Positions 1-62,293 of a DNA stretch of 62,293 bases are shown piece after piece. Position 1 is the first letter of the stretch. The number at the start of each line of letters is the position of its first letter. Location of the stretch: NCBI GenBank assembly GCA_013151555.1, contig JAADIA010000049.1, positions 1-62,293 of the forward strand, written 5' to 3'. A program made the translations under genes and the position numbers. The notes under the pieces were generated by a model. That model was not told the DNA's origin. It did no database searches and worked only from the letters and a program-made list of their open reading frames with translations. Source of the DNA: Nitrospirota bacterium (lineage in GTDB: Bacteria; NPL-UPA2; JAADIA01).

Positions 1-11
1 TGGGAGGTGTA

Positions 12-429
12 ATGATGGAAGGGCCTTATGGCGAGAAAGTAATGGAACATTTTAAAAATCCCCGGAATGTGGGCGAGATGGAAAATCCGGATGGTGTCGG
101 CCATGTCGGGAATCCGATATGTGGAGATATCATGGAACTTTATATCAAGGTCGAGGGGATGAAGATCGTTGATGCTAAGTTCAAAACCTTCGGCTGTGGC
201 GCGGCTATTGCCACCAGCAGCATGGTCACGGAACTTGTGAAAGGAAAAACCATTGATGATGCTTTAAAGATTTCTAACCGGGCCGTGGCCGAGGCTGGGC
301 GGTCTTCCTCCTATCAAGATGCACTGCTCCGTCTTAGCCGAACAGGCTCTGAGGTCGGCCATAGATAATTACCTGAAGAAGTCCAAAGGGGAAGAGACAA
401 AATCTGAAACCGGGGAGGGTACAGATTAA
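12..429 (+). pseudogene. iscU: IscU/NifU-N-type Fe-S cluster scaffold, reading frame broken near nt 294-296
   Basis: ORF 12..368 gives MEHFKNPRNVG, GNPICGD and FKTFGCGAAIA, which carry two of the three scaffold Cys. The conserved LGGLPPIKMHCSVLAEQALRSAIDNYLKK segment with the third Cys lies in the +1 frame (295..429, TAA at 427-429). GGAGGTG RBS at 3-9. Confidence 0.75.
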
Positions 430-452
430 GTCAATTAAAAATGCAAAATTAA

Positions 453-526
453 GACAGGATTTACAGGATTAAACCGGATAGAGATGAGGGAATAAGAAAA
501 ATTTAAAAAATCCAGTTAATCCTGGC
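453..526. repeat. Family A palindromic element, copy A1
   Basis: Left arm gacaggatttacaggattaaaccggat; right arm atccagttaatcctg. Confidence 0.75.
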
Positions 527-594
527 AAAAGAAGAGATTTAACCTTGCTTGATTTTGTCTGGGTAAATCAGGATCAATAAACAGGAGAAATGAT

Positions 595-1305
595 ATGATA
601 TCTCAAGAGATGTTGCAAAAAAAAGCGGAAGAACTGGAGTCGGGTAGTGCGGAGGAAATTTTAAAATGGGCTTTAACGGAATATGGAGATAAGGTAGCCC
701 TGGCCTGTAGTTTTGGAGCGGAGGATATGGTGCTCATCGATATGATGGTTAAGATAGACCCGCAAGCGCATATCTTCACTCTGGATACGGGAAGGCTTCC
801 CCAGGAAACTTACGAAGTAATGGAGAGGGTGAGAGAAAAATATGGGGCGAAGATCGCCGTCTTCTTTCCCGATACCAAGTCGGTCGAGGAAATGGAAGAG
901 AAACATGGCCCTAATCTTTTCTATAAGAGTCTGGAGTTAAGAAAATTATGTTGCACCGTTCGCAAGCTTGATCCTTTGAAGAGAGCATTTGCGGCCCTTT
1001 CTGCCTGGGTCTGCGGTCTGAGGAAAGAACAAGCGGTTACGCGTACCGGGATAAAGAAGGTAGAGATTGGCGCAGACCCTAACGCCATAGTCAAGATAAA
1101 TCCTTTAGCCGACTGGACGGAAAAACAGGTCTGGGATTATATTAAGAAGAATGATGTTCCCTATAATAAGTTACATGACCTCAACTTTCCCAGTATCGGT
1201 TGCTTGCCCTGTACCCGGGCGGTAACTCCCGGAGAGGATGTAAGAGCGGGACGCTGGTGGTGGGAAAGTCCGGAGCAGAAAGAGTGTGGATTGCATAAAA
1301 AGTAG
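595..1305 (+). CDS. cysH: Assimilatory adenylylsulfate (APS) reductase, Fe-S cluster CysH type
   Basis: PAPS/APS reductase fold. Cys-Cys pair (KLCCTVRK) plus CLPC (CxxC) and C-terminal catalytic ECGLH. AGGAGA RBS before ATG 595. Confidence 0.9.
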   Translation: MISQEMLQKKAEELESGSAEEILKWALTEYGDKVALACSFGAEDMVLIDMMVKIDPQAHIFTLDTGRLPQETYEVMERVREKYGAKIAVFFPDTKSVEEMEEKHGPNLFYKSLELRKLCCTVRKLDPLKRAFAALSAWVCGLRKEQAVTRTGIKKVEIGADPNAIVKINPLADWTEKQVWDYIKKNDVPYNKLHDLNFPSIGCLPCTRAVTPGEDVRAGRWWWESPEQKECGLHKK

Positions 1306-1395
1306 TTGAAGGTTGAAAGTATAAAGTTGAAAGTAAAAACGCTTTTTAGAGCTTTAAACCTTAAACCTTAAACCTTAAACTTTAAACTTTCAACT
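1306..1395. repeat. Family B heptamer array, copy B1 (inverted blocks)
   Basis: Five units of TTGAARG-type, a spacer, then six units of CYTTMAA-type. The arms are roughly three-quarters complementary by eye. Confidence 0.85.
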
Positions 1396-1407
1396 ATATT
1401 GGAGGTT

Positions 1408-2583
1408 ATGGTGAAAGACCAAATTGAACCCCATGGGGGTAAGTTGATAAATCGGGTGGTTGAAGAACGGGAGAGAGAATCGCTCATTGAGAAAGCTTTC
1501 AATCTCCGAGAAGTTCATCTTAGCAAGAGAGAGGTCTCTGACTTAGAGATGATCGCTACCGGGGCCTTTTCTCCCCTGACAGGGTTTATGGGAAGGGAAG
1601 ATTACGAGAGCGTTCTGGATGTGAAGAGATTGTCCAACGGCCTTGTCTGGACTATCCCCGTTACCCTTTCGGTAAAGGAGGAAGAAGCGAAGAAATTAAA
1701 GGTCGGGGAGGAGCTGTCTCTTCTGGACCCGGCCGGGACAACTCTGGCCATCCTTCATCTTGAAGAGATCTACCCGCATGATAAGGAAAAAGAAGCCCTT
1801 CAGATTTACGGTACCAGGGATAGAAAGCATCCGGGAGTAGATAAAGTTTACCTGATGGGGGAAGTCTTACTGGGAGGGAAAGTTACCGTTATCCGTCTGC
1901 CCAAACATGATGATTTTTCCCCTTACCGGCTTCCGCCCCGGGAGACGAGGAAATTATTTAAGGAAAAGGGCTGGAAAAGAGTTGCTGCTTTTCAAACCAG
2001 AAATCCTATCCATCGAGCGCACGAATATATTCAAAAATGTGCCCTGGAAATAGTGGATGGACTTTTTCTTCATCCCCTGGTAGGGGAGACAAAAGGCAGC
2101 GATATCCCCGCTGATATTCGCATAAAGAGCTATGAAGTCGTCCTGGAGAAATATTATCCTAAAGACAGGTTTATCATGGCCGTTCTCCCCATGGCTATGA
2201 GGTATGCGGGCCCCCGGGAGGCCATCCTCCATGCTCTCGTCCGGAAGAATTACGGAGCTACCCATTTTATCGTGGGAAGAGACCATGCCGGGGCGGGAAA
2301 TTTCTACGGGCCTTTCGATGCTCACTATATCTTTGACGAATTTGAACCGGAGGAATTAGGGATAACTCCCCTGTTCTTCGATAATGCTTTCTTCTGCAAA
2401 CAATGTCAGGGGATGGCTTCTTATAAGACCTGCCCGCATGAGTCCAGCGAACATATCTCTCTCAGCGGGACAAAAGTTCGGAGTCTCCTCCGCAAAAAAC
2501 AGCAACCTCCCGTGGAGCTTACTCGACCGGAGGTGGCTCAGGTATTGATTGAGGGAGCCTCCAGACCGGACTATCAAATATGA
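1408..2583 (+). CDS. sat: Sulfate adenylyltransferase (ATP sulfurylase)
   Basis: QTRNPIHRAHE and GRDHAG motifs, N-terminal PHGG. The ORF track starts at TTG 1399, but GGAGG at 1401-1405 favours ATG 1408 or GTG 1411. Confidence 0.9.
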   Translation: MVKDQIEPHGGKLINRVVEERERESLIEKAFNLREVHLSKREVSDLEMIATGAFSPLTGFMGREDYESVLDVKRLSNGLVWTIPVTLSVKEEEAKKLKVGEELSLLDPAGTTLAILHLEEIYPHDKEKEALQIYGTRDRKHPGVDKVYLMGEVLLGGKVTVIRLPKHDDFSPYRLPPRETRKLFKEKGWKRVAAFQTRNPIHRAHEYIQKCALEIVDGLFLHPLVGETKGSDIPADIRIKSYEVVLEKYYPKDRFIMAVLPMAMRYAGPREAILHALVRKNYGATHFIVGRDHAGAGNFYGPFDAHYIFDEFEPEELGITPLFFDNAFFCKQCQGMASYKTCPHESSEHISLSGTKVRSLLRKKQQPPVELTRPEVAQVLIEGASRPDYQI

Positions 2584-2584
2584 A

Positions 2585-2710
2585 ATCACGCGGTTCTTTT
2601 GCCGCCTGGCTGCGTTACACGCTGCGCTCCCTTGTGCGGCGTACAGAATATGTACGCCTCCGCAGTCGCTTGCGCAAGCCTTGCCAGACCGTCAAAACTC
2701 CTCGCGTGAG
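2585..2710. repeat. GC-rich imperfect palindrome of about 125 bp (single copy in this window)
   Basis: Outer atcacgcg / cgcgtgag, centre ggcgtac-agaatat-gtacgcc, with further partially complementary GC-rich segments. Confidence 0.7.
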
Positions 2711-2761
2711 ATAAGCTAATTACGCCGGCATTCTACAAAGTGTCGGTCCGGGATATGAACA

Positions 2762-3169
2762 ATGCCAATGAAGATAAAGCAATCCTGTTTCTCGGAGATG
2801 GTCGAACATTGTCAGCAGGAACATCCTCATGAAGCCTGCGGGATCCTGGCTGGTAAGGATGACCTGGTAACAAAAGTTTATAAGATGGCTAATACTTCCG
2901 AGACGCCGGAAATCTGTTATTCTATCGACACTAAAGTGTTGATTAAGCTCAATAAGGAAATGAGAAATTCCGGGCTGGAGATGCTGGGGATCTACCATTC
3001 CCATGGGTCCAGTGCTCCTTACCCTTCCGTCCGGGATGTAAAGGATGCGCACTATCCGGAAGCGAGCTATGTTATCGTTTCCTTAACCAATTGCTGCAAA
3101 CCGGAAGTGGCTGCGTTTAAAATCGTAGAGGGAAAGATAGAAGAGGAAGAGTTGATCCTGGACAATTGA
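2762..3169 (+). CDS. Stand-alone JAMM/MPN+ metalloprotease (Mec/HcyD/QbsD-like sulfur-carrier C-terminal peptidase)
   Basis: HSH-x7-S-x2-D in YHSHGSSAPYPSVRD with upstream E-x-x-CG. 135 aa, single domain. Confidence 0.85.
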   Translation: MPMKIKQSCFSEMVEHCQQEHPHEACGILAGKDDLVTKVYKMANTSETPEICYSIDTKVLIKLNKEMRNSGLEMLGIYHSHGSSAPYPSVRDVKDAHYPEASYVIVSLTNCCKPEVAAFKIVEGKIEEEELILDN

Positions 3170-3175
3170 AAAAAT

Positions 3176-3253
3176 AAACCACAAGATTTCACGAGATTAA
3201 CATAAAAAAATAATACAATTTTAAGAATAATCTGGTGTTAATCTGTGGTTAAA
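3176..3253. repeat. Family F palindromic element, copy F1
   Basis: aaaccacaagatttcacgagattaac ... aataatctggtgttaatctgtggttaaa. Confidence 0.85.
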
Positions 3254-3318
3254 TTCGTTGGTATTAGAAGGTTTCTCTATGGTAAAGTTTAATATATTCC
3301 ATATGGGGGAGGATAATC

Positions 3319-3651
3319 ATGGTTAAGGAAATCAATGATAATAATTTTCAAGCGGAAGTTTTAGAAGCGGATTTGCCGGTGCTGGTAGATTTCTGGGCTT
3401 CCTGGTGTGGCCCCTGCAAAAGGCTTGCTCCCCTTATAGAGGAGATAGCCGGGGAATACAGCGGGCGCCTGAAAGTTTGCAAACTTAACGTGGATGATAA
3501 TCCGGCAACGTCCCCGAAGTATGAAATTATGAGCATTCCTACTTTAATCATCTTCAAAGGGGGCGATGCCAAGGAACGGATTGTCGGACTGGTGCCGAAG
3601 TCCGCCCTGGAGGCGAAGATAAAACCGTATCTGAAAAACATAAAAACTTGA
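3319..3651 (+). CDS. trxA: Thioredoxin
   Basis: WCGPC active site, 110 aa, GGGAGG RBS. Confidence 0.95.
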   Translation: MVKEINDNNFQAEVLEADLPVLVDFWASWCGPCKRLAPLIEEIAGEYSGRLKVCKLNVDDNPATSPKYEIMSIPTLIIFKGGDAKERIVGLVPKSALEAKIKPYLKNIKT

Positions 3652-3729
3652 CAGGATTTACACGATAAACGGGATAAAAATAGGGAAAAATTAATATAAT
3701 TAAAAAATAAAAATCCTGTTCATCCTGTC
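3650..3729. repeat. Family A element, copy A2
   Basis: gacaggatttacacgataaacggga ... aaatcctgttcatcctgtc. The trxA TGA stop overlaps its first bases. Confidence 0.8.
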
Positions 3730-3782
3730 AAAAGAAGGAAGCGCTTTTAAGAATACCTGATCCTGTCGAAGGAGTAAAAAAA

Positions 3783-5108
3783 TTGCAATCAAACTCCCAA
3801 CTCTTTTCCCAGGCCCGGAAACACATCCCCGGCGGGGTGAATAGTCCCGTGCGAGCTTTTCAGGCCGTAGGGGGGACCCCGCTCTTTATAGATCGGGCAA
3901 AAGGGTCTAAGCTCTACAGTGCCGAGGGGAAAGAATATCTGGATTACTGTCTTTCCTGGGGAGCTTTAATTCTGGGACATAGTTGTCCCGGCGTCATCGT
4001 CGAAGTAAAGAAAGCCCTGGAGAAAGGAACCAGCTTTGGCGCTCCCACCCGGATGGAAACGGAGTTAGCCCGGAAGGCTTGTGAGGCGGTTCCCTCAATG
4101 GAACTGGTGCGGCTGGTGAACTCGGGAACGGAAGCCGTAATGAGCGCCATAAGAGTTGCCCGGGGCTATACCGGGAGAAATAAAATCATCAAATTCGCCG
4201 GCTCTTACCATGGTCATGCCGATTATCTTCTCGTGGAAGCCGGTTCCGGAGCCATGACGCTAAACGTAGGAACTGGAGATGCCGCCGGAGGGAGGGAAAG
4301 TCAATCTTTGCCGTCCAGTCTGGGGGTGCCGGAAGATTTTACCAAACATACTTTCGTTCTCCCCTACAATAATCTGAAAGCGGTAGAAGAAACCGTCAAG
4401 AAACACGCTGCCGATATCGCCTGTATAATCGTGGAACCTGTTTCCGGGAACATGGGAGTCATCCCTCCGCAGGAAGGTTTCCTGGAAGGTTTGCGCCGGA
4501 CTTGTGACCGGCATGATGTCATCTTAATATTTGATGAAGTAATTACCGGGTTCCGCCTTGCCTACGGCGGAGCCCAGGAACTCTTTTCTCTCAAGGCGGA
4601 TTTAACCTGCCTGGGCAAGATAATGGGAGGGGGGTTCCCTCTGGCGGCCTATGGAGGCAGGAAAGACATCATGGAATGTGTGTCTCCTTTGGGTAACGTC
4701 TATCAGGCGGGAACTCTTTCCGGGAATCCGGTAGCTACCACAGCCGGGCTGGCAACGTTAAATTTGTTATCTTCCCAGAAGGAAGAGTTATATAAATCGC
4801 TGGCAGAGAAGGCTGGTTATCTATATGCCGAAATAAAAAAAGAGGCTGAGAAGTCAGGGGTCGAGATGCAAATTCATCGGGTGGGTTCTATGCTTTCCCT
4901 GTTTTTCACTTCCCGCCCGGTCAGCGATTATGAGACGGCCAAGGCAACGGATACCGTAGCTTACCGCAAATTCTTTCATAAGATGTTGGAGGAAGGGGTT
5001 TACCTTCCTCCCTCCAATTTCGAATCTTACTTTCTCTCCTCTTCCCATAGCGGGGAGGATGTAGAGAAGACGATCCGGGCCGTTGGGGCAGCTATGAAAA
5101 AGATATGA
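3783..5108 (+). CDS. hemL: Glutamate-1-semialdehyde 2,1-aminomutase
   Basis: N-terminal IPGGVNSPVRAF, class III aminotransferase core, GKIMGGGFP Lys region. TTG start with GAAGGAG RBS. Confidence 0.9.
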   Translation: MQSNSQLFSQARKHIPGGVNSPVRAFQAVGGTPLFIDRAKGSKLYSAEGKEYLDYCLSWGALILGHSCPGVIVEVKKALEKGTSFGAPTRMETELARKACEAVPSMELVRLVNSGTEAVMSAIRVARGYTGRNKIIKFAGSYHGHADYLLVEAGSGAMTLNVGTGDAAGGRESQSLPSSLGVPEDFTKHTFVLPYNNLKAVEETVKKHAADIACIIVEPVSGNMGVIPPQEGFLEGLRRTCDRHDVILIFDEVITGFRLAYGGAQELFSLKADLTCLGKIMGGGFPLAAYGGRKDIMECVSPLGNVYQAGTLSGNPVATTAGLATLNLLSSQKEELYKSLAEKAGYLYAEIKKEAEKSGVEMQIHRVGSMLSLFFTSRPVSDYETAKATDTVAYRKFFHKMLEEGVYLPPSNFESYFLSSSHSGEDVEKTIRAVGAAMKKI

Positions 5109-5156
5109 GTCGCGAGTTATCAGAACTAATCACTATTGAAGGCAGGAGGAAAAAAC

Positions 5157-5369
5157 ATGAACCTTGTTATTAATGGGAAGAAGAAAGAATTGGAGGAAGG
5201 AACGACTGTCGGCCGGCTTCTGAAAATAAAAAAAGTCCGGCCCGAGGTAGTAACAGTGGAATTAAATGATCAAATAATTGAGAGAGAGAAATATGGAGAC
5301 ACGATCCTTAAAGAGGGAGACAGGTTGGAGCTGGTCTATTATATGGGAGGGGGAGTTGGTTTAGTTTAA
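5157..5369 (+). CDS. ThiS/CysO-like ubiquitin-fold sulfur carrier with residues beyond the Gly-Gly
   Basis: 70 aa from ATG 5157 (AGGAGGA RBS). Ends ...LELVYYMGGG-VGLV. The tail and the TAA stop lie in the first units of the downstream heptamer array. Confidence 0.75.
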   Translation: MNLVINGKKKELEEGTTVGRLLKIKKVRPEVVTVELNDQIIEREKYGDTILKEGDRLELVYYMGGGVGLV

Positions 5370-5466
5370 AGTTAAAAGTTTAAGGTCTAAAGTTAAAAGT
5401 TTAAGGTTTAAGGTTTAAAGTTGAAGGTTGAGGGTTAGGAATTGCAAAAAGACTTTAGACTTTATG
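5357..5466. repeat. Family B heptamer array, copy B2
   Basis: About 11 tandem GTTWAAR heptamers (5364-5439), then gactttagacttta as a short opposing arm. Confidence 0.85.
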
Positions 5467-5488
5467 TTTTCGGATCAAGGGAGAGATT

Positions 5489-6418
5489 ATGATGCAGTCA
5501 AAGGTGGTTAACAATGTATTGGAACTTATCGGCAATACCCCGTTGGTGAAGATGAACAAAATCGGAGAAGAAAATATGGCCGAAGTTCTGGCCAAGTTAG
5601 AAAGTTTTAATCCCGGAGGGAGCGTTAAGGATAGAATCTGCCTGAATATGATTGAGGATGCCGAGAAGAGAGGCCTTCTCAAGCCGGGGGCGATTGTTGT
5701 GGAGCCTACCTCGGGCAATACGGGAATCGGGTTGGCCATGGTGGCGGCTGTCAAGGGCTATAAATGTATTCTTACCATGCCCGAGACGATGAGCGTTGAG
5801 CGTCGTTATATCCTGGAATCCTATGGGGCCGAGATTGTGCTCACCCCGGGCATTGAAGGGATGATGGGAGCGGTAAAGAAGGCCGAGGAGATAGTCCGGA
5901 ATACTCCTAATTCTTTCTTGCCTCAGCAGTTCAAAAATCCAGCTAACCCGGACGTACACCGTCGGACTACCGCGGCAGAAATATTAGCTGCCACGGAAGG
6001 AAAGTTAGAAGCTTTCGTGGCTGGGGTGGGTACCGGAGGGACGATTACCGGCGTAGGCGAAATACTTAAAAAAGAGATTCCTTCCGTGAAAATCATCGCC
6101 GTCGAGCCGGAAACCTCCCCGGTTCTTTCCGGAGGCGAACCCGGGCCCCATAAGATTCAAGGGATAGGGGCAGGGTTCATTCCCGAAGTGCTTAACCGCA
6201 AGATAATTGATGAGATGATTCCGGTAAGTGATGACGATGCTTTTCATACTACCAAGCGGCTGGCCCGGGAAGAAGGAATCTTCGCAGGAATATCATCAGG
6301 AGCGGCTGTCTTTGCCGCCCTCAAAGTGGCTAAGGATTTAGGTAAAGAAAAGAGAGTTGTCGTTATTCTTCCCGATACCGGGGAGAGATACTTTAGTATG
6401 GAACAATACTTTGAATAG
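5489..6418 (+). CDS. cysK: Cysteine synthase (O-acetylserine or O-phosphoserine sulfhydrylase, CysK/CysM family)
   Basis: PLP fold type II: SVKDR lysine motif, [18 protein letters not shown]. CysK versus CysM cannot be resolved by eye. Confidence 0.9.
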
Positions 6419-6433
6419 AGATAATTTAAAAAG

Positions 6434-6513
6434 CAGAATTAAGGATTAAGTGGTAAGAATTAAGCAAAAACATTTAATTCTTAGAACGAAGTGAGCATCT
6501 TAATCATTAACCC
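6434..6513. repeat. Family E (GGATTAA heptamer) element, copy E1
   Basis: cagaattaaggattaagtggtaagaattaagc ... ttagaacgaagtgagcatcttaatcattaaccc. Confidence 0.85.
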
Positions 6514-6585
6514 TACATCGTTAAATCTCCGCGTCTCTGTGGTTAAGTGTGTTGTAGTACTACCGTAAAAATAAGGAGAGTCTTG

Positions 6586-7449
6586 ATGGCTGAGCACGAT
6601 CTTAATGCGTTGAAAAGCTCGGGATTTATGACCCAGAAGGAGAAAGACCTCTTCTCGGTGAGACTGCGGATTGCCGGTGGGTATATCAAGGCTGAGCAGT
6701 TGCCTAAGTTGGCAGAAATATCCAAGAAGTTTGGGCGGGGGCATCTTCACCTGACGACCAGGCAAGGGATAGAGATTCCTTATGTTCACTTCGATAATCT
6801 GGAGAAGGTGAGAAATGAATTGGCCGAAGTAGGTTTAAAAATAGGAGCTTGTGGTCCCCGGGTGCGGACAGTAACGGCTTGTCAGGGAGAAGCTTGTTCT
6901 CACGGTCTTATTGAAGCTCAGCATCTGGGAAAAAAAATAGACGAGATTTTCTTCGGCCGGTCCGGTATCCCGCACAAGTTTAAGATCTGCGTCACCGGTT
7001 GTCCCAATGCCTGTATCAAGCCGGTGGAGAATGACTTCGGGATAATGGGAGTGGTCAGGAAGATTTTCGTCAAGGAAAAGTGTAACTATTGCCGGTTATG
7101 CCAGGAGGTCTGTCCGGTGGGAGCTATCAAGGTGGAAGAGAACGAACTTCACTATGATCCTTCCAAGTGTATCTTCTGCGGCGACTGTATCTTTGCCTGT
7201 CCCTCCTATGCCTGGGAACAGGAGAAGGTAGGATACAAAATCTTCGTGGGCGGAAAGATGGGCAAGTTCCCTGATCTTGGCCGGGAAGTTTTCAGTTTCT
7301 GGGAGGGAGAAGAAAGACTTTTCCAACTTATCGAAAAGACCCTGGATTTCTATAAGGAAGCAGGGAAAAAGGGAGAGAGGTTCGGAGGAACCATCGGTCG
7401 GATTGGGCTGGATAATTATAAAGAGAAGATGGAGGCGGCTATCGCATGA
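6586..7449 (+). CDS. Small sulfite/nitrite reductase-like protein with inserted 2x[4Fe-4S] ferredoxin domain (AsrC/Dsr-LP-like)
   Basis: Nitrite/sulfite reductase ferredoxin-like half-domain (LRIAGG...[11 protein letters not shown]). Cys clusters TACQGEAC and CVTGCPNAC. Two CxxCxxCxxxCP-type motifs ([24 protein letters not shown]). Likely start ATG 6586 after AAGGAGAG. Confidence 0.7.
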
Positions 7450-8642
7450 TAAAGATCTATCTTGACCAGGCAGCGGCAACTCTCCCTCTGCCGGAAGTGG
7501 TAGAGGAGATGATTCCTTACCTGAGGGAGAAGTTCGGTAACCCTTCCAGCCTCCACGAGGTCGGACAGGTGGCCAGAAAGGCAGTGGAAGAAGCCCGGGC
7601 TCGGGTAGCCGGACTGATCAAAGCCGACCCGGAAGAGATCTTCTTCACCTCCGGAGGGACAGAGTCCAACAATTTTGCTTTGAAGAGTATGGCCTTTGCT
7701 CATCAGGATAAAGGGAAGCATATCGTTACCTCGGTCATTGAGCACCATTCCATAATTCATTCGGCTAAGGCCTTAGAGAAATTAGGATTTGAAGTAACTT
7801 ATCTCCCGGTAGACAAATTTGGTTTTGTTGACCCCCGGGCGGTAAAGGGAGCCTTGCGGGAAGGGGAGACGATCCTCGTTTCCATCATGCATGCTAATAA
7901 TGAGGTAGGAACGATCGAGCCCATAGCGGAAATCGGCCGGGTGATAAAAGAATATAACGAAAATTTGGCCTCGAAATCCGGGCGGCGAATTTACTTTCAT
8001 ACCGATGCCGTCTCCACAGTGGGGACAATTCCCGTGGATGTTAAGGAGTTGGGAGTAGACCTTTTGAGTTTGGCGGCTTGCCAGTTCTATGGTCCTAAAG
8101 GAGCGGGAGCTCTCTTTGTTAAAAAGGGAGTCCGGATTATACCTTTCCTCCACGGAGGCATTCAAGAGGGGGGAAGGCGGGCCGGAACGGAGAATGTCGC
8201 CGGAATCGTCGGTTTGGGGAAGGCTGCGGAGATAGTCTCCCGAGAAATGGGTTCCTGGAACGAACGGATAACCGGTCTGAGGGACCGCTTGATAAACGGC
8301 TTGCAGGAAAAGATAGACCATCTTTACCTGAATGGTCATCCCACTAAAAGGCTTCCCGGAAACGTGAATGTCTGTGTAGAGTTTATAGAGGGAGAATCCA
8401 TGCTCCTTTATCTGGGTATGGAAGGGATTGCTGTTGCCAGCGGTTCGTCCTGCACCTCCCACGCCTTGAAAGCTTCCCATGTCCTTGTAGCTTTAGGGGT
8501 GGACCCGGCCTTAGCTCAAGGTTCGCTCCTCTTCAGCTTGGGGAAAGACAACAGTGAGGAAGACATCGATTGTGTCCTGGAGGAAATGCCTCCGATAGTC
8601 AACCGTCTGAGGCAGATGTCACCGCTTTATAAAAAACCGTAA
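7446..8642 (+). CDS. iscS: Class I cysteine desulfurase (NifS/IscS)
   Basis: [15 protein letters not shown], active-site loop ASGSSCTSH. The start overlaps the upstream stop (ATGA at 7446-7449). Confidence 0.9.
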
Positions 8643-8785
8643 CCACGGATAAACTAACTAAAAAGGTAAAGCACAAAATTAAAAGAGATGAAACCCCGAG
8701 ATTATCCAAGATTTACACGAGAGAAGAGAGAACAAGAACAAATTTAGAGATTACTAAGAAAAATCTTGTAATAATCCCTGCCCTC
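8641..8785. repeat. Family F-like element, copy F3 (degenerate)
   Basis: aaccacggataaac ... ccgagattatccaagatttacacgag ... aaatcttgtaataatcc. Confidence 0.55.
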
Positions 8786-8832
8786 CTCAGGAGGGTGGAT
8801 AACCTGTATCTGCAACTTATCACGGTGAGATT

Positions 8833-9084
8833 ATGGAAGAGATAAAAGTAGACGAGACTTTAGATTGTTTTGGCCTTATCTGCCCGGTGCCGGTGCATCT
8901 CACGGCCAAAAAGATAAAGCAATTTCAGGTAGGGCAAGTCCTGGTAGTGATTGCCGACGACCCCGACTCTCTGCAGGACATACCTGCCTGGTGCAAGTCC
9001 AGTGGGCATAAGCTCCTCCGGTTCGAACCGGAAGGAAATATCTATAAATTTTACATCAGGAAAGAAGCCGAGCAGAATAAATAG
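8833..9084 (+). CDS. TusA/SirA-like sulfurtransferase
   Basis: 83 aa, LDCFGLICPVP (CPxP motif). Confidence 0.8.
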   Translation: MEEIKVDETLDCFGLICPVPVHLTAKKIKQFQVGQVLVVIADDPDSLQDIPAWCKSSGHKLLRFEPEGNIYKFYIRKEAEQNK

Positions 9085-9188
9085 GGCGGAGAAGAAGAGC
9101 AAGGGAAGCAGGAGGGTGGATTTAAGTTGATATTATTCCCGTCTCCAGATATAATAAGGGAAGTTAAGGCAGAAAAAAAGGGTTAACC

Positions 9189-9425
9189 ATGAGCGAAATG
9201 AAAGCGGATGAAAAGTTAGATTTAAGGGGAGAGATTTGCCCCTATAACTTTGTGAAAACGAAGCTCAAACTGGAAGAGATGGAGATAGGACAGATATTGG
9301 AAGTGGTTATTGATAATGGGGAACCGATAAAGAATGTTCCCCGCAGCCTGAAAGAAGATGGACATCAAATTCTTAAAGTGGAGAGAATTGAGCAGTATTT
9401 CAAGTTGGTGATAAAGAAGAGTTAA
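9189..9425 (+). CDS. TusA/SirA-like protein, variant motif
   Basis: 78 aa, LDLRGEICPYNF: the Cys-Pro is kept and the second Pro is lost. The stop lies in heptamer array B3. Confidence 0.7.
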   Translation: MSEMKADEKLDLRGEICPYNFVKTKLKLEEMEIGQILEVVIDNGEPIKNVPRSLKEDGHQILKVERIEQYFKLVIKKS

Positions 9426-9451
9426 AAGTTTAAGGTTTAAAGTTTAAAGTA
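9421..9451. repeat. Family B heptamer array, copy B3
   Basis: gttaaaa gtttaag gtttaaa gtttaaa gt. Confidence 0.8.
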
Positions 9452-9458
9452 AGATGGG

Positions 9459-10706
9459 GTGATGAAAGTGTCTTATGTGAAAGGTTTGAAATGTCGGGAG
9501 TGTGGACGGCACTATCCTAAGGAAGCCCTCTATGTCTGTGAATACTGTTTTGGCTCCCTGGAAGTTGATTACGACTACGCTCGCATCAAGAAAAAACTCA
9601 CTCGAAAAGAATTGACCTCCCGCCCGCAGAACCTCTGGCGTTATAGAGAGCTCCTCCCTCTTGATAAAGCGCCAACCGATGGGATGGGTTCGGGATTTAC
9701 CCCTTTGATAAAAGCCGATAACCTGGCCCGGGAATTGGGAGTCAGGGAACTTTATATAAAAGACGATTCGGTTAACCATCCTACCCTCTCTTTCAAGGAC
9801 CGGGTAGTAGCTGTAGCTCTCTCCAAAGCCAAAGAGTTTGGCTTCGATACGGTAGCCTGTGCTTCAACCGGAAACCTGGGTAATTCAGTATCCGCCCAGG
9901 CAGCAAAGGCAAATCTTGAACGCTATATCTTCATTCCTGCGGATTTAGAGATGGGCAAAGTAATCGGCTCGCTTATCTATGCTCCGAACCTCATCGCTGT
10001 GGAAGGAAACTATGATGAAGTAAACCGTCTCTGTGCCGAGATTGCCTTCAGATACAAATGGGCTTTCGTGAACATCAATATCAGGCCTTACTATGCCGAA
10101 GGGTCAAAGACTTATGCCTATGAAATAGCGGAGCAGTTCGGGTGGCGGGCTCCGGACCATATCGTTGTTCCCTCTGCCGGGGGTTCTCTGATTACGAAAG
10201 TCTGGAAGGGTCTCAACGAACTCTATAAAATCGGCTTAATCGATGATAAACCGCGGACCAAAGTTTATTGTGCCCAGGCAGAAGGATGTGCTCCTATAGT
10301 CACGGCCATCAAGGAGAATAGCGAAGTAATCAAACCGGTAAAACCGCAGACTATCGCTAAATCTCTGGCCATCGGCAACCCCGCTGATGGCTACTATGCC
10401 GTGAACACTGTCCAGACAAGCGGCGGTTGGGGAGAGGAAGCCGACAATGAGGAAATTGTGGAAGGAATGAAACTCCTGGCGCGAACGGAAGGAATCTTCA
10501 CCGAGACTGCCGGAGGGGTAACGGTGGCCGTAACTAAAAAATTGATTGCCCAGGGCCGGATTCCCCGGGACGAATCTATAGTGATTGCCATAACCGGAAA
10601 CGGTCTCAAGACTCAGGAAGCAATCTCCGAGCATATCGGGAGATTTACCAAGATAAAACCGACCCTGGCTTCTTTTGAGAAAAAAGTAAAAGCTCGCCGG
10701 CGTTAG
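9459..10706 (+). CDS. Threonine synthase-family PLP enzyme with N-terminal zinc ribbon (ThrC or MetM-like)
   Basis: CRECG...CEYC ribbon, SFKDR PLP-lysine motif, ASTGN. Start ambiguous (GTG 9459, ATG 9462 or GTG 9468). Confidence 0.8.
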   Translation: MMKVSYVKGLKCRECGRHYPKEALYVCEYCFGSLEVDYDYARIKKKLTRKELTSRPQNLWRYRELLPLDKAPTDGMGSGFTPLIKADNLARELGVRELYIKDDSVNHPTLSFKDRVVAVALSKAKEFGFDTVACASTGNLGNSVSAQAAKANLERYIFIPADLEMGKVIGSLIYAPNLIAVEGNYDEVNRLCAEIAFRYKWAFVNINIRPYYAEGSKTYAYEIAEQFGWRAPDHIVVPSAGGSLITKVWKGLNELYKIGLIDDKPRTKVYCAQAEGCAPIVTAIKENSEVIKPVKPQTIAKSLAIGNPADGYYAVNTVQTSGGWGEEADNEEIVEGMKLLARTEGIFTETAGGVTVAVTKKLIAQGRIPRDESIVIAITGNGLKTQEAISEHIGRFTKIKPTLASFEKKVKARRR

Positions 10707-10730
10707 AATAAGGAACTGAATGAAAAAACA

Positions 10731-10819
10731 GACAGGATTAACAAGATATACCGGATGGTTTTAAAAACAAAACTTTACAAAAAATTTTTAGACATCCGGT
10801 TAATCCCGTAAATCCTGTC
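10731..10819. repeat. Family A element, copy A3
   Basis: gacaggattaacaagatataccggatgg ... gacatccggttaatcccgtaaatcctgtc. The first 21 nt are identical to A4. Confidence 0.85.
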
Positions 10820-10848
10820 AGATTTTCTTTTTTCAAGGAGGGACCAAG

Positions 10849-11130
10849 ATGCCCATCAAAGTGAAGATACCCACGCCTTTACAGAAATTGACTAAGAATC
10901 AGGCTGAGGTGGAGAGTGAAGGGAAGACTGTCCAGGAGTTAATTGATGACCTGGAAAAGAATTATCCCGGGATCAAGGAAAGAATCTGCGATGAAAAAGG
11001 AAAAGTACGCCGGTTCATAAATATCTATGTGAACGAAGAAGATGTGAGGTTCTTGAAGGGGGATGATACTCCCGTAAAAGATGGAGATGAGATATCCATT
11101 ATCCCGGCTATTGCAGGAGGAGCAAGTTAG
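10849..11130 (+). CDS. MoaD/ThiS-family sulfur carrier ending GG-AS
   Basis: 93 aa. C-terminus ...[23 protein letters not shown]. Confidence 0.8.
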
Positions 11131-11236
11131 CCCTCACTTCGTTCAGGGCTAACTTAATTGCAAATTGAAGATTGGAAATTGAAAATTTTAAAATAAAAAA
11201 AGTTTCTTTGAAAAGCATCTTTTTTTAATTTTCGAC
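11127..11236. repeat. Family G element (hairpin plus AAATTGA heptamers), copy G1
   Basis: ttagccc-tcacttcgttca-gggctaa hairpin holding the carrier gene's TAG stop, then aattgca aattgaa gattgga aattgaa aatttta. Confidence 0.8.
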
Positions 11237-11256
11237 TATATAAGTGAGGTTGTAAG

Positions 11257-12060
11257 ATGTCCGATTTTACCGATGAGCAGGTTAAAAGATACAGCCGGCA
11301 GATAATTCTGCCTCAGGTAGGAGGGAAAGGACAGAGGAAACTGTTCGAGGCCAAAGTTCTTATCATTGGAGCCGGAGGTTTGGGTTCGCCCGCCTCCCTT
11401 TACTTAGCCGCAGCGGGGGTAGGCCATCTTGGCATAGTTGATAGCGATGAGGTAGAGGTAAGCAATTTGCAACGGCAGATATTACACTCTACCCGCGACG
11501 TCGGCAGACCGAAAACGAGCTCGGCTAAAGATAGATTAACGAACCTCAATCCTGATGTGGAAGTAATTGTTCATGAGGTGCGTGTTACCTCGGAGAACAT
11601 TCTGAATATAATTAAAGATTACGATATCGTCATTGACGGCAGCGATAATTTCCCTACCCGTTATTTGGTAAACGATGCCTGTGTTATATCCAGGAAACCT
11701 TTATCTCACGGAGGAATATTTCGCTTTGACGGCCAGGCAATAACCATCATTCCGGGCAAAGGTCCCTGCTACCGCTGTCTTTTCCCCGAACCCCCTCCCC
11801 GGGGATTGGTTCCCAGTTGCCAGGAAGCAGGAATTCTGGGAGCAGTAGCGGGAGTCATCGGTCTCATTCAAGCCAATGAAGTATTAAAATTTATCCTGGA
11901 CATAGGGGAACTGTTGGTGGGGAAACTTCTTATTTTCAACGCTCTGGAATCCAGCTTCCGACAGGTTGCCGTCCCCAAGGATAAAAATTGTCCCGTCTGC
12001 GGAGATAATCCTACCATAACTGAGTTGATCGATTACGAAGAATTTTGTTCACTTCGGTGA
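11257..12060 (+). CDS. MoeB/ThiF/HesA-family E1-like adenylyltransferase without a rhodanese domain
   Basis: RYSRQI, GAGGLGSP nucleotide loop, two CxxC pairs (CYRC, CPVC). 267 aa. Confidence 0.85.
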   Translation: MSDFTDEQVKRYSRQIILPQVGGKGQRKLFEAKVLIIGAGGLGSPASLYLAAAGVGHLGIVDSDEVEVSNLQRQILHSTRDVGRPKTSSAKDRLTNLNPDVEVIVHEVRVTSENILNIIKDYDIVIDGSDNFPTRYLVNDACVISRKPLSHGGIFRFDGQAITIIPGKGPCYRCLFPEPPPRGLVPSCQEAGILGAVAGVIGLIQANEVLKFILDIGELLVGKLLIFNALESSFRQVAVPKDKNCPVCGDNPTITELIDYEEFCSLR

Positions 12061-12068
12061 GGATAAAA

Positions 12069-12206
12069 AACCTAACCGCAGAGATACGGAGGACACGGAG
12101 AAACCTCTGAAAAAATTTGTAACTATAGATTATCACAAGATTAACAATTAAAAAAAGAATTAGATTAAATCTTTTTCTGGGTAAATCTCGTGAAATCTTG
12201 TGGTTT
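12069..12206. repeat. Family F element, copy F2
   Basis: The right arm aatctcgtgaaatcttgtggttt (12184-12206) is the exact reverse complement of the F1 left arm (3176-3198, 23 nt). The left part is aaccgcagagatacggaggacacggag. Confidence 0.85.
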
Positions 12207-12272
12207 ATATTTTATCCTCAAGGTTTTTCTCGGTGAGTTCTGTGGTGAAAATAAATAGTGGAGGTAAAGAAA

Positions 12273-12512
12273 ATGGCTAAACAAATGGTCAAATTGACTT
12301 TTCCCCAGGAGTTGATTAAAGAACCGGTTACCTTTAAAATGGCCAAGAAATATGACATCATCCCCAATATCCGCCGAGCCCGGGTCAGTGAGACCGTAGG
12401 GGAAATCGTTCTGGAACTGGAAGGGAAGAAAGAGAATCTGGACAAAGGGATCAAATATTTAGAGAAGCGTAATGTCAAAGTCGAACCGATAGTAGGAGAC
12501 ATCGTAGAATAA
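12273..12512 (+). CDS. Stand-alone NIL-domain protein
   Basis: 79 aa from ATG 12273 (GGAGGT RBS). Resembles the MetN C-terminal NIL domain (VKLTFP...EPV...NI..A.V...GEIVLELEG). Confidence 0.6.
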   Translation: MAKQMVKLTFPQELIKEPVTFKMAKKYDIIPNIRRARVSETVGEIVLELEGKKENLDKGIKYLEKRNVKVEPIVGDIVE

Positions 12513-12543
12513 GAAAATAAACCCGCCTATCTTCCCCTAATGA

Positions 12544-12631
12544 GCACACAATTTACGGAACGTAAATTGTATGTGCGAATTATCCCGATAGTTGCAAGAA
12601 AATTTAGTGTAAATTTTCGAGCGCTTTTGCT
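12544..12631. terminator. Two adjacent hairpins between convergent genes (no U-tract)
   Basis: gcacacaatttacg-gaa-cgtaaattgtatgtgc (12544-12576) and ttatcccgatag...ctatcgggataa (12579-12631). They lie between the NIL gene (+) and the CgeB-like gene (-). Confidence 0.45.
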
Positions 12632-12676
12632 ATCGGGATAAGCCCAGGGTGTAGCCTGTTTTAAGAGGCTCTTGCT

Positions 12677-13639
12677 TCAACTTTTCAGCAGTTCCGAAAG
12701 GATGCCAAGCATCTTTTCCATACTTTGCTGCCAGGTATAATGAGCATAAACATGTTTCTGCCCGGCCGCGGCAATCCGTTTTCGTTCTTCCGGCTTCTCC
12801 CGGTAATAGTCAAGGAGTTGGAGACATTCACGGTAACGGTTTTTCCATCCCTTCCCGAGAGGAAACCAGACCAGATGTTCTCTGTCGGTGAACCATTTTT
12901 CTAATCCGGGGACATAAGAAGTCAGATGAAATCCCCGGCAGGCCAGGGTGAGAAAGGTGCGGTCGGAGAAATAATCCGGGATAGTCTGTTTGTCATTGAG
13001 ACCAAGGACGATTTCGGCACCCGAACAGACCCGGGCAAAATTCTCGCTGTCCCGGAGTTCCCCTTGATAAGGAAGGTCGTCCGGCCAGGAGGGAGAGCCC
13101 CATATCTTTACCTGGAAGCCTCGCTTCTTTACCTGTCTCAGGAGTTGTTCCCGGCCGGCTTTGTTCGTCCCGACAAAAGCTACTTCGCATCGATAGAGAG
13201 AAGAGTCAGATTCTATATAGCGATGAACTTCGGGATCACATCCTTCCCAGAGGTGATGGACGTTGTTGAATCCCAGGCGCCGATACTTATCTCTTAACCC
13301 TCCGGCGGTAACAAAGAAGGAATCTGCTTCCCGTCCCAGACGCACTAACCATCTCGGGATAGGCGAATCCATATAGCGCAGGGAAGCATGGCAGGTTTTC
13401 CGGATTTCCAGAAGGGTAGCGGGAGAGATGCCTTCTCCTTTTACCAGGAGGAAAACGTCCGGCTTTTCCTGCCGGACGGTATCAATCATCCGTGCCTGCA
13501 TCTTCTCGTTCCCAAGCTCCCGGCGTTCCCGGCGGTAATCGAAAGGGACGACTTTTTGGCCAAGTCCCTCCAGAGCTTTCTTCATAAAAACTACTGTTGA
13601 TGAGGATTTCTCTAAAGAACCGGACAGGATGATTTTCAT
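12677..13639 (-). CDS. CgeB-family / DUF3880-type glycosyltransferase-like protein
   Basis: 320 aa. Pattern resembles spore-maturation CgeB/YkvP GT1-like proteins. Its start overlaps the stop of the upstream GT4 gene (ATGA). Confidence 0.55.
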   Translation of the reverse strand: MKIILSGSLEKSSSTVVFMKKALEGLGQKVVPFDYRRERRELGNEKMQARMIDTVRQEKPDVFLLVKGEGISPATLLEIRKTCHASLRYMDSPIPRWLVRLGREADSFFVTAGGLRDKYRRLGFNNVHHLWEGCDPEVHRYIESDSSLYRCEVAFVGTNKAGREQLLRQVKKRGFQVKIWGSPSWPDDLPYQGELRDSENFARVCSGAEIVLGLNDKQTIPDYFSDRTFLTLACRGFHLTSYVPGLEKWFTDREHLVWFPLGKGWKNRYRECLQLLDYYREKPEERKRIAAAGQKHVYAHYTWQQSMEKMLGILSELLKS

Positions 13640-14736
13640 TGTTCAAGTTCCCTCAAAATCCTTTGGCTTATCGTCCGCCAACTCAATTCTTTTTCTATCC
13701 TTTTTCTTCCCTTCTCCCCCAGATTTTCGGCTAAACTTTCCTCTGTGAGTAATCTAATCAAAGCTGCAGCAATTTCCTCATGGTTCAAAGGGTCGGTCAA
13801 TAAACCGGTTTCTCCCTCAATGACGGCATCCTTGACACCGCCGCTTCTCCCTCCAATAACCGGTTTGCCGCAGGCGTTGGCTTCCAGGAAGACGATTCCG
13901 AAACCTTCAAAATCTCCTTCCTCCTCGATCTCCCGGCTGGTCATAATGAAAACATCGCCGGCATTATAACAAAGGGGGAGTTCTTCTGAGGAGACGTAAC
14001 CGGCAAAGATTACCTGACGCTCTACTCCGTAGTGGCGAGCTAATTGCCTCAGCCCATCTTCTTCGGGTCCTTCCCCCACGATGAGATAGACGGCTTCCGG
14101 AACTCTCTCCAGGACTTTAGGCAAAGCTTGAATAATCTTCCGGTGCCCTTTTCGCTTCACCAAATGAGAGACGGTCAGAATAACCTTCCGGTCGAATAGG
14201 TTGAATTTCTCTTTTAGGGAAGAAGAGTCGATTCCCGGCTTAAATCGTTCCGGATCAACCCCGTTGGGGATAACGGTTATTTTCTCCTCCGGGATTCCTA
14301 TCCGGACCAGCTCCCGGGCGGTGAAATGACTCACTGCCAATATCCTTCGGGCTCTCTTAAAATTTTCCCGGATGGATTTCCTCCTCCAGGGAAGCAAAAC
14401 CTCGCCTCCGTGGGCAACAATGTAGTAATCGATTCCCCAAAGACGATGAGCCCAGGAGGCCAGAGCGGCATAGTCTGCCCGATGAGCCACGAGGATTTTT
14501 TCTATCCTTTTCCTCCACAAAATCCAGAAGAATTTCAGATAGAGTCCTATCTTACTTTTCGCCCGGATTACCGGGAAGACCTGTTCCCGGTCGAACTCTA
14601 TATCTCCTTCAGTCCCGGGAGCGAGGACGGTAACCTCCTCTCCCCAGGAGGACAGACCCCGGGCCACCTCGTAAGAGTAAGTCTGGATCCCTCCTACTTG
14701 AGGAGGAAAATCATGAGTGCAGAGCAAAATACGCAT
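13636..14736 (-). CDS. Glycosyltransferase family 4
   Basis: N-terminal FPPQVGGIQ, C-terminal E-x7-E region (EGFGIVFLEANACGKPVIG). Confidence 0.8.
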   Translation of the reverse strand: MRILLCTHDFPPQVGGIQTYSYEVARGLSSWGEEVTVLAPGTEGDIEFDREQVFPVIRAKSKIGLYLKFFWILWRKRIEKILVAHRADYAALASWAHRLWGIDYYIVAHGGEVLLPWRRKSIRENFKRARRILAVSHFTARELVRIGIPEEKITVIPNGVDPERFKPGIDSSSLKEKFNLFDRKVILTVSHLVKRKGHRKIIQALPKVLERVPEAVYLIVGEGPEEDGLRQLARHYGVERQVIFAGYVSSEELPLCYNAGDVFIMTSREIEEEGDFEGFGIVFLEANACGKPVIGGRSGGVKDAVIEGETGLLTDPLNHEEIAAALIRLLTEESLAENLGEKGRKRIEKELSWRTISQRILRELEQ

Positions 14737-14743
14737 TATAATA

Positions 14744-14775
14744 GTCTAAAGTTAAAGGTTGAAAGTTTAAAGTAT
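14744..14775. repeat. Family B heptamer array, copy B4
   Basis: gtctaaa gttaaag gttgaaa gtttaaa. Confidence 0.8.
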
Positions 14776-14800
14776 TCTTTTAACAATAACCGTAATCAAG

Positions 14801-15961
14801 TTACGGCTTCCGGATTACTTCTGTATAAACCTTCAGGGTTTCTTCAACATTCCTGGCCAGGGTGAATTTCTCGGCTAAACATCGGGCATTTCTACTCAAC
14901 CTCTTTCTCAAATCCTCATCGAAGGTCATCTTGATTTTCCGGGCAATCTCTTCCGGGTCCTCAGGATTGTTAAGGAGGAAGCCTTCTTTCCTTTCGGTAA
15001 TTATCTCGGCAGCACCGCTGGAGCGGCTGACGATAAGGGGAAGTCCGCTGGAGAGAGCTTCCAGGCAGACGTTCCCAAAAGGTTCGTAGAGAGTGGGGAA
15101 AACAAAGATAGTGGCGGCAGCATAGAATCGGTAAGTTTCTCTCGAACCGCCGGTGAAGATAACCTTGTCTTCCAATCCCAACTTCTTCACCAGACGCGAA
15201 TAAGGTCTCTTTCTATCTTTGCCGACTATGAGGAGCTTTACTTTCTCCTCCTTAAGCAAAGCCACCGCTTTGATCAAAAAACTCAACCCCTTGCGACGGA
15301 ATCCCGAGCCCACAAAGAGGATAACAAAATCGTCCTCAGCCAGATGGGACTGCCTCCTGGTGTTCACTCCAAACCGGCGTTTATTATCCGGTTTGAATTC
15401 CTCTCCATCCACTCCATTGTAGACTACCGTGATGTCCCGGGGATTTGTCCCGTAATGCTTGATAATCTCTTCCTTTCCCACCTTGGCAATAGCAATTATC
15501 TTCTTACTTTTTTTGAATACTTCCCTCTCCAGAAAGAGGAGGATAAGATGGAGAAGGTTGAGCCGAATGGCCAGACGAGCCGGAGGAGAAGAAGTAAGCG
15601 CTAACGACCTTTTCAACCATTCCCGGTGGCAACCGTCGCCGGCGCGGTAGATGTCCTGATAAAGGGTGCGGTCGAAACTGTGAATGATATCGAAACTTTC
15701 CTTTTTTAACAGCCTCCGGCAGAAAATGGCAAAACTTAAAGTTCTCAGGAAGGCTGCTCCCCCAAGGACAGGAACGCGGTGGAAGGTGATTGGATTCATT
15801 GAGGTCGTTGAGTTATTGAGCTGGTGGAGTTCCTCCTCACCGGTGTGAGCAAAAATATGGATATGGTGACCTCTTTTCGCCAGTTCCCGACTCAAATTAT
15901 AAACATATCTTTCCGCTCCTCCATATTTATGATAATCCTGTCTGATAAGAGCAATCTTCAT
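14801..15961 (-). CDS. Glycosyltransferase family 4, WaaG/RfaG-like LPS core transferase
   Basis: MKIALIRQDYHKYGGAERYV start typical of WaaG-like enzymes; EPFGNVCLEALSSGLP. Confidence 0.7.
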   Translation of the reverse strand: MKIALIRQDYHKYGGAERYVYNLSRELAKRGHHIHIFAHTGEEELHQLNNSTTSMNPITFHRVPVLGGAAFLRTLSFAIFCRRLLKKESFDIIHSFDRTLYQDIYRAGDGCHREWLKRSLALTSSPPARLAIRLNLLHLILLFLEREVFKKSKKIIAIAKVGKEEIIKHYGTNPRDITVVYNGVDGEEFKPDNKRRFGVNTRRQSHLAEDDFVILFVGSGFRRKGLSFLIKAVALLKEEKVKLLIVGKDRKRPYSRLVKKLGLEDKVIFTGGSRETYRFYAAATIFVFPTLYEPFGNVCLEALSSGLPLIVSRSSGAAEIITERKEGFLLNNPEDPEEIARKIKMTFDEDLRKRLSRNARCLAEKFTLARNVEETLKVYTEVIRKP

Positions 15962-15967
15962 TTTTTT

Positions 15968-17599
15968 CTATTCCTTGACTTTCTTGGTTCTCTTTCCCAA
16001 GGATTTAGCCCGGGTGCGAGCTTCTATTCTAACGATGATTTTCTTCCTCTCCTTCCTGCTCAACCTCAACTTTTCAGAGTAGACCAGGAAAAACCGAACC
16101 TTATCAGTCCGGCTGATGAAGGATGGCATTGATTCATTGAGACGAGCCAGATCCTTTATTCGTTGATTGAGGTAAAGCCTTTTCCTCAATCCGGAACCTC
16201 CGAAATCCACGAAATAAAAAACGGGTTCTTTGCCTTCTCTCATTTGTACCATGATATTACTGGTGTTCAAATCCCCATGGAAAAGGCCTTTATTATGAAC
16301 GTCCTTAATGGTCCCGGCCAGAGACCTGATAAATTTCCACTTTTCCCTTCTCTTCATCTCAGACAGAGGAGGTGTAAGGCTGGAAATATAATGGCTGATG
16401 TTGACGGCATTTGGAATTTTTCTATTTATTAAGAAGCTGTCTGACAACAATCTAAACTTTCTCCGCTCTCCAACGGCTAATGGAACAGGAGATTGAATGC
16501 CCCTCCGTAACAGCTCGTTGCTTATCTTCCACTCCTTTACAGCCTTGCAAGATCTAAATATATCTTTTAATATTCTCAGCCGCCCCTGGCGTTCCCATTG
16601 CTTTATGATTATTGTCTCCCGAAAATTGTTGTGCGTCAAGGTCGTAGAAACAATGGCAGGGTCATGAACGTCGTCTACCACCTGGAGCTTATATCTCTTT
16701 GCCAACCCGCTTATATCTGTTATGCCCAGTCTTAGCAGATCATCTTTGTAGTCATTTTTCACATTCAGTTTGATTCCATCCCTCTTAAGAGTGATAAGAC
16801 CCGTTTCCTTCCTCATCCATTTTTTCAAGATCCAATCGCTGAGCCGCTCCGATATCGCTCTCACGTCCACTGGCAGAAGAGAGCTCCATTTTTCTCTGAT
16901 TTTCGCATTTACATCTTGCCGAAGGCGGAGGTCGTCGGGCACGATACGCCGGTATTGCTCACTGCTGCGGCCCTTCCCGGACTGATGTAAATAGGAGACC
17001 TTCACCACAAAGTTTTTATATCCACCCCGAATGGCTTTGAACGAGAGATCAAGGTCGTAACCATGCATGAAAAACTGCTCGTCAAATCCACCCACTGCCT
17101 GAACGAAACTCTTTTTGAAGAGCAGGCACAGTCCATCCACGATAGCTACCCTCTCATACTCGTGCTTCATGTTGTTCCTTCCTCTTTCGCCGCCCACTAT
17201 CGTCCTGCCCATCCAGGAAAGCGACTTTCTCAGTCGCTTCGCACCATAAAAACCGATTAGGCCGGTAGAAGCCTCAGCCTCGAACAAATTGGAAACCTTC
17301 TGCAGCCAGGTCCGGTCACAGATAATTACATCATTATGTACCGCGCAAATATAATCGGATTTACTTTTTCTAATACCTTGGTTTAGCGCTATTGCCAACC
17401 CTGGATTTGTTCTATTTCGCACATATACTATTTCTTCAGAGTAAGCTCGAAAATATTTCTCGGTATCATCGGTGGATCCATTATCTACTAATATTAACTC
17501 AAAGGGAACTCTTATATTTTCCCGGATGCTCTCAATACATCTCTTTGTCTGATCGAGCTGATTAAATACGACAATGACAAAACTCAGATCACTTATCAT
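15968..17599 (-). CDS. Fusion: GT2 glycosyltransferase (N) plus Kdo/WaaP-family lipopolysaccharide kinase (C)
   Basis: N-terminus VIVVFNQ...LILVDNGSTDDT (GT2). C-terminus KAVKEWKISNELLRRGIQSPVPLA...FHGDLNTSNIMV...FVDFG (LPS kinase catalytic and DFG-like motifs). Confidence 0.7.
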   Translation of the reverse strand: MISDLSFVIVVFNQLDQTKRCIESIRENIRVPFELILVDNGSTDDTEKYFRAYSEEIVYVRNRTNPGLAIALNQGIRKSKSDYICAVHNDVIICDRTWLQKVSNLFEAEASTGLIGFYGAKRLRKSLSWMGRTIVGGERGRNNMKHEYERVAIVDGLCLLFKKSFVQAVGGFDEQFFMHGYDLDLSFKAIRGGYKNFVVKVSYLHQSGKGRSSEQYRRIVPDDLRLRQDVNAKIREKWSSLLPVDVRAISERLSDWILKKWMRKETGLITLKRDGIKLNVKNDYKDDLLRLGITDISGLAKRYKLQVVDDVHDPAIVSTTLTHNNFRETIIIKQWERQGRLRILKDIFRSCKAVKEWKISNELLRRGIQSPVPLAVGERRKFRLLSDSFLINRKIPNAVNISHYISSLTPPLSEMKRREKWKFIRSLAGTIKDVHNKGLFHGDLNTSNIMVQMREGKEPVFYFVDFGGSGLRKRLYLNQRIKDLARLNESMPSFISRTDKVRFFLVYSEKLRLSRKERKKIIVRIEARTRAKSLGKRTKKVKE

Positions 17600-17685
17600 A
17601 ACTTTAGCTCCAGCAGCCTAACTCGAAAGCTTTTGATCTTTTCTATTATTTCTTTCATTTCATTCATAAATTATCTCTTTATTTC

Positions 17686-18039
17686 TTATGCATACAGGGG
17701 GGAAATGTCTATGTAGATCCGGTAATCTGCAATTAATTCATCTTCCATCCGCAAGATATTCACAAAGGGAAGGGTTAACTTCTGACCGTCATGACGTGTA
17801 TAAGTCGCTTCTCCTTCACAAATTACGATATTACCATGTTCCCATACTTCTGAAACATTGTGGTGCAATCCTTTTATGCTGGAGAAAAAACCCTGAACGG
17901 CATTACGGATGTTCTCCCGGTCAAATACCGCCGGGCCGTTAGCAAAGCGGAAACTTGCCTCCTCGGTCAAAAACAAAACGAAACTATCCGCATCCATCCG
18001 GTCTATCGCCGCAAATAAACGGTTCAGCCAATCTTTCAT
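17686..18039 (-). CDS. SnoaL-like / NTF2-fold protein
   Basis: 117 aa; the pattern fits small NTF2-like proteins only loosely. Confidence 0.45.
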   Translation of the reverse strand: MKDWLNRLFAAIDRMDADSFVLFLTEEASFRFANGPAVFDRENIRNAVQGFFSSIKGLHHNVSEVWEHGNIVICEGEATYTRHDGQKLTLPFVNILRMEDELIADYRIYIDISPLYA

Positions 18040-18070
18040 CTCCTCTCACTCCTTTAAATAGGGACAGACA

Positions 18071-18256
18071 CTATTTAATTTCCTTTAAGGATTTCTGCCG
18101 TTCCTGATATTTATATTGGGCCGTTTTTAATCTTTTTTCATTGCTCGTATAGCCCCATATTGGAGGCAAAATGTCATTAAGAACAACCCTAAGTCGAAGT
18201 ATTTGCTTTGTCATAAGTCCTTCTCCTGATTTAAAAATCTTTGTCTTTTCTCTCAC
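18071..18256 (-). pseudogene. Possible remnant of a pRiA4b ORF-3-like gene (N-terminal fragment only)
   Basis: ILRLRVVLNDILPPIWGY resembles the family's conserved start (L.V.L.di.PPIWRR). The rest is unrelated and only 61 aa long. Confidence 0.3.
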
Positions 18257-18363
18257 TACCGGTGCGAGTTATTTGTTTCGTAACACGTCGTATCAGATAT
18301 TTTATCCTAACTAACTCTTTTGGTCAATTGGTCAATAAAAAGTAGCCTGTCCCCTTTATTTGA

Positions 18364-19428
18364 TTATGCTATTTTGAAAAGTTTAATGAGAGTGATGCTT
18401 ATTATGGCCATGAGCAGAGCTGCTGATAAACCGGCATAGAAGGGTTTTAAGCCGATTTTTTTCATGGAGGCCAGGTTTGTTCCCAGTCCTACGCCGGCAA
18501 TAGCAGTTACAATAAGAAAGCCGGCGGTAGTTTTAATAATACTGATGACTTCATCAGGAAAAACTCCTAAGGTTCTCAGAATAGCCATCCCTATGAAGCC
18601 GAGCACAAAAACCGGGAAAGCTTTTTTATGGTCTATTTTTTTCTCTTTATCGCCCGTTCCGTTTTTCCGGTTTTCTTTCACTATGTGGAGATAACTTAAA
18701 AGTACGATTACCGGAGCCATAAAAAGGTTGCGGGTAAGTTTCACTACGGTAGCTATACTCCCGGATACATCGCTGTAAATAAAACCCGTAGCCACTGCCT
18801 GGGAGGTATCGTTTACCGCCGCCCCGGCCCAGATGCCGAAGAGGGTATCGGACATATGAAGCAGATAGCCGATTATGGGATAGACAAATACCGCCATTAA
18901 TCCAAAAATAGTTATGGTGGCTACAGCAAAAGAGGTTTCTTCTTCCGTTGCCTCAATGGCCGGGGAAGTGGCCACAATGGCGGAAACGCCGCAAATGGAG
19001 GTCCCCACGGCAATCAGGGTTCCTAACCTGTCCGGCAGCCCGAGCTTATGACTTATGTAACGCACCAGAAAAATAGCCATAATTATCAGAATGGTAATTA
19101 TTCCCAGGGAGCTCCCGCTGATCTTCAGCATCTCAACGAAACTAAGATGGACTCCCAGGAGGATAATCGCCAACCGGAGTATTTCCTTGACGGAAAAGTT
19201 CACCCCCGCCTTCCCTTTTTCGGGAAGACCGAACAGGTTGCGGACAAGAATTCCGACCACAATAGCAATAGCTACGGCACTAAGCTGTCCATAGAGCTTA
19301 TGGATATATACGGAGGGAACGGCAATAGCCAGTACCAGTAATATTCCCGGGATAAGCTTCCAAATATGCGTTTCGCGTATCTTTTGTCCTCTTCTCCCCC
19401 TGCGGGAGTTTAAGTTGTGAATGCCCAC
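18364..19428 (-). CDS. YeiH/UPF0324-family integral membrane transporter (putative sulfate exporter family)
   Basis: About 10 hydrophobic helices; pattern typical of YeiH-like proteins. Confidence 0.6.
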   Translation of the reverse strand: MGIHNLNSRRGRRGQKIRETHIWKLIPGILLVLAIAVPSVYIHKLYGQLSAVAIAIVVGILVRNLFGLPEKGKAGVNFSVKEILRLAIILLGVHLSFVEMLKISGSSLGIITILIIMAIFLVRYISHKLGLPDRLGTLIAVGTSICGVSAIVATSPAIEATEEETSFAVATITIFGLMAVFVYPIIGYLLHMSDTLFGIWAGAAVNDTSQAVATGFIYSDVSGSIATVVKLTRNLFMAPVIVLLSYLHIVKENRKNGTGDKEKKIDHKKAFPVFVLGFIGMAILRTLGVFPDEVISIIKTTAGFLIVTAIAGVGLGTNLASMKKIGLKPFYAGLSAALLMAIISITLIKLFKIA

Positions 19429-19543
19429 TTCTTTGGTTGTCTCCCTGGTTTTGCAAACCTTTTTTCATAATCACCTGATAGGAAAACAGCGAAAACAGGG
19501 TCTGAAAATAGGGTCAGCGACCATTTATTTTCCTATTGCTTTA

Positions 19544-20326
19544 TCATGTCCTCAGGGCCAGGTAAATTTTGGCTATGGTGGGATGGGAATAGATGAATAA
19601 TTTTCTTGAGAGCCAGCCGACATTACCTTTTTCCGTATCAAGTCTCTTTATCCGCATGGGGTCGAAGTTGAAAGTATTGGCTCCCCGGTCCGTGATTACT
19701 CCTCCCTGATACCCGAGTTTCCGGGCAAGAGCAGTTACTTCCTGGTTGCAGGAACCCCAGGGCCAGGCGATAAAACGGCAATCTTTGGATAAATTTTTTT
19801 CGATGAGTTGCCGGGAAATGGTTAGCTCTTCTTCGATATCAACTCCTTCTTCAGCCAGATTCTTATGTCGATGGGTGTGAGATTGAATATCGATAAGGCC
19901 GCCGGCTTCCATCTCTCGCATCTCCGCCCAGCTAAGGTAAGCATCAGAGAGATCTTTTCCCATCATATCCCGGGGGCGAACTTCTGCATGGCGGGGAATA
20001 ACCGGTTGGGAAGAAGTGTGGATCTCTTCGGTCAGGGAGGTGATAACGAAAATGGTTGCTTTCATTCCATACTTCTTTAAAATGGGGTAGGCATAAACCC
20101 GGTTATCTACATACCCGTCGTCGAAGGTGAGAGCTACCGCCTTCTCAGGCAGCGCTTCCTTTTGCTCCAGACAAGAAATCAGCTCCGGGATGAAAATTGT
20201 CTTATATCCCCGGCTACTCAGATATTTCATCTGTTCTTCAAAATATTCCGGAGTTACCGTCACCTTGTCTCCTTGATGACAGTTGACATGATGATAAGTT
20301 ATTACCGGTATGGAAATATTCCTCAT
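19544..20326 (-). CDS. Polysaccharide deacetylase (CE4/NodB family)
   Basis: TFDDGY and HTHRH motifs. Confidence 0.8.
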   Translation of the reverse strand: MRNISIPVITYHHVNCHQGDKVTVTPEYFEEQMKYLSSRGYKTIFIPELISCLEQKEALPEKAVALTFDDGYVDNRVYAYPILKKYGMKATIFVITSLTEEIHTSSQPVIPRHAEVRPRDMMGKDLSDAYLSWAEMREMEAGGLIDIQSHTHRHKNLAEEGVDIEEELTISRQLIEKNLSKDCRFIAWPWGSCNQEVTALARKLGYQGGVITDRGANTFNFDPMRIKRLDTEKGNVGWLSRKLFIYSHPTIAKIYLALRT

Positions 20327-20479
20327 AATAGACCCTTCGCCTTAAATTAGGGCGCTTGCGGCAGGCAACTTTCCTCTCGCCCTGGAAGCCGGAACTTTAA
20401 GTCCGGGGGAGCAAGCTCACCCCTATGCGAACCTTTAGGCTGAAGCCTAATATCCGGGATAACTTTGGAATTCTGAACA

Positions 20480-21571
20480 TCAAGCTAATAAATCTTTGTA
20501 AAGAGCCTCTATCTTGTTCAGCATCATCTCCAAACCAAATTTTTTCTCTATCAAATGCCGCCCGTTTTCTCCCAGTATCCCGGCCTTTTCTCTATCTTTT
20601 AACAGCAAAAGGATATTTTGGGCTAAGGATTCGCTGTCGGCCGGAGGAACTAATAATCCGGTTTGATTATGAATAATTACTTCCGGAATGCCTCCCACCG
20701 AGGTAGCAACTACCGCTTTCTTCATGGCTAGAGCTTCTAAGAGAGCCGTGCCCAGGGCCTCTCTTAGAGAAGGCATAGCAAGGACATCTATAGCCGCTAA
20801 AATCCGGGGGATATCGGGACGAAACCCGATTACGAGAATCTTCTTCTCCAGGTTTAACTCCCGCACCTTTTGAATAACGGTTTCTCCTCTTGGTTCCAGA
20901 CCCACAATGACAAACCTGACCTCCGGTTTTACTTTTAATATTTTCTGAGCTGCTTCTATAAAATATTGATGACCTTTCTCCCCGCGGATAACTCCGACTA
21001 TTCCCACTAAAGGAGTCCCGGGGACGATTCCCAGCTCTTCCCTTATCTTTTCCCCATCTATCCTAAAGTCGAACTTCTCCAGATCTACAGAAGTAGGAAT
21101 GGAAACAATTTTCTCCGGGTTTATCCTGTTTTCCCGGATCATTGTTTCCCGGACATAATTACTCACCGTGATAATCATCCGAGGTAGTTTATAAACAATA
21201 TTAAGAGGATGTTGTGATATGGGAATAGTGACATGACGGGTTCTGAGGAGGATTGGCCTGCCGGCCAAGCGGGCAGCGAAGGAGGTTATCCAGGAATCAC
21301 TTGAGGAATGGGAGTTGACGATATCAACTTTTTCTTTCCTTATGAGAGAGAAGATCTTAAATAAGGCCGCAAGGAAATCCTTATTGCGCATTCTTATTTC
21401 CCTGACCTCAATCCCCGCCTCCTCAGCATGTTTTCCTAAAGCGCTTCCCGGCTGAACGGCAAGGATTACCCGATAGCCTCTCTTCTTATTAAATTCTACT
21501 GCCTCGGTGAAGGTTCTCCTTTCTTGGCCCCCCCATCTTTTAGCGGATTCCGTATGAAGAACAGTAATCAT
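20480..21571 (-). CDS. Glycosyltransferase family 4
   Basis: WGGQER N-terminus; C-terminal LREALGTALLEALAMKKAVVAT. ATGA overlap with the upstream CE4 gene. Confidence 0.8.
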   Translation of the reverse strand: MITVLHTESAKRWGGQERRTFTEAVEFNKKRGYRVILAVQPGSALGKHAEEAGIEVREIRMRNKDFLAALFKIFSLIRKEKVDIVNSHSSSDSWITSFAARLAGRPILLRTRHVTIPISQHPLNIVYKLPRMIITVSNYVRETMIRENRINPEKIVSIPTSVDLEKFDFRIDGEKIREELGIVPGTPLVGIVGVIRGEKGHQYFIEAAQKILKVKPEVRFVIVGLEPRGETVIQKVRELNLEKKILVIGFRPDIPRILAAIDVLAMPSLREALGTALLEALAMKKAVVATSVGGIPEVIIHNQTGLLVPPADSESLAQNILLLLKDREKAGILGENGRHLIEKKFGLEMMLNKIEALYKDLLA

Positions 21572-22281
21572 ATCCGGCTCCTTCCCAGCTTGAGGTTAAG
21601 TAAAAAATACAAGCGACTGTCGTAACCTCGAATAAGTATCCTCTTTAAAGCAAAGGGATCCTCACCCCGGCCGTTCTTTCCCGGCAGGGTGGAGAAAGAG
21701 GCCCGGTAACCGCAACTTCCCACTATATCTTTCACCCTCTCATCGAACTTTCCCCAGGGGTATGAAAAAAACTTTACCGCTTTACCCAGCTTCTTTTCCA
21801 GGATACTCTTAGACTGCTCGATTTCCTGTCTCATTTCCTCTCCGCTGAGCGAGGGCAGGAGACGATGGCTATGACCGTGAGAGCCGAATTCCATTCCTCC
21901 CCGGCCCATCTCTTTTATCTCCTCCCAATTGAGGAGAGGTTCGGCTCCTCCTTCGTCCCATTCGCTGACGGAGCCGATGCAGCCGCTAACCAGGAAAACG
22001 ATGGCGGTAAAGTTATACTTTTGTAAGATAGGGAAAGCATAAAGGAAATTATCCCGGTAGCCATCATCGAAACTGAGGATTATTTTTCTCTCCGTCAAAG
22101 GCAAACGGCCTTCACAGAAGTTTATTAACTCCTCAACCGTTACGGTCTTATATCCGTGGTTAAACAGATAGCTCATCTGCCGGTCAAATTTCTCCGGAGT
22201 GACCCGTAGCTTCTCTACTTTTCCCTCTACCCGGTTAGGGCTTACCTTATGATACATGAAGACCGGTATTCCCTTAATCAT
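21568..22281 (-). CDS. Polysaccharide deacetylase (CE4/NodB family)
   Basis: SFDDGY and HGHSH motifs. Start moved to MIKGIPVFMYHKV (22281) because the upstream 16 codons are repeat D1. Confidence 0.8.
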   Translation of the reverse strand: MIKGIPVFMYHKVSPNRVEGKVEKLRVTPEKFDRQMSYLFNHGYKTVTVEELINFCEGRLPLTERKIILSFDDGYRDNFLYAFPILQKYNFTAIVFLVSGCIGSVSEWDEGGAEPLLNWEEIKEMGRGGMEFGSHGHSHRLLPSLSGEEMRQEIEQSKSILEKKLGKAVKFFSYPWGKFDERVKDIVGSCGYRASFSTLPGKNGRGEDPFALKRILIRGYDSRLYFLLNLKLGRSRI

Positions 22282-22301
22282 TGTCTGCCTTTTCAACTCA
22301 G

Positions 22302-22386
22302 AAAACAGATGACAGATGACAGAAGTCAAATATCAGAAGGCGGGGTTGTTCTGTCCTCTGTCCTCTGTTTTCTGTTTTCCGTCTTG
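22302..22386. repeat. Family D heptamer hairpin, copy D1
   Basis: aaaacagatgacagatgacag (22302-22322) pairs with ctgtcctctgtcctctgtttt (22351-22371): 21 bp with 2 mismatches. Units are CAGATGA / CTGTCCT. Confidence 0.9.
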
Positions 22387-23127
22387 TTGCCTTTCCCACA
22401 ACTTCACATACTTAACGAATACATAGAAAGCCTGGAGAATACTGTAAAGAAGACCATGAAATCCATCCCGGAAACCTTGTCTGATAAAGTAGATCAGGAT
22501 AAATTCGCTTGGTAAGCGCAGGAAAGGATACCATCTTCCATACCGCCGCTTCCCGGCTTTATCCAGAGCATCGAGAGTACTATAACGGTTGAACTTTTGC
22601 AGATAATCATCGAGGTTTTTATAGCTGTAATGGAGCATAGGATACCGGAGATAACCTACCCGGCCCTCAACCTTAACTCCCTCATGCACTGCTATCTCTT
22701 CGAACTTCCCTTTTCCCTTCTTAAAGAGCCGGAGATGAGGCTTGGGGTAAAGACCGCCGTGTCTCATCCAGCGACCGAAGAAGAAGAACTTCATAGGGAT
22801 AAGATATCCGTCCTCATTGCCGTTTCCCCGCAGTACTTCCTTTATCTCCTTAATCAATTCTGGAGAAATTCTCTCATCGGCATCCAAACTCAAGATCCAT
22901 TCTCCGGCAGCTTCTTCTATGGCAAAATTCTTCTTCTCGGCATACCCTTCATACTTCGTCTTAAAGACTTTGCTTCCATACTTTCGGCAGATCTCTACGG
23001 TTCTATCATCGCTGAAAGAATCGATAACGATAATTTCATCGGCCCATTTTACGCTCTCCAAGCAGGGACCGATATCTTCCTCTTCGTTCTTGGTGATAAT
23101 CACGACAGATAAACGATTATTTTTCAT
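22333..23127 (-). CDS. Glycosyltransferase family 2, WaaE/KdtX-like LPS core transferase
   Basis: LSVVIITKNEE...IIVIDSFSDDRT...LDADE. The last ~18 codons (QQDGKQKTEDRGQNNPAF) are encoded by repeat D1. Confidence 0.75.
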   Translation of the reverse strand: MKNNRLSVVIITKNEEEDIGPCLESVKWADEIIVIDSFSDDRTVEICRKYGSKVFKTKYEGYAEKKNFAIEEAAGEWILSLDADERISPELIKEIKEVLRGNGNEDGYLIPMKFFFFGRWMRHGGLYPKPHLRLFKKGKGKFEEIAVHEGVKVEGRVGYLRYPMLHYSYKNLDDYLQKFNRYSTLDALDKAGKRRYGRWYPFLRLPSEFILIYFIRQGFRDGFHGLLYSILQAFYVFVKYVKLWERQQDGKQKTEDRGQNNPAF

Positions 23128-23170
23128 CTAAAAATCCCAAGTCGGTTATTAGTTATAAATTAACGTTTTT

Positions 23171-23219
23171 TCAACCTTAAACCTTAAACCTTCAACCTTC
23201 AACTTTAGACCTTGAACGA
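23171..23219. repeat. Family B heptamer array, copy B5 (opposite orientation)
   Basis: tcaacct taaacct taaacct tcaacct tcaactt tagacct tgaacga. Contains the stop of the LpxL-like gene. Confidence 0.85.
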
Positions 23220-24164
23220 TTGCCCTCTCCACCGTCGGTGTATCCAGGCCCACTGGTCGGGATAACGACGGATATAGGATTCCACTACTTTGGTCAATCG
23301 GGATATATTCTCCGGGATATCTTTCTCCGGCTTGCCGGTTGTCTCCAGGGGAAAAGGAGGTTCAATGCGGAGGCTATATTTATTATCCGCCCGGCGAACG
23401 ATAAACATGGGCACAAGCCTCGCTCCTGTTCGCAGAGATAAGACCACCGGACCGACAGCCGTAGGAGCCGGATGGCCGAAGAAATTTACGCTTACTCCTT
23501 CTTTGGAATACTGGTCGCCGAGGAGACAGACTGTTTCGTTCTTCCTCAAGGCTTTCAGGCATTGGCTGATACAACGATGTTGAGGTTTAACCGAAATGAA
23601 TTTGACGTTTACTCTCTCCCCCAATTTTTTTATATAATCTGTTGCCCGGACATCATCCGGGAAACGGATCACATAGCTGAAAGGAAACCCGTCCCGGGCA
23701 AACTTACTCCCGATAAGGGGAAAAACTCCCAGATGAGCAGTGAAGGCAATTACTCCTTTCCCTTCCGCAAGAGCCCGGCTCAGGTTTTCCTTTCCCTCGA
23801 CAACCAATCTCTTTTCCAGACTTTCCAAAGGAAGGAAGGTAAAGCGGATCACCTCAAAGAGTCCTCCCAGAAGATTCTGAAAAGACTTCCGGGCAATAGA
23901 TTTTATTTCCTTTTCGCTCTTCTCTTCACCGAAAGCTAACCGGAGGTTGACAAGGGCGATTCTTCTTCTCCTCCTCCAGGTAAAATAGAGAAGGTCTCCG
24001 GCTTTTCTTCCCAGGAATCCGGACCAGGCCAGGGGTAAAGAGGAAGCCAGTTTTACGATCAGCCGGATGAAAAGGAAACCCATCCCTCGTTCCAGCCTCT
24101 TCTTCTTTCCCGCTTTCTTGCTCACCTGTTTCCCGTCTCCCTTGGATTCAGTATTTTTTGACAA
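23205..24164 (-). CDS. Lipid A biosynthesis late acyltransferase (LpxL/HtrB family)
   Basis: LPLAT-family pattern (TAHLGVFP, LGDQ). The start may be M28 (24083), which removes the overlap with the upstream gene. The SFKV tail lies in array B5. Confidence 0.7.
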   Translation of the reverse strand: MSKNTESKGDGKQVSKKAGKKKRLERGMGFLFIRLIVKLASSLPLAWSGFLGRKAGDLLYFTWRRRRRIALVNLRLAFGEEKSEKEIKSIARKSFQNLLGGLFEVIRFTFLPLESLEKRLVVEGKENLSRALAEGKGVIAFTAHLGVFPLIGSKFARDGFPFSYVIRFPDDVRATDYIKKLGERVNVKFISVKPQHRCISQCLKALRKNETVCLLGDQYSKEGVSVNFFGHPAPTAVGPVVLSLRTGARLVPMFIVRRADNKYSLRIEPPFPLETTGKPEKDIPENISRLTKVVESYIRRYPDQWAWIHRRWRGQSFKV

Positions 24165-25195
24165 CCCCTGAGCACATCTTCAACAGTTATCTTATCCATA
24201 CAGAGATAATCTTTCCGTTTGCATTCTTTCTTCAGGCAGGGAGAACAGGGAGTTGCTTTCCTCAAAACAATACTTTTCTCTCCCAGAGGACAGGTTCTTA
24301 CCGGATCGGTGGAGCCAAAGATGGCCACCAGAGGCGTCTTCACGGCTGCTGCCAGGTGCATCGTCCCGGTATCGTTGGTAATGAATAAAAAGCACCGGGA
24401 AATCAGCGCCCCTAACTCCCGCAGAGTAGTCTGTCCGGCAAGATTGAGTCCGGGAGAATCCATCCTTGCCTCTATAGAATCGGTTATTTCTTTTTCCCCG
24501 GAACTACCGAAGAGGATTATTTTTGCCTGGTATCTTTTTTGCAGCTCCTCGCCCAGCTTGGCGAATCTATCCGGGAACCAGCGTTTAGCCGGACCAAAAG
24601 CTGCCCCCGGGCTGAGACCGATCAGCTTAGCATCCGGAGGAACTTTAGCCTTCCGGAGCAATTTCTTTGCCCTCTTCTCCTCGTCCTTGGTTATCACCCA
24701 GACCAAACGTTTATCCTTCTCATTATCGAGGAACCCGGCAAATAACATCTGCCGGTCGTCTTGCCCATTACCGATAATAGCTTCTACTAATTTCTTGTAA
24801 TAGTCAACCTGATGCTCCTCCCGGAAACGGGAGGGGCGCTTTATCCGTTGAGTAAGCAGGAAGGAACGACCATCGGTGGCATAACCTACCCGTCGGGGTA
24901 TTCCCGCCAACCGGAAGAGAAAAGCGGAAGAGAAAGAGTTGGGGAAGAGCACCCCTAAATCAAATTTAGCCGCTTTCAATCTTCCGGCCAGTCCGCGACG
25001 GCTTTCGCCCTCCTTCATCACATATATTTCCCGGACATCGGGGTTAGCCTCAAACACCGGGGCTACCCATTCCTTGGCTAAGACAACGATCCGGGAATCC
25101 GGGAATTTCTGCCCGAGGAGATGGAGAGCCGGAGTAGAGAGCACGGCATCTCCTATCCAATTGGGCACCCGGACAATTATCTTGAACATTTTCAA
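24122..25195 (-). CDS. ADP-heptose:LPS heptosyltransferase (GT9, WaaF-like)
   Basis: VPNWIGDAVLSTPAL N-terminus; NDTGTMHLAAA near the C-terminus. Confidence 0.8.
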   Translation of the reverse strand: MKMFKIIVRVPNWIGDAVLSTPALHLLGQKFPDSRIVVLAKEWVAPVFEANPDVREIYVMKEGESRRGLAGRLKAAKFDLGVLFPNSFSSAFLFRLAGIPRRVGYATDGRSFLLTQRIKRPSRFREEHQVDYYKKLVEAIIGNGQDDRQMLFAGFLDNEKDKRLVWVITKDEEKRAKKLLRKAKVPPDAKLIGLSPGAAFGPAKRWFPDRFAKLGEELQKRYQAKIILFGSSGEKEITDSIEARMDSPGLNLAGQTTLRELGALISRCFLFITNDTGTMHLAAAVKTPLVAIFGSTDPVRTCPLGEKSIVLRKATPCSPCLKKECKRKDYLCMDKITVEDVLRGCQKILNPRETGNR

Positions 25196-25254
25196 GAACC
25201 CTTTTCGCTACGGATAAATACAGAGTTGAAAAAACTAAAATAATTTCAAAAATG

Positions 25255-25361
25255 GACAGGATTAACAAGATATACAGGATAGTTTTCTCGAAGAATCTAC
25301 CCCTAAGTGGAAATTTTTTGTAAACTTTTTAGAAAATCCAGTTAATCCGGTGAATCCTGTC
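25255..25361. repeat. Family A element, copy A4
   Basis: gacaggattaacaagatatacaggatag ... aaaatccagttaatccggtgaatcctgtc. Confidence 0.85.
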
Positions 25362-25385
25362 AGGCTATTTCTTCTTAAAATTATT

Positions 25386-25426
25386 AATCTTATGATAACC
25401 AAAGGGTCCACAATCTGTGGTTAAAG
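25386..25426. repeat. Family F-like short element, copy F4
   Basis: aatcttatgataaccaaagggtccacaatctgtggttaaag, directly after A4. Confidence 0.55.
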
Positions 25427-25445
25427 TTTTTTTAATCTTTACTTT

Positions 25446-26609
25446 TCAGGGTATATCCGTAGTCATTTTATTTTCTCTATAGTTTATACTTTCAAGAAAT
25501 TCTCTGCAACAGCTCCTCTCCAGAACTTTTTCCCCTTGCACAATCTTCAGCTTTATCGTCAGGTAAAGCAGTGCCCGGGGAAGTTTTGTTCCCGGCGGGA
25601 TGCGGACAGCATCCTTCTCGGTGGTAACGATGTACTCTGCCCCTTTCCGAAGGGCTTCCTCTCCCACCTCCCGGAGTTCTGCTTCCCGGTACCAGTGATG
25701 GTCCGGGAAACGCCTCTTCCCTACCAATAAAGCTCCCAGTCCGGCCAGGGTTTTCTCAAAAGATTCCGGGCGGCCGATACTGGATAAGGCCAGAACCTTC
25801 TTCCCGGAGAGGCCGGTTAGTTCCCGGCTGTCTCCTGTCTTGAGATCAATTAAACAGTCGGGATTGTGGACCGTCTCCACAATCTTTGCGCCGGGCTTGA
25901 TTTTCTTTAATTTTTCCCTCAACCCCTTGAGGTCGCCGGCCTGGTCCGCCCGGGTTAAGAGAAAAAGGTCCCCTCGCTCCAGGCTTTCTAACGGTTCGCG
26001 CAATCTCCCCCGGGGAAGCAAGTAACCGTTCCCGAAGGGGTTGGCGCTATCAATGACTACTATATCTAAGTCCCTGGTTAAGGGCCAGTACTGATAACCA
26101 TCATCAAGAACGAGGGTATCTACAGCAAAGTTAGTCAGGGCATAATTTCCCGAGGAGATACGGTCCTTTCCCACGAGCACTGCTATCCCCGGCAAGTTTT
26201 TGGCTAAGAGATAAGGTTCGTCTCCGGCTTCCCTAACCTCCATCAAGATATTCTTTCCCCGGGAAACTACTCCCATTTCGCCCGGAGCCCGGGAGCGGGG
26301 AACTCTCTTATACCCGCGACTTAAGATAACTACCTTGTGCTTTCTTTGCTGCAGTTTCTCAACCAACATGGCCACAGCCGGAGTCTTTCCTGTCCCTCCC
26401 ACGGTAATATTTCCTACGCTTATCGTATAGCCGGGCAGCTTCTTCTTTTTTAATAACCGGCAGCGGTAGAGACAAGAACGGAGTTTGAGAAGGAACCCGT
26501 AGATTCCGGAGAGGACAGTTAATCCGAGGCGAAGAAGGCTAAGCAAAAATCCTTTCCCCTCTCCTTCTGTTACTTCTAAAAGAAACTCTTGCCGGTATCG
26601 CTTAATCAA
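25446..26609 (-). CDS. lpxK: Tetraacyldisaccharide 4'-kinase
   Basis: P-loop [17 protein letters not shown] motif. The first 34 codons of the track ORF translate palindrome C1, so the proposed start is TTG 26609 (uncertain). Confidence 0.8.
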
Positions 26610-26632
26610 ATTATCTCTCTTCGGTACAAATA

Positions 26633-26826
26633 GGCACAGAGGCACTAAGGCACTGAATTTAGAAAAATCCGAAATACTAAATCCGAAACTCGAAACAAAT
26701 CCGAAATTCAAATTATCAAAATCCTAAACGTTGTTTTGGTCATTCGTATTTCGGTCATTTGATATTGTTTCGTATTTCGTGCTTCGTGCTTCGAATTTGT
26801 AGTTTGTCACCTTGTGCCTTGCCTTT
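26633..26826. repeat. Family C composite palindrome of about 195 bp, copy C1
   Basis: Left: ggcacagaggcactaaggcac plus atccgaaa-type units. Right: tttcgtgc/ttcgtgc/ttgtcac/cttgtgc units. Centre near 26725. Overlaps the lpxK 5' end and the DUF374 3' end. Confidence 0.8.
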
Positions 26827-27488
26827 CTTGTCTCATCTTTAAAATATTCATCTGCTTGTTGAGTAATGACCTTCAGTGTTTGTTCCAGCTCTTCTCTCTT
26901 TGCTTCCCGGACCTCAGCGGAGCTCTTGGCGGGAACCTCGACCGGGGAACCGTAAACGAGAACTGCCCGGCTGAAGGGATGAGGGACGATAAAAGCATCC
27001 CAGCTATTCAGGATTGTCTTCCTTCCGGCGCCATAGGTTACCGGAACAATGGGCAACCCGGTCTTTTGAGCCAGATGCACTATCCCCGGCTGAACCTTGT
27101 ATTTAGGACCTTGAGGGCCATCGGGAGTAACCGCTCCGTCATATCCCGATTTCAACTTTTTAGTCATCTGAAGAAGAGCCCGGGCTCCCCGGGAGGTAGT
27201 TGACCCGCGAATTGCTCCCGTCCCGAATTTATGAATGGTCCGGCTTATGTATTCCCCATCCCGGCTGGAACTGACCAGCACGATAATTCCCCGATGGCGA
27301 AGGGCATAAGTTATCAGAAGCAAACGATTATGCCAGAAGGCATAGATAACATGTTCCCCGGATTCTTTAAGAGCTTTGAGATGTTCTTCTCCTCTTACCT
27401 TCCATCGGACCGTCTTTCCTATCAGGGAGATGAATAGCCACCCCAAGAAAGGAATAAGCCGAAGCAGCAACCAGTCTTTTAGCATCAA
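26724..27488 (-). CDS. DUF374-family (LPLAT-like) protein commonly linked to Kdo transferase and LpxK
   Basis: FWHNRLL...SSSRDGEYIS...GAIRGS...VTPDGPQGP. The last ~30 codons run into palindrome C1. Confidence 0.75.
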   Translation of the reverse strand: MMLKDWLLLRLIPFLGWLFISLIGKTVRWKVRGEEHLKALKESGEHVIYAFWHNRLLLITYALRHRGIIVLVSSSRDGEYISRTIHKFGTGAIRGSTTSRGARALLQMTKKLKSGYDGAVTPDGPQGPKYKVQPGIVHLAQKTGLPIVPVTYGAGRKTILNSWDAFIVPHPFSRAVLVYGSPVEVPAKSSAEVREAKREELEQTLKVITQQADEYFKDETRKARHKVTNYKFEARSTKYETISNDRNTNDQNNV

Positions 27489-27513
27489 TTAGCGCACCTT
27501 TGGTGTGTATATA

Positions 27514-27624
27514 GGCACAGAGGCACTAAGGCACAGAGGCACAAAGTTGAAAAAACCTAAAAGAAACTGCAAGTATTGGCTCCTGTCTTTCCTTTGTGCC
27601 TTTGTCACTCTGTGCCTTTGTGCC
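27514..27624. repeat. Family C hairpin element, copy C2
   Basis: ggcacagaggcactaaggcacagaggcacaaag ... ctttgtgcctttgtcactctgtgcctttgtgcc. ataggcacagaggcactaaggcac (from 27511) is identical to C1 over 24 nt. Confidence 0.85.
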
Positions 27625-27635
27625 TTCTTTCTGCT

Positions 27636-29513
27636 TTAATATTCCTGCTGAAACTGCATCTCATAGAGCCTTTTATAAAGTCCTCCGTTAGTCAGGAGTT
27701 CCTCATGCCGGCCCCTTTCCATGATCTTTCCCTGATCCAGCACCACTATTACATCGGCCTTCCTGACCGTGGATAACCGGTGGGCAATGACGAAAGTGGT
27801 TCTTCCTTTCATTAACTTATCAAGGGCGTCCTGAACCAACCTTTCCGATTCCGAATCCAATGCTGAAGTAGCCTCATCCAGAATGAGGATAGCCGGGTCT
27901 TTCAGGATTGCCCGGGCAATAGCCAACCGTTGCCTTTCTCCTCCGGAAAGTCTCATACCCCGGTCGCCGATTTTGGTCTCATACCCTTCCGGCATCTTCG
28001 TAATGAACCCGTGCGCATTGGCGGCCTCTGTAGCAGAGATTATCTCTTCCTTGGAGATATCCTCTCTCCCATAAGCAATATTCTTGCGCACGGTATCGTG
28101 AAAGAGGATAGTTTCCTGGGTAACGATTCCCATCTGCCCCCGCAGAGATTTCAGGGTTACCTCCCTTATATCCCGATTGTCAATCTCGATATGGCCTGAG
28201 GTGGGGTCATAGAAACGAGGGATAAGATTAACCAGGGTCGTCTTGCCTACTCCGGTGGGACCGACAATAGCTATTATATCTCCTACCTTAGCTTCCAGGT
28301 TGATATCCGTAAGGACTTTTTTCTTCCCATAGGAAAAACTCACCTTGAGGAAGCGAATCCCTTCTTTAATTTCGGGAAGAACAAGAGCGTCCTTCTTCTC
28401 TTTAACAGAGGGCTCGCTATCCAGCATCCGGAAGATGCGTTTCCCTGCAGATAGTCCTTCCTGGATATCCACATTAACCTTGCTCAATTTGGTGAAAGGG
28501 GGAGCAAGAGAAGCTAAAATAGCAATGAAGAAAATAAAGTATTCCGGAGCGATATCTCCTCTCAAGACATACCAACCTCCGTATAAGAGAACCACAGACC
28601 CTCCCAGATTAGCCAGGAAATCGACCAGAGGAGAGAGGCCGCTTTTACGCTTCATCGACTTCATAATTACCTGAAATAAGCTCAGGTTCTCCCTCCGGAA
28701 CTTACCGATCTCATAATCTTCCATAGAGAAGGCTCTAACGACATGCCCGCCGGAGATGGTTTCCTGAAGAAGCGAATAAATATCAGCCATCTTTTCCTGA
28801 GAGCGAGTGGTAATTTTACGTATTTCCTTTCCAATCCGGGCCGTAGGATACGCTATTAAGGGAACGATGATTAGGGATAACAGAGCTAATCTCCAGGGGA
28901 TGAAGATGAACATGGTACTTATGAAGATGATCACGGAAAGTGACTGTTGGAGGAAACTGCGCAGAGCTCCGGAAACAGCCCTATCGACAAAACCCACATC
29001 ATTGGTCAGCCGGGAGATGATAGTGCCTGTACGGCGCTTGCTGAAATAGTCCAAAGAGAGAAATTGTAACTTCTCATAGAGCGCTAAACGCAAATCTTTA
29101 ACTATCCCCTGGCCGATATAAGCCATGAGATATTCCCGCCCAAAGGAAGCTAATCCTCTCAGGAAAGTAAATACCAATAAGGCAACCACGATGACGATAA
29201 GTAATTGCTGCCGGGAGTATCTGTCGAGAAAGGCCGTTACTCTTATCCTTGCCTCTTCCTTAAACCCTTTTACCTTTCCAAAGAAGGGTGCCAGCGGCAT
29301 CCCTTTGACTTTTTCTATCCCGTCTCTCACTTCCTCGTTTGCCGGAGTGGCTATTGAGGGTTGTCCCGTTATCAAAATTCTTCCCATAAAGGGAATAATC
29401 GTAGATAGGGAAAGGAGGTTAAAGAGGGAAAAGAGAATCATGCAGACAATAGCAGCGACAAACCGCCCTCTATAAGGATTAAGAAGCTTTAACAATCTCA
29501 AGTATAATTTCAT
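27636..29513 (-). CDS. msbA: Lipid A export ABC transporter (permease-ATPase)
   Basis: Six-helix TMD, Walker A GPTGVGKTT, signature LSGGERQR, Walker B ILILDEATS. Sits in a lipid A gene context. Confidence 0.85.
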   Translation of the reverse strand: MKLYLRLLKLLNPYRGRFVAAIVCMILFSLFNLLSLSTIIPFMGRILITGQPSIATPANEEVRDGIEKVKGMPLAPFFGKVKGFKEEARIRVTAFLDRYSRQQLLIVIVVALLVFTFLRGLASFGREYLMAYIGQGIVKDLRLALYEKLQFLSLDYFSKRRTGTIISRLTNDVGFVDRAVSGALRSFLQQSLSVIIFISTMFIFIPWRLALLSLIIVPLIAYPTARIGKEIRKITTRSQEKMADIYSLLQETISGGHVVRAFSMEDYEIGKFRRENLSLFQVIMKSMKRKSGLSPLVDFLANLGGSVVLLYGGWYVLRGDIAPEYFIFFIAILASLAPPFTKLSKVNVDIQEGLSAGKRIFRMLDSEPSVKEKKDALVLPEIKEGIRFLKVSFSYGKKKVLTDINLEAKVGDIIAIVGPTGVGKTTLVNLIPRFYDPTSGHIEIDNRDIREVTLKSLRGQMGIVTQETILFHDTVRKNIAYGREDISKEEIISATEAANAHGFITKMPEGYETKIGDRGMRLSGGERQRLAIARAILKDPAILILDEATSALDSESERLVQDALDKLMKGRTTFVIAHRLSTVRKADVIVVLDQGKIMERGRHEELLTNGGLYKRLYEMQFQQEY

Positions 29514-29678
29514 TTATATATCCATTTCCCCATAGAATTGCCGGGCGATTCCTGGAGCTAAGCCCCTGAGAATACATCCGCAATTTCCAGAGGCAGATTG
29601 CAGAGGGCCGGGGCATCTTGCTCTCTGCTTCTCCATTTTAAGAAAAGGTATGAATAGAACGGGGGTAACGTTCTCAGA

Positions 29679-29707
29679 ATTATATCTGAAAACTACCTTA
29701 TCGTCAA
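29679..29707 (-). promoter_or_regulatory. Sigma70-type promoter facing msbA
   Basis: On the minus strand: TTGACG (29707-29702), 17-nt spacer, TATAAT (29684-29679). Implies a leader of about 160 nt before the msbA ATG at 29513. Confidence 0.55.
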
Positions 29708-29762
29708 TAAAAACTCATCACTTCAGGGGCAACGAATAGGTCCATCTTAATTGTTTGGGTTC

Positions 29763-30887
29763 TTATACATAAATCCGGGGTACCCTTTTTCCCAAACGGG
29801 AAACGATTTCGTGGGGGACCGTCCCTATCCATTCAGCTATCTCCTCCACTGTGATCCTTGCCTCGTTCTGATTTCCTATTAAAATTACCTCGTCCCCGAC
29901 CTTTACCCCGGGGATATGCCCTACCTCTATCATTGTCTGGTCCATACAGATTCGCCCTCTAATCGGGGCTCGTTTCCCTCTTACCAACACCTCGCCCTTA
30001 TTGGATAGAGCGCGGCTGTAACCATCACCGTAACCGATGGGAAGCGTAGCGATCACTGTTTCCCTCCCGGTAACGTAAGTCCGACCATAGCTGATAGGCC
30101 TCCCGGAAGGAGTCTTCTTTAAATAAACTATCTTCGTCTTCAGAGAAAGAGCCGGCCTTAAATCCAGACTTTTTTTCATTGCCAGGGAAGGATAAAGTCC
30201 GTAAATGAGAAGCCCGGGGCGGAGCAAATCGAAATAACTCTCCGGTAAATTCAGGATAGCGGCACTGTTAGCCATATGCTTCAGGGGAATATCCGTCCCT
30301 GCTCTTGCCAGGCGGCCAAGCACTTCTTTAAACCGCTCAATCTGGATGAGGCTAAAGGTTTTATCTTCCTCATCGGCAGAGGGGAAATGCGTATAGATGC
30401 CCTCTATCTCCAGGCTTTTTTTCTTTCCTAACTTCCTGATAAAATCTGCCGCTTCTTCGAAGTAGACTCCAACCCGTCCCATCCCGGTATCTACCTTGAC
30501 GTGCACTTTTATTTTTTGCCCCGGGACTTTCTCCCTCCCCAGGCAGGCCAGAGAAGAGGCAAACTCTTCCGTGCAAACGGTAGCCGTGAGATTGTACTTA
30601 ACTATCTTCTCTGCTTCCTCCGGCAAGCTGGAGCCAAAGATTAAGATAGGAGCCTCCAGGCCGGCTTCCCTCAATTCCAGAGCCTCGTTCAGGCCGGCTA
30701 CTCCCAGGTAGTTAACTCCTGCGGCCAGAATTGTCTGTGAAACAGGAATAACTCCATGCCCGTAAGCATCGGCCTTAACCACTCCCAGGATCCGGACTTC
30801 CTTGCCTGCCTTCTTCCGGACTTCCCTTATATTGTGAGCCACCGCTCCTAAATCGATTTCTGCCCGGGTTGGTCTATAGTCAGCCAT
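29763..30887 (-). CDS. alr: Alanine racemase
   Basis: VVKADAYGHG PLP-lysine motif. Start set at MADYRP (30887). Confidence 0.9.
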   Translation of the reverse strand: MADYRPTRAEIDLGAVAHNIREVRKKAGKEVRILGVVKADAYGHGVIPVSQTILAAGVNYLGVAGLNEALELREAGLEAPILIFGSSLPEEAEKIVKYNLTATVCTEEFASSLACLGREKVPGQKIKVHVKVDTGMGRVGVYFEEAADFIRKLGKKKSLEIEGIYTHFPSADEEDKTFSLIQIERFKEVLGRLARAGTDIPLKHMANSAAILNLPESYFDLLRPGLLIYGLYPSLAMKKSLDLRPALSLKTKIVYLKKTPSGRPISYGRTYVTGRETVIATLPIGYGDGYSRALSNKGEVLVRGKRAPIRGRICMDQTMIEVGHIPGVKVGDEVILIGNQNEARITVEEIAEWIGTVPHEIVSRLGKRVPRIYV

Positions 30888-30970
30888 GATAGCACCTGTT
30901 GTAAAAGAAGGGTTCAAGAGAAAAAACTTTAAGAGATAAACCCAGGAATCCTTGCCCTCTCTCTTTCCTT

Positions 30971-31891
30971 CTATATGCCAAGATTCTTCAGAGCCTCTTT
31001 TATCTCTGCCTCTGCTTTATGTAAAGTTGCTTTCTCTTCCGAATTCAAATCTAAAGGGATAATCTCTTCTACCCCCTCTTTCCCCAACCTCACCGGCACG
31101 CCGATACAGATACCTTCCAGTCCGTATTCTCCCTGCAAATAGACGGAAGCCGGGAGAATTTCCTTTTTATCCCGGACGATTATCTCCGCCATCTCGGCAA
31201 TGGAAGCTGCCGGGGCTACATAAGCGCTGCCTGTTTTCAGGAAACCAACAATCTCCGCCCCGGCCTTCCGGGTGCGATTGATGAGATTATCTATCTGCTC
31301 CCGGGAGATAATCTCCGGGATCGGTTTCCCGGAAACGGTACAGTGTTCCGGTAAAGGCAACATCAATTCACTATGCATCCCGATAACTAAGGCCGAGGTC
31401 TCCCTGACCGGCACTTTCATTTCCTCAGCCAGGAAATAACGGAAACGAGACGAGTCCAGCACTCCTCCCATTCCCAGGACTTTCTCCCGTTTAAAACCAC
31501 TTACTTTAAAAGCCAAATAAGTCATTACATCCAGAGGGTTGGTTACCATAACAATCTTAGCCTGGGGACTGTACTTCACTACCTCTTCCACTACAGACCG
31601 GACGATAGTCGCATTCTTTCTCAATAAATCCAGACGACTCATCCCCGGTTTCCGGGCTAACCCGGCCGTGATTACCACTAACTCCGAACCGGCCGTATCC
31701 CCATAATCGTTTGAACCCATTATAACATTATCAAACCTCGACAAAGGAGATGCCTGCATCATATCCAGAGCTTTACCCTGAGGGAGTCCTTCTACTACAT
31801 CTACCAGGACAATCTTTGCCAATTCCTTTACCGCCATAAAAAGAGCTGCTGTCGCTCCTACATTTCCGCTGCCGATAACGCTGATTTTCAC
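30971..31891 (-). CDS. mdh: Malate dehydrogenase (LDH-like type)
   Basis: GSGNVG; ITAGLARKPGMSRLDL carries the Arg typical of MDH at the substrate-specificity position. Confidence 0.85.
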   Translation of the reverse strand: MKISVIGSGNVGATAALFMAVKELAKIVLVDVVEGLPQGKALDMMQASPLSRFDNVIMGSNDYGDTAGSELVVITAGLARKPGMSRLDLLRKNATIVRSVVEEVVKYSPQAKIVMVTNPLDVMTYLAFKVSGFKREKVLGMGGVLDSSRFRYFLAEEMKVPVRETSALVIGMHSELMLPLPEHCTVSGKPIPEIISREQIDNLINRTRKAGAEIVGFLKTGSAYVAPAASIAEMAEIIVRDKKEILPASVYLQGEYGLEGICIGVPVRLGKEGVEEIIPLDLNSEEKATLHKAEAEIKEALKNLGI

Positions 31892-31917
31892 TGTTTTCCT
31901 CCTCTGTTATTTTGACG

Positions 31918-31940
31918 GGATGAACAGGATTAACCGGTCA
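31918..31940. repeat. Family A half-element (A5)
   Basis: gggatgaacaggattaaccggtc; no clear partner arm. Confidence 0.4.
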
Positions 31941-31979
31941 AATTTTCTTCACGTTTTGTTATCTTATTCTGATCGGGTT

Positions 31980-32582
31980 CTAATCTTGAACATCCTCTTC
32001 CATCTCCATCCCCTTGGCGATAAGATATCCCCGGGCTCTTTCCGCCAATTTGTACCGGGAGACGAGCTCCCAGAAAGATTTGCTATGATTGGGCTCGATT
32101 ATATGAGCCATCTCATGAAGAAGGACATAATCCCTTACCCACTCCGGCATCTCTGCCAGGCGATGGGAAAGACGGATAGTCCCCGTCCGATAATTACAAC
32201 TCCCAAACTGCTTATTCTGGTTAGTTACATACTTTATCAATGAAACTTTTAGCCGTCCGCCAAAATATCTTTTGTTCAGCCTCTGTCCTATCTTTTCCAG
32301 ACTCTCTTTTGACTTCAACTCCTTTTTAATTTTTCGCTTCTCAAACCGGGTTTTAAAATCCTCAACCACTTTCTTAAGTTTATCATCGGGAATATTCTCC
32401 GGAGCATGGACGTGCATTACCTTCCCCACCACGCGGGCACTAATAGTTCTCTTCCGTCTTCGACTGCGAATGATTTTTACTTCCATCGGGTTCATTTCCG
32501 TTTGTTTCTCCTTAATGATAAAGGCTTCCCGGTCGGGAAGCCTTTTCTTAATCTGACTCTTTGTTCTATTCGGGGAAAACAT
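31980..32582 (-). CDS. YgjP/DUF45-family zinc metallopeptidase-like protein
   Basis: RRRKRTISARV segment near the N-terminus; HEMAH zinc motif. Start uncertain (M1 or M30). Confidence 0.7.
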   Translation of the reverse strand: MFSPNRTKSQIKKRLPDREAFIIKEKQTEMNPMEVKIIRSRRRKRTISARVVGKVMHVHAPENIPDDKLKKVVEDFKTRFEKRKIKKELKSKESLEKIGQRLNKRYFGGRLKVSLIKYVTNQNKQFGSCNYRTGTIRLSHRLAEMPEWVRDYVLLHEMAHIIEPNHSKSFWELVSRYKLAERARGYLIAKGMEMEEDVQD

Positions 32583-32675
32583 TTATTATCTCACTATTGG
32601 ACTTGCAGCAAGTTTATTATGCAAAAAGATTTACTGTTTGTCAAACAAGCTGGAAAAAATGAGCCCTCTTCTATT

Positions 32676-32705
32676 TTGACACCCTTGCCCATATTGTGTT
32701 AGAAT
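32676..32705 (+). promoter_or_regulatory. Sigma70-type promoter with extended -10
   Basis: TTGACA (32676-32681), 18-nt spacer ending TGT, TAGAAT (32700-32705). Upstream of the DUF2065-like gene. Confidence 0.5.
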
Positions 32706-32762
32706 CAAGTTGAGTCCGTGACAGTTAACGACATTCTATAAATGTGGAAGGAGGATAAACGG

Positions 32763-32975
32763 ATGGATTCTATTTACATGTTCACCTTTAGGCATATGAA
32801 ATTGATCTTTGCCGGGGTAAGCCTGGCTATTCTTGCAGAAGGAGTTATCTTATTTTTCATTCCCGGAAAAACTGCTCGCTGGTTGGAAAGGATGCCTCGC
32901 TTCTCTCTTCGTCTTATAGGCATCGCCGAGGTCCTTTTCTCCTTAGGACTGCTTTTTTTTATCTTATATCGTTAG
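32763..32975 (+). CDS. DUF2065-like small membrane protein
   Basis: Two hydrophobic helices with an EG...P...R pattern. GGAAGGAGGA RBS before ATG 32763. Confidence 0.5.
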   Translation: MDSIYMFTFRHMKLIFAGVSLAILAEGVILFFIPGKTARWLERMPRFSLRLIGIAEVLFSLGLLFFILYR

Positions 32976-33176
32976 GGCCATTATCGTCAGGATAATCAAG
33001 ATGGAGAGGAGTTGACTGTGCTTATCTGCCGGAGTAAGCTGGTAACCTTCTTGCTTGATTTCCACTTTCTTACTGTTTCCCTTCCCGGTATTTTCCGTTG
33101 CCGGGCTAATACCAACCAGAATGGTTGAGGCTAAGATAAACCCTACGAAGAAAAAAATTAGCAGTTTTCTCATCAT
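32964..33176 (-). CDS. Hypothetical small exported or membrane protein
   Basis: N-terminal signal-like helix and C-terminal hydrophobic helix. No recognisable family. Confidence 0.3.
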   Translation of the reverse strand: MMRKLLIFFFVGFILASTILVGISPATENTGKGNSKKVEIKQEGYQLTPADKHSQLLSILIILTIMALTI

Positions 33177-33232
33177 TTATAACACCTCCTGAGCCGAATT
33201 ATTCCCGGGTGAATAAATAGTCCCCTTTCCGT

Positions 33233-33421
33233 CTACTTCCTTTTATAATCAGGGCATTGGGTAGCGTTTGGCCGTTCCCGCCGGCGGCAGGCATTTCCCC
33301 AGTCATACTTGCAAGTATCGCAAAGGAAACCGCCTCCCCGGCAAGCTAACTTTATCCTTTGCCAAAGCGCCTTCAGCCAGTTTAAATTCTTCATATCCGA
33401 CTGATTTCTCCATTCCCCCAT
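33233..33421 (-). CDS. Small Cys-rich protein (CxxC-x7-C-x12-C)
   Basis: 62 aa, LCDTCKYDWGNACRRRERPNATQCPDYK. Family not recognised. Confidence 0.4.
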   Translation of the reverse strand: MGEWRNQSDMKNLNWLKALWQRIKLACRGGGFLCDTCKYDWGNACRRRERPNATQCPDYKRK

Positions 33422-33664
33422 CCGTTCTTACAATATGGATATATACTATCACTTATAGTATGTCCTTGTCAAATAAACCGCTCCCGCTCATTTCCAACCG
33501 GATGACCTCGGCCTTTGGATATTGCTCATAGGAACCGGAAATCTTTGTTCTTACATCCGGGATCTCCCTCTTTTTCAGCCAAAAGGCTATAAAGAAACTT
33601 CACATTTCAAAAGAATAATAAACCTTAGCCTTATAAAATAGGCACAGCTATTTGATTTTTTTAG

Positions 33665-33693
33665 TTGACATGGTATCAAGGAGATAGTATAAT
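33665..33693 (+). promoter_or_regulatory. Consensus sigma70-type promoter
   Basis: TTGACA (33665-33670), 17-nt spacer, TATAAT (33688-33693). Lies 20 nt upstream of the ORF at 33713 and the kinase genes. Confidence 0.65.
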
Positions 33694-33712
33694 TTGAAAT
33701 AGGGAGAATTGT

Positions 33713-34027
33713 ATGAATGTTGAAAAAATTGTGCAAAATCTCCGGATAATAAAAGATAGACAGGTGTCTGCCGGCTTCGCAAAGAAGGTAGTAGTTCCTG
33801 ATTTCAATAACTCCCCGGACATCCCTGCGTTAAAGACTCTCGGCAGAGAAAAACCTCTTCTCGTTTACCCTCCTATCATAGTCAGTGACAGGCGAGAGCA
33901 CTTTGAGCTTGTCAAAGGTTATCCCTCTGTCCACGTTGGACAAAGTCATAGATTTCCCGGTAGCCGGAATCATCTTTGTGGGGCTCTTCTTATCTTTGGG
34001 CGGGGAAATTTTATCTTCGGATATTAA
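33713..34027 (+). CDS. Hypothetical protein downstream of a consensus promoter
   Basis: 104-aa ORF, GGGAGAA RBS, no recognisable domain. Confidence 0.35.
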   Translation: MNVEKIVQNLRIIKDRQVSAGFAKKVVVPDFNNSPDIPALKTLGREKPLLVYPPIIVSDRREHFELVKGYPSVHVGQSHRFPGSRNHLCGALLIFGRGNFIFGY

Positions 34028-34094
34028 TATGCAAATATAGAAGAGGGAGAGATTAGATGGACCGGATGGTGATAAAGCTCGAGGTTTCGGGCAG

Positions 34095-36026
34095 ATGGTA
34101 AGCTTAAGAAATAAAATTATCACCGTGATGGTAGTGGTAATTCTGCTGTTCGGGTTAGGAATGATGCTCTTTACCCAGATAAAGCTTACCCGGATATTAA
34201 CCCAGGAGCGGCAACACTGGGGAATTATTGTCTCCCAGGATATCAGTTTGCGAAGTGTCGATTTCCTTTTAAAAGGGGACTTGCCGGGTCTTCAGAGATT
34301 TATAGAAGACGTAGAGAGCAAACATGCGGAGCATTTTGCCTATATTTTTGTGGTGGATAAGGAAGGGCGGGTATTAGCTCATACCTTTAAGGAAGGATTT
34401 GGAGAGGAACTCGTTAGGGCAAATAAAATTTCTCCAGATCAGTCCAGCAATATCCAACTGCTCGAGACAAAGCAAGGATGGGTCTATGACATCGCCATAC
34501 CCATTTTCAAAGAAGGAGGAGTAATCGGAACAACCCGGGTGGGAATCAACGAAAAGTATATTAGAAAAGCCGTTACTAATATTGTAGGCGCTGTTATGGG
34601 CGTAACGGCCCTGGCTATGGGGATAGGAATAGTGGTAGCCCTGGGATTGGCCAGCTTTATTACCCGGCCTCTCTCGGAATTGACTGAGGCTGCCCGGGCC
34701 GTGGGCGGCGGTGATCTGGAACGGCAAGTGGACATCAGAACTAATGACGAAATAGGGCAGTTAGGGAAAATTTTTAACCAGATGACCGCGGATTTGAGGA
34801 AAGCAACCGAGCTGACGGCAACGGTAACTCAGAACCTTATGGAAGGAGTTATGTTGTTATCTAAGGATTTCCGGATTCTTTGGGCGAATAAGAAGATAAA
34901 AGAGTTCAGCGGCCTGGAGGAAAAGGACATCATCGGCAATTTTTGCTATCGGGTTACCCATGGCCGTAAAGATCCCTGTCAACCGCCTCATGATGTATGT
35001 CCCGTCAACAAACTTATGGAGACAGGCAAACCTACGGTTGAGCTCCACATCCACTTTGATAAGGAAGGTAATGAACATCATGTGGAGGTTACGGTCGAGG
35101 CAGTAAGAGATGAAAAAGGCGATATTGTTCAATTCATCCATGTTACCAGAGACGTAACTGAGATAATGAAGGCGAAGAAAGAACTGGAGAAAGCCTATGA
35201 GGAAATCAAAGAGCTGAATGCCGGGCTGGAGCAAAAAGTTGAGGAACGGACCCGGGCATTGAAACAAGCCCAGGCTCAGCTCGTTCAATCCGGCAAGTTA
35301 GCAGCCATCGGGCAGTTGGGAGCGGGGGTAGCCCATGAGCTGAATAATCCCGTGGGAGGCATCCTGGGTTACGCTCAGTATCTCCAGGACAAAATTAACA
35401 AGCCCGGTTTCCAGGGTGAGGACTTTAAGACTTGCAAGAAATATTTAGGTTATATCGAGAAGGAAGCGGAGCGATGTAAGACCATTGTGGAGAATCTCTT
35501 AAAGTTCTCCCGCCGCTCCCCGGAGAGATTTGAGCCTCTTAACATAAATCAGGTTCTTGAAGATACCCTGGCTATCACTGCTCATCAGTTGATGATGAAG
35601 AAGATAAAATTGAAGAAGGAGCTTGCTTCTCACTTAAAACCGGTGGAAGGCAACGCTAATCAACTGCAGCAAGTATTTATCAATCTTATCCTCAATGCCC
35701 AGCAGGCGATGACTGAAGGGGGGGAATTGACTATTGCCACCCGGTTAAAAGTTAAAAGTCAAAAGCTTGAAGTAAGAGACGAAAAATGTCTGCCTGAGAC
35801 TAATTTCGTAGAAATTGTCTTCAGGGATACAGGATGTGGCATACCTCCGGAGAACCTGGACAAGATTTTCGATCCTTTCTTCACCACCAAGATGGATTGG
35901 AGGGGAACGGGGTTGGGCTTATCGGTAAGCTATGAGATTGTTCAGCACCATAAAGGTTGGATAGAGGTGGAGAGCGAGGTAGGCAAGGGAACGACCTTTA
36001 CCATATCTCTTCCGGTGAAGGCATGA
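34095..36026 (+). CDS. Sensor histidine kinase (2 TM sensor, HAMP, PAS, HisKA, HATPase_c)
   Basis: HAMP ([14 protein letters not shown]...), PAS, H-box [11 protein letters not shown]-box LILNAQQA, G-boxes DTGCGIP and GTGLGLS. Confidence 0.9.
35744..35778. repeat. Family B heptamer array, copy B8, inside the histidine kinase CDS
   Basis: gttaaaa gttaaaa gtcaaaa gcttgaa gtaagag, translated as [11 protein letters not shown]. Confidence 0.7.
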
Positions 36027-36087
36027 GAAGCTGGAGGTAAGGCAAATCAAAAGAGGAGAATCGGGGCATGAGGGAATTAAAATCTTA

Positions 36088-36465
36088 GTGGTAGACGATG
36101 AGAAAGTTATCCGCAATCTTCTCACCGACGTGCTGAGCGATGAAGGATATGAGGTGACTGCAGTAGCAGATGGCCTCGAGGCTGTGGCCAGAGTGAAAGA
36201 AAAAGTTTTTGATATCGTCTTCTCGGATGTCCATATGCCGGGAATGGATGGGGTGGAGACCTTAAAAGCGATAAAGGAGATTAAGCCGGAGATAGTGATG
36301 ATAATAATGGATAGTTATCCTGATCAACTCCTGAAAGAGGCTCAGGAAACCGGGGTGTTTGCTTATTTCCATAAGCCTTTTAATATAAAAGATGTGGTAG
36401 CTGTGGTAGAGGAAATTCGCCTTCTAATCGGGGCCCCGAGAAACCCGAAGGAGTCCCGGAACTGA
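36088..36465 (+). CDS. Single-domain response regulator (CheY-like receiver)
   Basis: VVDDE...DIVFSDVHMPGMDG...KP. Start uncertain: the conserved KILVVDD begins upstream of GTG 36088 with no canonical start codon there. Confidence 0.8.
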   Translation: MVDDEKVIRNLLTDVLSDEGYEVTAVADGLEAVARVKEKVFDIVFSDVHMPGMDGVETLKAIKEIKPEIVMIIMDSYPDQLLKEAQETGVFAYFHKPFNIKDVVAVVEEIRLLIGAPRNPKESRN

Positions 36466-36482
36466 TAAAGGAGATAAAGAGC

Positions 36483-38036
36483 GTGGCCGAAGGAAAAATT
36501 CTTGTTATCGATGATGAAGAAGTTATCTGCCATCTCCTGGAAGATTCCTTGAGTGCCCAGGGGTACACAGTTATCACTGCCCAGAGTGGTACTGAGGCTC
36601 TGGAGAAAGTCCGGAAGGGATCGTTCGATATGGTTATCACGGACATCCGCATGCCGGATGTAACCGGAATACAGATTCTGGAAGAGGTAAAGAAAATCAA
36701 TCCGCAAACGCTGGTTATTATAATGACGGCTTTTGCCTCGGTGCAGACGGCTCAGGAAGCTATCCGGAAGGGAGCGTATGACTATATTACGAAACCTTTT
36801 GAGAAAGGAGAACTCGACTTTGCTGTGAAGCGGGCTATGGAAACCAGAAGATTGACGATAGCGAATAAAAATTTGAACAAAAACCTTCAGGAGTTTAATA
36901 TCCAGTTAGAGAACAAGGTAAGAGAAAGAACGCAGAAGTTAGCCACAATTTACCGAATAGAGAAAGAAATATCCTCGACTCTGGAACTAAGCGAAGTTTT
37001 GAAGGTTATCGTTAACAGAACTATCCATGTTTTAGATTCGGGGATAATCTCTATTCTCTTGATAAATGAGCAGGGGGAACTTTATATTAAGCGGGCTATT
37101 GGATTAAGCGATAAAATTATCAGGGAGACCAAGCTTAAACTGGGAGAGAGAATCTCCGGCTGGGTGGCCCAGAATAAAGAGGCGATATTAATTGAAGATA
37201 TAGAGAAAGCTCCTCTTTTCGCTAAAGAGAATCAGGAGAGATACTATACCCGTTCCCTGATTAGCGCTCCTTTGATATTTGAAGGTAAAGTGATCGGGGT
37301 TATTAACGTGAATAACAAGAGGTCCCGCGAGGCTTATACGAAGGATGACTTAAATTTCCTGGAGGGCATTGCCAACCAGGCAGCTATCGCTATCCGGAAC
37401 GCTCAGCTGCATGCGGACTTACGGACTTCTTATGTAAATATCATCTGTGCGATAACCAATGCTTTGGAAGCAAGGGACCCTTATTCGTATGGTCATTCCA
37501 GCAACGTAACCGATTGCGCTCGTGCTATAGCTGAGGAATTAGGTCTTGATCCCTCGGAGAAGGAGATTCTCATCCATGCCGCCTTACTGCACGATGTAGG
37601 TAAGATCGGGGTCAGTGATGCTATTCTGCTCAAGCCGGGGAAGTTGACCCAAGCCGAGTGGGCAATCATTAAAGAACATCCGCAAAGGGGAAAGGAAATT
37701 CTCGAACCGCTGAGTTTCCTCAAAGAAGCGGTACCCATTGTCTATCACCACCATGAGCGTTACGATGGGAGCGGTTACCCGGAGGGACTGAAAGGGGAAG
37801 AAATACCGTTGGGAGCGCGCATTTTAGCTGTAGCCGATAGTTATGATGCCATGAGCTCTGATCGTCCTTATCGTAAGCGGTTGTCGAAAGAAGAATGTAT
37901 AATAGAATTGAAAAAGTGCGTCGGAACGCAACTTGATCCCCGGATAGTGGAAGCCTTTTTACGAGTACTGGAGAAGAGGACAGAAGACAGAGGAGGAAAA
38001 ACAGAAGACAGAAGACGGAGGACGGAGGACAGATAA
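36483..38036 (+). CDS. Response regulator with receiver, GAF and HD-GYP (c-di-GMP phosphodiesterase-type) domains
   Basis: Receiver (VIDDEE...DMVITDIRMPD...KP), GAF, then HD..GK and HHERYDGSGYP. The C-terminal KRTEDRGGKTEDRRRRTEDR tail is encoded by repeat D2. Confidence 0.85.
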   Translation: MAEGKILVIDDEEVICHLLEDSLSAQGYTVITAQSGTEALEKVRKGSFDMVITDIRMPDVTGIQILEEVKKINPQTLVIIMTAFASVQTAQEAIRKGAYDYITKPFEKGELDFAVKRAMETRRLTIANKNLNKNLQEFNIQLENKVRERTQKLATIYRIEKEISSTLELSEVLKVIVNRTIHVLDSGIISILLINEQGELYIKRAIGLSDKIIRETKLKLGERISGWVAQNKEAILIEDIEKAPLFAKENQERYYTRSLISAPLIFEGKVIGVINVNNKRSREAYTKDDLNFLEGIANQAAIAIRNAQLHADLRTSYVNIICAITNALEARDPYSYGHSSNVTDCARAIAEELGLDPSEKEILIHAALLHDVGKIGVSDAILLKPGKLTQAEWAIIKEHPQRGKEILEPLSFLKEAVPIVYHHHERYDGSGYPEGLKGEEIPLGARILAVADSYDAMSSDRPYRKRLSKEECIIELKKCVGTQLDPRIVEAFLRVLEKRTEDRGGKTEDRRRRTEDR

Positions 38037-38095
38037 ATTCTCCCCGGAAGACTACTCCGGCTCGCAAGAGAGATTTTTCTGTTATCTGTTTTCAG
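37975..38095. repeat. Family D heptamer array, copy D2
   Basis: gaggaca gaagaca gaggagg aaaaaca gaagaca gaagacg gaggacg gaggaca, plus a short opposing ctgttatctgttttc. Confidence 0.85.
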
Positions 38096-39246
38096 GGCCG
38101 GAAGCTTCTTAATTGCTCTAATTTTTCATAGGCCCGGCCGCTATCTATCAGTTGAGCAGCAACCTCCAGCCCCTCTTGAAGACTTTTTGTTTTATTGCCT
38201 ACCAGGAGACCGGCCGCTGCATTTAAGAGCACAATATCTCTTTTAGCTCCTTGCTCTTTGCCTTTGAGGATATCGATTAATATTCTCTTATTCTCTTCCC
38301 TTTCGCCTCCGGCCAAATCTTCCGCTCGAGCACGTTTGAGACCGAGCTCCTCAGGCCGTATGGTAAAGTCTTTAATCTGTCCGTCTTCACATAGTTCGGA
38401 AACGACATTCTCTCCCAGGGTAGACAGTTCATCCATGCCTTTGGTCCGGGTATCCCCGCATCCATGAACGACGAAGGCTCTTTTCATGTTCAGGAGCTTT
38501 AAAACTTCTGCCATTTTCCTCGTTAACCGGGGTTCGCGGACGCCCAATAGCTGGACCCCGTTCTTTTTCCGGGCATCAAAAGCAGGATTGGCCAGGGGGC
38601 CCAGAATATTAAATACTGTGGGTACTCCTATCTCCTTGCGCACTTTCTGGACATTTTTGAACGCCCGGTGAAAATTGGGCGCGTAGATGAACCCAAGTCC
38701 TATTTTGGCTATACAAGCCTCTACTTCGGCAGGCTTCAAATCTATCTTTACCCCTAACTGCTCCAGGACGTCCGCACTTCCACATTTGGAAGTAATTGCC
38801 CGATTGCCGTGTTTGGCGATGACCATTCCTGAAGCGGCCAGGATAAACATAATTGCGGTGGAGATGTTGAAGGTATCCAGAGTTCCCCCGCCGGTGCCAC
38901 AGGTGTCTGCGATGACGGTATCCGTCCCTTCTTTGAATTTGATTCTGACCGGTTCCGCCATCTCTCGAATTGCAAAAACAAAAGCCGCAATTTCGGCGTT
39001 GCTTTCTCCCTTAGCATTGAGAGCGGTTAAGAATTCCGCCCTTTGAGAATCGGAGGGTCCTTCCGACATGAGAATCCGCATGGCTCCATAGGCTTCGTAA
39101 GGTTCCAGGTCCTCCTTGCGGCGCACCTTCTCGATATAAGGAACTAAACTCTTTTCTTCTCCCGCTTCTTTTTTATACCGGGAAAGAAGTTCAGTAAAGA
39201 AAGAACTCTTTTCTTCCTTGGCATTTCCCTCAATCCTTGATTCCAT
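38092..39246 (-). CDS. Anthranilate phosphoribosyltransferase-family (TrpD-like) protein, not in a trp operon
   Basis: GTGGGTLDTFNIST, KHGNRAITSKCGSADVLE, GPLANPA. N-terminal extension of about 40 aa. Confidence 0.7.
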   Translation of the reverse strand: MESRIEGNAKEEKSSFFTELLSRYKKEAGEEKSLVPYIEKVRRKEDLEPYEAYGAMRILMSEGPSDSQRAEFLTALNAKGESNAEIAAFVFAIREMAEPVRIKFKEGTDTVIADTCGTGGGTLDTFNISTAIMFILAASGMVIAKHGNRAITSKCGSADVLEQLGVKIDLKPAEVEACIAKIGLGFIYAPNFHRAFKNVQKVRKEIGVPTVFNILGPLANPAFDARKKNGVQLLGVREPRLTRKMAEVLKLLNMKRAFVVHGCGDTRTKGMDELSTLGENVVSELCEDGQIKDFTIRPEELGLKRARAEDLAGGEREENKRILIDILKGKEQGAKRDIVLLNAAAGLLVGNKTKSLQEGLEVAAQLIDSGRAYEKLEQLRSFRP

Positions 39247-39270
39247 ATTTTCCCCTCCCTGATCAAATTT

Positions 39271-39441
39271 TAACCACAGGTGGACACAGTTGAGCCCGGA
39301 AAACCAAGGCCTTTACTTAATTACCGCCGGGAACGCCGAGGTCGCAGAGAAAAGAATCATCTTAGATAAAAATTAAATAATCTCTGCATTCTCTGCGGTG
39401 AAAATTAAAGGGATAGCATTTACCCGGGTTTGTCTGTGGTT
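39271..39441. repeat. Family F-like nested palindrome, copy F5
   Basis: Outer arms taaccacaggtggacacagttgagcccgg / cccgggtttgtctgtggtt. Inner arms cgcagagaa / ttctctgcg. Confidence 0.7.
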
Positions 39442-39465
39442 CATTCCTTTCATATTTCTTTCTCT

Positions 39466-40260
39466 TTACTCAAACACGATAATTAACTTCTCACCTCTAT
39501 CCAGACCTAACACCTTCCGGGCATTGCCCTGGTTAAGGGATATTTCCAGGTAATGGGAACTGCCTATAATTGCTAAGAGTTCCCCCGACTGGCTTTCTGC
39601 ATAAGACTTATTGATTTTACGGATTTCTTTTCCCCCGACGGTTATTCTTATCCCCTTGCCGGAAATTTTTTTCTCTAACCCTCTGAGGTCGGCCCGGGTG
39701 ATATTAGTGATGAGGTTACCAAATCGGTCGATATAAATGATTTCTCCTTCCAGTCCTTTTTCGGAAAAATGAACCGGGGGGATTTTTAAATCTCTAAAGT
39801 GGCTAACCTTTGGGCCAAGTTCGCTTGGATTCACTCCCAGGGAGAGATGCGCCGCCACCGGCGCAAAGATATCCCGGCCCTGGAAAGTCCGGCTGACCTC
39901 TTTCAGAAAATAACGTTGCCGGGAAACTTCTACTATCTCTTCTATTTTTTCCTCCTGTCTGATAGGAGTAAGCACGCCGTTATCGGGAGCCAGGAAGAGA
40001 TAGTCGGAGGTCTTCAGACACACTATCTTCCTTTTACTTCCCACTCCCGGATCAACAACGATGACATGGATGGTTCCCCGGGGAAAATACTTATAAGAGA
40101 CTTTCAGGAGGAAAGCTGCGCTGTGGATATCCTGGGGAGGAACTTCATGGCAGAGGTCAATCACTCTTGCTTGAGGATTTATCCCCTGGATAACTCCTTT
40201 CATTACCCCTACATAAGAATCTTTTCCGCCAAAGTCCGTTAAAAGAGTTATGCACTGCAT
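39466..40260 (-). CDS. SAM hydroxide adenosyltransferase family (DUF62) protein
   Basis: ITLLTDFGGKDSYVGVMKGV start typical of DUF62. The track ORF's first 51 codons overlap purN, so the start is moved to ATG 40260. Confidence 0.8.
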   Translation of the reverse strand: MQCITLLTDFGGKDSYVGVMKGVIQGINPQARVIDLCHEVPPQDIHSAAFLLKVSYKYFPRGTIHVIVVDPGVGSKRKIVCLKTSDYLFLAPDNGVLTPIRQEEKIEEIVEVSRQRYFLKEVSRTFQGRDIFAPVAAHLSLGVNPSELGPKVSHFRDLKIPPVHFSEKGLEGEIIYIDRFGNLITNITRADLRGLEKKISGKGIRITVGGKEIRKINKSYAESQSGELLAIIGSSHYLEISLNQGNARKVLGLDRGEKLIIVFE

Positions 40261-40264
40261 TTTT

Positions 40265-40912
40265 TTATTTCCCGGGTGCTTTTTCCGGCTTGAGATACAC
40301 TTTCCTTCCTTTGATTGCCAGTCTTCCCTCGGCAAACAGCTGAATGGCCCGGGGGTAGAGTTTGCCCTCTTCTGCAAAGACCCGGGCCGCCAGGGTATCC
40401 GGAGTATCGTCATCTTTTACGGGCACGGCGGCTTGTAATATTATCGGTCCCCGGTCATAAGCATTGTCCGCAAAATGCACGGTACATCCGGAGATTTTCA
40501 CTCCGTAATCCAGGACCGCCCGGTGAACATGATGCCCGTAATATCCTTTACCGCAGAAAGAAGGGATCAAAGCGGGATGAATATTCATTACTTTGCCTTT
40601 ATACTTCTCCCCGGATTTGAATAAATGCATAAATCCCGCCATGACGATTAAATCCACAGGGTAAAGGGAAAGAATCTTATTAATTTCCTCACTGAACTTA
40701 CCGGCATCATCTCCCTGATAAAGTTTATGAGGGACACAATGAGCATCTATTCCTGCTCTTTTAGCTCTTACCAGTCCGTAGGCATCCTCCCGGCTGCTTA
40801 TGACTACGACCACTCTGGCATCCAACTTTTTTTCCCGGATACAGTCAAGGATATTCTCTAAAGTTCTCCCTCCCCCGGAGAGGAGAACGGCCAGGTTCAC
40901 AGGCTTAGCCAT
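40265..40912 (-). CDS. purN: Phosphoribosylglycinamide formyltransferase
   Basis: LAVLLSGGGRTL, MNIHPALIP, SGCTVH. GAGGAGG RBS places the start at ATG 40912. Confidence 0.9.
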   Translation of the reverse strand: MAKPVNLAVLLSGGGRTLENILDCIREKKLDARVVVVISSREDAYGLVRAKRAGIDAHCVPHKLYQGDDAGKFSEEINKILSLYPVDLIVMAGFMHLFKSGEKYKGKVMNIHPALIPSFCGKGYYGHHVHRAVLDYGVKISGCTVHFADNAYDRGPIILQAAVPVKDDDTPDTLAARVFAEEGKLYPRAIQLFAEGRLAIKGRKVYLKPEKAPGK

Positions 40913-40936
40913 CGATTTTTTCCTCCTCAAGAAAAA

Positions 40937-41019
40937 CAGGATTAAGTATTAAGTTGTAAGGATTAAGCAAAAAACTTAATTCTTAGAGCGAACGAAGTGA
41001 GCGTCTTAATCCTTAATCC
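40937..41019. repeat. Family E element, copy E2
   Basis: caggattaagtattaagttgtaaggattaagc ... ttagagcgaacgaagtgagcgtcttaatccttaatcc. Confidence 0.85.
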
Positions 41020-42017
41020 TTGAATATTTTCGTTATCTCATCCCTGGCAAAATAAGGGAGCTTGCTTTGCCCCAGGGAAAGTCCGGCTTTCTTTTCAACC
41101 ACCTTTCCGATAATCGAGCTCTTGATTCCTTCCTGCTGATAAAGAGCGTGGAGTTTTTCCGAATCCTCTGGGGGAAGAGCGATAATTAAAGCTCCGGAAG
41201 CCATTAATCCCAGGGGATTAAGACCGAATCTCTCACAGAGCACCTGGCACTCGGGCAGGACGGGAATCTTCTCCTCATAAATTATCATTCCTGTCTGAGA
41301 GGCTTTGCTCAGCTCATAGAGCCCGGTAGCTAAACCGCCTTCGGTGGGGTCGTGCATCGCATGCACTTCTCCCGATTCGACGGCCATCAGGGCTTCTCTG
41401 ACAATGCTTATTCCCGGCTCATAGAGATAGTTCCGGGTTCGCTGGAGGAATTCTTTCCCGAACTTTTTTTCCAGCTCTTCTCCTCTCTCCCGGGCAATGA
41501 CGGAAGTTCCCTCAATGGCAATTCCTTTAGTTAAGAGAATATTATCTCCCACCCGGGTTCCTGAGGACCGGATTAATTTACCTTTCTCCATCTCTCCCAG
41601 CATCTGACCGACGATGATGGGCCGGTCCAGACCGTAAGTAATCTCAACGTGCCCGCCACAGAGGGAGATGTCAAGTTCCTGACAGGCCCGGGAAACCCGG
41701 GAGAAGATGTCTTCAACCAACTTTTCCGTTGTTGTCTTCTCGGGTAAGAGGAGCGTAGCTAAAAACCATTTTGGCCGGGCTCCCATAGTAGCAATATCGT
41801 TGGCATTGACCTGAATTATATAATATCCGATATCCTCAGCAACGAAGGTTATGGGGTCGGTCTTGGCTACTAAGTATTTTTCTCCGCAATCAATGACCGT
41901 AGCATCTTCTCCGATGCGAGGTCCTACTACTACCCGTGCGTCCGTATGGACATATTTCTTGATGAGTTTCTCTAAGAACTCCAGGGGAAGTTTCCCTAAG
42001 GGTAGAAATTCCGTCAT
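41013..42017 (-). CDS. AIR synthase-related (PurM/HypE/ThiL superfamily) protein
   Basis: GEDATVI...VAKTDP...ANDIATMGA...GGH motifs. GGGAGGA RBS before ATG 42017. The stop lies inside repeat E2. Confidence 0.7.
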   Translation of the reverse strand: MTEFLPLGKLPLEFLEKLIKKYVHTDARVVVGPRIGEDATVIDCGEKYLVAKTDPITFVAEDIGYYIIQVNANDIATMGARPKWFLATLLLPEKTTTEKLVEDIFSRVSRACQELDISLCGGHVEITYGLDRPIIVGQMLGEMEKGKLIRSSGTRVGDNILLTKGIAIEGTSVIARERGEELEKKFGKEFLQRTRNYLYEPGISIVREALMAVESGEVHAMHDPTEGGLATGLYELSKASQTGMIIYEEKIPVLPECQVLCERFGLNPLGLMASGALIIALPPEDSEKLHALYQQEGIKSSIIGKVVEKKAGLSLGQSKLPYFARDEITKIFKD

Positions 42018-42113
42018 ATTTTCCTCCCGGCTCATTTTACCCTCTGCTCTTCTCGATTGCAATAAAAATTGCTCTCAGGAACCGAAAGCGGGGTTTTTCA
42101 ATATATAGATGAC

Positions 42114-42234
42114 GCAATAAATACTTGCGCATTCATATATGGGTAGTGGCAGAGTTTACTCTGCCTCTTCTGTCGAGCATCCTTATACCCTTGCGGGCAC
42201 AGGCGGGCACAAGCAAGCTCGACCACTACGATAG
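42114..42234. repeat. Family H structured element of about 120 bp, copy H1
   Basis: gcaataaatacttgc...ggtagtggcagagtttactctgcc...gtcgagc...cttgcgggcacaggcgggcacaagcaagctcgaccactac. Several nested inverted repeats. Confidence 0.9.
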
Positions 42235-42290
42235 GTAACAATTTATTATGTTTTATGTGGGAACGAAAAAAAGTCCTTAGCGGGCGGGGG

Positions 42291-42824
42291 TTACTTTATC
42301 TTTGCCCCTTCCCTCAAGGCCTCTTTATTTATTTCCAGGAGATGGTGGGCGCGTTTTGGAAGGACATCTTGAAGATGGTCAAGGACTGTTTTCAGGGGAA
42401 CGACTTTCTTTTGGATAATATAGGCCCCGAGAGCGACCATATTGGCTACCCGGGAGTTGCCTAAATTCATGGCTATCTCAGTGGCCGGAACTTTGATAAT
42501 CTTAAGGTCATCTCTATCCGGATCCCGGTTGATTAAGGAACTGTTAAGGATGAGAAGTCCGTCTTTTTTAATCCGGGGTTCGAATTTATCCAGGGAAGGT
42601 TTATTCATGACGATGGCCGTATAAGGACACGAAGAGAGGGGAGAGGCAATCTCCTCTGAAGAAATGATTACGGTGCAGTTAGCCGTGCCCCCTCTGACCT
42701 CGGCGCCGTAGGATGGTAAATAGGTGACCTGATTACCTTTCCGCATTCCCAGGTAAGCAAGGAATTTTCCCATAAAGATTACTCCCTGTCCTCCAAACCC
42801 GGCCATAATTATTTCTTCATGCAT
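42291..42824 (-). CDS. 2-oxoacid:ferredoxin oxidoreductase gamma subunit
   Basis: IIMAGFGGQGV...SYGAEVRGG pattern. Start set at MHEEII. Confidence 0.85.
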   Translation of the reverse strand: MHEEIIMAGFGGQGVIFMGKFLAYLGMRKGNQVTYLPSYGAEVRGGTANCTVIISSEEIASPLSSCPYTAIVMNKPSLDKFEPRIKKDGLLILNSSLINRDPDRDDLKIIKVPATEIAMNLGNSRVANMVALGAYIIQKKVVPLKTVLDHLQDVLPKRAHHLLEINKEALREGAKIK

Positions 42825-42888
42825 CTTTAATCCTTTACCAGGCGGTCCCGAAATCCGTTCCCGCAATTGTTCTCATTACAAGGCCTCA

Positions 42889-43641
42889 TTAAGAGCGGCG
42901 CTTCGGGGGTGCCTTTTTAATTACCCCCAGAGGAAAACAAGGAATCATCTTTTCTTCCAACCACTTCATTGATTCCTGCGGAGTCAATCTCCAGTAACTG
43001 GGACAAGGGGAGAGGATTTCTACCAGGGAAAGGCCTAACCCCCTTATCTGAAGTTCAAAGGCTGTGCGCATAGCTTTCTTCGCTTTGGCAATATTCGCGG
43101 GGGTGTTCACTGCGGTCCGGTCAACATAAACCGTTCCTGGAAGGTTAGCTAACATCTCCGCAACTTTTAAGGGATACCCGGCCGTAGAGGCTTCCCGGCC
43201 GGCCGGAGAAGTTGCTGTTTTCTGACCAATTAAGGTGGTGGGAGCCATTTGGCCTCCGGTCATCCCGTAAACAGCGTTATTAACGAAAATAACGGTAAGC
43301 TTCTCTTCCCGGTTGGCCGCATGGATTATTTCGGCCGTACCGATAGCTGCCAAATCTCCATCGCCCTGGTAGGTAAAGACGATATTCTCGGGATTTGCTC
43401 GTTTCAGTCCCGTAGCTACGGCGGGAGGTCTTCCGTGCGCGGCCTCAATTATGTCCAGGTCGAAATAGTCATAGAGCAGAACCGCACAGCCGACGGGGGC
43501 GATACCTATCGTCCTTTCCCTTATTTTCAGTTCATCAATGACTTCTCCGAGGAGGCGATGGATAATGCCATGCCCGCATCCGGGACAGTAATGGGTACGA
43601 ACATCCGTCATACATTGGGGGCGACTGAATATTTTCTTCAT
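42889..43641 (-). CDS. 2-oxoacid:ferredoxin oxidoreductase beta (TPP-binding) subunit
   Basis: HYCPGCGHG, GDGD TPP motif. ATGA overlap with the alpha subunit stop. Confidence 0.85.
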   Translation of the reverse strand: MKKIFSRPQCMTDVRTHYCPGCGHGIIHRLLGEVIDELKIRERTIGIAPVGCAVLLYDYFDLDIIEAAHGRPPAVATGLKRANPENIVFTYQGDGDLAAIGTAEIIHAANREEKLTVIFVNNAVYGMTGGQMAPTTLIGQKTATSPAGREASTAGYPLKVAEMLANLPGTVYVDRTAVNTPANIAKAKKAMRTAFELQIRGLGLSLVEILSPCPSYWRLTPQESMKWLEEKMIPCFPLGVIKKAPPKRRS

Positions 43642-44702
43642 ATCTTCCTTATCTCTGCCAATATTTCCTCGGCAGTAGGGACTCCTCCTCCCATCCTTCC
43701 ATAAAAGTGGACGGGACATTTTCCTTCCCCTGCCAACTTGACATCCTCAACCATCTGGCCGGCGCTCATCTCCACAGTGAGGAGAGCTTTGGCCCGGCCG
43801 GCTATCCCGGCAACGATATCCGAAGGGAACGGCCAGAGGGTTATCGGCCGGAGCATTCCCACTTTCAGTCCTTCTTTCCTGGCTTTAGCTAAAGCTGCTT
43901 TGGATATGCGGGCGGAGGTTCCATAAGCGATCAGGACAATCTCCGCATCCTTCAGGGAAATCGCCTCATAGCGTACTTCCTTCCGGGAAATTTTCTTGTA
44001 TTTTTCCTGTAAATGTTGGTTGTGCTGCTCCAGAGTTCCCAGGTAAAGAGAACGGAGGAGATTGCGCGGCCTTCCCTTAGCTCCCGTCAAAGCCCAGGGT
44101 TTTTTATTCGTTGAGGTTTTTTTGCCTTTCCCTTTCAACTTTAAACTTTCAACTTTAAACTCAACCGGTTCCATCATCTGACCGAGGAGACCATCCCCTA
44201 AAAGGATAACGGGATTACGGTATTTGTCCGCTAAATCAAAGGCCAGACGGGTTAAGTCCATCATCTCCTGTACCTTAGAAGGAGCCAGGACGATGGTCCG
44301 GTAATCCCCGTGGCCGCCACCCCGGGTAGCTTGAAAATAATCGGCCTGAGCAGGAGCAATGTTTCCTAATCCCGGACCGCCCCGCATGATGTTAATGATA
44401 ACAGCAGGCAGTTCCGCTCCGGCTAAATAGGAGATCCCTTCCTGCTTGAGACTGATGCCCGGGCTGGAAGAAGAAGTCATCGCCCGCATTCCGGCCGCGG
44501 CAGCGCCGTAGACCATATTTATAGCGGCTATTTCCGACTCCGATTGCAGGAATACCCCTCCAACCTCAGGAAGTCTTCCGGCCATATAAGCCGTCAACTC
44601 GTTTTGAGGAGTTATCGGGTAGCCAAAGTAGTAGCGGCAGTTAGCTTGAATGGCTGCTTCGCCTATTGCTTCGTTCCCGCACATGAGCACTTTCTTGGAC
44701 AC
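43638..44702 (-). CDS. 2-oxoacid:ferredoxin oxidoreductase alpha subunit
   Basis: GNEAIGEAAI...YPITPQNE N-terminus. Contains an internal FKVESLKLKGKGKK segment encoded by heptamer array B6. Confidence 0.85.
   Translation of the reverse strand: MSKKVLMCGNEAIGEAAIQANCRYYFGYPITPQNELTAYMAGRLPEVGGVFLQSESEIAAINMVYGAAAAGMRAMTSSSSPGISLKQEGISYLAGAELPAVIINIMRGGPGLGNIAPAQADYFQATRGGGHGDYRTIVLAPSKVQEMMDLTRLAFDLADKYRNPVILLGDGLLGQMMEPVEFKVESLKLKGKGKKTSTNKKPWALTGAKGRPRNLLRSLYLGTLEQHNQHLQEKYKKISRKEVRYEAISLKDAEIVLIAYGTSARISKAALAKARKEGLKVGMLRPITLWPFPSDIVAGIAGRAKALLTVEMSAGQMVEDVKLAGEGKCPVHFYGRMGGGVPTAEEILAEIRKI
44131..44166. repeat. Family B heptamer array, copy B6, inside the oxidoreductase alpha CDS
   Basis: ctttcaa ctttaaa ctttcaa ctttaaa ctcaacc on the + strand; encodes FKVESLKLK on the - strand. 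Confidence 0.75.
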
Positions 44703-44771
44703 TGTTCACCCCTTTATTGTAGAAAAGAACCCTTGAACCCTACATAATTTTATCACTCTCCGGCCGTCCCG

Positions 44772-46175
44772 TCAATCCTTATCAAAATTAGGTAGTGGTA
44801 TTATCGCAGGAGGAACGGGTTGCCCGGAAAATGTCCGGTAGTTGAGGCTTTTCAGGTTGTGCCAGAGAACAGTAACAGCTACTATAAAGGTGAGCAGGCT
44901 GGAAACAGCATAACCTAATCCATAATAGGCGGGACCTAACTTCAGGGTGATGAGGGTGAAAAGGGTGTTTGTTACCAGGAATGTACCGGTGACGAGGAGA
45001 GCGGCCTTCCAGAACTCAAAATAGCAGAGGATAATGATGGTTATCAGAGCCATGATATGAAAAAAGGAACCAAACGTTCCAAGTCGGAAGATACCCAGTT
45101 GGAGGGGTGACCAACCGATGAGACGGAGTATCTTGGGAGCGAAAAGAATAGCCAGAATTGTTATCAGCCCCTGGATTCTCAGCAGGGTGCCGAAACTTTC
45201 CCGCAGGGAACTTTTTATTTCCTCTATCATCATTTCCAGCTCTTTCAAACCGGCTCTGTCCAGGATGGCATCATAATACCCCCGGAACTTTTCGTAGAAG
45301 CTGGTTTCTACTTTTAGCAGAAAGACTCCCAGGGTCGGGACAACGGTCAGATAGGCTAAGAACATGGCCGAATCGTAAGGATAATGGGTGCGAAAGAGAG
45401 ACCAGACGGCATATCCCTGGGGGGAGAACCATAAGATCCATTTATCTACCCAGATGGCTAAGCTGTAAAATAGACCGATAAAGACGAGTTGGGGGAAGAG
45501 TTTGAAATAACGGTAAAAATCCCAGAAGTTCGATTCCTGCCATCCCGTTTCCCGGAGCACCTGGTAAATTAAGACAAAGAGAATAGTCGCTTGGCCAAGG
45601 CTGAATCCGATAAGCCATCCTTCGAGACGGAAGTGCCGTCCCAGGATCATGGCCGTCCCGAGGCCGATGATGTTGCCTTCTAAAAAGGCAAAGGATATGG
45701 TCTTGTAATCCCTCAAAACACTAAGGAAAGACATTACCAGCCAGAGACAGCTCATGGTTACAAAAAGCCCGATGGCGGCTACTTTATACAAGGGGCTGAC
45801 ATTGCTGAAGAGGTAGAAAACGGTAGCCGAGACAAAGCTTATTCCTGCAGTAAGACAGATAGTGCCGGTAAGTGTTGTCCCCAGGGTGGGATCGCGCAGG
45901 TAGAAGCGGTCGGCAATGAACTTACTGATGAGCAATTGCAACATACCGTTTATGACCAGGGAGAAAATGAAAGTATAGACCATGGTAGCCCGGAAGAGAG
46001 CCAGTTCCGATTTGGAGAGTAAAGGGATGGAAAAGGTGGTTATGGCGGCGAGAGAGATGATGGAGAAAATCCAGGGACCGGCGGCAATGACGGCAGAGTA
46101 AAGGTGCGCGGTGATATCGGATAAGTATGTTTCCTCCTTCAGTAAATTCCTTAATCGAAACCCAATCCCGGCCAT
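44772..46175 (-). CDS. pelG: PelG-like polysaccharide exporter (12-TM)
   Basis: MAGIGFRLRNLLKEETYLSD...GPWIFSI matches the characteristic PelG N-terminus as I recall it. Polytopic membrane protein. Confidence 0.8.
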   Translation of the reverse strand: MAGIGFRLRNLLKEETYLSDITAHLYSAVIAAGPWIFSIISLAAITTFSIPLLSKSELALFRATMVYTFIFSLVINGMLQLLISKFIADRFYLRDPTLGTTLTGTICLTAGISFVSATVFYLFSNVSPLYKVAAIGLFVTMSCLWLVMSFLSVLRDYKTISFAFLEGNIIGLGTAMILGRHFRLEGWLIGFSLGQATILFVLIYQVLRETGWQESNFWDFYRYFKLFPQLVFIGLFYSLAIWVDKWILWFSPQGYAVWSLFRTHYPYDSAMFLAYLTVVPTLGVFLLKVETSFYEKFRGYYDAILDRAGLKELEMMIEEIKSSLRESFGTLLRIQGLITILAILFAPKILRLIGWSPLQLGIFRLGTFGSFFHIMALITIIILCYFEFWKAALLVTGTFLVTNTLFTLITLKLGPAYYGLGYAVSSLLTFIVAVTVLWHNLKSLNYRTFSGQPVPPAIIPLPNFDKD

Positions 46176-46185
46176 CTTATCTCCC

Positions 46186-46295
46186 CTTTCAACCTTAAAC
46201 TTTCGACTTTAAACTTAAAACATAGACTTTGGACCTACAGTACCGACCTTAGACTTAAGACCAGACAAATTTTTAGTCTTAGGTCTATAGTCTTA
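46186..46295. repeat. Family B-like heptamer array with hairpin, copy B7
   Basis: ctttcaa ccttaaa ctttcga ctttaaa cttaaaa ..., then gaccttagacttaagac / gtcttaggtctatagtc inverted arms. Confidence 0.8.
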
Positions 46296-46301
46296 TTTTC
46301 T

Positions 46302-48638
46302 TTACTGCATCAGCTCTTGGTAAAGCTTCGCATAACTTCGCACTACTTCTTCCTGCCGGTAGAAGCGGCTCACCCGTTGCCGACCGCTTTCCCCCATTTC
46401 CTGCCTTAACTTATCGTCAGAGAATATCTTTAAGACGGCTTCGGCCACTTCCTGAGGGTTGCCTATAGAAACGATTAAACCTGCTGCTCCTAATTCCTTA
46501 TCTTCTTTTTCTCTTCCCTGAAGGAGTTCGGCACAAGAACCTACATAAGTGGCTACCACGGGTATTCCTACACACATGGCTTCCATTACTGCCAGGGGTT
46601 GAGCCTCGCTGACGCTGGTTAAGACGAGAACGTCCAGTTTGGGATAATAGAGACGCAGGTCGATGTTGCCGGTAAATTGGATTTTTTCCTCTAATCCTAA
46701 GGACTGGGAGAGCATCCGGCATTCCTCTGCATATCCCGGATCTTCGTCCAATGGTCCCATAATGAGAAACTCTACCCGGGGAATTTTCTCGGCGATTAGC
46801 CTACAGGTCCGAATGAAAGTTTTAATGTCCTTGATAGGAACTACCCGACCGACTAACCCAACCCGGAAGATACCTTCTTTTTCCCTTTGCAGGGAAGAAA
46901 AAGTGTCCACCTGGATGCCGTTGGGAATAATCATCGTTTTATCCGGTTGGGCTCCCATCTCCAGTTGAAGTTTACGATTGTCCTCGTAGAGAGTAACTAT
47001 TCGTTCTGAATGCTCGTAGGTTAATTTGCTTAAAGTATTAAAGAATCCTATCCAGACATCTTTAAGGGAAGTGCCCAGGGGTTCTGCCCAGAGACTATCC
47101 GTCTCCCGGGTATATACCCAGGCAGCGTTGGCAATCTCGATTTTTCTCTCTTCATGGTATATGCCATGTTCCGTTAAAAGAAGCGGTTTCCCCGTTCTCT
47201 TATTAGCCAGGACTCCCAGGAGACCGGCATAGCCGGTAGAGAGGGTATGATAAGCCCTGGCTCGGGGGATGTCTGCCTTGAGTAACTGAAGCAGAGGGAG
47301 AACGATACTCCTGTAGGTCCAAAAAAAGTCAACGAAGGAGGTTTCTTCAGGCATCTTCTGCTCACAGGTCTTTACTAAAAAATCCCAAGCTTGAGGGGAA
47401 AAGAGGAAGGACTGGTCCAGGGATTTTCGACACTTGTCTTCATCAAGAGAATTGATTAATTTATCAAACCCGTCTAAGCTGTTTTTCTCCAGGTTGGTAA
47501 GGAATTCAGCAAGGACATCCCAGGTTTTCTCGTCTATTCTCTTCCCCTGCCGGGTCTCGACATTCTTCTCCTGAAGGTAAACCTCGGATAAGTGAATTAC
47601 ATTCTGAGGAAGAGCAAACTTAAACTCCCGCAAGGAATTTTCAAAGGGGGCTAAGTAAAGAAGAGAGAATCGGATATGGGGCAATCCTTTAATAAGGTTA
47701 CGCACCCAACTGGATACGCCGCCGGGGAAATAGGGATAGGTTCCTTCCAGGATTAAGCAAATATCTGCCTCGTCATCATCTCTTTGCTCTCCCATCCGTC
47801 TCAAGTAGTAATTTGCCAAAGAACGGATGTTCGAATTTTCATCTTTTGTCCAACGGGTTAGGGTCTTCTTTGCCAAATTCTTATCGCCTAAACTTGCCAA
47901 GGCTCTGATAATTTGACAACGCACTTCGTCTTCTTCTTCTTGTTCAAACCTTGCTGTTAACTTTTTCCCTATCTTCTTTGCCTGAAATTGGCCCAAAGCC
48001 CAGGCGGCTAACCTTCTTACCTGCGGGTGGGGGTCCTCAAGCAATGCGACTATCTCTCCGGTGGCTTCTTTTCCTCCTAAGTCCCCCAGGGTAAATATCG
48101 CCGTGCAGCGAACTCGAGGTTCAGGATCCCCGAGCAACTTTCTGACCGGTTTAATAGCTTTAACATCTCTTAGTAGCCTCAAAGCTTCCATGACTTTTAT
48201 CCGAACCTCGACATCCGGGTCCGAGAGCACCCGGATCAACGAGAGGACGGCATATACTTGCCCCTCGGCTCCCAGGGTCTCTGCTGCATAACATTTGCTG
48301 AAAGACCGGCCCCGCTCCAGTTCATCCAGGAGAAGGTCATATTTTTTATCGCTTTCTATGCGGTTGAGAGCCGTTGCTGCTTCGCCCCGCACCATTTCGT
48401 TCTTATCGTTCAAAAAGGAAATCAGCGGGAGGAGAACCGATTCCTTACCGAGATTCCCCATGAGACGACAAAAGTAAGCCCGGAGGAGAAAGGGTTCCGT
48501 TTTAATGAGCTCAGCTAAAGGAGGGATGTATTCCTCCTCCCGTATCTGAAGAAACTTTTCTACCGCTTGCTCTCGCTTGCGCCAGTCCGGGTCTTTCATC
48601 AGGCTGATAAGAGTCTTAATCTCCTCGCGTGGAGACAT
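46302..48638 (-). CDS. pelF: PelF-like GT4 glycosyltransferase (DUF3492 plus GT4) with a ~290-aa N-terminal HEAT-repeat domain
   Basis: Residues ~291 onward: DICLILEGTYPYFPGGVSSWVRNLI (DUF3492/PelF signature), then GT4 (SVSEAQPLAVMEAMCVGIPVV). Residues 1-290: about seven PBS-lyase-type HEAT repeats (DP..VR...A..AL). Confidence 0.8.
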   Translation of the reverse strand: MSPREEIKTLISLMKDPDWRKREQAVEKFLQIREEEYIPPLAELIKTEPFLLRAYFCRLMGNLGKESVLLPLISFLNDKNEMVRGEAATALNRIESDKKYDLLLDELERGRSFSKCYAAETLGAEGQVYAVLSLIRVLSDPDVEVRIKVMEALRLLRDVKAIKPVRKLLGDPEPRVRCTAIFTLGDLGGKEATGEIVALLEDPHPQVRRLAAWALGQFQAKKIGKKLTARFEQEEEDEVRCQIIRALASLGDKNLAKKTLTRWTKDENSNIRSLANYYLRRMGEQRDDDEADICLILEGTYPYFPGGVSSWVRNLIKGLPHIRFSLLYLAPFENSLREFKFALPQNVIHLSEVYLQEKNVETRQGKRIDEKTWDVLAEFLTNLEKNSLDGFDKLINSLDEDKCRKSLDQSFLFSPQAWDFLVKTCEQKMPEETSFVDFFWTYRSIVLPLLQLLKADIPRARAYHTLSTGYAGLLGVLANKRTGKPLLLTEHGIYHEERKIEIANAAWVYTRETDSLWAEPLGTSLKDVWIGFFNTLSKLTYEHSERIVTLYEDNRKLQLEMGAQPDKTMIIPNGIQVDTFSSLQREKEGIFRVGLVGRVVPIKDIKTFIRTCRLIAEKIPRVEFLIMGPLDEDPGYAEECRMLSQSLGLEEKIQFTGNIDLRLYYPKLDVLVLTSVSEAQPLAVMEAMCVGIPVVATYVGSCAELLQGREKEDKELGAAGLIVSIGNPQEVAEAVLKIFSDDKLRQEMGESGRQRVSRFYRQEEVVRSYAKLYQELMQ

Positions 48639-48663
48639 TTGGCAATTCTCCTTAAAAATAAGA

Positions 48664-48728
48664 CAGAATTAAGTAGTAAGTTATAAGGATTAAGTTTTTC
48701 TTAATACTTAATTCTTAATACTTAATCC
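48664..48728. repeat. Family E element, copy E3
   Basis: cagaattaagtagtaagttataaggattaag ttttt cttaatacttaattcttaatacttaatcc. Confidence 0.85.
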
Positions 48729-49755
48729 CATCCTTTGCGCCCGATTCCTCCGTCCAGAAACTGATGATATCCAGAAATCTGTCCGGATGGGGGTGTTTTT
48801 CCCGTATTCGGTTGCAGATAGACGGTATCTTTTCATATTCGCCGAATTCATAACAGCATTGAGCCATACCGAGCAGAGCCCGGAGATTATCCTCGTCATA
48901 GGAGAGAGCCTTTTCAAACCGTTCCCGGGCTTCAAGGAAATTCTGCTTTATAATAGAGATGCGGCCCAGGTTGTTATAGACCTCGGCCTGCTCGGCTTCT
49001 AAGGTTAGAGATTCCAGATATTCGGTTTCGGCTAAGTCAAGGTAGGTTTTTTTTGCCTGGGTATCAAGCAATCCCGACTCACAGTATTCCAGGGCAATAT
49101 TAGCCAGGATCCGGTGCGCTTCACTACTCTCGGGATGGGCGGAGGATTCCTTTTGCGCCTGGAATATATTGGTGGTAAACTCCTCATGTCCTTCCGATAT
49201 GTGAGAAGCAGCTTCGGACCGGACTACCGCGTAGGAATCTTTAGCCAGGCTGTGCAATCTTTCCAGGGACGACTTATCTCCTAACTTGCCTAATATGCGG
49301 GCAGCTCCCGCTCTCCGGCTCGCGTCTTTGTCGCTGAGCCCCTGGACTGCCGGTTCGATCTCGGTTCCCTGACGGACAAATTCGGGAAGGTTGACTATTT
49401 TCCCCGGAAGTTTTTTCCTTCTACCGGAGCAACTCATATACTTTTTATATTCGTCACACAGGTCACTGACTGCTTCCGGGTCAAGCTTATTTCTTAAAAA
49501 GAAAAGGAGCAGTACCCCAAGCAATCCCCCTACCGGAATGGTCAGGGTGAGAGAGGTTCCCAGCAAGATCCAGTTTCGATAGCCACTCTCCTTCTTCAGG
49601 GTTTGCATCAGTCCCAGGGTTACACTGGCCGAAGCAAAAAGGTGGAGAAGGATAACCAGAGAAATCCCGGAGTTGGATAACCCCTCCTTGATGAGAAGAC
49701 TTACCGCCAGGCCCTCTAAAACCAGGCTGGCGAGAAGAAAAAAACTTCCTAACAT
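48715..49755 (-). CDS. PelE-like membrane protein (N-terminal TM helices, HEAT-like and TPR repeats)
   Basis: Lies between the PelD-like and PelF-like genes. TM helices followed by helical repeats. Assignment rests mainly on synteny and architecture. Confidence 0.55.
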   Translation of the reverse strand: MLGSFFLLASLVLEGLAVSLLIKEGLSNSGISLVILLHLFASASVTLGLMQTLKKESGYRNWILLGTSLTLTIPVGGLLGVLLLFFLRNKLDPEAVSDLCDEYKKYMSCSGRRKKLPGKIVNLPEFVRQGTEIEPAVQGLSDKDASRRAGAARILGKLGDKSSLERLHSLAKDSYAVVRSEAASHISEGHEEFTTNIFQAQKESSAHPESSEAHRILANIALEYCESGLLDTQAKKTYLDLAETEYLESLTLEAEQAEVYNNLGRISIIKQNFLEARERFEKALSYDEDNLRALLGMAQCCYEFGEYEKIPSICNRIREKHPHPDRFLDIISFWTEESGAKDGIKY

Positions 49756-51134
49756 TTTGCCTCACTTCTCGTACCCTTTTTCATGTTCTCCCGGGCCTGT
49801 CTGAATAGGTCCTCAACGCTCTTCATCTGAGGATTAAAGGTTGCCCGGCCGGTAGAGAAACGGAGTCTTTTTTCGTCATGGTAAGGTTTAAGTTCAAAAC
49901 CGTTGATGCTTTTAATCAATCGTTCTTCTACCCTCTTTGCCCCCTCCTCATCTGTAAAAGGCAGAATCATAAGGAATCCGTCCTCATTGCCATCCCGGCC
50001 GATGATATCCGTCGTCCTCAGGGCCAGGGAGAAAGCAGATCCCAGGACGCCCAGGAGAGTAGCTTTCATCTCCCCGGAGGCAAGAAGAGCATAATCTTCT
50101 ATCCGAATAAGCATGGTCGAGAAGACCGTTTTGTAACGAAGGGCTTTCTTGAATTCTTCCTCCAAGCGATTTCTCACATATTTAGCGTTGTACACTTTGG
50201 CCACCTCATCGTCTATCCGGTTAGCTTCCGCTTTCCCGTAACGGGTCGCGTTTTCTATAGCCCGGTAAGCCCAGTCGGCTACCACGGAAAGCATTCTCAC
50301 GGAAGCCTGGTTAAATTTGACAAAGGGAAGATAGTCAATATTAATGACTCCCATAACCTTCCCGGAAACCGATTTCAGGGGAGCACACATTATCCTGCCC
50401 TTATCTTTCCCCTCTTCCTTTGCTGCCTCCCACCCTGAATCACGGATAGTTATCGTCTTTCCCCAACTGGCTACTTTCCCCATAACTCCCTCGGTAATGC
50501 CTACTCGCTGAGGAGGGAGGCTGTCCGCCGGGTACCCGAGATTGGCTTTCAACCAGAAGTTCTCCCCCTCGCGAAGATAAAGGGAAATCTTTTCGGCTCC
50601 AATATATTCTTTCACCACCCGGGGGATAGTAGGGAGAAGCTCCTTTAACTCTAAATTTCCCAGACTTTGGGCGGTTTCATAGAGGGTGATTACCGTTGAG
50701 GTCTGACTCAAGACTTTCTTCTCTAATTCCTTCCGCAGATTATCCAGGGCAGTATAACGGGAGTGAACAGATTCTAACTCTTCTTCCTGGCGCTGGACCC
50801 TATCCCGCCATTCCCGAAGTTTCTTTTCCAGGTTATCTCTCAGACTGCCCAGAAAGAAACTGATGATGAGGAAGGAAGCTACCATAGGTAACCTTTCCGA
50901 TAGAAAGGCCTTTTCCTCTCCGGGAAGAACCAGATAAATCGCCCCTACGAGGAGTGAGGAGAGCATTCCCCAGTTAGCTCCATAGCGAGCGCTGGTGAAG
51001 ATGATAACCAGCCAGAGGGGATTGGGGTTAAACTTATAAAAGCCGAGGTCATCTCGGAACCAGAGGAGATTGATAGTCATCAGTAACCCGATGAAACCCA
51101 GAATCTCCAGGATAATATATTTCTTCTTTGACAT
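49749..51134 (-). CDS. PelD-like c-di-GMP receptor (4 TM, coiled coil, GAF, degenerate GGDEF)
   Basis: Four N-terminal helices, a GAF-like region, then LRTTDIIGRDGNEDGFLMILP: an RxxD I-site-like motif upstream of a degenerate GGDEF position. Start set at MSKKKY (51134). Confidence 0.7.
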   Translation of the reverse strand: MSKKKYIILEILGFIGLLMTINLLWFRDDLGFYKFNPNPLWLVIIFTSARYGANWGMLSSLLVGAIYLVLPGEEKAFLSERLPMVASFLIISFFLGSLRDNLEKKLREWRDRVQRQEEELESVHSRYTALDNLRKELEKKVLSQTSTVITLYETAQSLGNLELKELLPTIPRVVKEYIGAEKISLYLREGENFWLKANLGYPADSLPPQRVGITEGVMGKVASWGKTITIRDSGWEAAKEEGKDKGRIMCAPLKSVSGKVMGVINIDYLPFVKFNQASVRMLSVVADWAYRAIENATRYGKAEANRIDDEVAKVYNAKYVRNRLEEEFKKALRYKTVFSTMLIRIEDYALLASGEMKATLLGVLGSAFSLALRTTDIIGRDGNEDGFLMILPFTDEEGAKRVEERLIKSINGFELKPYHDEKRLRFSTGRATFNPQMKSVEDLFRQARENMKKGTRSEAKC

Positions 51135-51180
51135 AGCTCCACCACTTAGGTCGCCTCCGGCGGCAACAGATATAAAGAAA

Positions 51181-51236
51181 GGCACAGAGGCCCAAAGTTA
51201 AAAAAACTACAAAAACTACAAATAACTGCAAGGTGC
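51181..51236. repeat. Family C half-element, copy C3
   Basis: ggcacagaggcccaaagttaaaaaaac...aactgcaagg parallels the left half and loop of C2. Confidence 0.65.
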
Positions 51237-51237
51237 T

Positions 51238-52230
51238 TTATCTAAATAAAATTCTATCCAGTGCTACCGTTCCTACATAAGGGATAAAACCATAACTTGA
51301 CGAGGAACGGTAAGCATACTTTATCAGGGACCTATCCGTGGGTCCTGCATAGTCAATAGTGAATATGGGCAATTTGTATTTCTTTCTAATAGAGAGCAGC
51401 TCCCGGATTAGAGGCTCCCGGACAGAACGAGCTGTCTTTTTATAAAAATTCTCTTCATGGTCGTAGTGGGAGAAAAGGTCTTCCACTGCTAAGGCATCGA
51501 GGGAAGAAGATATCTTCTCGATTATAAAGTTGGCATTAGCGGCAATTAATATTTCTCCCGGGAAAGTTTTCCTTATCTCTTTTATCAAAGTGACCATGCC
51601 GGGTTCCATCTCCGGAAAATTATAGGGGCCGGCCGTGTCCACGGTATCCAGGTAGAGACCGTCGAAGCCTTTCTCGAGGATGGCCGGGATAACCGTGTTC
51701 AGCAAGAGACGATGCCAGCCGGGCTGATTGACATCTACATAGAAATTGCCCGGCCAGTTCGGGTTCTCTTTCCTTATCCATTCCGGGTTTACCCGGGAGA
51801 AGAACCAACGGTAATTTTCAGCTTCTCCCACGCTCAGATAACCGATTACTATCTTACCTCTGGCTTTCAAAGCAAGGACATCTTTTGCTGTGTATGCATC
51901 AGGGTCAATCATTATAAGGTCGAATTTGGAGAGTTGTTTCAGGTGCCCGGTTCCTCCAAAGTAGACGACGAGGTTCTTCACTTCTCTTAACTGTAGGGGC
52001 GAGGAACGAACCATAGATGAGGTCATTCCACAACCTGTAAGTACAAGACTGATGAATGAAATGCCGCAAAATAGCCATCCTTGCTTAGGCCTTGCAATTC
52101 GAGAATTGCCGGTACTTAATCCCGGAAATCCTTCGGGTTTCCGGGATCCCCGATTGAATAATCCGGGTAACCTGCCTTTAAAAATTTGTGTAATCAAAAG
52201 TAGAGTACCCATCCTACCTGCACCTTCCAT
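51238..52230 (-). CDS. GH114/TM1410-type (PelA-hydrolase-like) glycoside hydrolase, probable lipoprotein
   Basis: LVLTGC lipobox. VIGYLSVGEAE and KGFDGLYLDTVDT motifs typical of the endo-alpha-1,4-polygalactosaminidase-like TIM barrel. Start uncertain (52230 or 52212). Confidence 0.7.
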   Translation of the reverse strand: MEGAGRMGTLLLITQIFKGRLPGLFNRGSRKPEGFPGLSTGNSRIARPKQGWLFCGISFISLVLTGCGMTSSMVRSSPLQLREVKNLVVYFGGTGHLKQLSKFDLIMIDPDAYTAKDVLALKARGKIVIGYLSVGEAENYRWFFSRVNPEWIRKENPNWPGNFYVDVNQPGWHRLLLNTVIPAILEKGFDGLYLDTVDTAGPYNFPEMEPGMVTLIKEIRKTFPGEILIAANANFIIEKISSSLDALAVEDLFSHYDHEENFYKKTARSVREPLIRELLSIRKKYKLPIFTIDYAGPTDRSLIKYAYRSSSSYGFIPYVGTVALDRILFR

Positions 52231-53816
52231 TCCTTAAACCGGGTTTCTAAATTTCCGGTCAGGGTATCCGTGCGGGAATAATCGGCAAACAATCCCCAAC
52301 CCTGACGGTAACGATAATTGAGCCTGAGCCTCAGTCCATTAAGCAGGGCCCGGTCTGAGACTGCCCAGGCCAGGGTCTCATGAAAGAGGTAAGAGAACTT
52401 CTTTTTCCGTTTGTCGCTCAAGATGAAAAGAAGGGAGTGGACCTCGTAATTCTCAGGATTCCAGTAAGGATAAGTTTTGGAAGAAGTGTCCTGATGACGA
52501 AAAGAATCGCGGTTATAGGTATAAGCTAAATCAATAAGAGGTCCCCCTTTTTTGAGATGACGGATCAAGCCCAGTTCGGTTTCCCATTCATTATTGCTAT
52601 CGGAATAAGAACCGTATTTCAACCGCGAGGAGAGACTCCAGAGGGGCTTAAGATTGTAGTAAAGGGATACCTCCAGGAAAGTAGCTTCAATGCCTTTATC
52701 TATTGCAGCAAGCTCGGAAACTATATCCTCATAGGAGACGGTGCCCTCCAGGGAAAGGGGAACCTTAAGAAAGTTCTTCTTCATGGTCAGGGAACCGTTG
52801 AGATGCGTTTCTCCCCGCGAATAATCGTTGACTGTTATTTTCTCCGACAAGGTCAGGTAATTAAGAAAGTAGTTGGTTGCTTCCAATTGGTAAGAGTCGG
52901 CATCTATGCTTCTCCCGGATTGACTATATTCAGGCCGGGAGTAAGAAAAAGTATAATCAAGGTAGTCGCTTAGATATTGACCGTAACCCCAGGAAAAATA
53001 AGAATGAGTGTAATCATCTCCCCGGTTGTGATAATAATATTGAGCCTGCAATCTCGATTTTCTTTTCTCCCTTATCTCCTCCAGGCGCCTTTGGCTCTTG
53101 GGACTCTTCCCCTTTAAGAGGGAGTTTTGGTAATATTTTTCTGCTGTGGTATAGAGGCGGAAATCATAATAGATGTCCGCGAGCTTTTGGTTGATTTCCG
53201 GGTTGTCCGGCTCGGCTTTTAACACCAAGCGATATTGCCGGACCGCTTCCAGGGTCCTTCCATTCCATAGATAGAGGTCGGCTAATATCTTCCGGGAGCC
53301 AATATCCCCGGCATCCTGCTTGAGGATTTCCTCATACTGAAGGATAGCTTTCTGCTGGCGCCCTCCCTCAACGTATTTCTGGGCTAAAGCCCGGCGGAGC
53401 TCTAAATCTGAAGGATTCAGAGTTACCAAAGCTTCATATTTTTTCAGGAGCTTTTCGGGCATCTTCCCCCAACCATAGAGGAGAAGAAGCTGGCGGTTAG
53501 CTTCCCGGTTATTTGGGGAAAGCTTTAAGACCCTTTCATACAGAATCCGGGCTGAATCTTCCTTGTCTCTCTCCAGATATATCCCTGCCAGAGTTAAAGA
53601 TGCCTGGATATCCCGGGGATGCGCTTCCACATATTTTTCTATTCTCTCCAGAGCGTTTTCCAGTCCTTCCTGGTATTGAGTCAGAGCCTCTTCGAAAGCG
53701 AAACGGTTCATTTCCCCCTCGTAGATATTATCGGCTCTCCCTGACTCCACCAAGCCAAGCAGGGTTAAACAGATAATAAGAATTGTTGTTCTTAGCAATA
53801 ATTTCACCTTGAGCAT
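52194..53816 (-). CDS. TPR-repeat plus C-terminal beta-barrel outer-membrane protein (compact PelB/PgaA-like)
   Basis: Signal peptide, about 5 TPRs, then alternating aromatic-rich strands ending ...VQVGWVLYF (terminal Phe as in OMPs). Confidence 0.6.
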   Translation of the reverse strand: MLKVKLLLRTTILIICLTLLGLVESGRADNIYEGEMNRFAFEEALTQYQEGLENALERIEKYVEAHPRDIQASLTLAGIYLERDKEDSARILYERVLKLSPNNREANRQLLLLYGWGKMPEKLLKKYEALVTLNPSDLELRRALAQKYVEGGRQQKAILQYEEILKQDAGDIGSRKILADLYLWNGRTLEAVRQYRLVLKAEPDNPEINQKLADIYYDFRLYTTAEKYYQNSLLKGKSPKSQRRLEEIREKRKSRLQAQYYYHNRGDDYTHSYFSWGYGQYLSDYLDYTFSYSRPEYSQSGRSIDADSYQLEATNYFLNYLTLSEKITVNDYSRGETHLNGSLTMKKNFLKVPLSLEGTVSYEDIVSELAAIDKGIEATFLEVSLYYNLKPLWSLSSRLKYGSYSDSNNEWETELGLIRHLKKGGPLIDLAYTYNRDSFRHQDTSSKTYPYWNPENYEVHSLLFILSDKRKKKFSYLFHETLAWAVSDRALLNGLRLRLNYRYRQGWGLFADYSRTDTLTGNLETRFKEWKVQVGWVLYF

Positions 53817-56414
53817 CTAATTCGAGTCCGCCTTCTTTAAATAAATAATCGCCCGGGACGAGTGCGTTTCCAATATATAGTATTCCTGCCCCGGATATTT
53901 GTAGATTATCTTGCCGTTCACCACTTCCCGAACTGTCTTTCCATTATTAATTCTCATCACGAAGAAGTTAGGCTTCTTCGAACCGCTGGGGAACTCCGCC
54001 TCTATCTTTTCCTCGCTTAACCGGTAACGGGCCGGGGTCTCGCCATAGCGAAGAAATTCATAGTAAGCATCCCGGGCAGACATATTGCGCAGCCAGGGAT
54101 AATTGCCCCGCACGAAGGAGAAAAGTTCGTTAATTGCTTCCTTCAATTCCGGCCAGCTTTTTCCCTGGGACCTTTCTTCGTTATAAACATCGTCAGGATG
54201 AAAGAAATGGGTCCAGACACCAAAAGAACCAATCCCGTTAAGCATCTCCTTCATCATATCCGGCGTGCGGACATAGCCGAAACTCATGCGGGGGATATTA
54301 AAAAAATTATCATTCCAGGGATCCATAGTGAATTCTTTACCCGTTTCCTCTTCATCGGCATTATATATAGTAGAGACTACCTTAATGCTGGGGAAGACCT
54401 CGTGAAGAGCCTTTTCCCCCTCCGGGCTGATGGCATCGCTCGGAGCTACATAGGTAAATGGGGGATAAGGGAAATCTTTTTCCCATTCCTCTTTACCGGA
54501 TTTTAAAGCCAGAACCATGTTCTCTTCCGTTCGCCAGCCTTTGCTTATTACAAAAGGGGTGCTCAGAAGCAGGGACTGGTGATTATAACCATGCAGACCC
54601 ATCTCGAAACCTGCCTTGATGATGACTTGCCCCAGCCGTTGAGAAGAGGAATCCTTACCGTTATGAAACTGGGAGTTATCATAAGGCGGGTTAACTTTAC
54701 CGTTGTAGTTGAAAGCAACTGCAGCAGTATAGTTAATCCCGTATTTTCGGGAGAGAGCCAGGGTCTCCGGCCACCATTCCTTTAGATAGAAATCCGTATC
54801 GGTAAGGTTTCCTTTCCCCTTTATAGGCTTAATGACTTTATTCCACATCGACAGGGGGGTATCATCAAGGAAAATTACTTCCACGTTAGCCAGGGAGGCG
54901 ACGCCTGCCGGCTGAACCATCAGGATGGACTGGACAATAAACCCGCGGTAGGATTTTTCCCACAAAGAGTCTACGTTCCAGAACAAGGTTTTTCCCCGTC
55001 CGTATCCGTATTCCCAGAAGAGAGGTAATCCCCGGGGGTATCCTTCCATCTTTTCCGAGGAGACGGCCAGGAGATTTACTCCTTTATCCAGAACCAGGCT
55101 CAGGCTGGTGTTCTCTGTCTCTTCCCCGGAAAGGTCCAGTCCCTCGGTACCGGGGAAGAAAGGCCGGATGAATTTAAGCCCGGGAACCTGCCGGGGGTAT
55201 TCCCCCCGATATTCCTTTATCCCGAATATTTCCGCCAGGCTCTCGCTATATCCTTCGTAGAGGACGATTATACTTCCCCCTTTCCGAACATATCGTTTAA
55301 GACCGGGCACCGTTGCCTCGCTTTCTTCCATCTTCCAAATTCTGTTCAAAGCCAGGATAAGGCTGCTGTAACCCTTCATATCGAGGAATAAAAGATCCTT
55401 TACCTTCTTCAGCTCCAGAGTTTCGTATTCTATCTTAGCATAGTCTAAAGCCCAGCCAATATTATTTAAATACCGGCGGCTCAGGTCATCCTCCTTGTCC
55501 CAGATTATTAGGACCTTTTGTCTAAGCCTCTTCCCGGGTTTACCCCAGAGGGATTCCTCAAAGAATCTGAGGAAATTAAGACGCATCTGTACCTGGAAAG
55601 TATCCGGGTTTACATAGTAGATATAATTAGAAAGAGCCATTCCCCCATAAGGAGTGCTGACTACCAGAGGACTTGCCGAATCGGGAATATCCGTTCGTCG
55701 GACGACCAGATACTCTTCATTATCCGGGAGAAGAGACTCGAAAAGAAAGTAATGTTTGGTCTCCTTCAGAGAAAGAGGATGTTTATACTCGACCATATCG
55801 GAATCTTTATATTCCACCTGGAGAACCCGGGGATTGGAGGTCCAGGTAGCCATATAAACCAGCCCTAAGGCATTAAAAGCTATGTTGACCTCGTCCAGTC
55901 TCAGCCATTTTCCGGTGGAGGCTTCCTGAAAAGCGCCAAAATTGCCCAGGATGATAACCCGGCGTCCGGCTTTAATCTGCCGGGATAACCACTGCCCGTA
56001 TTCGCGGGCTCCCTTCATCTTAGAGTCCCGATACCAGCTTATTATCCCCCGGTATTTCTGCATCATCTTTTTCCCGGGCAAACCCCGGTTTATATCGTAA
56101 TAATCTACTCCTAACCCCAGGGTTTCCAGGGCCTGCTCGGCGAAGTTGAGGATATCGTTGTTCTTTGCGGAAGTTCCCTCCGTCCCGTCATAGAGTCCTA
56201 AGATGCGAGCCGGATTGCTCCTCCGTTTCCGGAGTTTCGGAAGGAGCTCTTCTGTGGTTTCCGGAGGTAGTGATCCTTCGGTCTGGGAAGGAACCTGAAG
56301 TTCTTTCGGGGAAACCGGGAGAGAAACTTTCCGGGGGGAAGAATACCGCCAGGCAAAGATTAAAAAGGAGGTAAGAAAAAGGAAAATAATTATCTGCCCT
56401 ATGTTTTTTTTCAT
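53817..56414 (-). CDS. Large anchored or exported DUF2194-like protein with CE4-like deacetylase motifs
   Basis: N-terminal TM anchor. C-terminal half has VIFLDDTP (Asp-Asp) and GLHGYNHQ (H-x3-H), consistent with a NodB-like metal site. The TAG stop abuts the next ATG. Confidence 0.5.
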   Translation of the reverse strand: MKKNIGQIIIFLFLTSFLIFAWRYSSPRKVSLPVSPKELQVPSQTEGSLPPETTEELLPKLRKRRSNPARILGLYDGTEGTSAKNNDILNFAEQALETLGLGVDYYDINRGLPGKKMMQKYRGIISWYRDSKMKGAREYGQWLSRQIKAGRRVIILGNFGAFQEASTGKWLRLDEVNIAFNALGLVYMATWTSNPRVLQVEYKDSDMVEYKHPLSLKETKHYFLFESLLPDNEEYLVVRRTDIPDSASPLVVSTPYGGMALSNYIYYVNPDTFQVQMRLNFLRFFEESLWGKPGKRLRQKVLIIWDKEDDLSRRYLNNIGWALDYAKIEYETLELKKVKDLLFLDMKGYSSLILALNRIWKMEESEATVPGLKRYVRKGGSIIVLYEGYSESLAEIFGIKEYRGEYPRQVPGLKFIRPFFPGTEGLDLSGEETENTSLSLVLDKGVNLLAVSSEKMEGYPRGLPLFWEYGYGRGKTLFWNVDSLWEKSYRGFIVQSILMVQPAGVASLANVEVIFLDDTPLSMWNKVIKPIKGKGNLTDTDFYLKEWWPETLALSRKYGINYTAAVAFNYNGKVNPPYDNSQFHNGKDSSSQRLGQVIIKAGFEMGLHGYNHQSLLLSTPFVISKGWRTEENMVLALKSGKEEWEKDFPYPPFTYVAPSDAISPEGEKALHEVFPSIKVVSTIYNADEEETGKEFTMDPWNDNFFNIPRMSFGYVRTPDMMKEMLNGIGSFGVWTHFFHPDDVYNEERSQGKSWPELKEAINELFSFVRGNYPWLRNMSARDAYYEFLRYGETPARYRLSEEKIEAEFPSGSKKPNFFVMRINNGKTVREVVNGKIIYKYPGQEYYILETHSSRAIIYLKKADSN

Positions 56415-56431
56415 TTTAGACTTTCTGCCAG

Positions 56432-58513
56432 TTACAAAATCTTATAGATAAAGACTCCGTTGCGGGAAAAGATTAACTTCAGATATTCCCCGGAGAAGAA
56501 AAAACGCAAGAATCTTTTTCGGGCTTTCTCATCAGCCCAGTTGAAAGAGTCATAATCCCGGCTAACTCTTTTGACCTCGGAAGCATTATAAAGGATATAG
56601 GTAATTCCCATATCTTTCAACTTATTTTTTATCTCTTCACCATTACGGGAAGAGTTTACTATCCCTACAATGATATTGTCATCGAGAGGACTGTTGGCTA
56701 CAAAGTCGCGGTCGAGGTAGTATCCCTGGTTCTCCCCGATGAGGAGAAGCTTGGCTGAAGAAGGCAACTTCTCATTGGCGAAGCGAAAGGCATCGTAAGC
56801 ATAGAAGGTACGAGAGAGAAACGCTTCTTGGGATTCCCGGTTGAGCGCTACTTTCAGGAGGCCGTATTCCGGGACCATACCCATAACCGTTGCTAAATTC
56901 AAGAGGAACACCAGCGCCAGACCGGACACAAGCAGAGGGGAGAGAGATCTCCTCTTTGCACAGTTGATTACTATAAAGACGATAAAAGTACTGAGTCCCA
57001 GGGCTAAGGGGATAAGGAAGAGACCCTCCCGGAACTTGAGGAGTTGTAAACCAAAGAGGTGAAATCTTTGATAATCTAAGGCCAGGGCAAATCCCAGTCC
57101 GGCTGTCAGGAGCAGGGAATAACCCTTCCCCGTTCCAAAACGTTTCATTAGGTAAGCGACTACTAAACTGATGGCGGGGAAGGCCGGCAGGAGAAACCGG
57201 TAGTCACGTTGGGTGAAAAAAGCCCACAACAAAAAATATACTCCTCCGTAAATAAGAAGCAGTTTGATCGGCTTTGCAAATTGCTTAAAGAAGACTAACA
57301 AGGGAACAAAAATAATAAAGAGCGGACCAATATCCTTGCTTTTGCTGATAGCTAAAGGCACGGTGAAGATTCCCCACCAATGGGGGAAAGGAGCAGAATG
57401 CTGGGCCATAAACCTTGCGGCATTGAAGGCGTTCCAGCCTCTTCCTCCCAGGAAGTTATAGAATAAAGGATAGATAGGATTACCGGTATAAATAAAATTC
57501 TTGATAAGCCAGGGAGAAACTGTTCCTATCGCCACGAGGGAAAAGATAAGTGCTTTCTTTAAGCTGACCGGCCAGCGGACCTTATCTATCAAGCTCGTCT
57601 TGAGGATAATTCCCAGAAGGAGGGGAAGGAAGGAGAAGAGGATGGCCGGGTACTTTGTTCCCATAGCCAGACCGGTGAAGATAGCGGAAATTAGGAAATC
57701 TTCTCTCTTCCGGGAATAAAACCAGTTGACAAATCCCAGGAGAGCTAAGGAGGTATAAAGGGCTGCCCCTAAATCAATATAAGCCGTGGTGGACAGGAAT
57801 CCCGTTAGCGGAATGTTGAAGAAAATGGCTGAGGCCAGAAGCGCTATCCGGGAGTTGAAGTAACGCCGGCCAAAGATATAAATAGTGGCAACCGTGAGGA
57901 GGCCGAAGGAGAGATGAACCAGTTTCGCCAGGATACCGCCCTTGAGGAGGAGGCTTAAAAGATAAAGCATTTCCAGGGTGAAAGGGAAATTGGAATAGAC
58001 TTGATGAGGAAGATAAACGATTTTATGATAGCGGATATATTCTTTGGGAACCCCTAAATGATAAGAGAGCGTGTCGTAGTTGAGGGGAGGAGTAAGAGCG
58101 CCAATGAGAACCGTTACCAGAGTGGTAGCAAGCAGCAGCCAGAGACTAAAAAAGAAGAGGCGGTTAATCTTTGTTGAATCCAGACAAGCCGGCTTGCCGG
58201 TCTCCAACGAGCCTGTTTGCCTGCCGGAACCGGTCAAGCGCTTCCCGATAGCTCCGATGAACGCCTTTATCTCAGGAAGTACGATTAGGGTTAGAAGAGC
58301 AAGCAGCCCATAAGCTACCCCTCGATAAAGCAGCCTGCCGACCCCCAGACCCAGTACTAAATAGGCTAAGGCTCCCCATCCCAGGGATAAAGAGAAAACA
58401 ATCTCTTCCAGGAAAGAGTTGAACCCTACCCCCAGGAGTCTCCAGATCTTTCTTCCCAGTCCGTAGCCAACCAATCCCATGAAGAGTAACAGGACTATTT
58501 GAGTAAGCTTCAA
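56432..58513 (-). CDS. GT-C-fold membrane glycosyltransferase-like protein (GT39/GT83-like)
   Basis: More than 12 TM helices, first loop PPLNYDTLSYHL, soluble C-terminal domain. TTG start. Confidence 0.5.
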   Translation of the reverse strand: MKLTQIVLLLFMGLVGYGLGRKIWRLLGVGFNSFLEEIVFSLSLGWGALAYLVLGLGVGRLLYRGVAYGLLALLTLIVLPEIKAFIGAIGKRLTGSGRQTGSLETGKPACLDSTKINRLFFFSLWLLLATTLVTVLIGALTPPLNYDTLSYHLGVPKEYIRYHKIVYLPHQVYSNFPFTLEMLYLLSLLLKGGILAKLVHLSFGLLTVATIYIFGRRYFNSRIALLASAIFFNIPLTGFLSTTAYIDLGAALYTSLALLGFVNWFYSRKREDFLISAIFTGLAMGTKYPAILFSFLPLLLGIILKTSLIDKVRWPVSLKKALIFSLVAIGTVSPWLIKNFIYTGNPIYPLFYNFLGGRGWNAFNAARFMAQHSAPFPHWWGIFTVPLAISKSKDIGPLFIIFVPLLVFFKQFAKPIKLLLIYGGVYFLLWAFFTQRDYRFLLPAFPAISLVVAYLMKRFGTGKGYSLLLTAGLGFALALDYQRFHLFGLQLLKFREGLFLIPLALGLSTFIVFIVINCAKRRSLSPLLVSGLALVFLLNLATVMGMVPEYGLLKVALNRESQEAFLSRTFYAYDAFRFANEKLPSSAKLLLIGENQGYYLDRDFVANSPLDDNIIVGIVNSSRNGEEIKNKLKDMGITYILYNASEVKRVSRDYDSFNWADEKARKRFLRFFFSGEYLKLIFSRNGVFIYKIL

Positions 58514-58548
58514 ATGTTCATCCTCATCCTCTCCTGAAATTTAAATTA

Positions 58549-58577
58549 AGTTTAACGAAATCATTTCCCCTTGTCAA
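58549..58577 (-). promoter_or_regulatory. Sigma70-type promoter facing the Pel-like operon
   Basis: On the minus strand: TTGACA (58577-58572), 17-nt spacer, TAAACT (58554-58549). About 35 nt upstream of the TTG start at 58513. Confidence 0.5.
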
Positions 58578-58669
58578 GAAAATTGCTTGCCTTATCCTTG
58601 CGGGAGTGCTATGTTTTAGAAAATAGTAACCGGAAACTCGTAACTATATAAAACGTAACAGATAGTTGT

Positions 58670-58792
58670 CTATTGTAGTGGTCGAGCTTGCTTGTGCCCG
58701 CCTGTGCCCGCAAAAGGGTATAAGGGTGCTCAACAGAACAAGCAGCAGAGTAAACTCTGCCACTACCATATGAAGGTGCAAGTGTTTATTGC
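58670..58792. repeat. Family H element, copy H2 (inverted relative to H1)
   Basis: Its reverse complement aligns with H1 end to end. 39 nt (58675-58713) are identical to the reverse complement of 42191-42229, and 23 further nt (ggtagtggcagagtttactctgc) are identical. Two small indels. Confidence 0.9.
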
Positions 58793-58876
58793 CTTACTAC
58801 CGATAAAAGCACAAAACAGCGAAGACATCAGGACTGAAACCTTTAATATCTTCCCAATGCTTGCGAATAAGGTGAG

Positions 58877-59719
58877 ATGATGCCCTCCTATTATTATGGG
58901 GATAGACCTCAGATGCGTTTCGGGGGCGGGGTATTAACCCCGATGGTGAAACGTTTAATTATCGCCAATGTAGCCGTATTTGTCTTCCAGCTTATGCTGG
59001 GAGGAACGGCTTCCCGGCGCTTTATCGAGCTTTTCGGGTTGGTTCCCGTTTTTGCCGTCCGAAAACTGATGTTCTGGCAGTTTTTTACTTACATGTTCCT
59101 CCACGGAGGTTTTTGGCATATTCTCTTCAATATGTTTGTGCTCTGGATGTTTGGAGGCGATTTGGAGAGAAAATGGGGCGAGAAGCAGTTCCTCCGTTAT
59201 TACCTTATAACCGGTATAGGAGCCGGATTCATTTACTATCTTTCCGCTCTTAATTCCAGCATTCCCACTATCGGGGCTTCTGGAGCTATCTTCGGGATCC
59301 TGGTTGCTTTCGGAATGACTTTCCCGGAGAGGATAGTTACCTTACTTATCTTCTTTGTCTTCCCGGTAAGCATGAAAGCTAAACATCTGGTCATGCTCTT
59401 TGCCGCCCTCGAGTTCTTCCTCTATCTCTCTCCGGGCAGTACTGTGGGAGTGGCCCGCTTTGCCCACCTGGGAGGAATGCTGGTCGGCTACCTGTATTTG
59501 AAGACGGGGCGGAGGGGGTACGGGGAGCTACCCGGCTTATCTGACCTTAGTTTCCGGATTAGCCAATGGCGAATCCGGCAGAGAGCCAAGCAAAGAGAAG
59601 CCCGGGAAAAGGAAGAAGATATCGATGCCATCCTGGACAAGATATCCCGCCGGGGGGTGGGCAGCCTGACCCTGAGGGAGAGGAGAACCTTGCAAAGAAA
59701 ATCTAAAAAACAGGATTAA
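58877..59719 (+). CDS. Rhomboid-family intramembrane serine protease
   Basis: HGGFWHILFNM, GASGAIFG catalytic Ser, AHLGG catalytic His. Confidence 0.85.
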   Translation: MMPSYYYGDRPQMRFGGGVLTPMVKRLIIANVAVFVFQLMLGGTASRRFIELFGLVPVFAVRKLMFWQFFTYMFLHGGFWHILFNMFVLWMFGGDLERKWGEKQFLRYYLITGIGAGFIYYLSALNSSIPTIGASGAIFGILVAFGMTFPERIVTLLIFFVFPVSMKAKHLVMLFAALEFFLYLSPGSTVGVARFAHLGGMLVGYLYLKTGRRGYGELPGLSDLSFRISQWRIRQRAKQREAREKEEDIDAILDKISRRGVGSLTLRERRTLQRKSKKQD

Positions 59720-59784
59720 GCAGTAAGTGGTAAAAATTAAGTTTTTCCTAAGGCCGAATCCTGAGCGCTGAATGCTGAATGCTA
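59711..59784. repeat. Family E element, copy E4 (variant right side)
   Basis: caggattaagcagtaagtggtaaaaattaag ..., then gctgaat gctgaat gcta. The rhomboid TAA stop lies in its first unit. Confidence 0.75.
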
Positions 59785-59805
59785 ATGAGGAGGAGTAAAA
59801 GAGAC

Positions 59806-60425
59806 ATGTTTCTTAAAAGACTTGTTGTCGGGCCGTTAGAGTCCAACTGTTATTTAGTGGCTGATGAGGAAACTAAAGAAGGAATTATCGTTGATCCCGG
59901 TGAAGAGGGGGAACGGGTGTTGAAAGCAATGAGGCAAGAAGGAATCGTTCCCCGCTATCTCATCAATACCCACGGGCATATTGACCACATCGGGGCGAAT
60001 GGCTATCTAAAGGAAAGAATAGAAGGAATCAAGCTCGGCATCCATGAAGCCGATGCCCGGATGCTCATTAATGCCACTGATAACCTCTCAAACTTTTCCG
60101 GGACAGGGCTTACCTCTCCGCCCGCTGATTTCTTTCTCAAAGAAGGAGATGAAATAAAAGCAGGAGGGATCTGCCTGAAAATTATTCATACCCCCGGCCA
60201 TACGCTCGGGGGAATCTGCCTTCTCGGGGAAGGGGAAATTTTTACCGGCGATACTTTGTTTGCCGGCTCGGTAGGAAGAACCGACCTGCCCGGCGGCTCC
60301 CGGGAGCAATTGATGCAAAGCCTGAAGGAGAAGCTGATGGTCTTACCGGAAGAAACCGTCGTTCATCCCGGCCATGGGGAACCGTCCACTATCGGGAGGG
60401 AAAAGACAACCAATCCTTTCCTCTA

Positions 60426-60426
<1 letters not shown>
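59806..60426 (+). CDS. MBL-fold metallohydrolase (glyoxalase II-like)
   Basis: THGHIDH motif. Start set at MFLKRL after GAGGAGGAG. Confidence 0.8.
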
Positions 60427-61846
<1,420 letters not shown>

Positions 61847-61886
61847 GGGAATAATCTACCCGGCTGGCAACAACTCATATTATGAA

Positions 61887-62159
61887 TTGGGAATTTCCTT
61901 GACGAAGATAATTATCATTATCCTCATCTTAGGAGTTTTCCTGGTCTATCCGGGCTATCTGGATTTAAGGAAAACTAATCTGGAATCAGCCAAGTTAGAT
62001 AAGAATATCAGCAAGTTGGAGGAGACAAACAAAAATCTCCAGGTAGAGATAAGGAAATTAAAAAAAGACAATTTCTACATCGAAAAAGTTGCCCGGGAAA
62101 CTCTGGGCTTGGTTAAGCCCGGAGAAATCATCTACAAAATTTCCTCTACCGAAAACTAA
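61887..62159 (+). CDS. FtsB/DivIC-family septum formation initiator
   Basis: N-terminal TM helix, coiled coil, C-terminal YIEKVARE..GL..PGE motif. Lies downstream of eno as in many bacteria. TTG start. Confidence 0.7.
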   Translation: MGISLTKIIIIILILGVFLVYPGYLDLRKTNLESAKLDKNISKLEETNKNLQVEIRKLKKDNFYIEKVARETLGLVKPGEIIYKISSTEN

Positions 62160-62167
62160 AAAAATAG

Positions 62168-62241
<74 letters not shown>

Positions 62242-62248
62242 TTTTAAA

Positions 62249-62292
62249 AGACCCGCTTAGCCTTCAAAAAAGGCTGAGCCGGTCTTTTTTTT
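62249..62292 (+). terminator. Rho-independent terminator after the tRNA
   Basis: 15-bp stem (agacccgcttagcct / aggctgagccggtct; one mismatch, one G-T) with a 7-nt loop, followed by T8. Confidence 0.8.
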
Positions 62293-62293
62293 G

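Follow-up and report, generated by a model that had tools for sequence, protein, structure and literature searches.

A candidate MetM-type homocysteine synthase with its sulfur carrier in a sulfate-assimilation operon of a Nitrospirota bacterium

The ThrC-like protein encoded in a sulfur operon of a Nitrospirota bacterium (assembly GCA_013151555.1) is very probably a MetM-type, PLP-dependent homocysteine synthase, with a 93-aa MetO-type carrier, a rhodanese-less E1, a JAMM protease and, probably, a NIL-domain protein as its partners (Table 1). The window, i.e. the whole stretch of DNA that was analysed, comprises 62,293 nucleotides of contig JAADIA010000049.1. The assignment draws on the genes present, on similarity at the level of orthologues, on placement in the clade, on conserved synteny and on pathway context, and from these we infer the chemical steps, the carrier pairing and the role of the NIL protein. 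Most likely, the module is a further copy of a known carrier-dependent homocysteine route, which amounts to an annotation correction and not to a new kind of system. In Streptomyces albulus, MetM (a ThrC homologue) and MetO (a carrier), together with Mec and MoeZ, convert O-phosphohomoserine into homocysteine, as listed by GapMind 2026 (Hasebe et al. 2024, Appl Environ Microbiol 90:e0124724, via PMC13759103). A sequence-only reading of this DNA had pointed to such a MetM/MetO precedent on O-phosphohomoserine in Streptomyces, and the precedent exists. The three ORFs it placed on the plus strand (ThrC-like protein, 93-aa carrier and E1) are found where it put them, and the JAMM gene it named at 2762–3169 is real, with an intact motif. 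Its module extent of 9459–12060 was right for these three genes; the end at 12060 was not, since the array continues past the E1 gene into a NIL gene.

Table 1. Genes of the module and of the surrounding operon in the window.
Feature	Position	Strand	Evidence
Sulfate-assimilation genes, co-directional with the module	595..8642	+	Pfam, NCBIfam
JAMM/JAB metalloprotease (Mec+/HcyD-like)	2762..3169	+	PF14464 88.9 bits
ThiS-like second carrier of 77 aa with C-terminus GGG-VGLV; CysK-type cysteine synthase	5136..6418	+	TIGR01683 73 bits, TIGR01139 475 bits
Two TusA/SirA-type sulfurtransferases	8833-9084, 9189-9425	+	PF01206 88 and 85 bits
Candidate MetM-like homocysteine synthase (ThrC-family PLP enzyme)	9459..10706	+	Pfam, NCBIfam, clade placement
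MetO/CysO-type sulfur carrier, 93 aa, ThiS/MoaD fold	10849..11130	+	PF02597 80 bits
E1 adenylyltransferase (MoeB/ThiF/UbaA type), 267 aa, rhodanese-less	11257..12060	+	PF00899 294 bits
NIL-domain protein of 79 aa, stand-alone; closes the array	12273..12512	+	PF09383 62.1 bits, cut-off 24

The enzyme candidate is a 415-aa ORF of the PALP/ThrC family (PF00291, E 1.4e-68 in a profile search). Its start is probably the ATG at 9462 and not the GTG at 9459, because the N-termini of homologues agree with the former. The PLP lysine is K113, within an S-F-K-D-R motif that is invariant across the alignment. Residues 1–55 give no alignment to solved ThrCs; this region holds an N-terminal ribbon (C12-x2-C15...C27-x2-C30) whose cysteines are kept in 95–100% of the MetM-like clade and in none of the aligned canonical ThrCs. 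The ribbon is also present in 22/22 ThrC-like representatives outside both groups, and the Zn ribbon is therefore not diagnostic of MetM.

Comparison with actinobacterial homologues revealed 49–57% identity over residues 10–408 in 80/80 cases (49–53% for those of Streptomyces), as against 37–38% with the canonical ThrC of the same genome and with actinobacterial canonical ThrCs. A SAM-I riboswitch (RF00162, 55–82 bits) lies directly upstream on the same strand in 25/25 tested actinobacterial loci, nine of them from Streptomyces species, in agreement with what has been described for S. albulus metM (PMC12172450). The Streptomyces metM orthologues (nine species other than S. albulus) were recognised by this riboswitch together with a downstream carrier. 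In an IQ-TREE phylogeny of 76 rows, a MetM-like clade of 38 rows is split from the rest at 100/100 support. It contains the ThrC-like protein of the window and all riboswitch-linked genes, while the opposite side holds the canonical ThrCs together with the remaining ribbon-bearing groups. The phylogeny against bona fide ThrC that the sequence-only reading had proposed as a check thus comes out in its favour.

The carrier gene begins 142 nt downstream of the ThrC-like gene, an arrangement that is conserved: a carrier gene is directly downstream in 23/29 loci from other bacteria, and the small ORF in this position in 45/80 actinobacterial loci is 46–55% identical to the 93-aa carrier. The protein ends in AIAGG-AS, with the Gly-Gly at residues 90–91 and an AS tail behind it, and trimming would therefore be required. 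Tails of 1–8 residues past GG are found in 14/23 homologous carriers. The proposal that the JAMM protease removes the residues after Gly-Gly gains from these tails, and it fits the published dependence of MetO maturation on Mec. The JAMM motif E...HxHx7SxxD is intact (E24, H78-x-H80-x7-S88-xx-D91), and L117 and L118, two related operons, contain JAB genes as well. The ThiF domain of the E1 is complete. The MoeZ model NF005902 covers only positions 14–274 of 392 (355 bits vs a cut-off of 647); the protein is predicted to work like MoeZ/HcyF, yet its architecture is not that of MoeZ. E1 genes with 59–72% identity occupy the equivalent position in other genomes, and a tblastn search found no second E1 in this one. 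A predicted complex of the enzyme with carrier residues 1–91, built on the analysis's own alignments, scored 0.47 (best of three controls, 0.00), with at least 63% contact agreement between runs and a partner pLDDT of at least 83. The mark of 0.47 is reached by 58/80 solved complexes and 2/110 mismatched pairs; such passing scores at 0.60 or under come from only 7/80 solved complexes, plus both passing mismatches. The prediction lends weak support to the pairing, and the pass may be due to likeness to the solved CysM–CysO complex (3dwg).

Carrier identity is the point on which an improbable alternative turns, namely that the ThrC-like enzyme sulfhydrylates O-phosphohomoserine by means of free sulfide, which the adjacent sulfite reductase would provide, and that the 93-aa carrier is a CysO for the CysK-type enzyme or a MoaD in molybdopterin synthesis. 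The best solved relatives of the carrier are indeed CysO proteins (4n6e_B and 3dwg_C, the latter with E 4e-23), its identity to CysM-adjacent actinobacterial CysO (43–51%) is nearly as high as that to MetM-adjacent, Streptomyces-type MetO (49–55%), and a carrier tree does not separate MetO from CysO. Moreover, two further module-bearing genomes (G020 and G027) hold a single carrier together with both ThrC-like and CysK-like genes. Against this stands the conserved position of the carrier directly behind the ThrC-like gene. Its C-terminal ...SIIPA(I/V)AGG is of the MetM-adjacent type, whereas CysM-adjacent carriers have ...LPAVAGG; this motif and the neighbourhood of the two genes are all that speaks for MetO over CysO. 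The MetO thiocarboxylate is the sulfur donor of the published MetM (PMC13759103). Furthermore, the CysK gene is preceded by a ThiS-like carrier of its own, both here and in genome G024. This pair presumably forms a cysteine branch using the same E1 and JAMM protease. As for a MoaD function, the genome encodes MoaA, a molybdopterin oxidoreductase and a molybdate transporter, and the 93-aa and 77-aa carriers are its only two ThiS/MoaD-family genes. Still, neither MoaE nor a real ThiG was found in the genome, and with only two carriers and one E1 available an assignment of the carriers as MoaD or ThiS is disfavoured. With MoaA and a molybdoenzyme encoded in the genome, Moco synthesis may be a further use of the E1 and of a carrier.

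Very improbable is a second reading, in which the protein is a second functional threonine synthase, perhaps a moonlighting threonine deaminase, that merely sits beside sulfur genes. Its scores exceed the cut-offs of the threonine synthase models TIGR00260 (288.6 bits, curated cut-off 167) and NF006050 (307 bits, curated cut-off 303), and the PLP lysine and many other ThrC residues are conserved. A homologue from Microcystis with 51.6% identity to MetM reportedly acted in vitro as a threonine synthase and as a deaminase (PMC12172450), which counts against the MetM reading. Conversely, the ThrC-like protein is not the only ThrC of the genome, and the second, canonical thrC that the sequence-only reading had pointed to as a check exists: it lies on contig C6 (338 bits) between hom and an alternative homoserine kinase gene (TIGR02535, 557 bits). 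In addition, the association with a carrier, an E1, NIL or a SAM riboswitch is kept across phyla, and MetM is frequently misannotated as threonine synthase according to the GapMind authors (PMC13759103).

The MetM-like clade retains the PLP lysine and the S-x-G-N loop, and carries a signature that in the ThrC-like protein reads L140, N207, R209, Y212, G311 and T385. In comparison to 16 canonical ThrCs, L140 stands for Thr, N207 for Ser and R209 for Asn, while Y212 stands for Arg and G311 for Trp, each at 100% against 100%. In T. thermophilus numbering, the canonical Thr88, Ser155, Arg160 and the Trp of N-P-A-S-W correspond to L140, N207, Y212 and G311. In ThrC, these four reportedly hold the phosphate (Omi 2003, Murakawa 2011). 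Such clade-wide replacement of otherwise invariant residues, i.e. Thr to Leu, Arg to Tyr and Trp to Gly, argues against a second threonine synthase. Finally, it is hardly credible that the enzyme makes cysteine from O-phosphoserine and the carrier thiocarboxylate, a CysM-like job on a ThrC fold. In favour of this reading, the carrier is like CysO, no methionine synthase was found that would use homocysteine, and the ribbon region is matched by the model of cysteate synthase (TIGR03844), a ThrC relative whose substrate is O-phosphoserine. Against it, the 65 bits of that match are far under the cut-off of 325, and a CysK-type enzyme with a carrier to itself is already encoded in the operon. Moreover, control of the actinobacterial members of the clade is by SAM (methionine) and not by cysteine, and the NIL association suggests methionine metabolism.

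The surroundings of the module are those of sulfate assimilation. The upstream genes encode a PAPS/APS reductase, ATP sulfurylase, thioredoxin, a HemL-like protein, a small ferredoxin-inserted sulfite reductase and NifS, and the gene order is nearly identical in the genome G024, which belongs to another phylum. Both TusA genes are directly upstream of the ThrC-like gene, and TusA likewise precedes it in loci L117, L155 and L157; SirA is described as the constant companion of rhodanese-less E1s in this type of operon (PMC1779556). At the other end of the array, NIL homologues are found beside ThrC-like or carrier genes in 15/29 other bacterial loci, and in three genomes NIL is fused after the GG of the carrier. 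NIL domains are also part of the DUF39 homocysteine pathway (PMC5764234). The NIL protein is probably a methionine-related, ligand-binding partner. Outside Actinobacteria the MetM module is usually accompanied by a NIL-domain protein, a candidate for a regulatory role. Rfam searches of the window gave a tRNA as the sole match and no riboswitch of any kind, SAM included; the operon of G024 had no SAM riboswitch either. For the window, this absence speaks against the MetM reading.

From the gene content the following sequence of reactions may be proposed. Sulfate would be reduced by the ATP sulfurylase, APS/PAPS reductase and small sulfite reductase of the operon. The JAMM protease would cut off the two residues behind the Gly-Gly of the carrier, and the E1 would adenylate the exposed glycine. 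Formation of the carrier thiocarboxylate could then draw on sulfide directly or on a NifS/TusA persulfide relay, which would substitute for the missing rhodanese domain. With O-phosphohomoserine supplied by the homoserine kinase encoded with canonical thrC on C6, the ThrC-like enzyme would eliminate phosphate, and the thiocarboxylate would attack C-gamma, instead of water at C-beta. After an S-to-N acyl shift, the JAMM hydrolase would free homocysteine and regenerate the carrier. The NIL protein would probably bind methionine or a related metabolite and tune the module, the part played in Actinobacteria by the SAM riboswitch.

In line with such a route, the genome, which is 94% complete, yielded no MetA, MetX, true PF01053 enzyme (MetB/Y/Z) or DUF39 protein; the search for metY, metB or metZ that the sequence-only reading had suggested thus returned none. 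G020 and G027 likewise lack PF01053 enzymes, and both have MetH. A methionine synthase was not detected in the genome by PF02574 or PF01717, and the single TIGR02082 (MetH) match, on contig C92, is AcsE in a Wood–Ljungdahl cluster and so not a methionine synthase. In G024, which is 98% complete and has the same operon, neither a MetH homocysteine domain nor a MetE/Mes-type domain was recognised. The slot held by a homocysteine methyltransferase gene in relatives is occupied here by a ParA-like gene, and homocysteine is therefore without a visible consumer, which weighs against the MetM reading. A rather unlikely, tentative extension is that a novel homocysteine methyltransferase completes the pathway, maybe with a methyl group from the Wood–Ljungdahl corrinoid protein on C92, and that NIL is a methionine-sensing subunit replacing riboswitch control.

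Mis-binning or recent transfer of the operon was ruled out on composition, as the GC content (0.469 vs 0.455 ± 0.014) and the tetranucleotide distance of the operon (0.0082, within the 12-kb background of 0.0095 ± 0.0021) are unremarkable. An older transfer is possible. The phylum comprises 13 species genomes, and a MetM-type gene was found in this one and in none of the 12 others. Outside the phylum, the MetM route was detected in 53/288 sampled bacterial genomes. Because the gene scores above the cut-offs of TIGR00260 and NF006050, pipelines will mislabel it “threonine synthase” and predict methionine auxotrophy; once it is recognised as MetM-type, a homocysteine route is restored to this small genome of 1.8 Mb.

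Several known systems share parts of this arrangement. Krishnamoorthy and Begley reportedly described in 2011 the Wolinella succinogenes proteins HcyS/HcyD/HcyF/MetY/Sir, with homocysteine as the product, and the Wolinella carrier is said to have extra C-terminal residue(s) that are taken off by a JAMM protease. The Wolinella-type operon corresponds to the gene neighbourhood that Iyer, Burroughs and Aravind catalogued in 2006 as type 4e, which combines a ThiS/MoaD carrier, JAB, an always rhodanese-less E1, SirA/TusA, PAPS reductase, ATP sulfurylase and sulfite reductase (PMC1779556). The operon of the window shares this gene content and, by our reading, a carrier tail removed by JAMM and homocysteine as product. 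Still, the Wolinella acceptor is the O-acetylhomoserine sulfhydrylase MetY (fold type I, PF01053), whereas the window encodes a ThrC-like enzyme of fold type II with O-phosphohomoserine as presumed substrate, in a genome with no PF01053 enzyme or homoserine acyltransferase. The MetM route thus appears able to replace MetY inside a long-known carrier-based sulfate-assimilation operon.

The carrier is close to CysO of the M. tuberculosis CysO–CysM–Mec+–MoeZ system (3dwg, 4n6e), and the logic would be common to both: a thiocarboxylate attacks a PLP-bound phospho-amino-acid intermediate, and a JAMM hydrolase frees the product. The M. tuberculosis acceptor is, however, a CysM/CysK-fold O-phosphoserine sulfhydrylase that yields cysteine, whereas the carrier of the window neighbours a ThrC-like enzyme and the CysK-type enzyme has another carrier, a ThiS-like one, as its partner. 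With canonical ThrC (TIGR00260; 1uim, 6cgq, 2zsj, 2d1f) the enzyme shares the fold, the PLP-lysine motif and presumably the substrate O-phosphohomoserine; it differs in the extra N-terminal four-Cys ribbon, the clade-wide residue replacement, the genomic context and an identity of only 37–38%.

The likeness is greatest to MetM/MetO. As in S. albulus, a ThrC homologue is followed directly by the gene of a MoaD/ThiS-fold carrier, a separate canonical ThrC exists, and an E1 and a JAMM hydrolase are required; identity to the Streptomyces orthologues is 49–53% for the enzyme and 49–55% for the carrier, and the enzymes share one clade. Unlike the Streptomyces system, the window has a stand-alone NIL protein instead of a SAM riboswitch, and unlike MoeZ, its E1 is without a rhodanese domain and is adjoined by two TusA and NifS. 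The window carrier has an AS tail whereas most actinobacterial MetO end at GG, and all parts are gathered in one array with the sulfate-reduction genes, whereas those of the S. albulus system are dispersed.

An IQ-TREE phylogeny (LG+G4, 1000 ultrafast bootstraps and SH-aLRT) was computed from 76 rows: the ThrC-like window protein and homologues close to it, representatives of 50% clusters, 13 actinobacterial proteins with a linked riboswitch, four proteins of other module-bearing genomes, 16 canonical ThrCs, and other ribbon-bearing ThrC-like groups. The tree leaves out representatives that are fragments, as well as locus L131, which has masked residues. A bipartition supported at 100/100 unites 38 rows, among them the window protein and all of the riboswitch-linked ones, against all others; the opposite side holds the canonical ThrCs, in a clade of their own (100/99), and the remaining groups. 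The window protein thus falls into a MetM-like clade with the riboswitch-linked orthologues, apart from bona fide ThrC.

The sequence-only reading had pointed to a Streptomyces precedent for such an enzyme, and this precedent exists: the GapMind 2026 entries for MetO, Mec, MoeZ and MetM, all from Streptomyces, are marked as experimental and cite Hasebe et al. 2024, MetM being listed as "MetO-thiocarboxylate-dependent homocysteine synthase" (PMC13759103). The metM gene of S. albulus has an upstream SAM riboswitch, and cyanobacteria have homologues (PMC12172450). The link to MetM was made indirectly, via other Streptomyces and actinobacterial orthologues. A search of 1.84 billion representatives returned full-length relatives of the ThrC-like protein at 44–59% identity, one from a Micromonosporaceae genome; an alignment headed by that protein then retrieved 80 named actinobacterial loci (12 Streptomyces, 4 Kitasatospora). 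A SAM-I riboswitch (Rfam) lies immediately upstream on the same strand in all 25 loci tested, and a small ORF ending in ...IIPAVAGG lies 3' of the MetM-like gene in 45 of the 80. These two features identify the loci as the published metM-metO operons. Over residues 10–408, all 80 homologues share 49–57% identity with the window protein, and the window carrier is 46–55% identical to the downstream ORFs. Each of five actinobacterial genomes additionally encodes a canonical ThrC of roughly 354 aa, as does the present genome. The combined data support assignment of the window module to the MetM/MetO kind, as the sequence-only reading had proposed for the ThrC-like enzyme, the GG-AS carrier and the E1.

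Residues of the 38 MetM-clade rows were compared with the 16 canonical ThrCs, using T. thermophilus numbering via the 1uim alignment. Both groups share the PLP lysine (K113) and the S-x-G-N loop. Several ThrC-invariant residues are changed across the whole MetM clade, namely Thr88 (L140 in the window protein), Ser155 (N207), Asn157 (R209), Arg160 (Y212), the Trp of N-P-A-S-W (G311) and the Asp of G-L-K-D (T385). We take Thr88, Ser155, Arg160 and Asn188 to hold the phosphate that ThrC keeps to steer water to C-beta. Such remodelling of the phosphate site would be expected for an enzyme admitting a bulky thiocarboxylate to C-gamma. The N-terminal four-Cys ribbon is not diagnostic of MetM, since it is present in all MetM-clade rows and also in all 22 non-MetM, non-canonical rows.

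The gene belongs to a single co-directional array spanning bases 3–12512. The coordinates and gene descriptions of the sequence-only reading proved right, including a JAMM gene with the complete motif E...HxHx7SxxD; the closing NIL-domain gene is an addition. The contig (C53) matches in composition the remainder of the assembly (1.81 Mb, 99 contigs, 93.7% complete). Elsewhere on it, a PelG-type exopolysaccharide exporter, a PelF-like protein and a GGDEF/GAF protein suggest a Pel-like polysaccharide locus.

Features of the sulfur gene array and of the remainder of the contig
Feature	Position	Strand	Remark
NifU	3-368	+	
PAPS/APS reductase	595-1305	+	
ATP sulfurylase	1399-2583	+	
JAMM/JAB protease	2762-3169	+	
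Thioredoxin	3319-3651	+	
HemL-like aminomutase	3783-5108	+	
ThiS-like carrier	5136-5369	+	77 aa, C-terminus GGG-VGLV
CysK-type cysteine synthase	5489-6418	+	
Small sulfite reductase	6547-7449	+	ferredoxin insert
NifS	7446-8642	+	
TusA (two copies)	8833-9084, 9189-9425	+	
ThrC-like gene	9459-10706	+	likely start ATG at 9462
MoaD/ThiS-fold carrier	10849-11130	+	93 aa, C-terminus AIAGG-AS
Hairpin	11118-11160	+	gttagccc ... gggctaac
ThiF/MoeB E1	11257-12060	+	267 aa, without rhodanese domain
NIL-domain protein	12273-12512	+	79 aa, closes operon
lpxK, MsbA-like ABC exporter, several GT4/GT2 genes	12677-17599		
PelG-type exporter and adjoining PelF-like protein	44772-48638	-	PelF-like: 778 aa; HEAT repeats, DUF3492, GT1 glycosyltransferase domain
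GGDEF/GAF protein	49749-51185		

Two paralogous carriers are found in Actinobacteria, one adjoining MetM and ending in ...SIIPAVAGG, the other located between Mec and CysM and ending in ...LPAVAGG, often with two further residues. The window carrier has the MetM-type C-terminal ending; the carrier tree does not split MetM- from CysM-adjacent carriers. A predicted complex of the ThrC-like enzyme with the carrier scored 0.47, against 0.00 for the best control, and lends the pairing weak support; a similar complex, CysM-CysO, is already solved. In six of the 45 actinobacterial MetM-adjacent carriers (L077, L064, L078, L088 and two more loci) the protein ends in GG-Cys instead of GG, which would fit the published dependence of MetO maturation on the Mec hydrolase. 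The 5' arm of the hairpin holds the last codons of the 93-aa carrier and its TAG stop, and AT-rich heptamer-like repeats lie between hairpin and E1 gene. Since homologues commonly carry 1–3 residues after GG, the AS tail is not a peculiarity of the hairpin. The ThiS-like carrier encoded upstream of CysK ends in GGG-VGLV, and its homologue in G024, a genome of another phylum, in GGG-R.

A canonical thrC (TIGR00260, 338 bits) is present on contig C6, so that the ThrC-like protein is not the only ThrC of the genome. Its neighbours are a homoserine dehydrogenase gene on one side and, on the other, a homoserine kinase gene of the TIGR02535 type, which scores 557 bits and passes the cut-off; O-phosphohomoserine is thus made. 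At 93.7% completeness, no true Cys/Met-metabolism PLP enzyme (metY, metB or metZ) was found, the best PF01053 match scoring 32 bits, and neither were MetX, MetA or DUF39/HcyBio. The only E1 and both ThiS/MoaD-family genes of the genome lie in the array; no MoaE and no real ThiG were found in the genome. On contig C92 (locus L151, 3-8852) lie genes for a molybdopterin oxidoreductase exported via TAT and its 4Fe–4S subunit, for MoaA and a NarJ-like chaperone, and for a molybdate transporter of the MOT1 type. Either moaDE may be unassembled, or the carrier and E1 of the sulfur operon may also serve Moco synthesis.

Searches of the genome for known methionine synthases came up empty: neither PF02574 nor PF01717 gave a match. 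A TIGR02082 (MetH) match on C92 was rejected, being AcsE within a Wood-Ljungdahl cluster (C92:9391-14892, L151); this part comprises the AcsE methyltransferase and corrinoid Fe–S subunits resembling AcsC and AcsD, which are separated by a 646-aa protein; the assignments come from ORF N-termini and a pterin-domain match. These genes point to a probable anaerobic lifestyle and a methyl-corrinoid pool. A homocysteine S-methyltransferase gene of roughly 300 aa is present in eight of the phylum's 12 other genomes; in both relatives whose loci were fetched (G007 and G012) it sits between priA and an epimerase. The same slot here (C5:3466-4666; L120:3740-4495, - strand) holds a 251-aa ParA/CbiA-like ATPase, and a tblastn search with the relatives' methyltransferase returned nothing from this genome. 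Neither PF02574 nor PF01717 was found in G024 (98% complete), which has the same sulfur operon; MetH is present in two further module-bearing genomes, G020 and G027. The PF01717 screen is silent in Methanosarcina, for which MesC is reported; divergent Mes-type enzymes could therefore escape it.

Outside the phylum, homologues of the ThrC-like protein at E <= 1e-90 occur in 53 of 288 sampled genomes. The other 12 of the phylum's 13 species genomes (0.8–1.8 Mb) showed neither a MetM-like gene nor any PF01053 enzyme and so seemingly cannot make homocysteine de novo, the present genome being the exception. G024 has a nearly identical long operon with a 74% identical ThrC-like protein, G020 and G027 shorter versions. 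Among 29 loci sampled with 1.5-kb flanks, 23 have the carrier gene immediately 3' of the ThrC-like gene; post-GG tails measure 0 residues (7 loci), 1–3 (12), 7–8 (2) or about 80 (2). The longest tails, and that of the G027 carrier, are NIL domains. A NIL homologue, stand-alone or fused after the Gly-Gly, adjoins the module in 15 of the 29 non-actinobacterial loci; all 80 actinobacterial loci lack one. Besides the window gene, NIL copies were noted at L118:12224-12772 and in L161, L179 and others. The actinobacterial SAM riboswitches and the NIL proteins of other bacteria are therefore complementary, and the NIL protein is a putative metabolite-sensing partner of the module. NIL domains occur also in the methionine importer MetN. 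They are likewise part of the DUF39 homocysteine pathway (PMC5764234); the literature search found no paper tying NIL to MetM/MetO.

The operon type is already known, as neighbourhood type 4e of Wolinella, Geobacter and clostridia (Iyer, Burroughs and Aravind (2006), PMC1779556); what is new here is a further MetM/MetO member. The array in the window is of the same type, with the MetM-like enzyme replacing MetY. The Wolinella member was reportedly later shown to produce homocysteine. Compared with type 4e, the array adds the ThiS-CysK pair and NIL.

Follow-up and report, generated by a model that had tools for sequence, protein, structure and literature searches.

Within the 62,293-nt window (the whole stretch of DNA analyzed), eight co-directional genes occupy positions 44772-58513 of the minus strand, where the initial annotation had placed them. 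In transcription order, they are:

56432-58513, minus strand: GT-C neighbor gene, 693 aa
53817-56414, minus strand: pelA_DA-long, deacetylase, 865 aa
52194-53816, minus strand: gene 3, PelB-like TPR export protein, 540 aa
51238-52230, minus strand: gene 4, pelA_H hydrolase, 330 aa as ORF
49749-51185, minus strand: gene 5, pelD, 478 aa as ORF
48715-49755, minus strand: gene 6, pelE-like, 346 aa
46302-48638, minus strand: gene 7, HEAT-pelF, 778 aa
44772-46175, minus strand: gene 8, pelG, 467 aa

The ORFs are closely packed, neighbors overlapping by up to 37 nt or standing at most 126 nt apart. The next gene, vorB, lies 69 nt beyond pelG and has its own promoter-like site. Profile searches reproduced the domain calls of the initial annotation: every proposed family was detected, with scores far beyond chance. 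The uncultured host is a diderm, as had been proposed, because elsewhere the window carries genes for LpxK, a lipid A acyltransferase, and a heptosyltransferase.

Family matches and domain architecture identify the last four genes as pelD-E-F-G. PelG matched the Pfam PelG family over its full length (432.7 bits, E = 2.3e-129, model positions 1-452 of 452), carries the previously quoted signature MAGIGFRLRNLL…GPW at its N-terminus, and has about 12-13 hydrophobic segments; it is assigned as a polytopic exporter of the inner membrane, with about 12 TM segments. PelF, called earlier as a DUF3492-GT4 protein, matched both families (GT4 being of the GT-B type) and scored 496 bits with the NCBIfam PelF equivalog (cutoff 100) over residues 292-773, so that the two scores together uphold the reading of a Pel-type locus. 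It retains the EX7E motif EAQPLAVME, and the signature LEGTYPYFPGGVSSW is found at residue 297. Its N-terminal ~290 aa, overlooked in the initial annotation, form a HEAT-repeat domain (HEAT_2, E = 5e-41, five repeats), a rare extension covered by 7 of 243 homologs.

Gene 6 combines three N-terminal TM segments (residues 4-22, 31-49, and 69-87) with HEAT_2 (134-184) and TPRs (246-322), matching its earlier description; the HEAT/TPR part is assigned as a cytoplasmic scaffold. A protein at the PelE position is conserved in five other pel loci, and the window protein resembles those encoded between pelD and pelF in the metagenomic loci L004, L007, L008, and L021 (E = 6e-8 to 3e-19). The 4TM-GAF-degenerate-GGDEF call for gene 5 was matched by Pfam GAF_3 (E = 4.7e-9) and GGDEF (E = 1.6e-12) profiles; translation likely starts at the ATG at 51134. 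The I-site R390-T-T-D393 is intact, and GNEDGF stands in place of GGEEF at the A-site. The PelD homologs from L007 and L008 also keep the RxxD motif, and the window protein is 22-30% identical to its counterparts at the pelD position in five other pel loci. When the protein was compared with the PDB, active cyclases outscored PelD structures in the GGDEF domain, and PelD structures matched weakly, in the GAF region (E = 0.008). By its sequence, PelD has the hallmarks of a c-di-GMP receptor built on a catalytically dead GGDEF domain, in keeping with the c-di-GMP control suggested earlier.

Separate genes encode the two functions of PelA, a split that the initial annotation had recognized. The deacetylase, described there as DUF2194/CE4-like, does match Pfam DUF2194 (349.6 bits), but the generic CE4 label gives way to the experimentally characterized Gram-positive PelA_DA type (CBM114 plus CE26, Protein Data Bank [PDB] 9ZAU): residues 302-828 align to Bacillus cereus PelA_DA with E = 1.6e-56, and all eight catalytic residues, whose roles are known from that enzyme (PMC13254593), are conserved. 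D517/D518 and H608/H612 correspond to B. cereus D262/D263 and H350/H354, and the MT3 proline, R709, H739, and D742 to P405, R458, H488, and D491. A single hydrophobic segment (residues 4-22) forms the N-terminal membrane anchor, followed by a Pro/Ser/Glu-rich linker, a mixed alpha/beta domain (~64-292), and the CBM114-CE26 de-N-acetylase body with a beta-sandwich (~300-830). The extra N-terminal domain of ~230 aa had been overlooked. Its profile matches only PelA (9cgy, chain 259-344 and 421-457, E = 6.3e-8), and by this match, it is homologous to Gram-negative PelA's "mixed alpha/beta" domain, which is predicted to contact the TPRs of PelB (PMC12022489). In L021, this domain stands ahead of a CE21 deacetylase of the PelA type, beside a TPR protein; in PelA-like proteins such as P0318, it comes after GH114.

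The second half of the split, pelA_H, matched Pfam Glyco_hydro_114 (82 bits, E = 4.4e-23), and the PDB entries closest to it are hydrolase domains of PelA (9cgy, E = 4.5e-16; 5tcb, 3.7e-15). D195 and E250 align with D160 and E218 of Pseudomonas aeruginosa PelA, for which catalytic roles have been described (PMC12022489). The GH114 part of the earlier GH114-like lipoprotein call therefore stands; the lipoprotein part is backed by an LTGC lipobox conserved in the L020 homolog, whose signal peptide has normal length, and is qualified by an uncertain start codon, the true start probably lying downstream of 52230. From these features, we predict a GH114/GH166-like lipoprotein of the endo-alpha-1,4-N-acetylgalactosaminidase type.

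Gene 3 had been called a TPR plus beta-barrel protein. Its signal peptide is followed by about five TPR motifs (~45-235; TPR families down to E = 1e-13, AlphaFold pLDDT 78-91) and a C-terminal domain spanning 256-540. The TPR half of the call is sound; the barrel half found no PDB match and no significant Pfam match, and its four full-length homologs all fall within this lineage. This region is Tyr- and Ser-rich and 17.5% aromatic, lacks a TM helix, contains ~18 alternating segments, and has QVGWVLYF as its conserved terminus. The beta-signal of outer-membrane proteins (OMPs) follows the pattern zeta-x-G-x-x-Phi-x-Omega, which QVGWVLYF fits. The pLDDT of the C-terminal half was below 40 in both AlphaFold models; modeled alone (AF2), the domain gave a 14-strand meander with a pLDDT of 38, and a Foldseek search with it returned outer-membrane barrels at nearly all top ranks, none significant. 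Low model confidence, the missing family match, and a weak amphipathic-beta signal (z = 1.2-1.8) would suit a TPR scaffold, periplasmic or membrane-associated, whose C-terminal domain is not a barrel; export would then rely on a porin gene outside the locus, or the polymer would remain in the periplasm or bound to the cell. We regard this as unlikely given the signal peptide, the composition, the 14-18 alternating strands, the invariant C-terminal motif, and the nature of the Foldseek hits. The L021 TPR protein, with the same operon position and layout, moreover ends in FTAGVKVKF, a classic OMP C-terminus, and diderm synthase-dependent systems generally pair TPRs with a porin (PMC7890745). The C-terminal half is probably, if not demonstrably, an outer-membrane beta-barrel, and gene 3 in all likelihood encodes the outer-membrane exporter. 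In line with the initial annotation, this short TPR protein sits at the PelB position and the locus has no PelC; a pelC gene could lie elsewhere in the genome.

The seven genes from the deacetylase gene to pelG probably form a machine for a Pel-like, partially de-N-acetylated alpha-1,4-GalNAc polymer in this LPS-containing diderm, the sugar and the extent of deacetylation being extrapolated from P. aeruginosa and from B. cereus. Machinery of the Pel family could also make a chemically different polymer, with another HexNAc backbone or linkage and perhaps not cationic, so that "Pel" would name the machine and not the product. PelF is just 37-46% identical to named PelF proteins and the hydrolase shares about 25-30% identity with the hydrolase domains of PelA, the window yielded no UDP-GalNAc 4-epimerase gene, and an operon survey warned that divergent pel operons may not yield identical polymers (PMC7112194). 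Yet both modification enzymes retain the full catalytic sets of enzymes proven on alpha-1,4-GalNAc, PelF exceeds the equivalog threshold almost fivefold, and B. cereus makes a Pel-like polymer with comparably divergent proteins (PMC7112168); a different product is unlikely.

The GT-C-like membrane protein was correctly named (PMT_2, 36.7 bits against a cutoff of 26.1; homologs are named GT39 or ArnT family), but its proposed addition to the locus is not supported. Independent metagenomes contain the same locus: L006 at 97-99% identity and L009/L019, L018, and L020 at 71-83%, all of which are cassette-occupied sites. Two related lineages with the same flanks, L017 and L010, are cassette-empty: rhomboid, GT-C (68% and 64% identical to the window gene, respectively), and vorB are adjacent without pel genes. 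A seven-gene cassette is present or absent between the GT-C gene and vorB in related lineages. The distant same-architecture loci with HEAT-PelF (L021, L007, and L008) lack any GT-C, and more distant GT-C homologs (36-37% identity) have unrelated surroundings without pel linkage. A co-transcribed eighth component that acts in the periplasm, adding a sugar or glycosylating the polymer or a Pel protein, is the least likely of the alternatives: the gene is co-directional with the deacetylase gene across a gap of just 17 nt (in the window and L006), lies directly upstream of the cassette in four of four occupied relatives, and has a sigma-70-like site upstream (58577-58549), but it persists beside vorB without pel genes, the gap varies (50 nt in L018; 107 nt with hairpins in L009), and promoter-like sites also occur within its 3′ end, ahead of the deacetylase gene. 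The GT-C gene is very probably a resident neighbor outside the Pel system, and the evidence from relatives therefore sets the unit at seven genes, 44772-56414. Of the view that the first four genes replace pelA-B-C, the split PelA and the short TPR protein survive, whereas the GT-C gene does not. We assign the seven genes, on their predicted products, with high confidence to a synthase-dependent Pel-type exopolysaccharide cassette.

These parts suggest how the machine may work. Binding of c-di-GMP to PelD would activate HEAT-PelF, which would polymerize UDP-GalNAc, and PelG, with PelD and PelE, would carry the chain across the inner membrane. The deacetylase would sit beside PelG through its N-terminal helix, as modeled for B. 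cereus PelA_DA, and reach the short TPR protein through its extra domain, the homolog of the PelB-docking domain of PelA; contacting both, it would therefore bridge synthase and exporter. Such a bridge would compensate for a PelB-like protein that has ~5 TPRs where PelB has 19, and also for the absence of PelC. The outer-membrane pore would come from the C-terminal half of gene 3, and the lipoprotein hydrolase would trim or release the polymer. Docking on the TPRs and anchoring on PelG are proposed by analogy to AlphaFold models in the literature, and we offer the bridging and docking mechanism tentatively, at rather less than even confidence.

The Pel system, which makes a biofilm polysaccharide, is itself already known, and this locus is a variant of it that mixes Gram-positive-type and Gram-negative-type parts in a combination not yet described. 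Gram-positive bacteria are already known to split PelA in this way: B. cereus ATCC 10987 has a pelDEA_DAFG operon and a separate pelA_H (Whitfield et al. 2020, PMC7112168; Subramanian et al. 2026, PMC13254593). Both systems have a TM-anchored CBM114-CE26 deacetylase, a separate GH114/GH166-like hydrolase, a pelD-E-F-G core, and a PelD with an RxxD I-site on a degenerate GGDEF domain. They differ in gene order (A_DA–TPR protein–A_H–D–E–F–G in the window, D–E–A_DA–F–G in B. cereus), and unlike its B. cereus counterpart, the window locus belongs to an LPS diderm and includes a TPR/putative-porin gene, a Gram-negative-PelA-type mixed alpha/beta domain of ~230 aa on the deacetylase, a HEAT-repeat N-terminus on PelF, and a hydrolase that is a predicted lipoprotein.

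With the canonical Gram-negative system, pelABCDEFG of P. aeruginosa (PMC12022489), the locus shares the pelD-E-F-G core in the same order, periplasmic deacetylase and hydrolase activities (predicted for the window), an export protein with TPRs whose gene lies upstream of pelD, PelA's mixed alpha/beta domain, and the c-di-GMP receptor logic. The PelA functions do not reside in one bifunctional protein, however; the esterase is CE26 instead of CE21 and is anchored in the inner membrane, whereas that of P. aeruginosa is soluble. The PelB-like protein has 540 aa and ~5 TPRs against 1193 aa and 19 TPRs, with a putative barrel of no detectable similarity to that of PelB; PelC is absent from the locus, and PelF carries the HEAT extension.

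L021 (JGI 3300076002, contig Ga0645779_06480) is an uncharacterized, distant metagenomic relative whose PelF is just 39% identical to that of the window. The L021 deacetylase carries 3-4 mixed alpha/beta domains in tandem and, in place of CBM114-CE26, a CE21 module of the PelA type (E = 7.5e-65 to 9cgy); a receiver-domain gene precedes pelD there, and part of the HEAT region is a separate 113-aa gene. L021 nevertheless matches the seven-gene cassette in lacking PelC and GT-C, in coding GH114 hydrolase separately (as more than one gene), and in its order: a deacetylase with mixed alpha/beta domains, a TPR protein with an OMP-like C-terminus, and then pelD, pelE (HEAT plus TPR), HEAT-pelF, and pelG.

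Eight open reading frames were found on the minus strand between positions 58513 and 44772, an arrangement far beyond chance, and their domain families matched those assigned in the initial annotation. In order of transcription they are as follows.

56432-58513, minus strand: gene 1, 693 aa, PMT_2 (GT-C), 36.7 bits
53817-56414, minus strand: gene 2 (deacetylase), 865 aa, DUF2194 (349.6 bits) and DUF2334
52194-53816, minus strand: gene 3 (TPR protein, putative porin), 540 aa, many TPR families, at residues ~45-230 only
51238-52230, minus strand: gene 4 (hydrolase), 330 aa, Glyco_hydro_114, E = 4.4e-23
49749-51185, minus strand: gene 5 (pelD), 478 aa, GAF and GGDEF
48715-49755, minus strand: gene 6 (pelE-like), 346 aa, HEAT_2 and TPR
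46302-48638, minus strand: gene 7 (pelF), 778 aa, DUF3492 (E = 7.8e-84), GT4, NCBIfam PelF equivalog, HEAT repeats
44772-46175, minus strand: gene 8 (pelG), 467 aa, PelG, E = 2.3e-129, full length

Spacing between neighboring genes is at most 126 nt, and at the other extreme two genes overlap by 37 nt. Profile searches for the PelF, PelG, Glyco_hydro_114 and DUF2194 families all returned matches, and the original identification of the locus as Pel-type was right, given a PelF equivalog match of 496 bits and a full-length PelG. The upstream neighbors are a rhomboid protease gene in divergent orientation, an MBL hydrolase and enolase; a 2-oxoacid:ferredoxin oxidoreductase operon (vorB and others) follows downstream on the same strand.

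The synthase core is encoded by genes 5 to 8. The PelF match (NCBIfam NF038011, 496.1 bits against a cutoff of 100) spans residues 292-773 of gene 7 and the full 489 model positions, and the EX7E motif is present. HEAT repeats occupy residues ~1-290 (HEAT_2, E = 5e-41); this N-terminal extension is rare, being covered by 7 of 243 PelF homologs, and we found no mention of a HEAT-PelF fusion in the literature searched. Residues 1-449 of PelG align with positions 1-452 of the 452-position Pfam model PF16933, and the protein has about 12 hydrophobic segments. Gene 5 combines short N-terminal TM segments with GAF and GGDEF domains. Its A-site is degenerate, GNEDGF replacing GGEEF, and five residues before it stands an intact I-site, R390-T-T-D393. 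The RxxD motif, which binds c-di-GMP on PelD of Pseudomonas aeruginosa (R367/D370) and Bacillus cereus (R363/D366) (PMC7112168), is also conserved in the distant PelD homologs of two other loci, L007 and L008. The equivalent of the third c-di-GMP contact arginine (R402/R395) is uncertain in gene 5, which resembles the crystal structures of PelD only weakly in sequence (E = 0.008). The combination of TM segments, GAF, degenerate GGDEF and RxxD points to a PelD-type receptor predicted to bind c-di-GMP. Gene 6 lies between pelD and pelF, and its product starts with three TM segments, after which come HEAT_2 and TPRs. It did not match the curated PelE models, and it resembles the same-position proteins of four other pel loci (L004, L007, L008 and L021; E = 6e-8 to 3e-19); its architecture, conserved position and likeness to these equivalents mark it as a predicted PelE. 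Judged by its sequence, the locus belongs with those that carry a Pel core.

The two enzymatic activities of PelA appear to be divided between separate genes, as the initial annotation had proposed, with the hydrolase in gene 4 and the deacetylase in gene 2. The best PDB matches of gene 4 are the hydrolase domains of PelA (9cgy, E = 4.5e-16; 5tcb, 3.7e-15). In the alignment, its D195 and E250 fall on the catalytic D160 and E218 of PaPelA (PMC12022489). Gene 4 is predicted to be a GH166-GH114 alpha-1,4-N-acetylgalactosaminidase, a TIM-barrel hydrolase that keeps both the Asp and the Glu needed for catalysis. The first ~40 codons of the window ORF are doubtful; the assignment as a lipoprotein holds because the LTGC lipobox is conserved in the homolog of the 71%-identity lineage, which has a normal signal peptide. 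Gene 2 begins with a single hydrophobic helix (residues 4-22), a feature it shares with the Bacillus enzyme, and a Pro/Ser/Glu-rich linker. Its residues 302-828 align with 9ZAU (E = 1.6e-56), the B. cereus PelA_DA, founding member of the CBM114-CE26 enzymes, which de-N-acetylates alpha-1,4-GalNAc (PMC13254593). The alignment preserves the catalytic and metal-binding residues D517/D518, H608/H612, the MT3 proline, R709, H739 and D742. The CE21 region of 9cgy was not matched by the gene 2 esterase, which matched CE26 instead. With an N-terminal TM helix, CBM114 and CE26 carrying the full catalytic residue set, gene 2 is a predicted PelA_DA. Across genes 2 to 8, all catalytic and ligand-binding motifs of a putative c-di-GMP-gated Pel synthase, de-N-acetylase and hydrolase are intact.

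Gene 2 also contains an additional domain, at residues ~64-292, that had been overlooked. A profile built from 14 diverse members of this domain family was searched against the whole PDB, and the sole match was PelA (9cgy, E = 6.3e-8), at chain residues 259-344 and 421-457. In PelA this region is the mixed alpha/beta domain which, together with the deacetylase domain, is predicted to contact the TPRs of PelB (PMC12022489). Gene 2 is therefore a mosaic of a Gram-negative PelA adaptor and a Gram-positive-type anchor, carbohydrate-binding module and esterase. We considered whether the domain is an internal copy of the gene 2 CBM114 and rejected this (BLASTP E = 0.69; the N-domain HMM gave no second match). 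An exhaustive HMMER search recovered 666 representative proteins or clusters with the domain, 340 of them at E ≤ 1e-10; members inspected include P0266-P0415. It occurs in one to five tandem copies, with arrays of up to five in proteins of 1200-1750 aa. It follows GH114 in PelA-sized proteins (P0318, P0325), follows TPRs in P0352, and is fused to CE21 esterases as well as to a CE26-type body as in gene 2 (19 of the 150 top representatives). These results mark out the mixed alpha/beta domain as a separable module, which no Pfam model covers. In the literature searched we found no description of a CE26 PelA_DA in a diderm, nor of one fused to the PelA adaptor domain.

Gene 3 lies directly downstream of the deacetylase. 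Its N-terminal part consists of a signal peptide and about five TPR motifs, modeled at a pLDDT of 78-91. The C-terminal 285 residues are a sequence orphan, with only four full-length homologs (71-98% identity); a profile of this domain gave no match in the PDB even at E ≤ 10, and in Pfam only OMP_b-brl at a nonsignificant E = 0.36. This half has no TM helix, is rich in aromatic residues (17.5%) and Ser (10.5%), and shows about 18 alternating segments, with amphipathicity z-scores of only 1.2-1.8. It ends in an invariant QVGWVLYF, which we take to fit the beta-signal pattern of outer-membrane proteins. AlphaFold was run on the whole protein with a 5-sequence alignment and on the C-terminal domain with a 4-sequence alignment, and the C-terminal half had a pLDDT below 40 in both models. 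The domain-only model, at a low-confidence pLDDT of 38, is a 14-strand meander; in a Foldseek search its top ranks were nearly all outer-membrane barrels, none of them significant (best E = 0.013), and the modeling is taken as a weak hint. Independent support for a barrel comes from the distant metagenomic pel locus L021 (JGI 3300076002, Ga0645779_06480), whose same-position protein likewise combines a signal peptide with TPRs and, in its C-terminal half, a beta pattern that runs to a terminal FTAGVKVKF. No similarity was detectable between the C-terminal halves of the two proteins. The C-terminal half of gene 3 is probably an outer-membrane barrel. Compared with PelB, which has 19 TPRs and a porin, gene 3 has ~5 TPRs, an OMP-like composition and a beta-signal-like end, with low-confidence models.

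Independently of gene 3, LPS genes encoded in the same window mark the host as an LPS diderm. A large LPS/lipid A cluster occupies 12677-29513 on the minus strand, with several GT4 and GT2 genes, a DUF374 protein, an MsbA-like ABC transporter and the following genes.

25446-26711, minus strand: LpxK
23205-24164, minus strand: lipid A acyltransferase
24122-25195, minus strand: GT9 heptosyltransferase
15968-17599, minus strand: GT2 fused to a Kdo/WaaP-type kinase domain
19544-20326 and 21568-22329, minus strand: two CE4 polysaccharide deacetylases

The host also encodes 2-oxoacid:ferredoxin oxidoreductases, and the window contains no rRNA. A gene set for assimilatory sulfate reduction and cysteine synthesis is found at 595-8642 on the plus strand, comprising PAPS reductase, ATP sulfurylase, a sulfite reductase-like 4Fe-4S protein, PALP enzymes and a class-V aminotransferase. 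Positions 34095-38036, also on the plus strand, encode a sensor histidine kinase (sCache-HAMP-PAS-HisKA-HATPase) and, after it, a response regulator whose C-terminal half resembles a family of c-di-GMP phosphodiesterases (NCBIfam NosR family, 297 bits, below the 400 cutoff). Some 7 kb separate the two genes from pelG; they might feed into the c-di-GMP control of PelD, a link drawn from proximity only. In L021 (6852-7235) and in L007, an Eremiobacterota MAG locus (7159-7542), a stand-alone response-regulator receiver gene is located immediately upstream of pelD, which suggests that a phosphorelay feeds into these two systems; a gene of this kind is absent from the window.

The initial annotation had counted the GT-C gene as an enzyme added to the Pel system. 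Close homologs of gene 1 were traced to their contigs, and the gene next in line was recorded, with the following outcome (percentages are GT-C identities).

Window and L006: 100 and 97%; then the seven pel genes and, after them, vorB
L009 (with L019, same sample): 76%; then a gene 2 homolog, same flanks
L018: 75%; then a gene 2 homolog, same flanks
L017: 68%; then vorB-vorA-vorC directly, rhomboid upstream
L010: 64%; then vorB directly, 83% identical to that of the window

The claim fails because two related lineages (L017 and L010) keep GT-C and vorB with no pel genes between them and because the gene is absent from three distant HEAT-PelF pel loci (L007, L008 and L021). GT-C homologs at 36-37% identity stand in unrelated contexts. 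The GT-C gene is a neighbor, not a Pel component, and the functional unit is the seven genes at 44772-56414. As a block, these are either there or missing between GT-C and vorB, both of which are conserved. From this presence/absence polymorphism at a fixed chromosomal site, the seven genes are seen to act together as a single accessory unit. The upstream GAF-GGDEF genes of L010 were considered as relocated pelD and pelE and rejected, as they have an active GGEEF, 23-25% identity and no PelE similarity.

In a tree of the GT-C proteins, the two lineages with an empty site group as sisters (99% bootstrap), while those that carry the cassette make up the other clade (79%); one gain and one loss of the cassette are equally parsimonious. 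The cassette was also searched for traces of recent horizontal transfer. Its GC3 is 0.536 against 0.529 for the flanks, and in tetranucleotide distance it exceeds the background of the window by about 2 SD, which gives no clear compositional anomaly; neither junction repeats nor an integrase were found. At the downstream boundary (44747-44775), a promoter-like site stands just upstream of vorB; it has a TG-extended -10 (TAAAAT), and its -35-like hexamer, TTGACG, shares bases with the stop codon of pelG. This arrangement is conserved in the 81%-identity relative (L019, ~5020-5060), so vorB seems to have retained a promoter of its own where the cassette ends. At the upstream junction, the gap between GT-C and deacetylase is 17 nt in the window and 107 nt in L009 (5442-5550), where it carries two GC-rich hairpins, CCGCCTAAGGCGG and CCCGCCTGAGGCGGG, which could be a terminator or a REP-like insertion. 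L018 and L006 both come from JGI sample 3300003886; two related cassette-bearing organisms thus co-occur in one metagenome.

Scans of genomes and metagenomes for further related loci returned only distant short-form or core-only examples (L001-L005 and L014-L016). One of these, on a 159-kb contig (L016, 1238-11482), brings together a GH114 gene, a DUF2194 gene of the short form and two GT4 genes that are PelF-like at 24-26% identity, and may be another pel-like or related GalNAc-polymer cluster.

Pel is among the most widespread biofilm matrix polysaccharides, and the machinery described so far comprises a Gram-negative PelABC periplasmic and outer-membrane module and a Gram-positive membrane-anchored PelA_DA. 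A mechanism for the window locus can be proposed in which c-di-GMP would bind PelD, and HEAT-PelF, held on a PelD/PelE/PelG complex by HEAT and TPR contacts, would polymerize UDP-GalNAc. PelG would export the chain, which the deacetylase, anchored beside PelG as modeled for B. cereus PelA_DA (PMC13254593), would partially deacetylate; the predicted product is an alpha-1,4-GalNAc polymer that is in part de-N-acetylated. The deacetylase's mixed alpha/beta domain would then hand the chain to the TPRs of gene 3 for export through its barrel, and the lipoprotein hydrolase would trim or release the polymer. How the inner-membrane complex is linked to PelA, PelB and PelC in Gram-negatives is unclear according to the PelA_DA paper (PMC13254593). 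If true, a bridging model of this kind would bear on the coupling of modification with export. The main value of the locus lies in the adaptor-domain finding and the compact export module. As a compact system the locus also lends itself to structural work; annotation pipelines would label only PelF and PelG in it.

A matching layout occurs in L021, whose PelF is 39% identical to that of the window. There the deacetylase gene is followed by a TPR protein with an OMP-like end, the receiver gene, pelD, pelE (HEAT and TPR), a small HEAT protein, HEAT-pelF, pelG and two separate GH114 genes. The two loci share the adaptor domain, a short TPR protein with a putative barrel, a split hydrolase, HEAT-PelF and the lack of PelC; they differ in the esterase module, which is CE21 in L021 and CBM114-CE26 in the window. 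It is possible, if somewhat doubtful, that together they represent an undescribed diderm Pel class in which a minimal TPR-barrel protein and an adaptor-bearing deacetylase would replace the long PelB and PelC. In that case the window deacetylase, which would also be anchored in the inner membrane, would connect PelG physically with the pore in the outer membrane. The adaptor would serve as a docking module that can move between proteins, having been attached to CE21 and CBM114-CE26 esterases independently, and on the cytoplasmic side HEAT-PelF and HEAT-PelE would provide a scaffold to match.

For non-proteobacterial phyla, the literature already notes that PelA can be split, PelB variable and the pel operon rearranged (PMC7112194; PMC7890745). 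The canonical pelABCDEFG operon encodes a single bifunctional PelA (GH166, mixed alpha/beta, CE21 and beta-rich domains), whereas the window divides these functions between separate genes and shares only the mixed alpha/beta domain; no ORF for a PelC-type small lipoprotein was found between or beside the seven genes (gaps of at most 126 nt) at the locus in the 62-kb window. With PelC and a long PelB both missing, and without a PelA that is a bifunctional CE21 protein, the locus is not of the canonical Gram-negative type. The Gram-positive pelDEA_DAFG operon belongs to monoderms, has no outer-membrane component and follows the order D-E-A_DA-F-G. The window has a diderm host, a TPR/putative porin gene for export and a deacetylase gene upstream of pelD; on these three counts (host envelope, export protein and gene order) its locus is not of the Gram-positive type. 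It combines elements of both types instead, joining a CE26 Gram-positive-type deacetylase to a Gram-negative PelB-docking domain beside a very short TPR/putative porin, PelC being absent from the locus.
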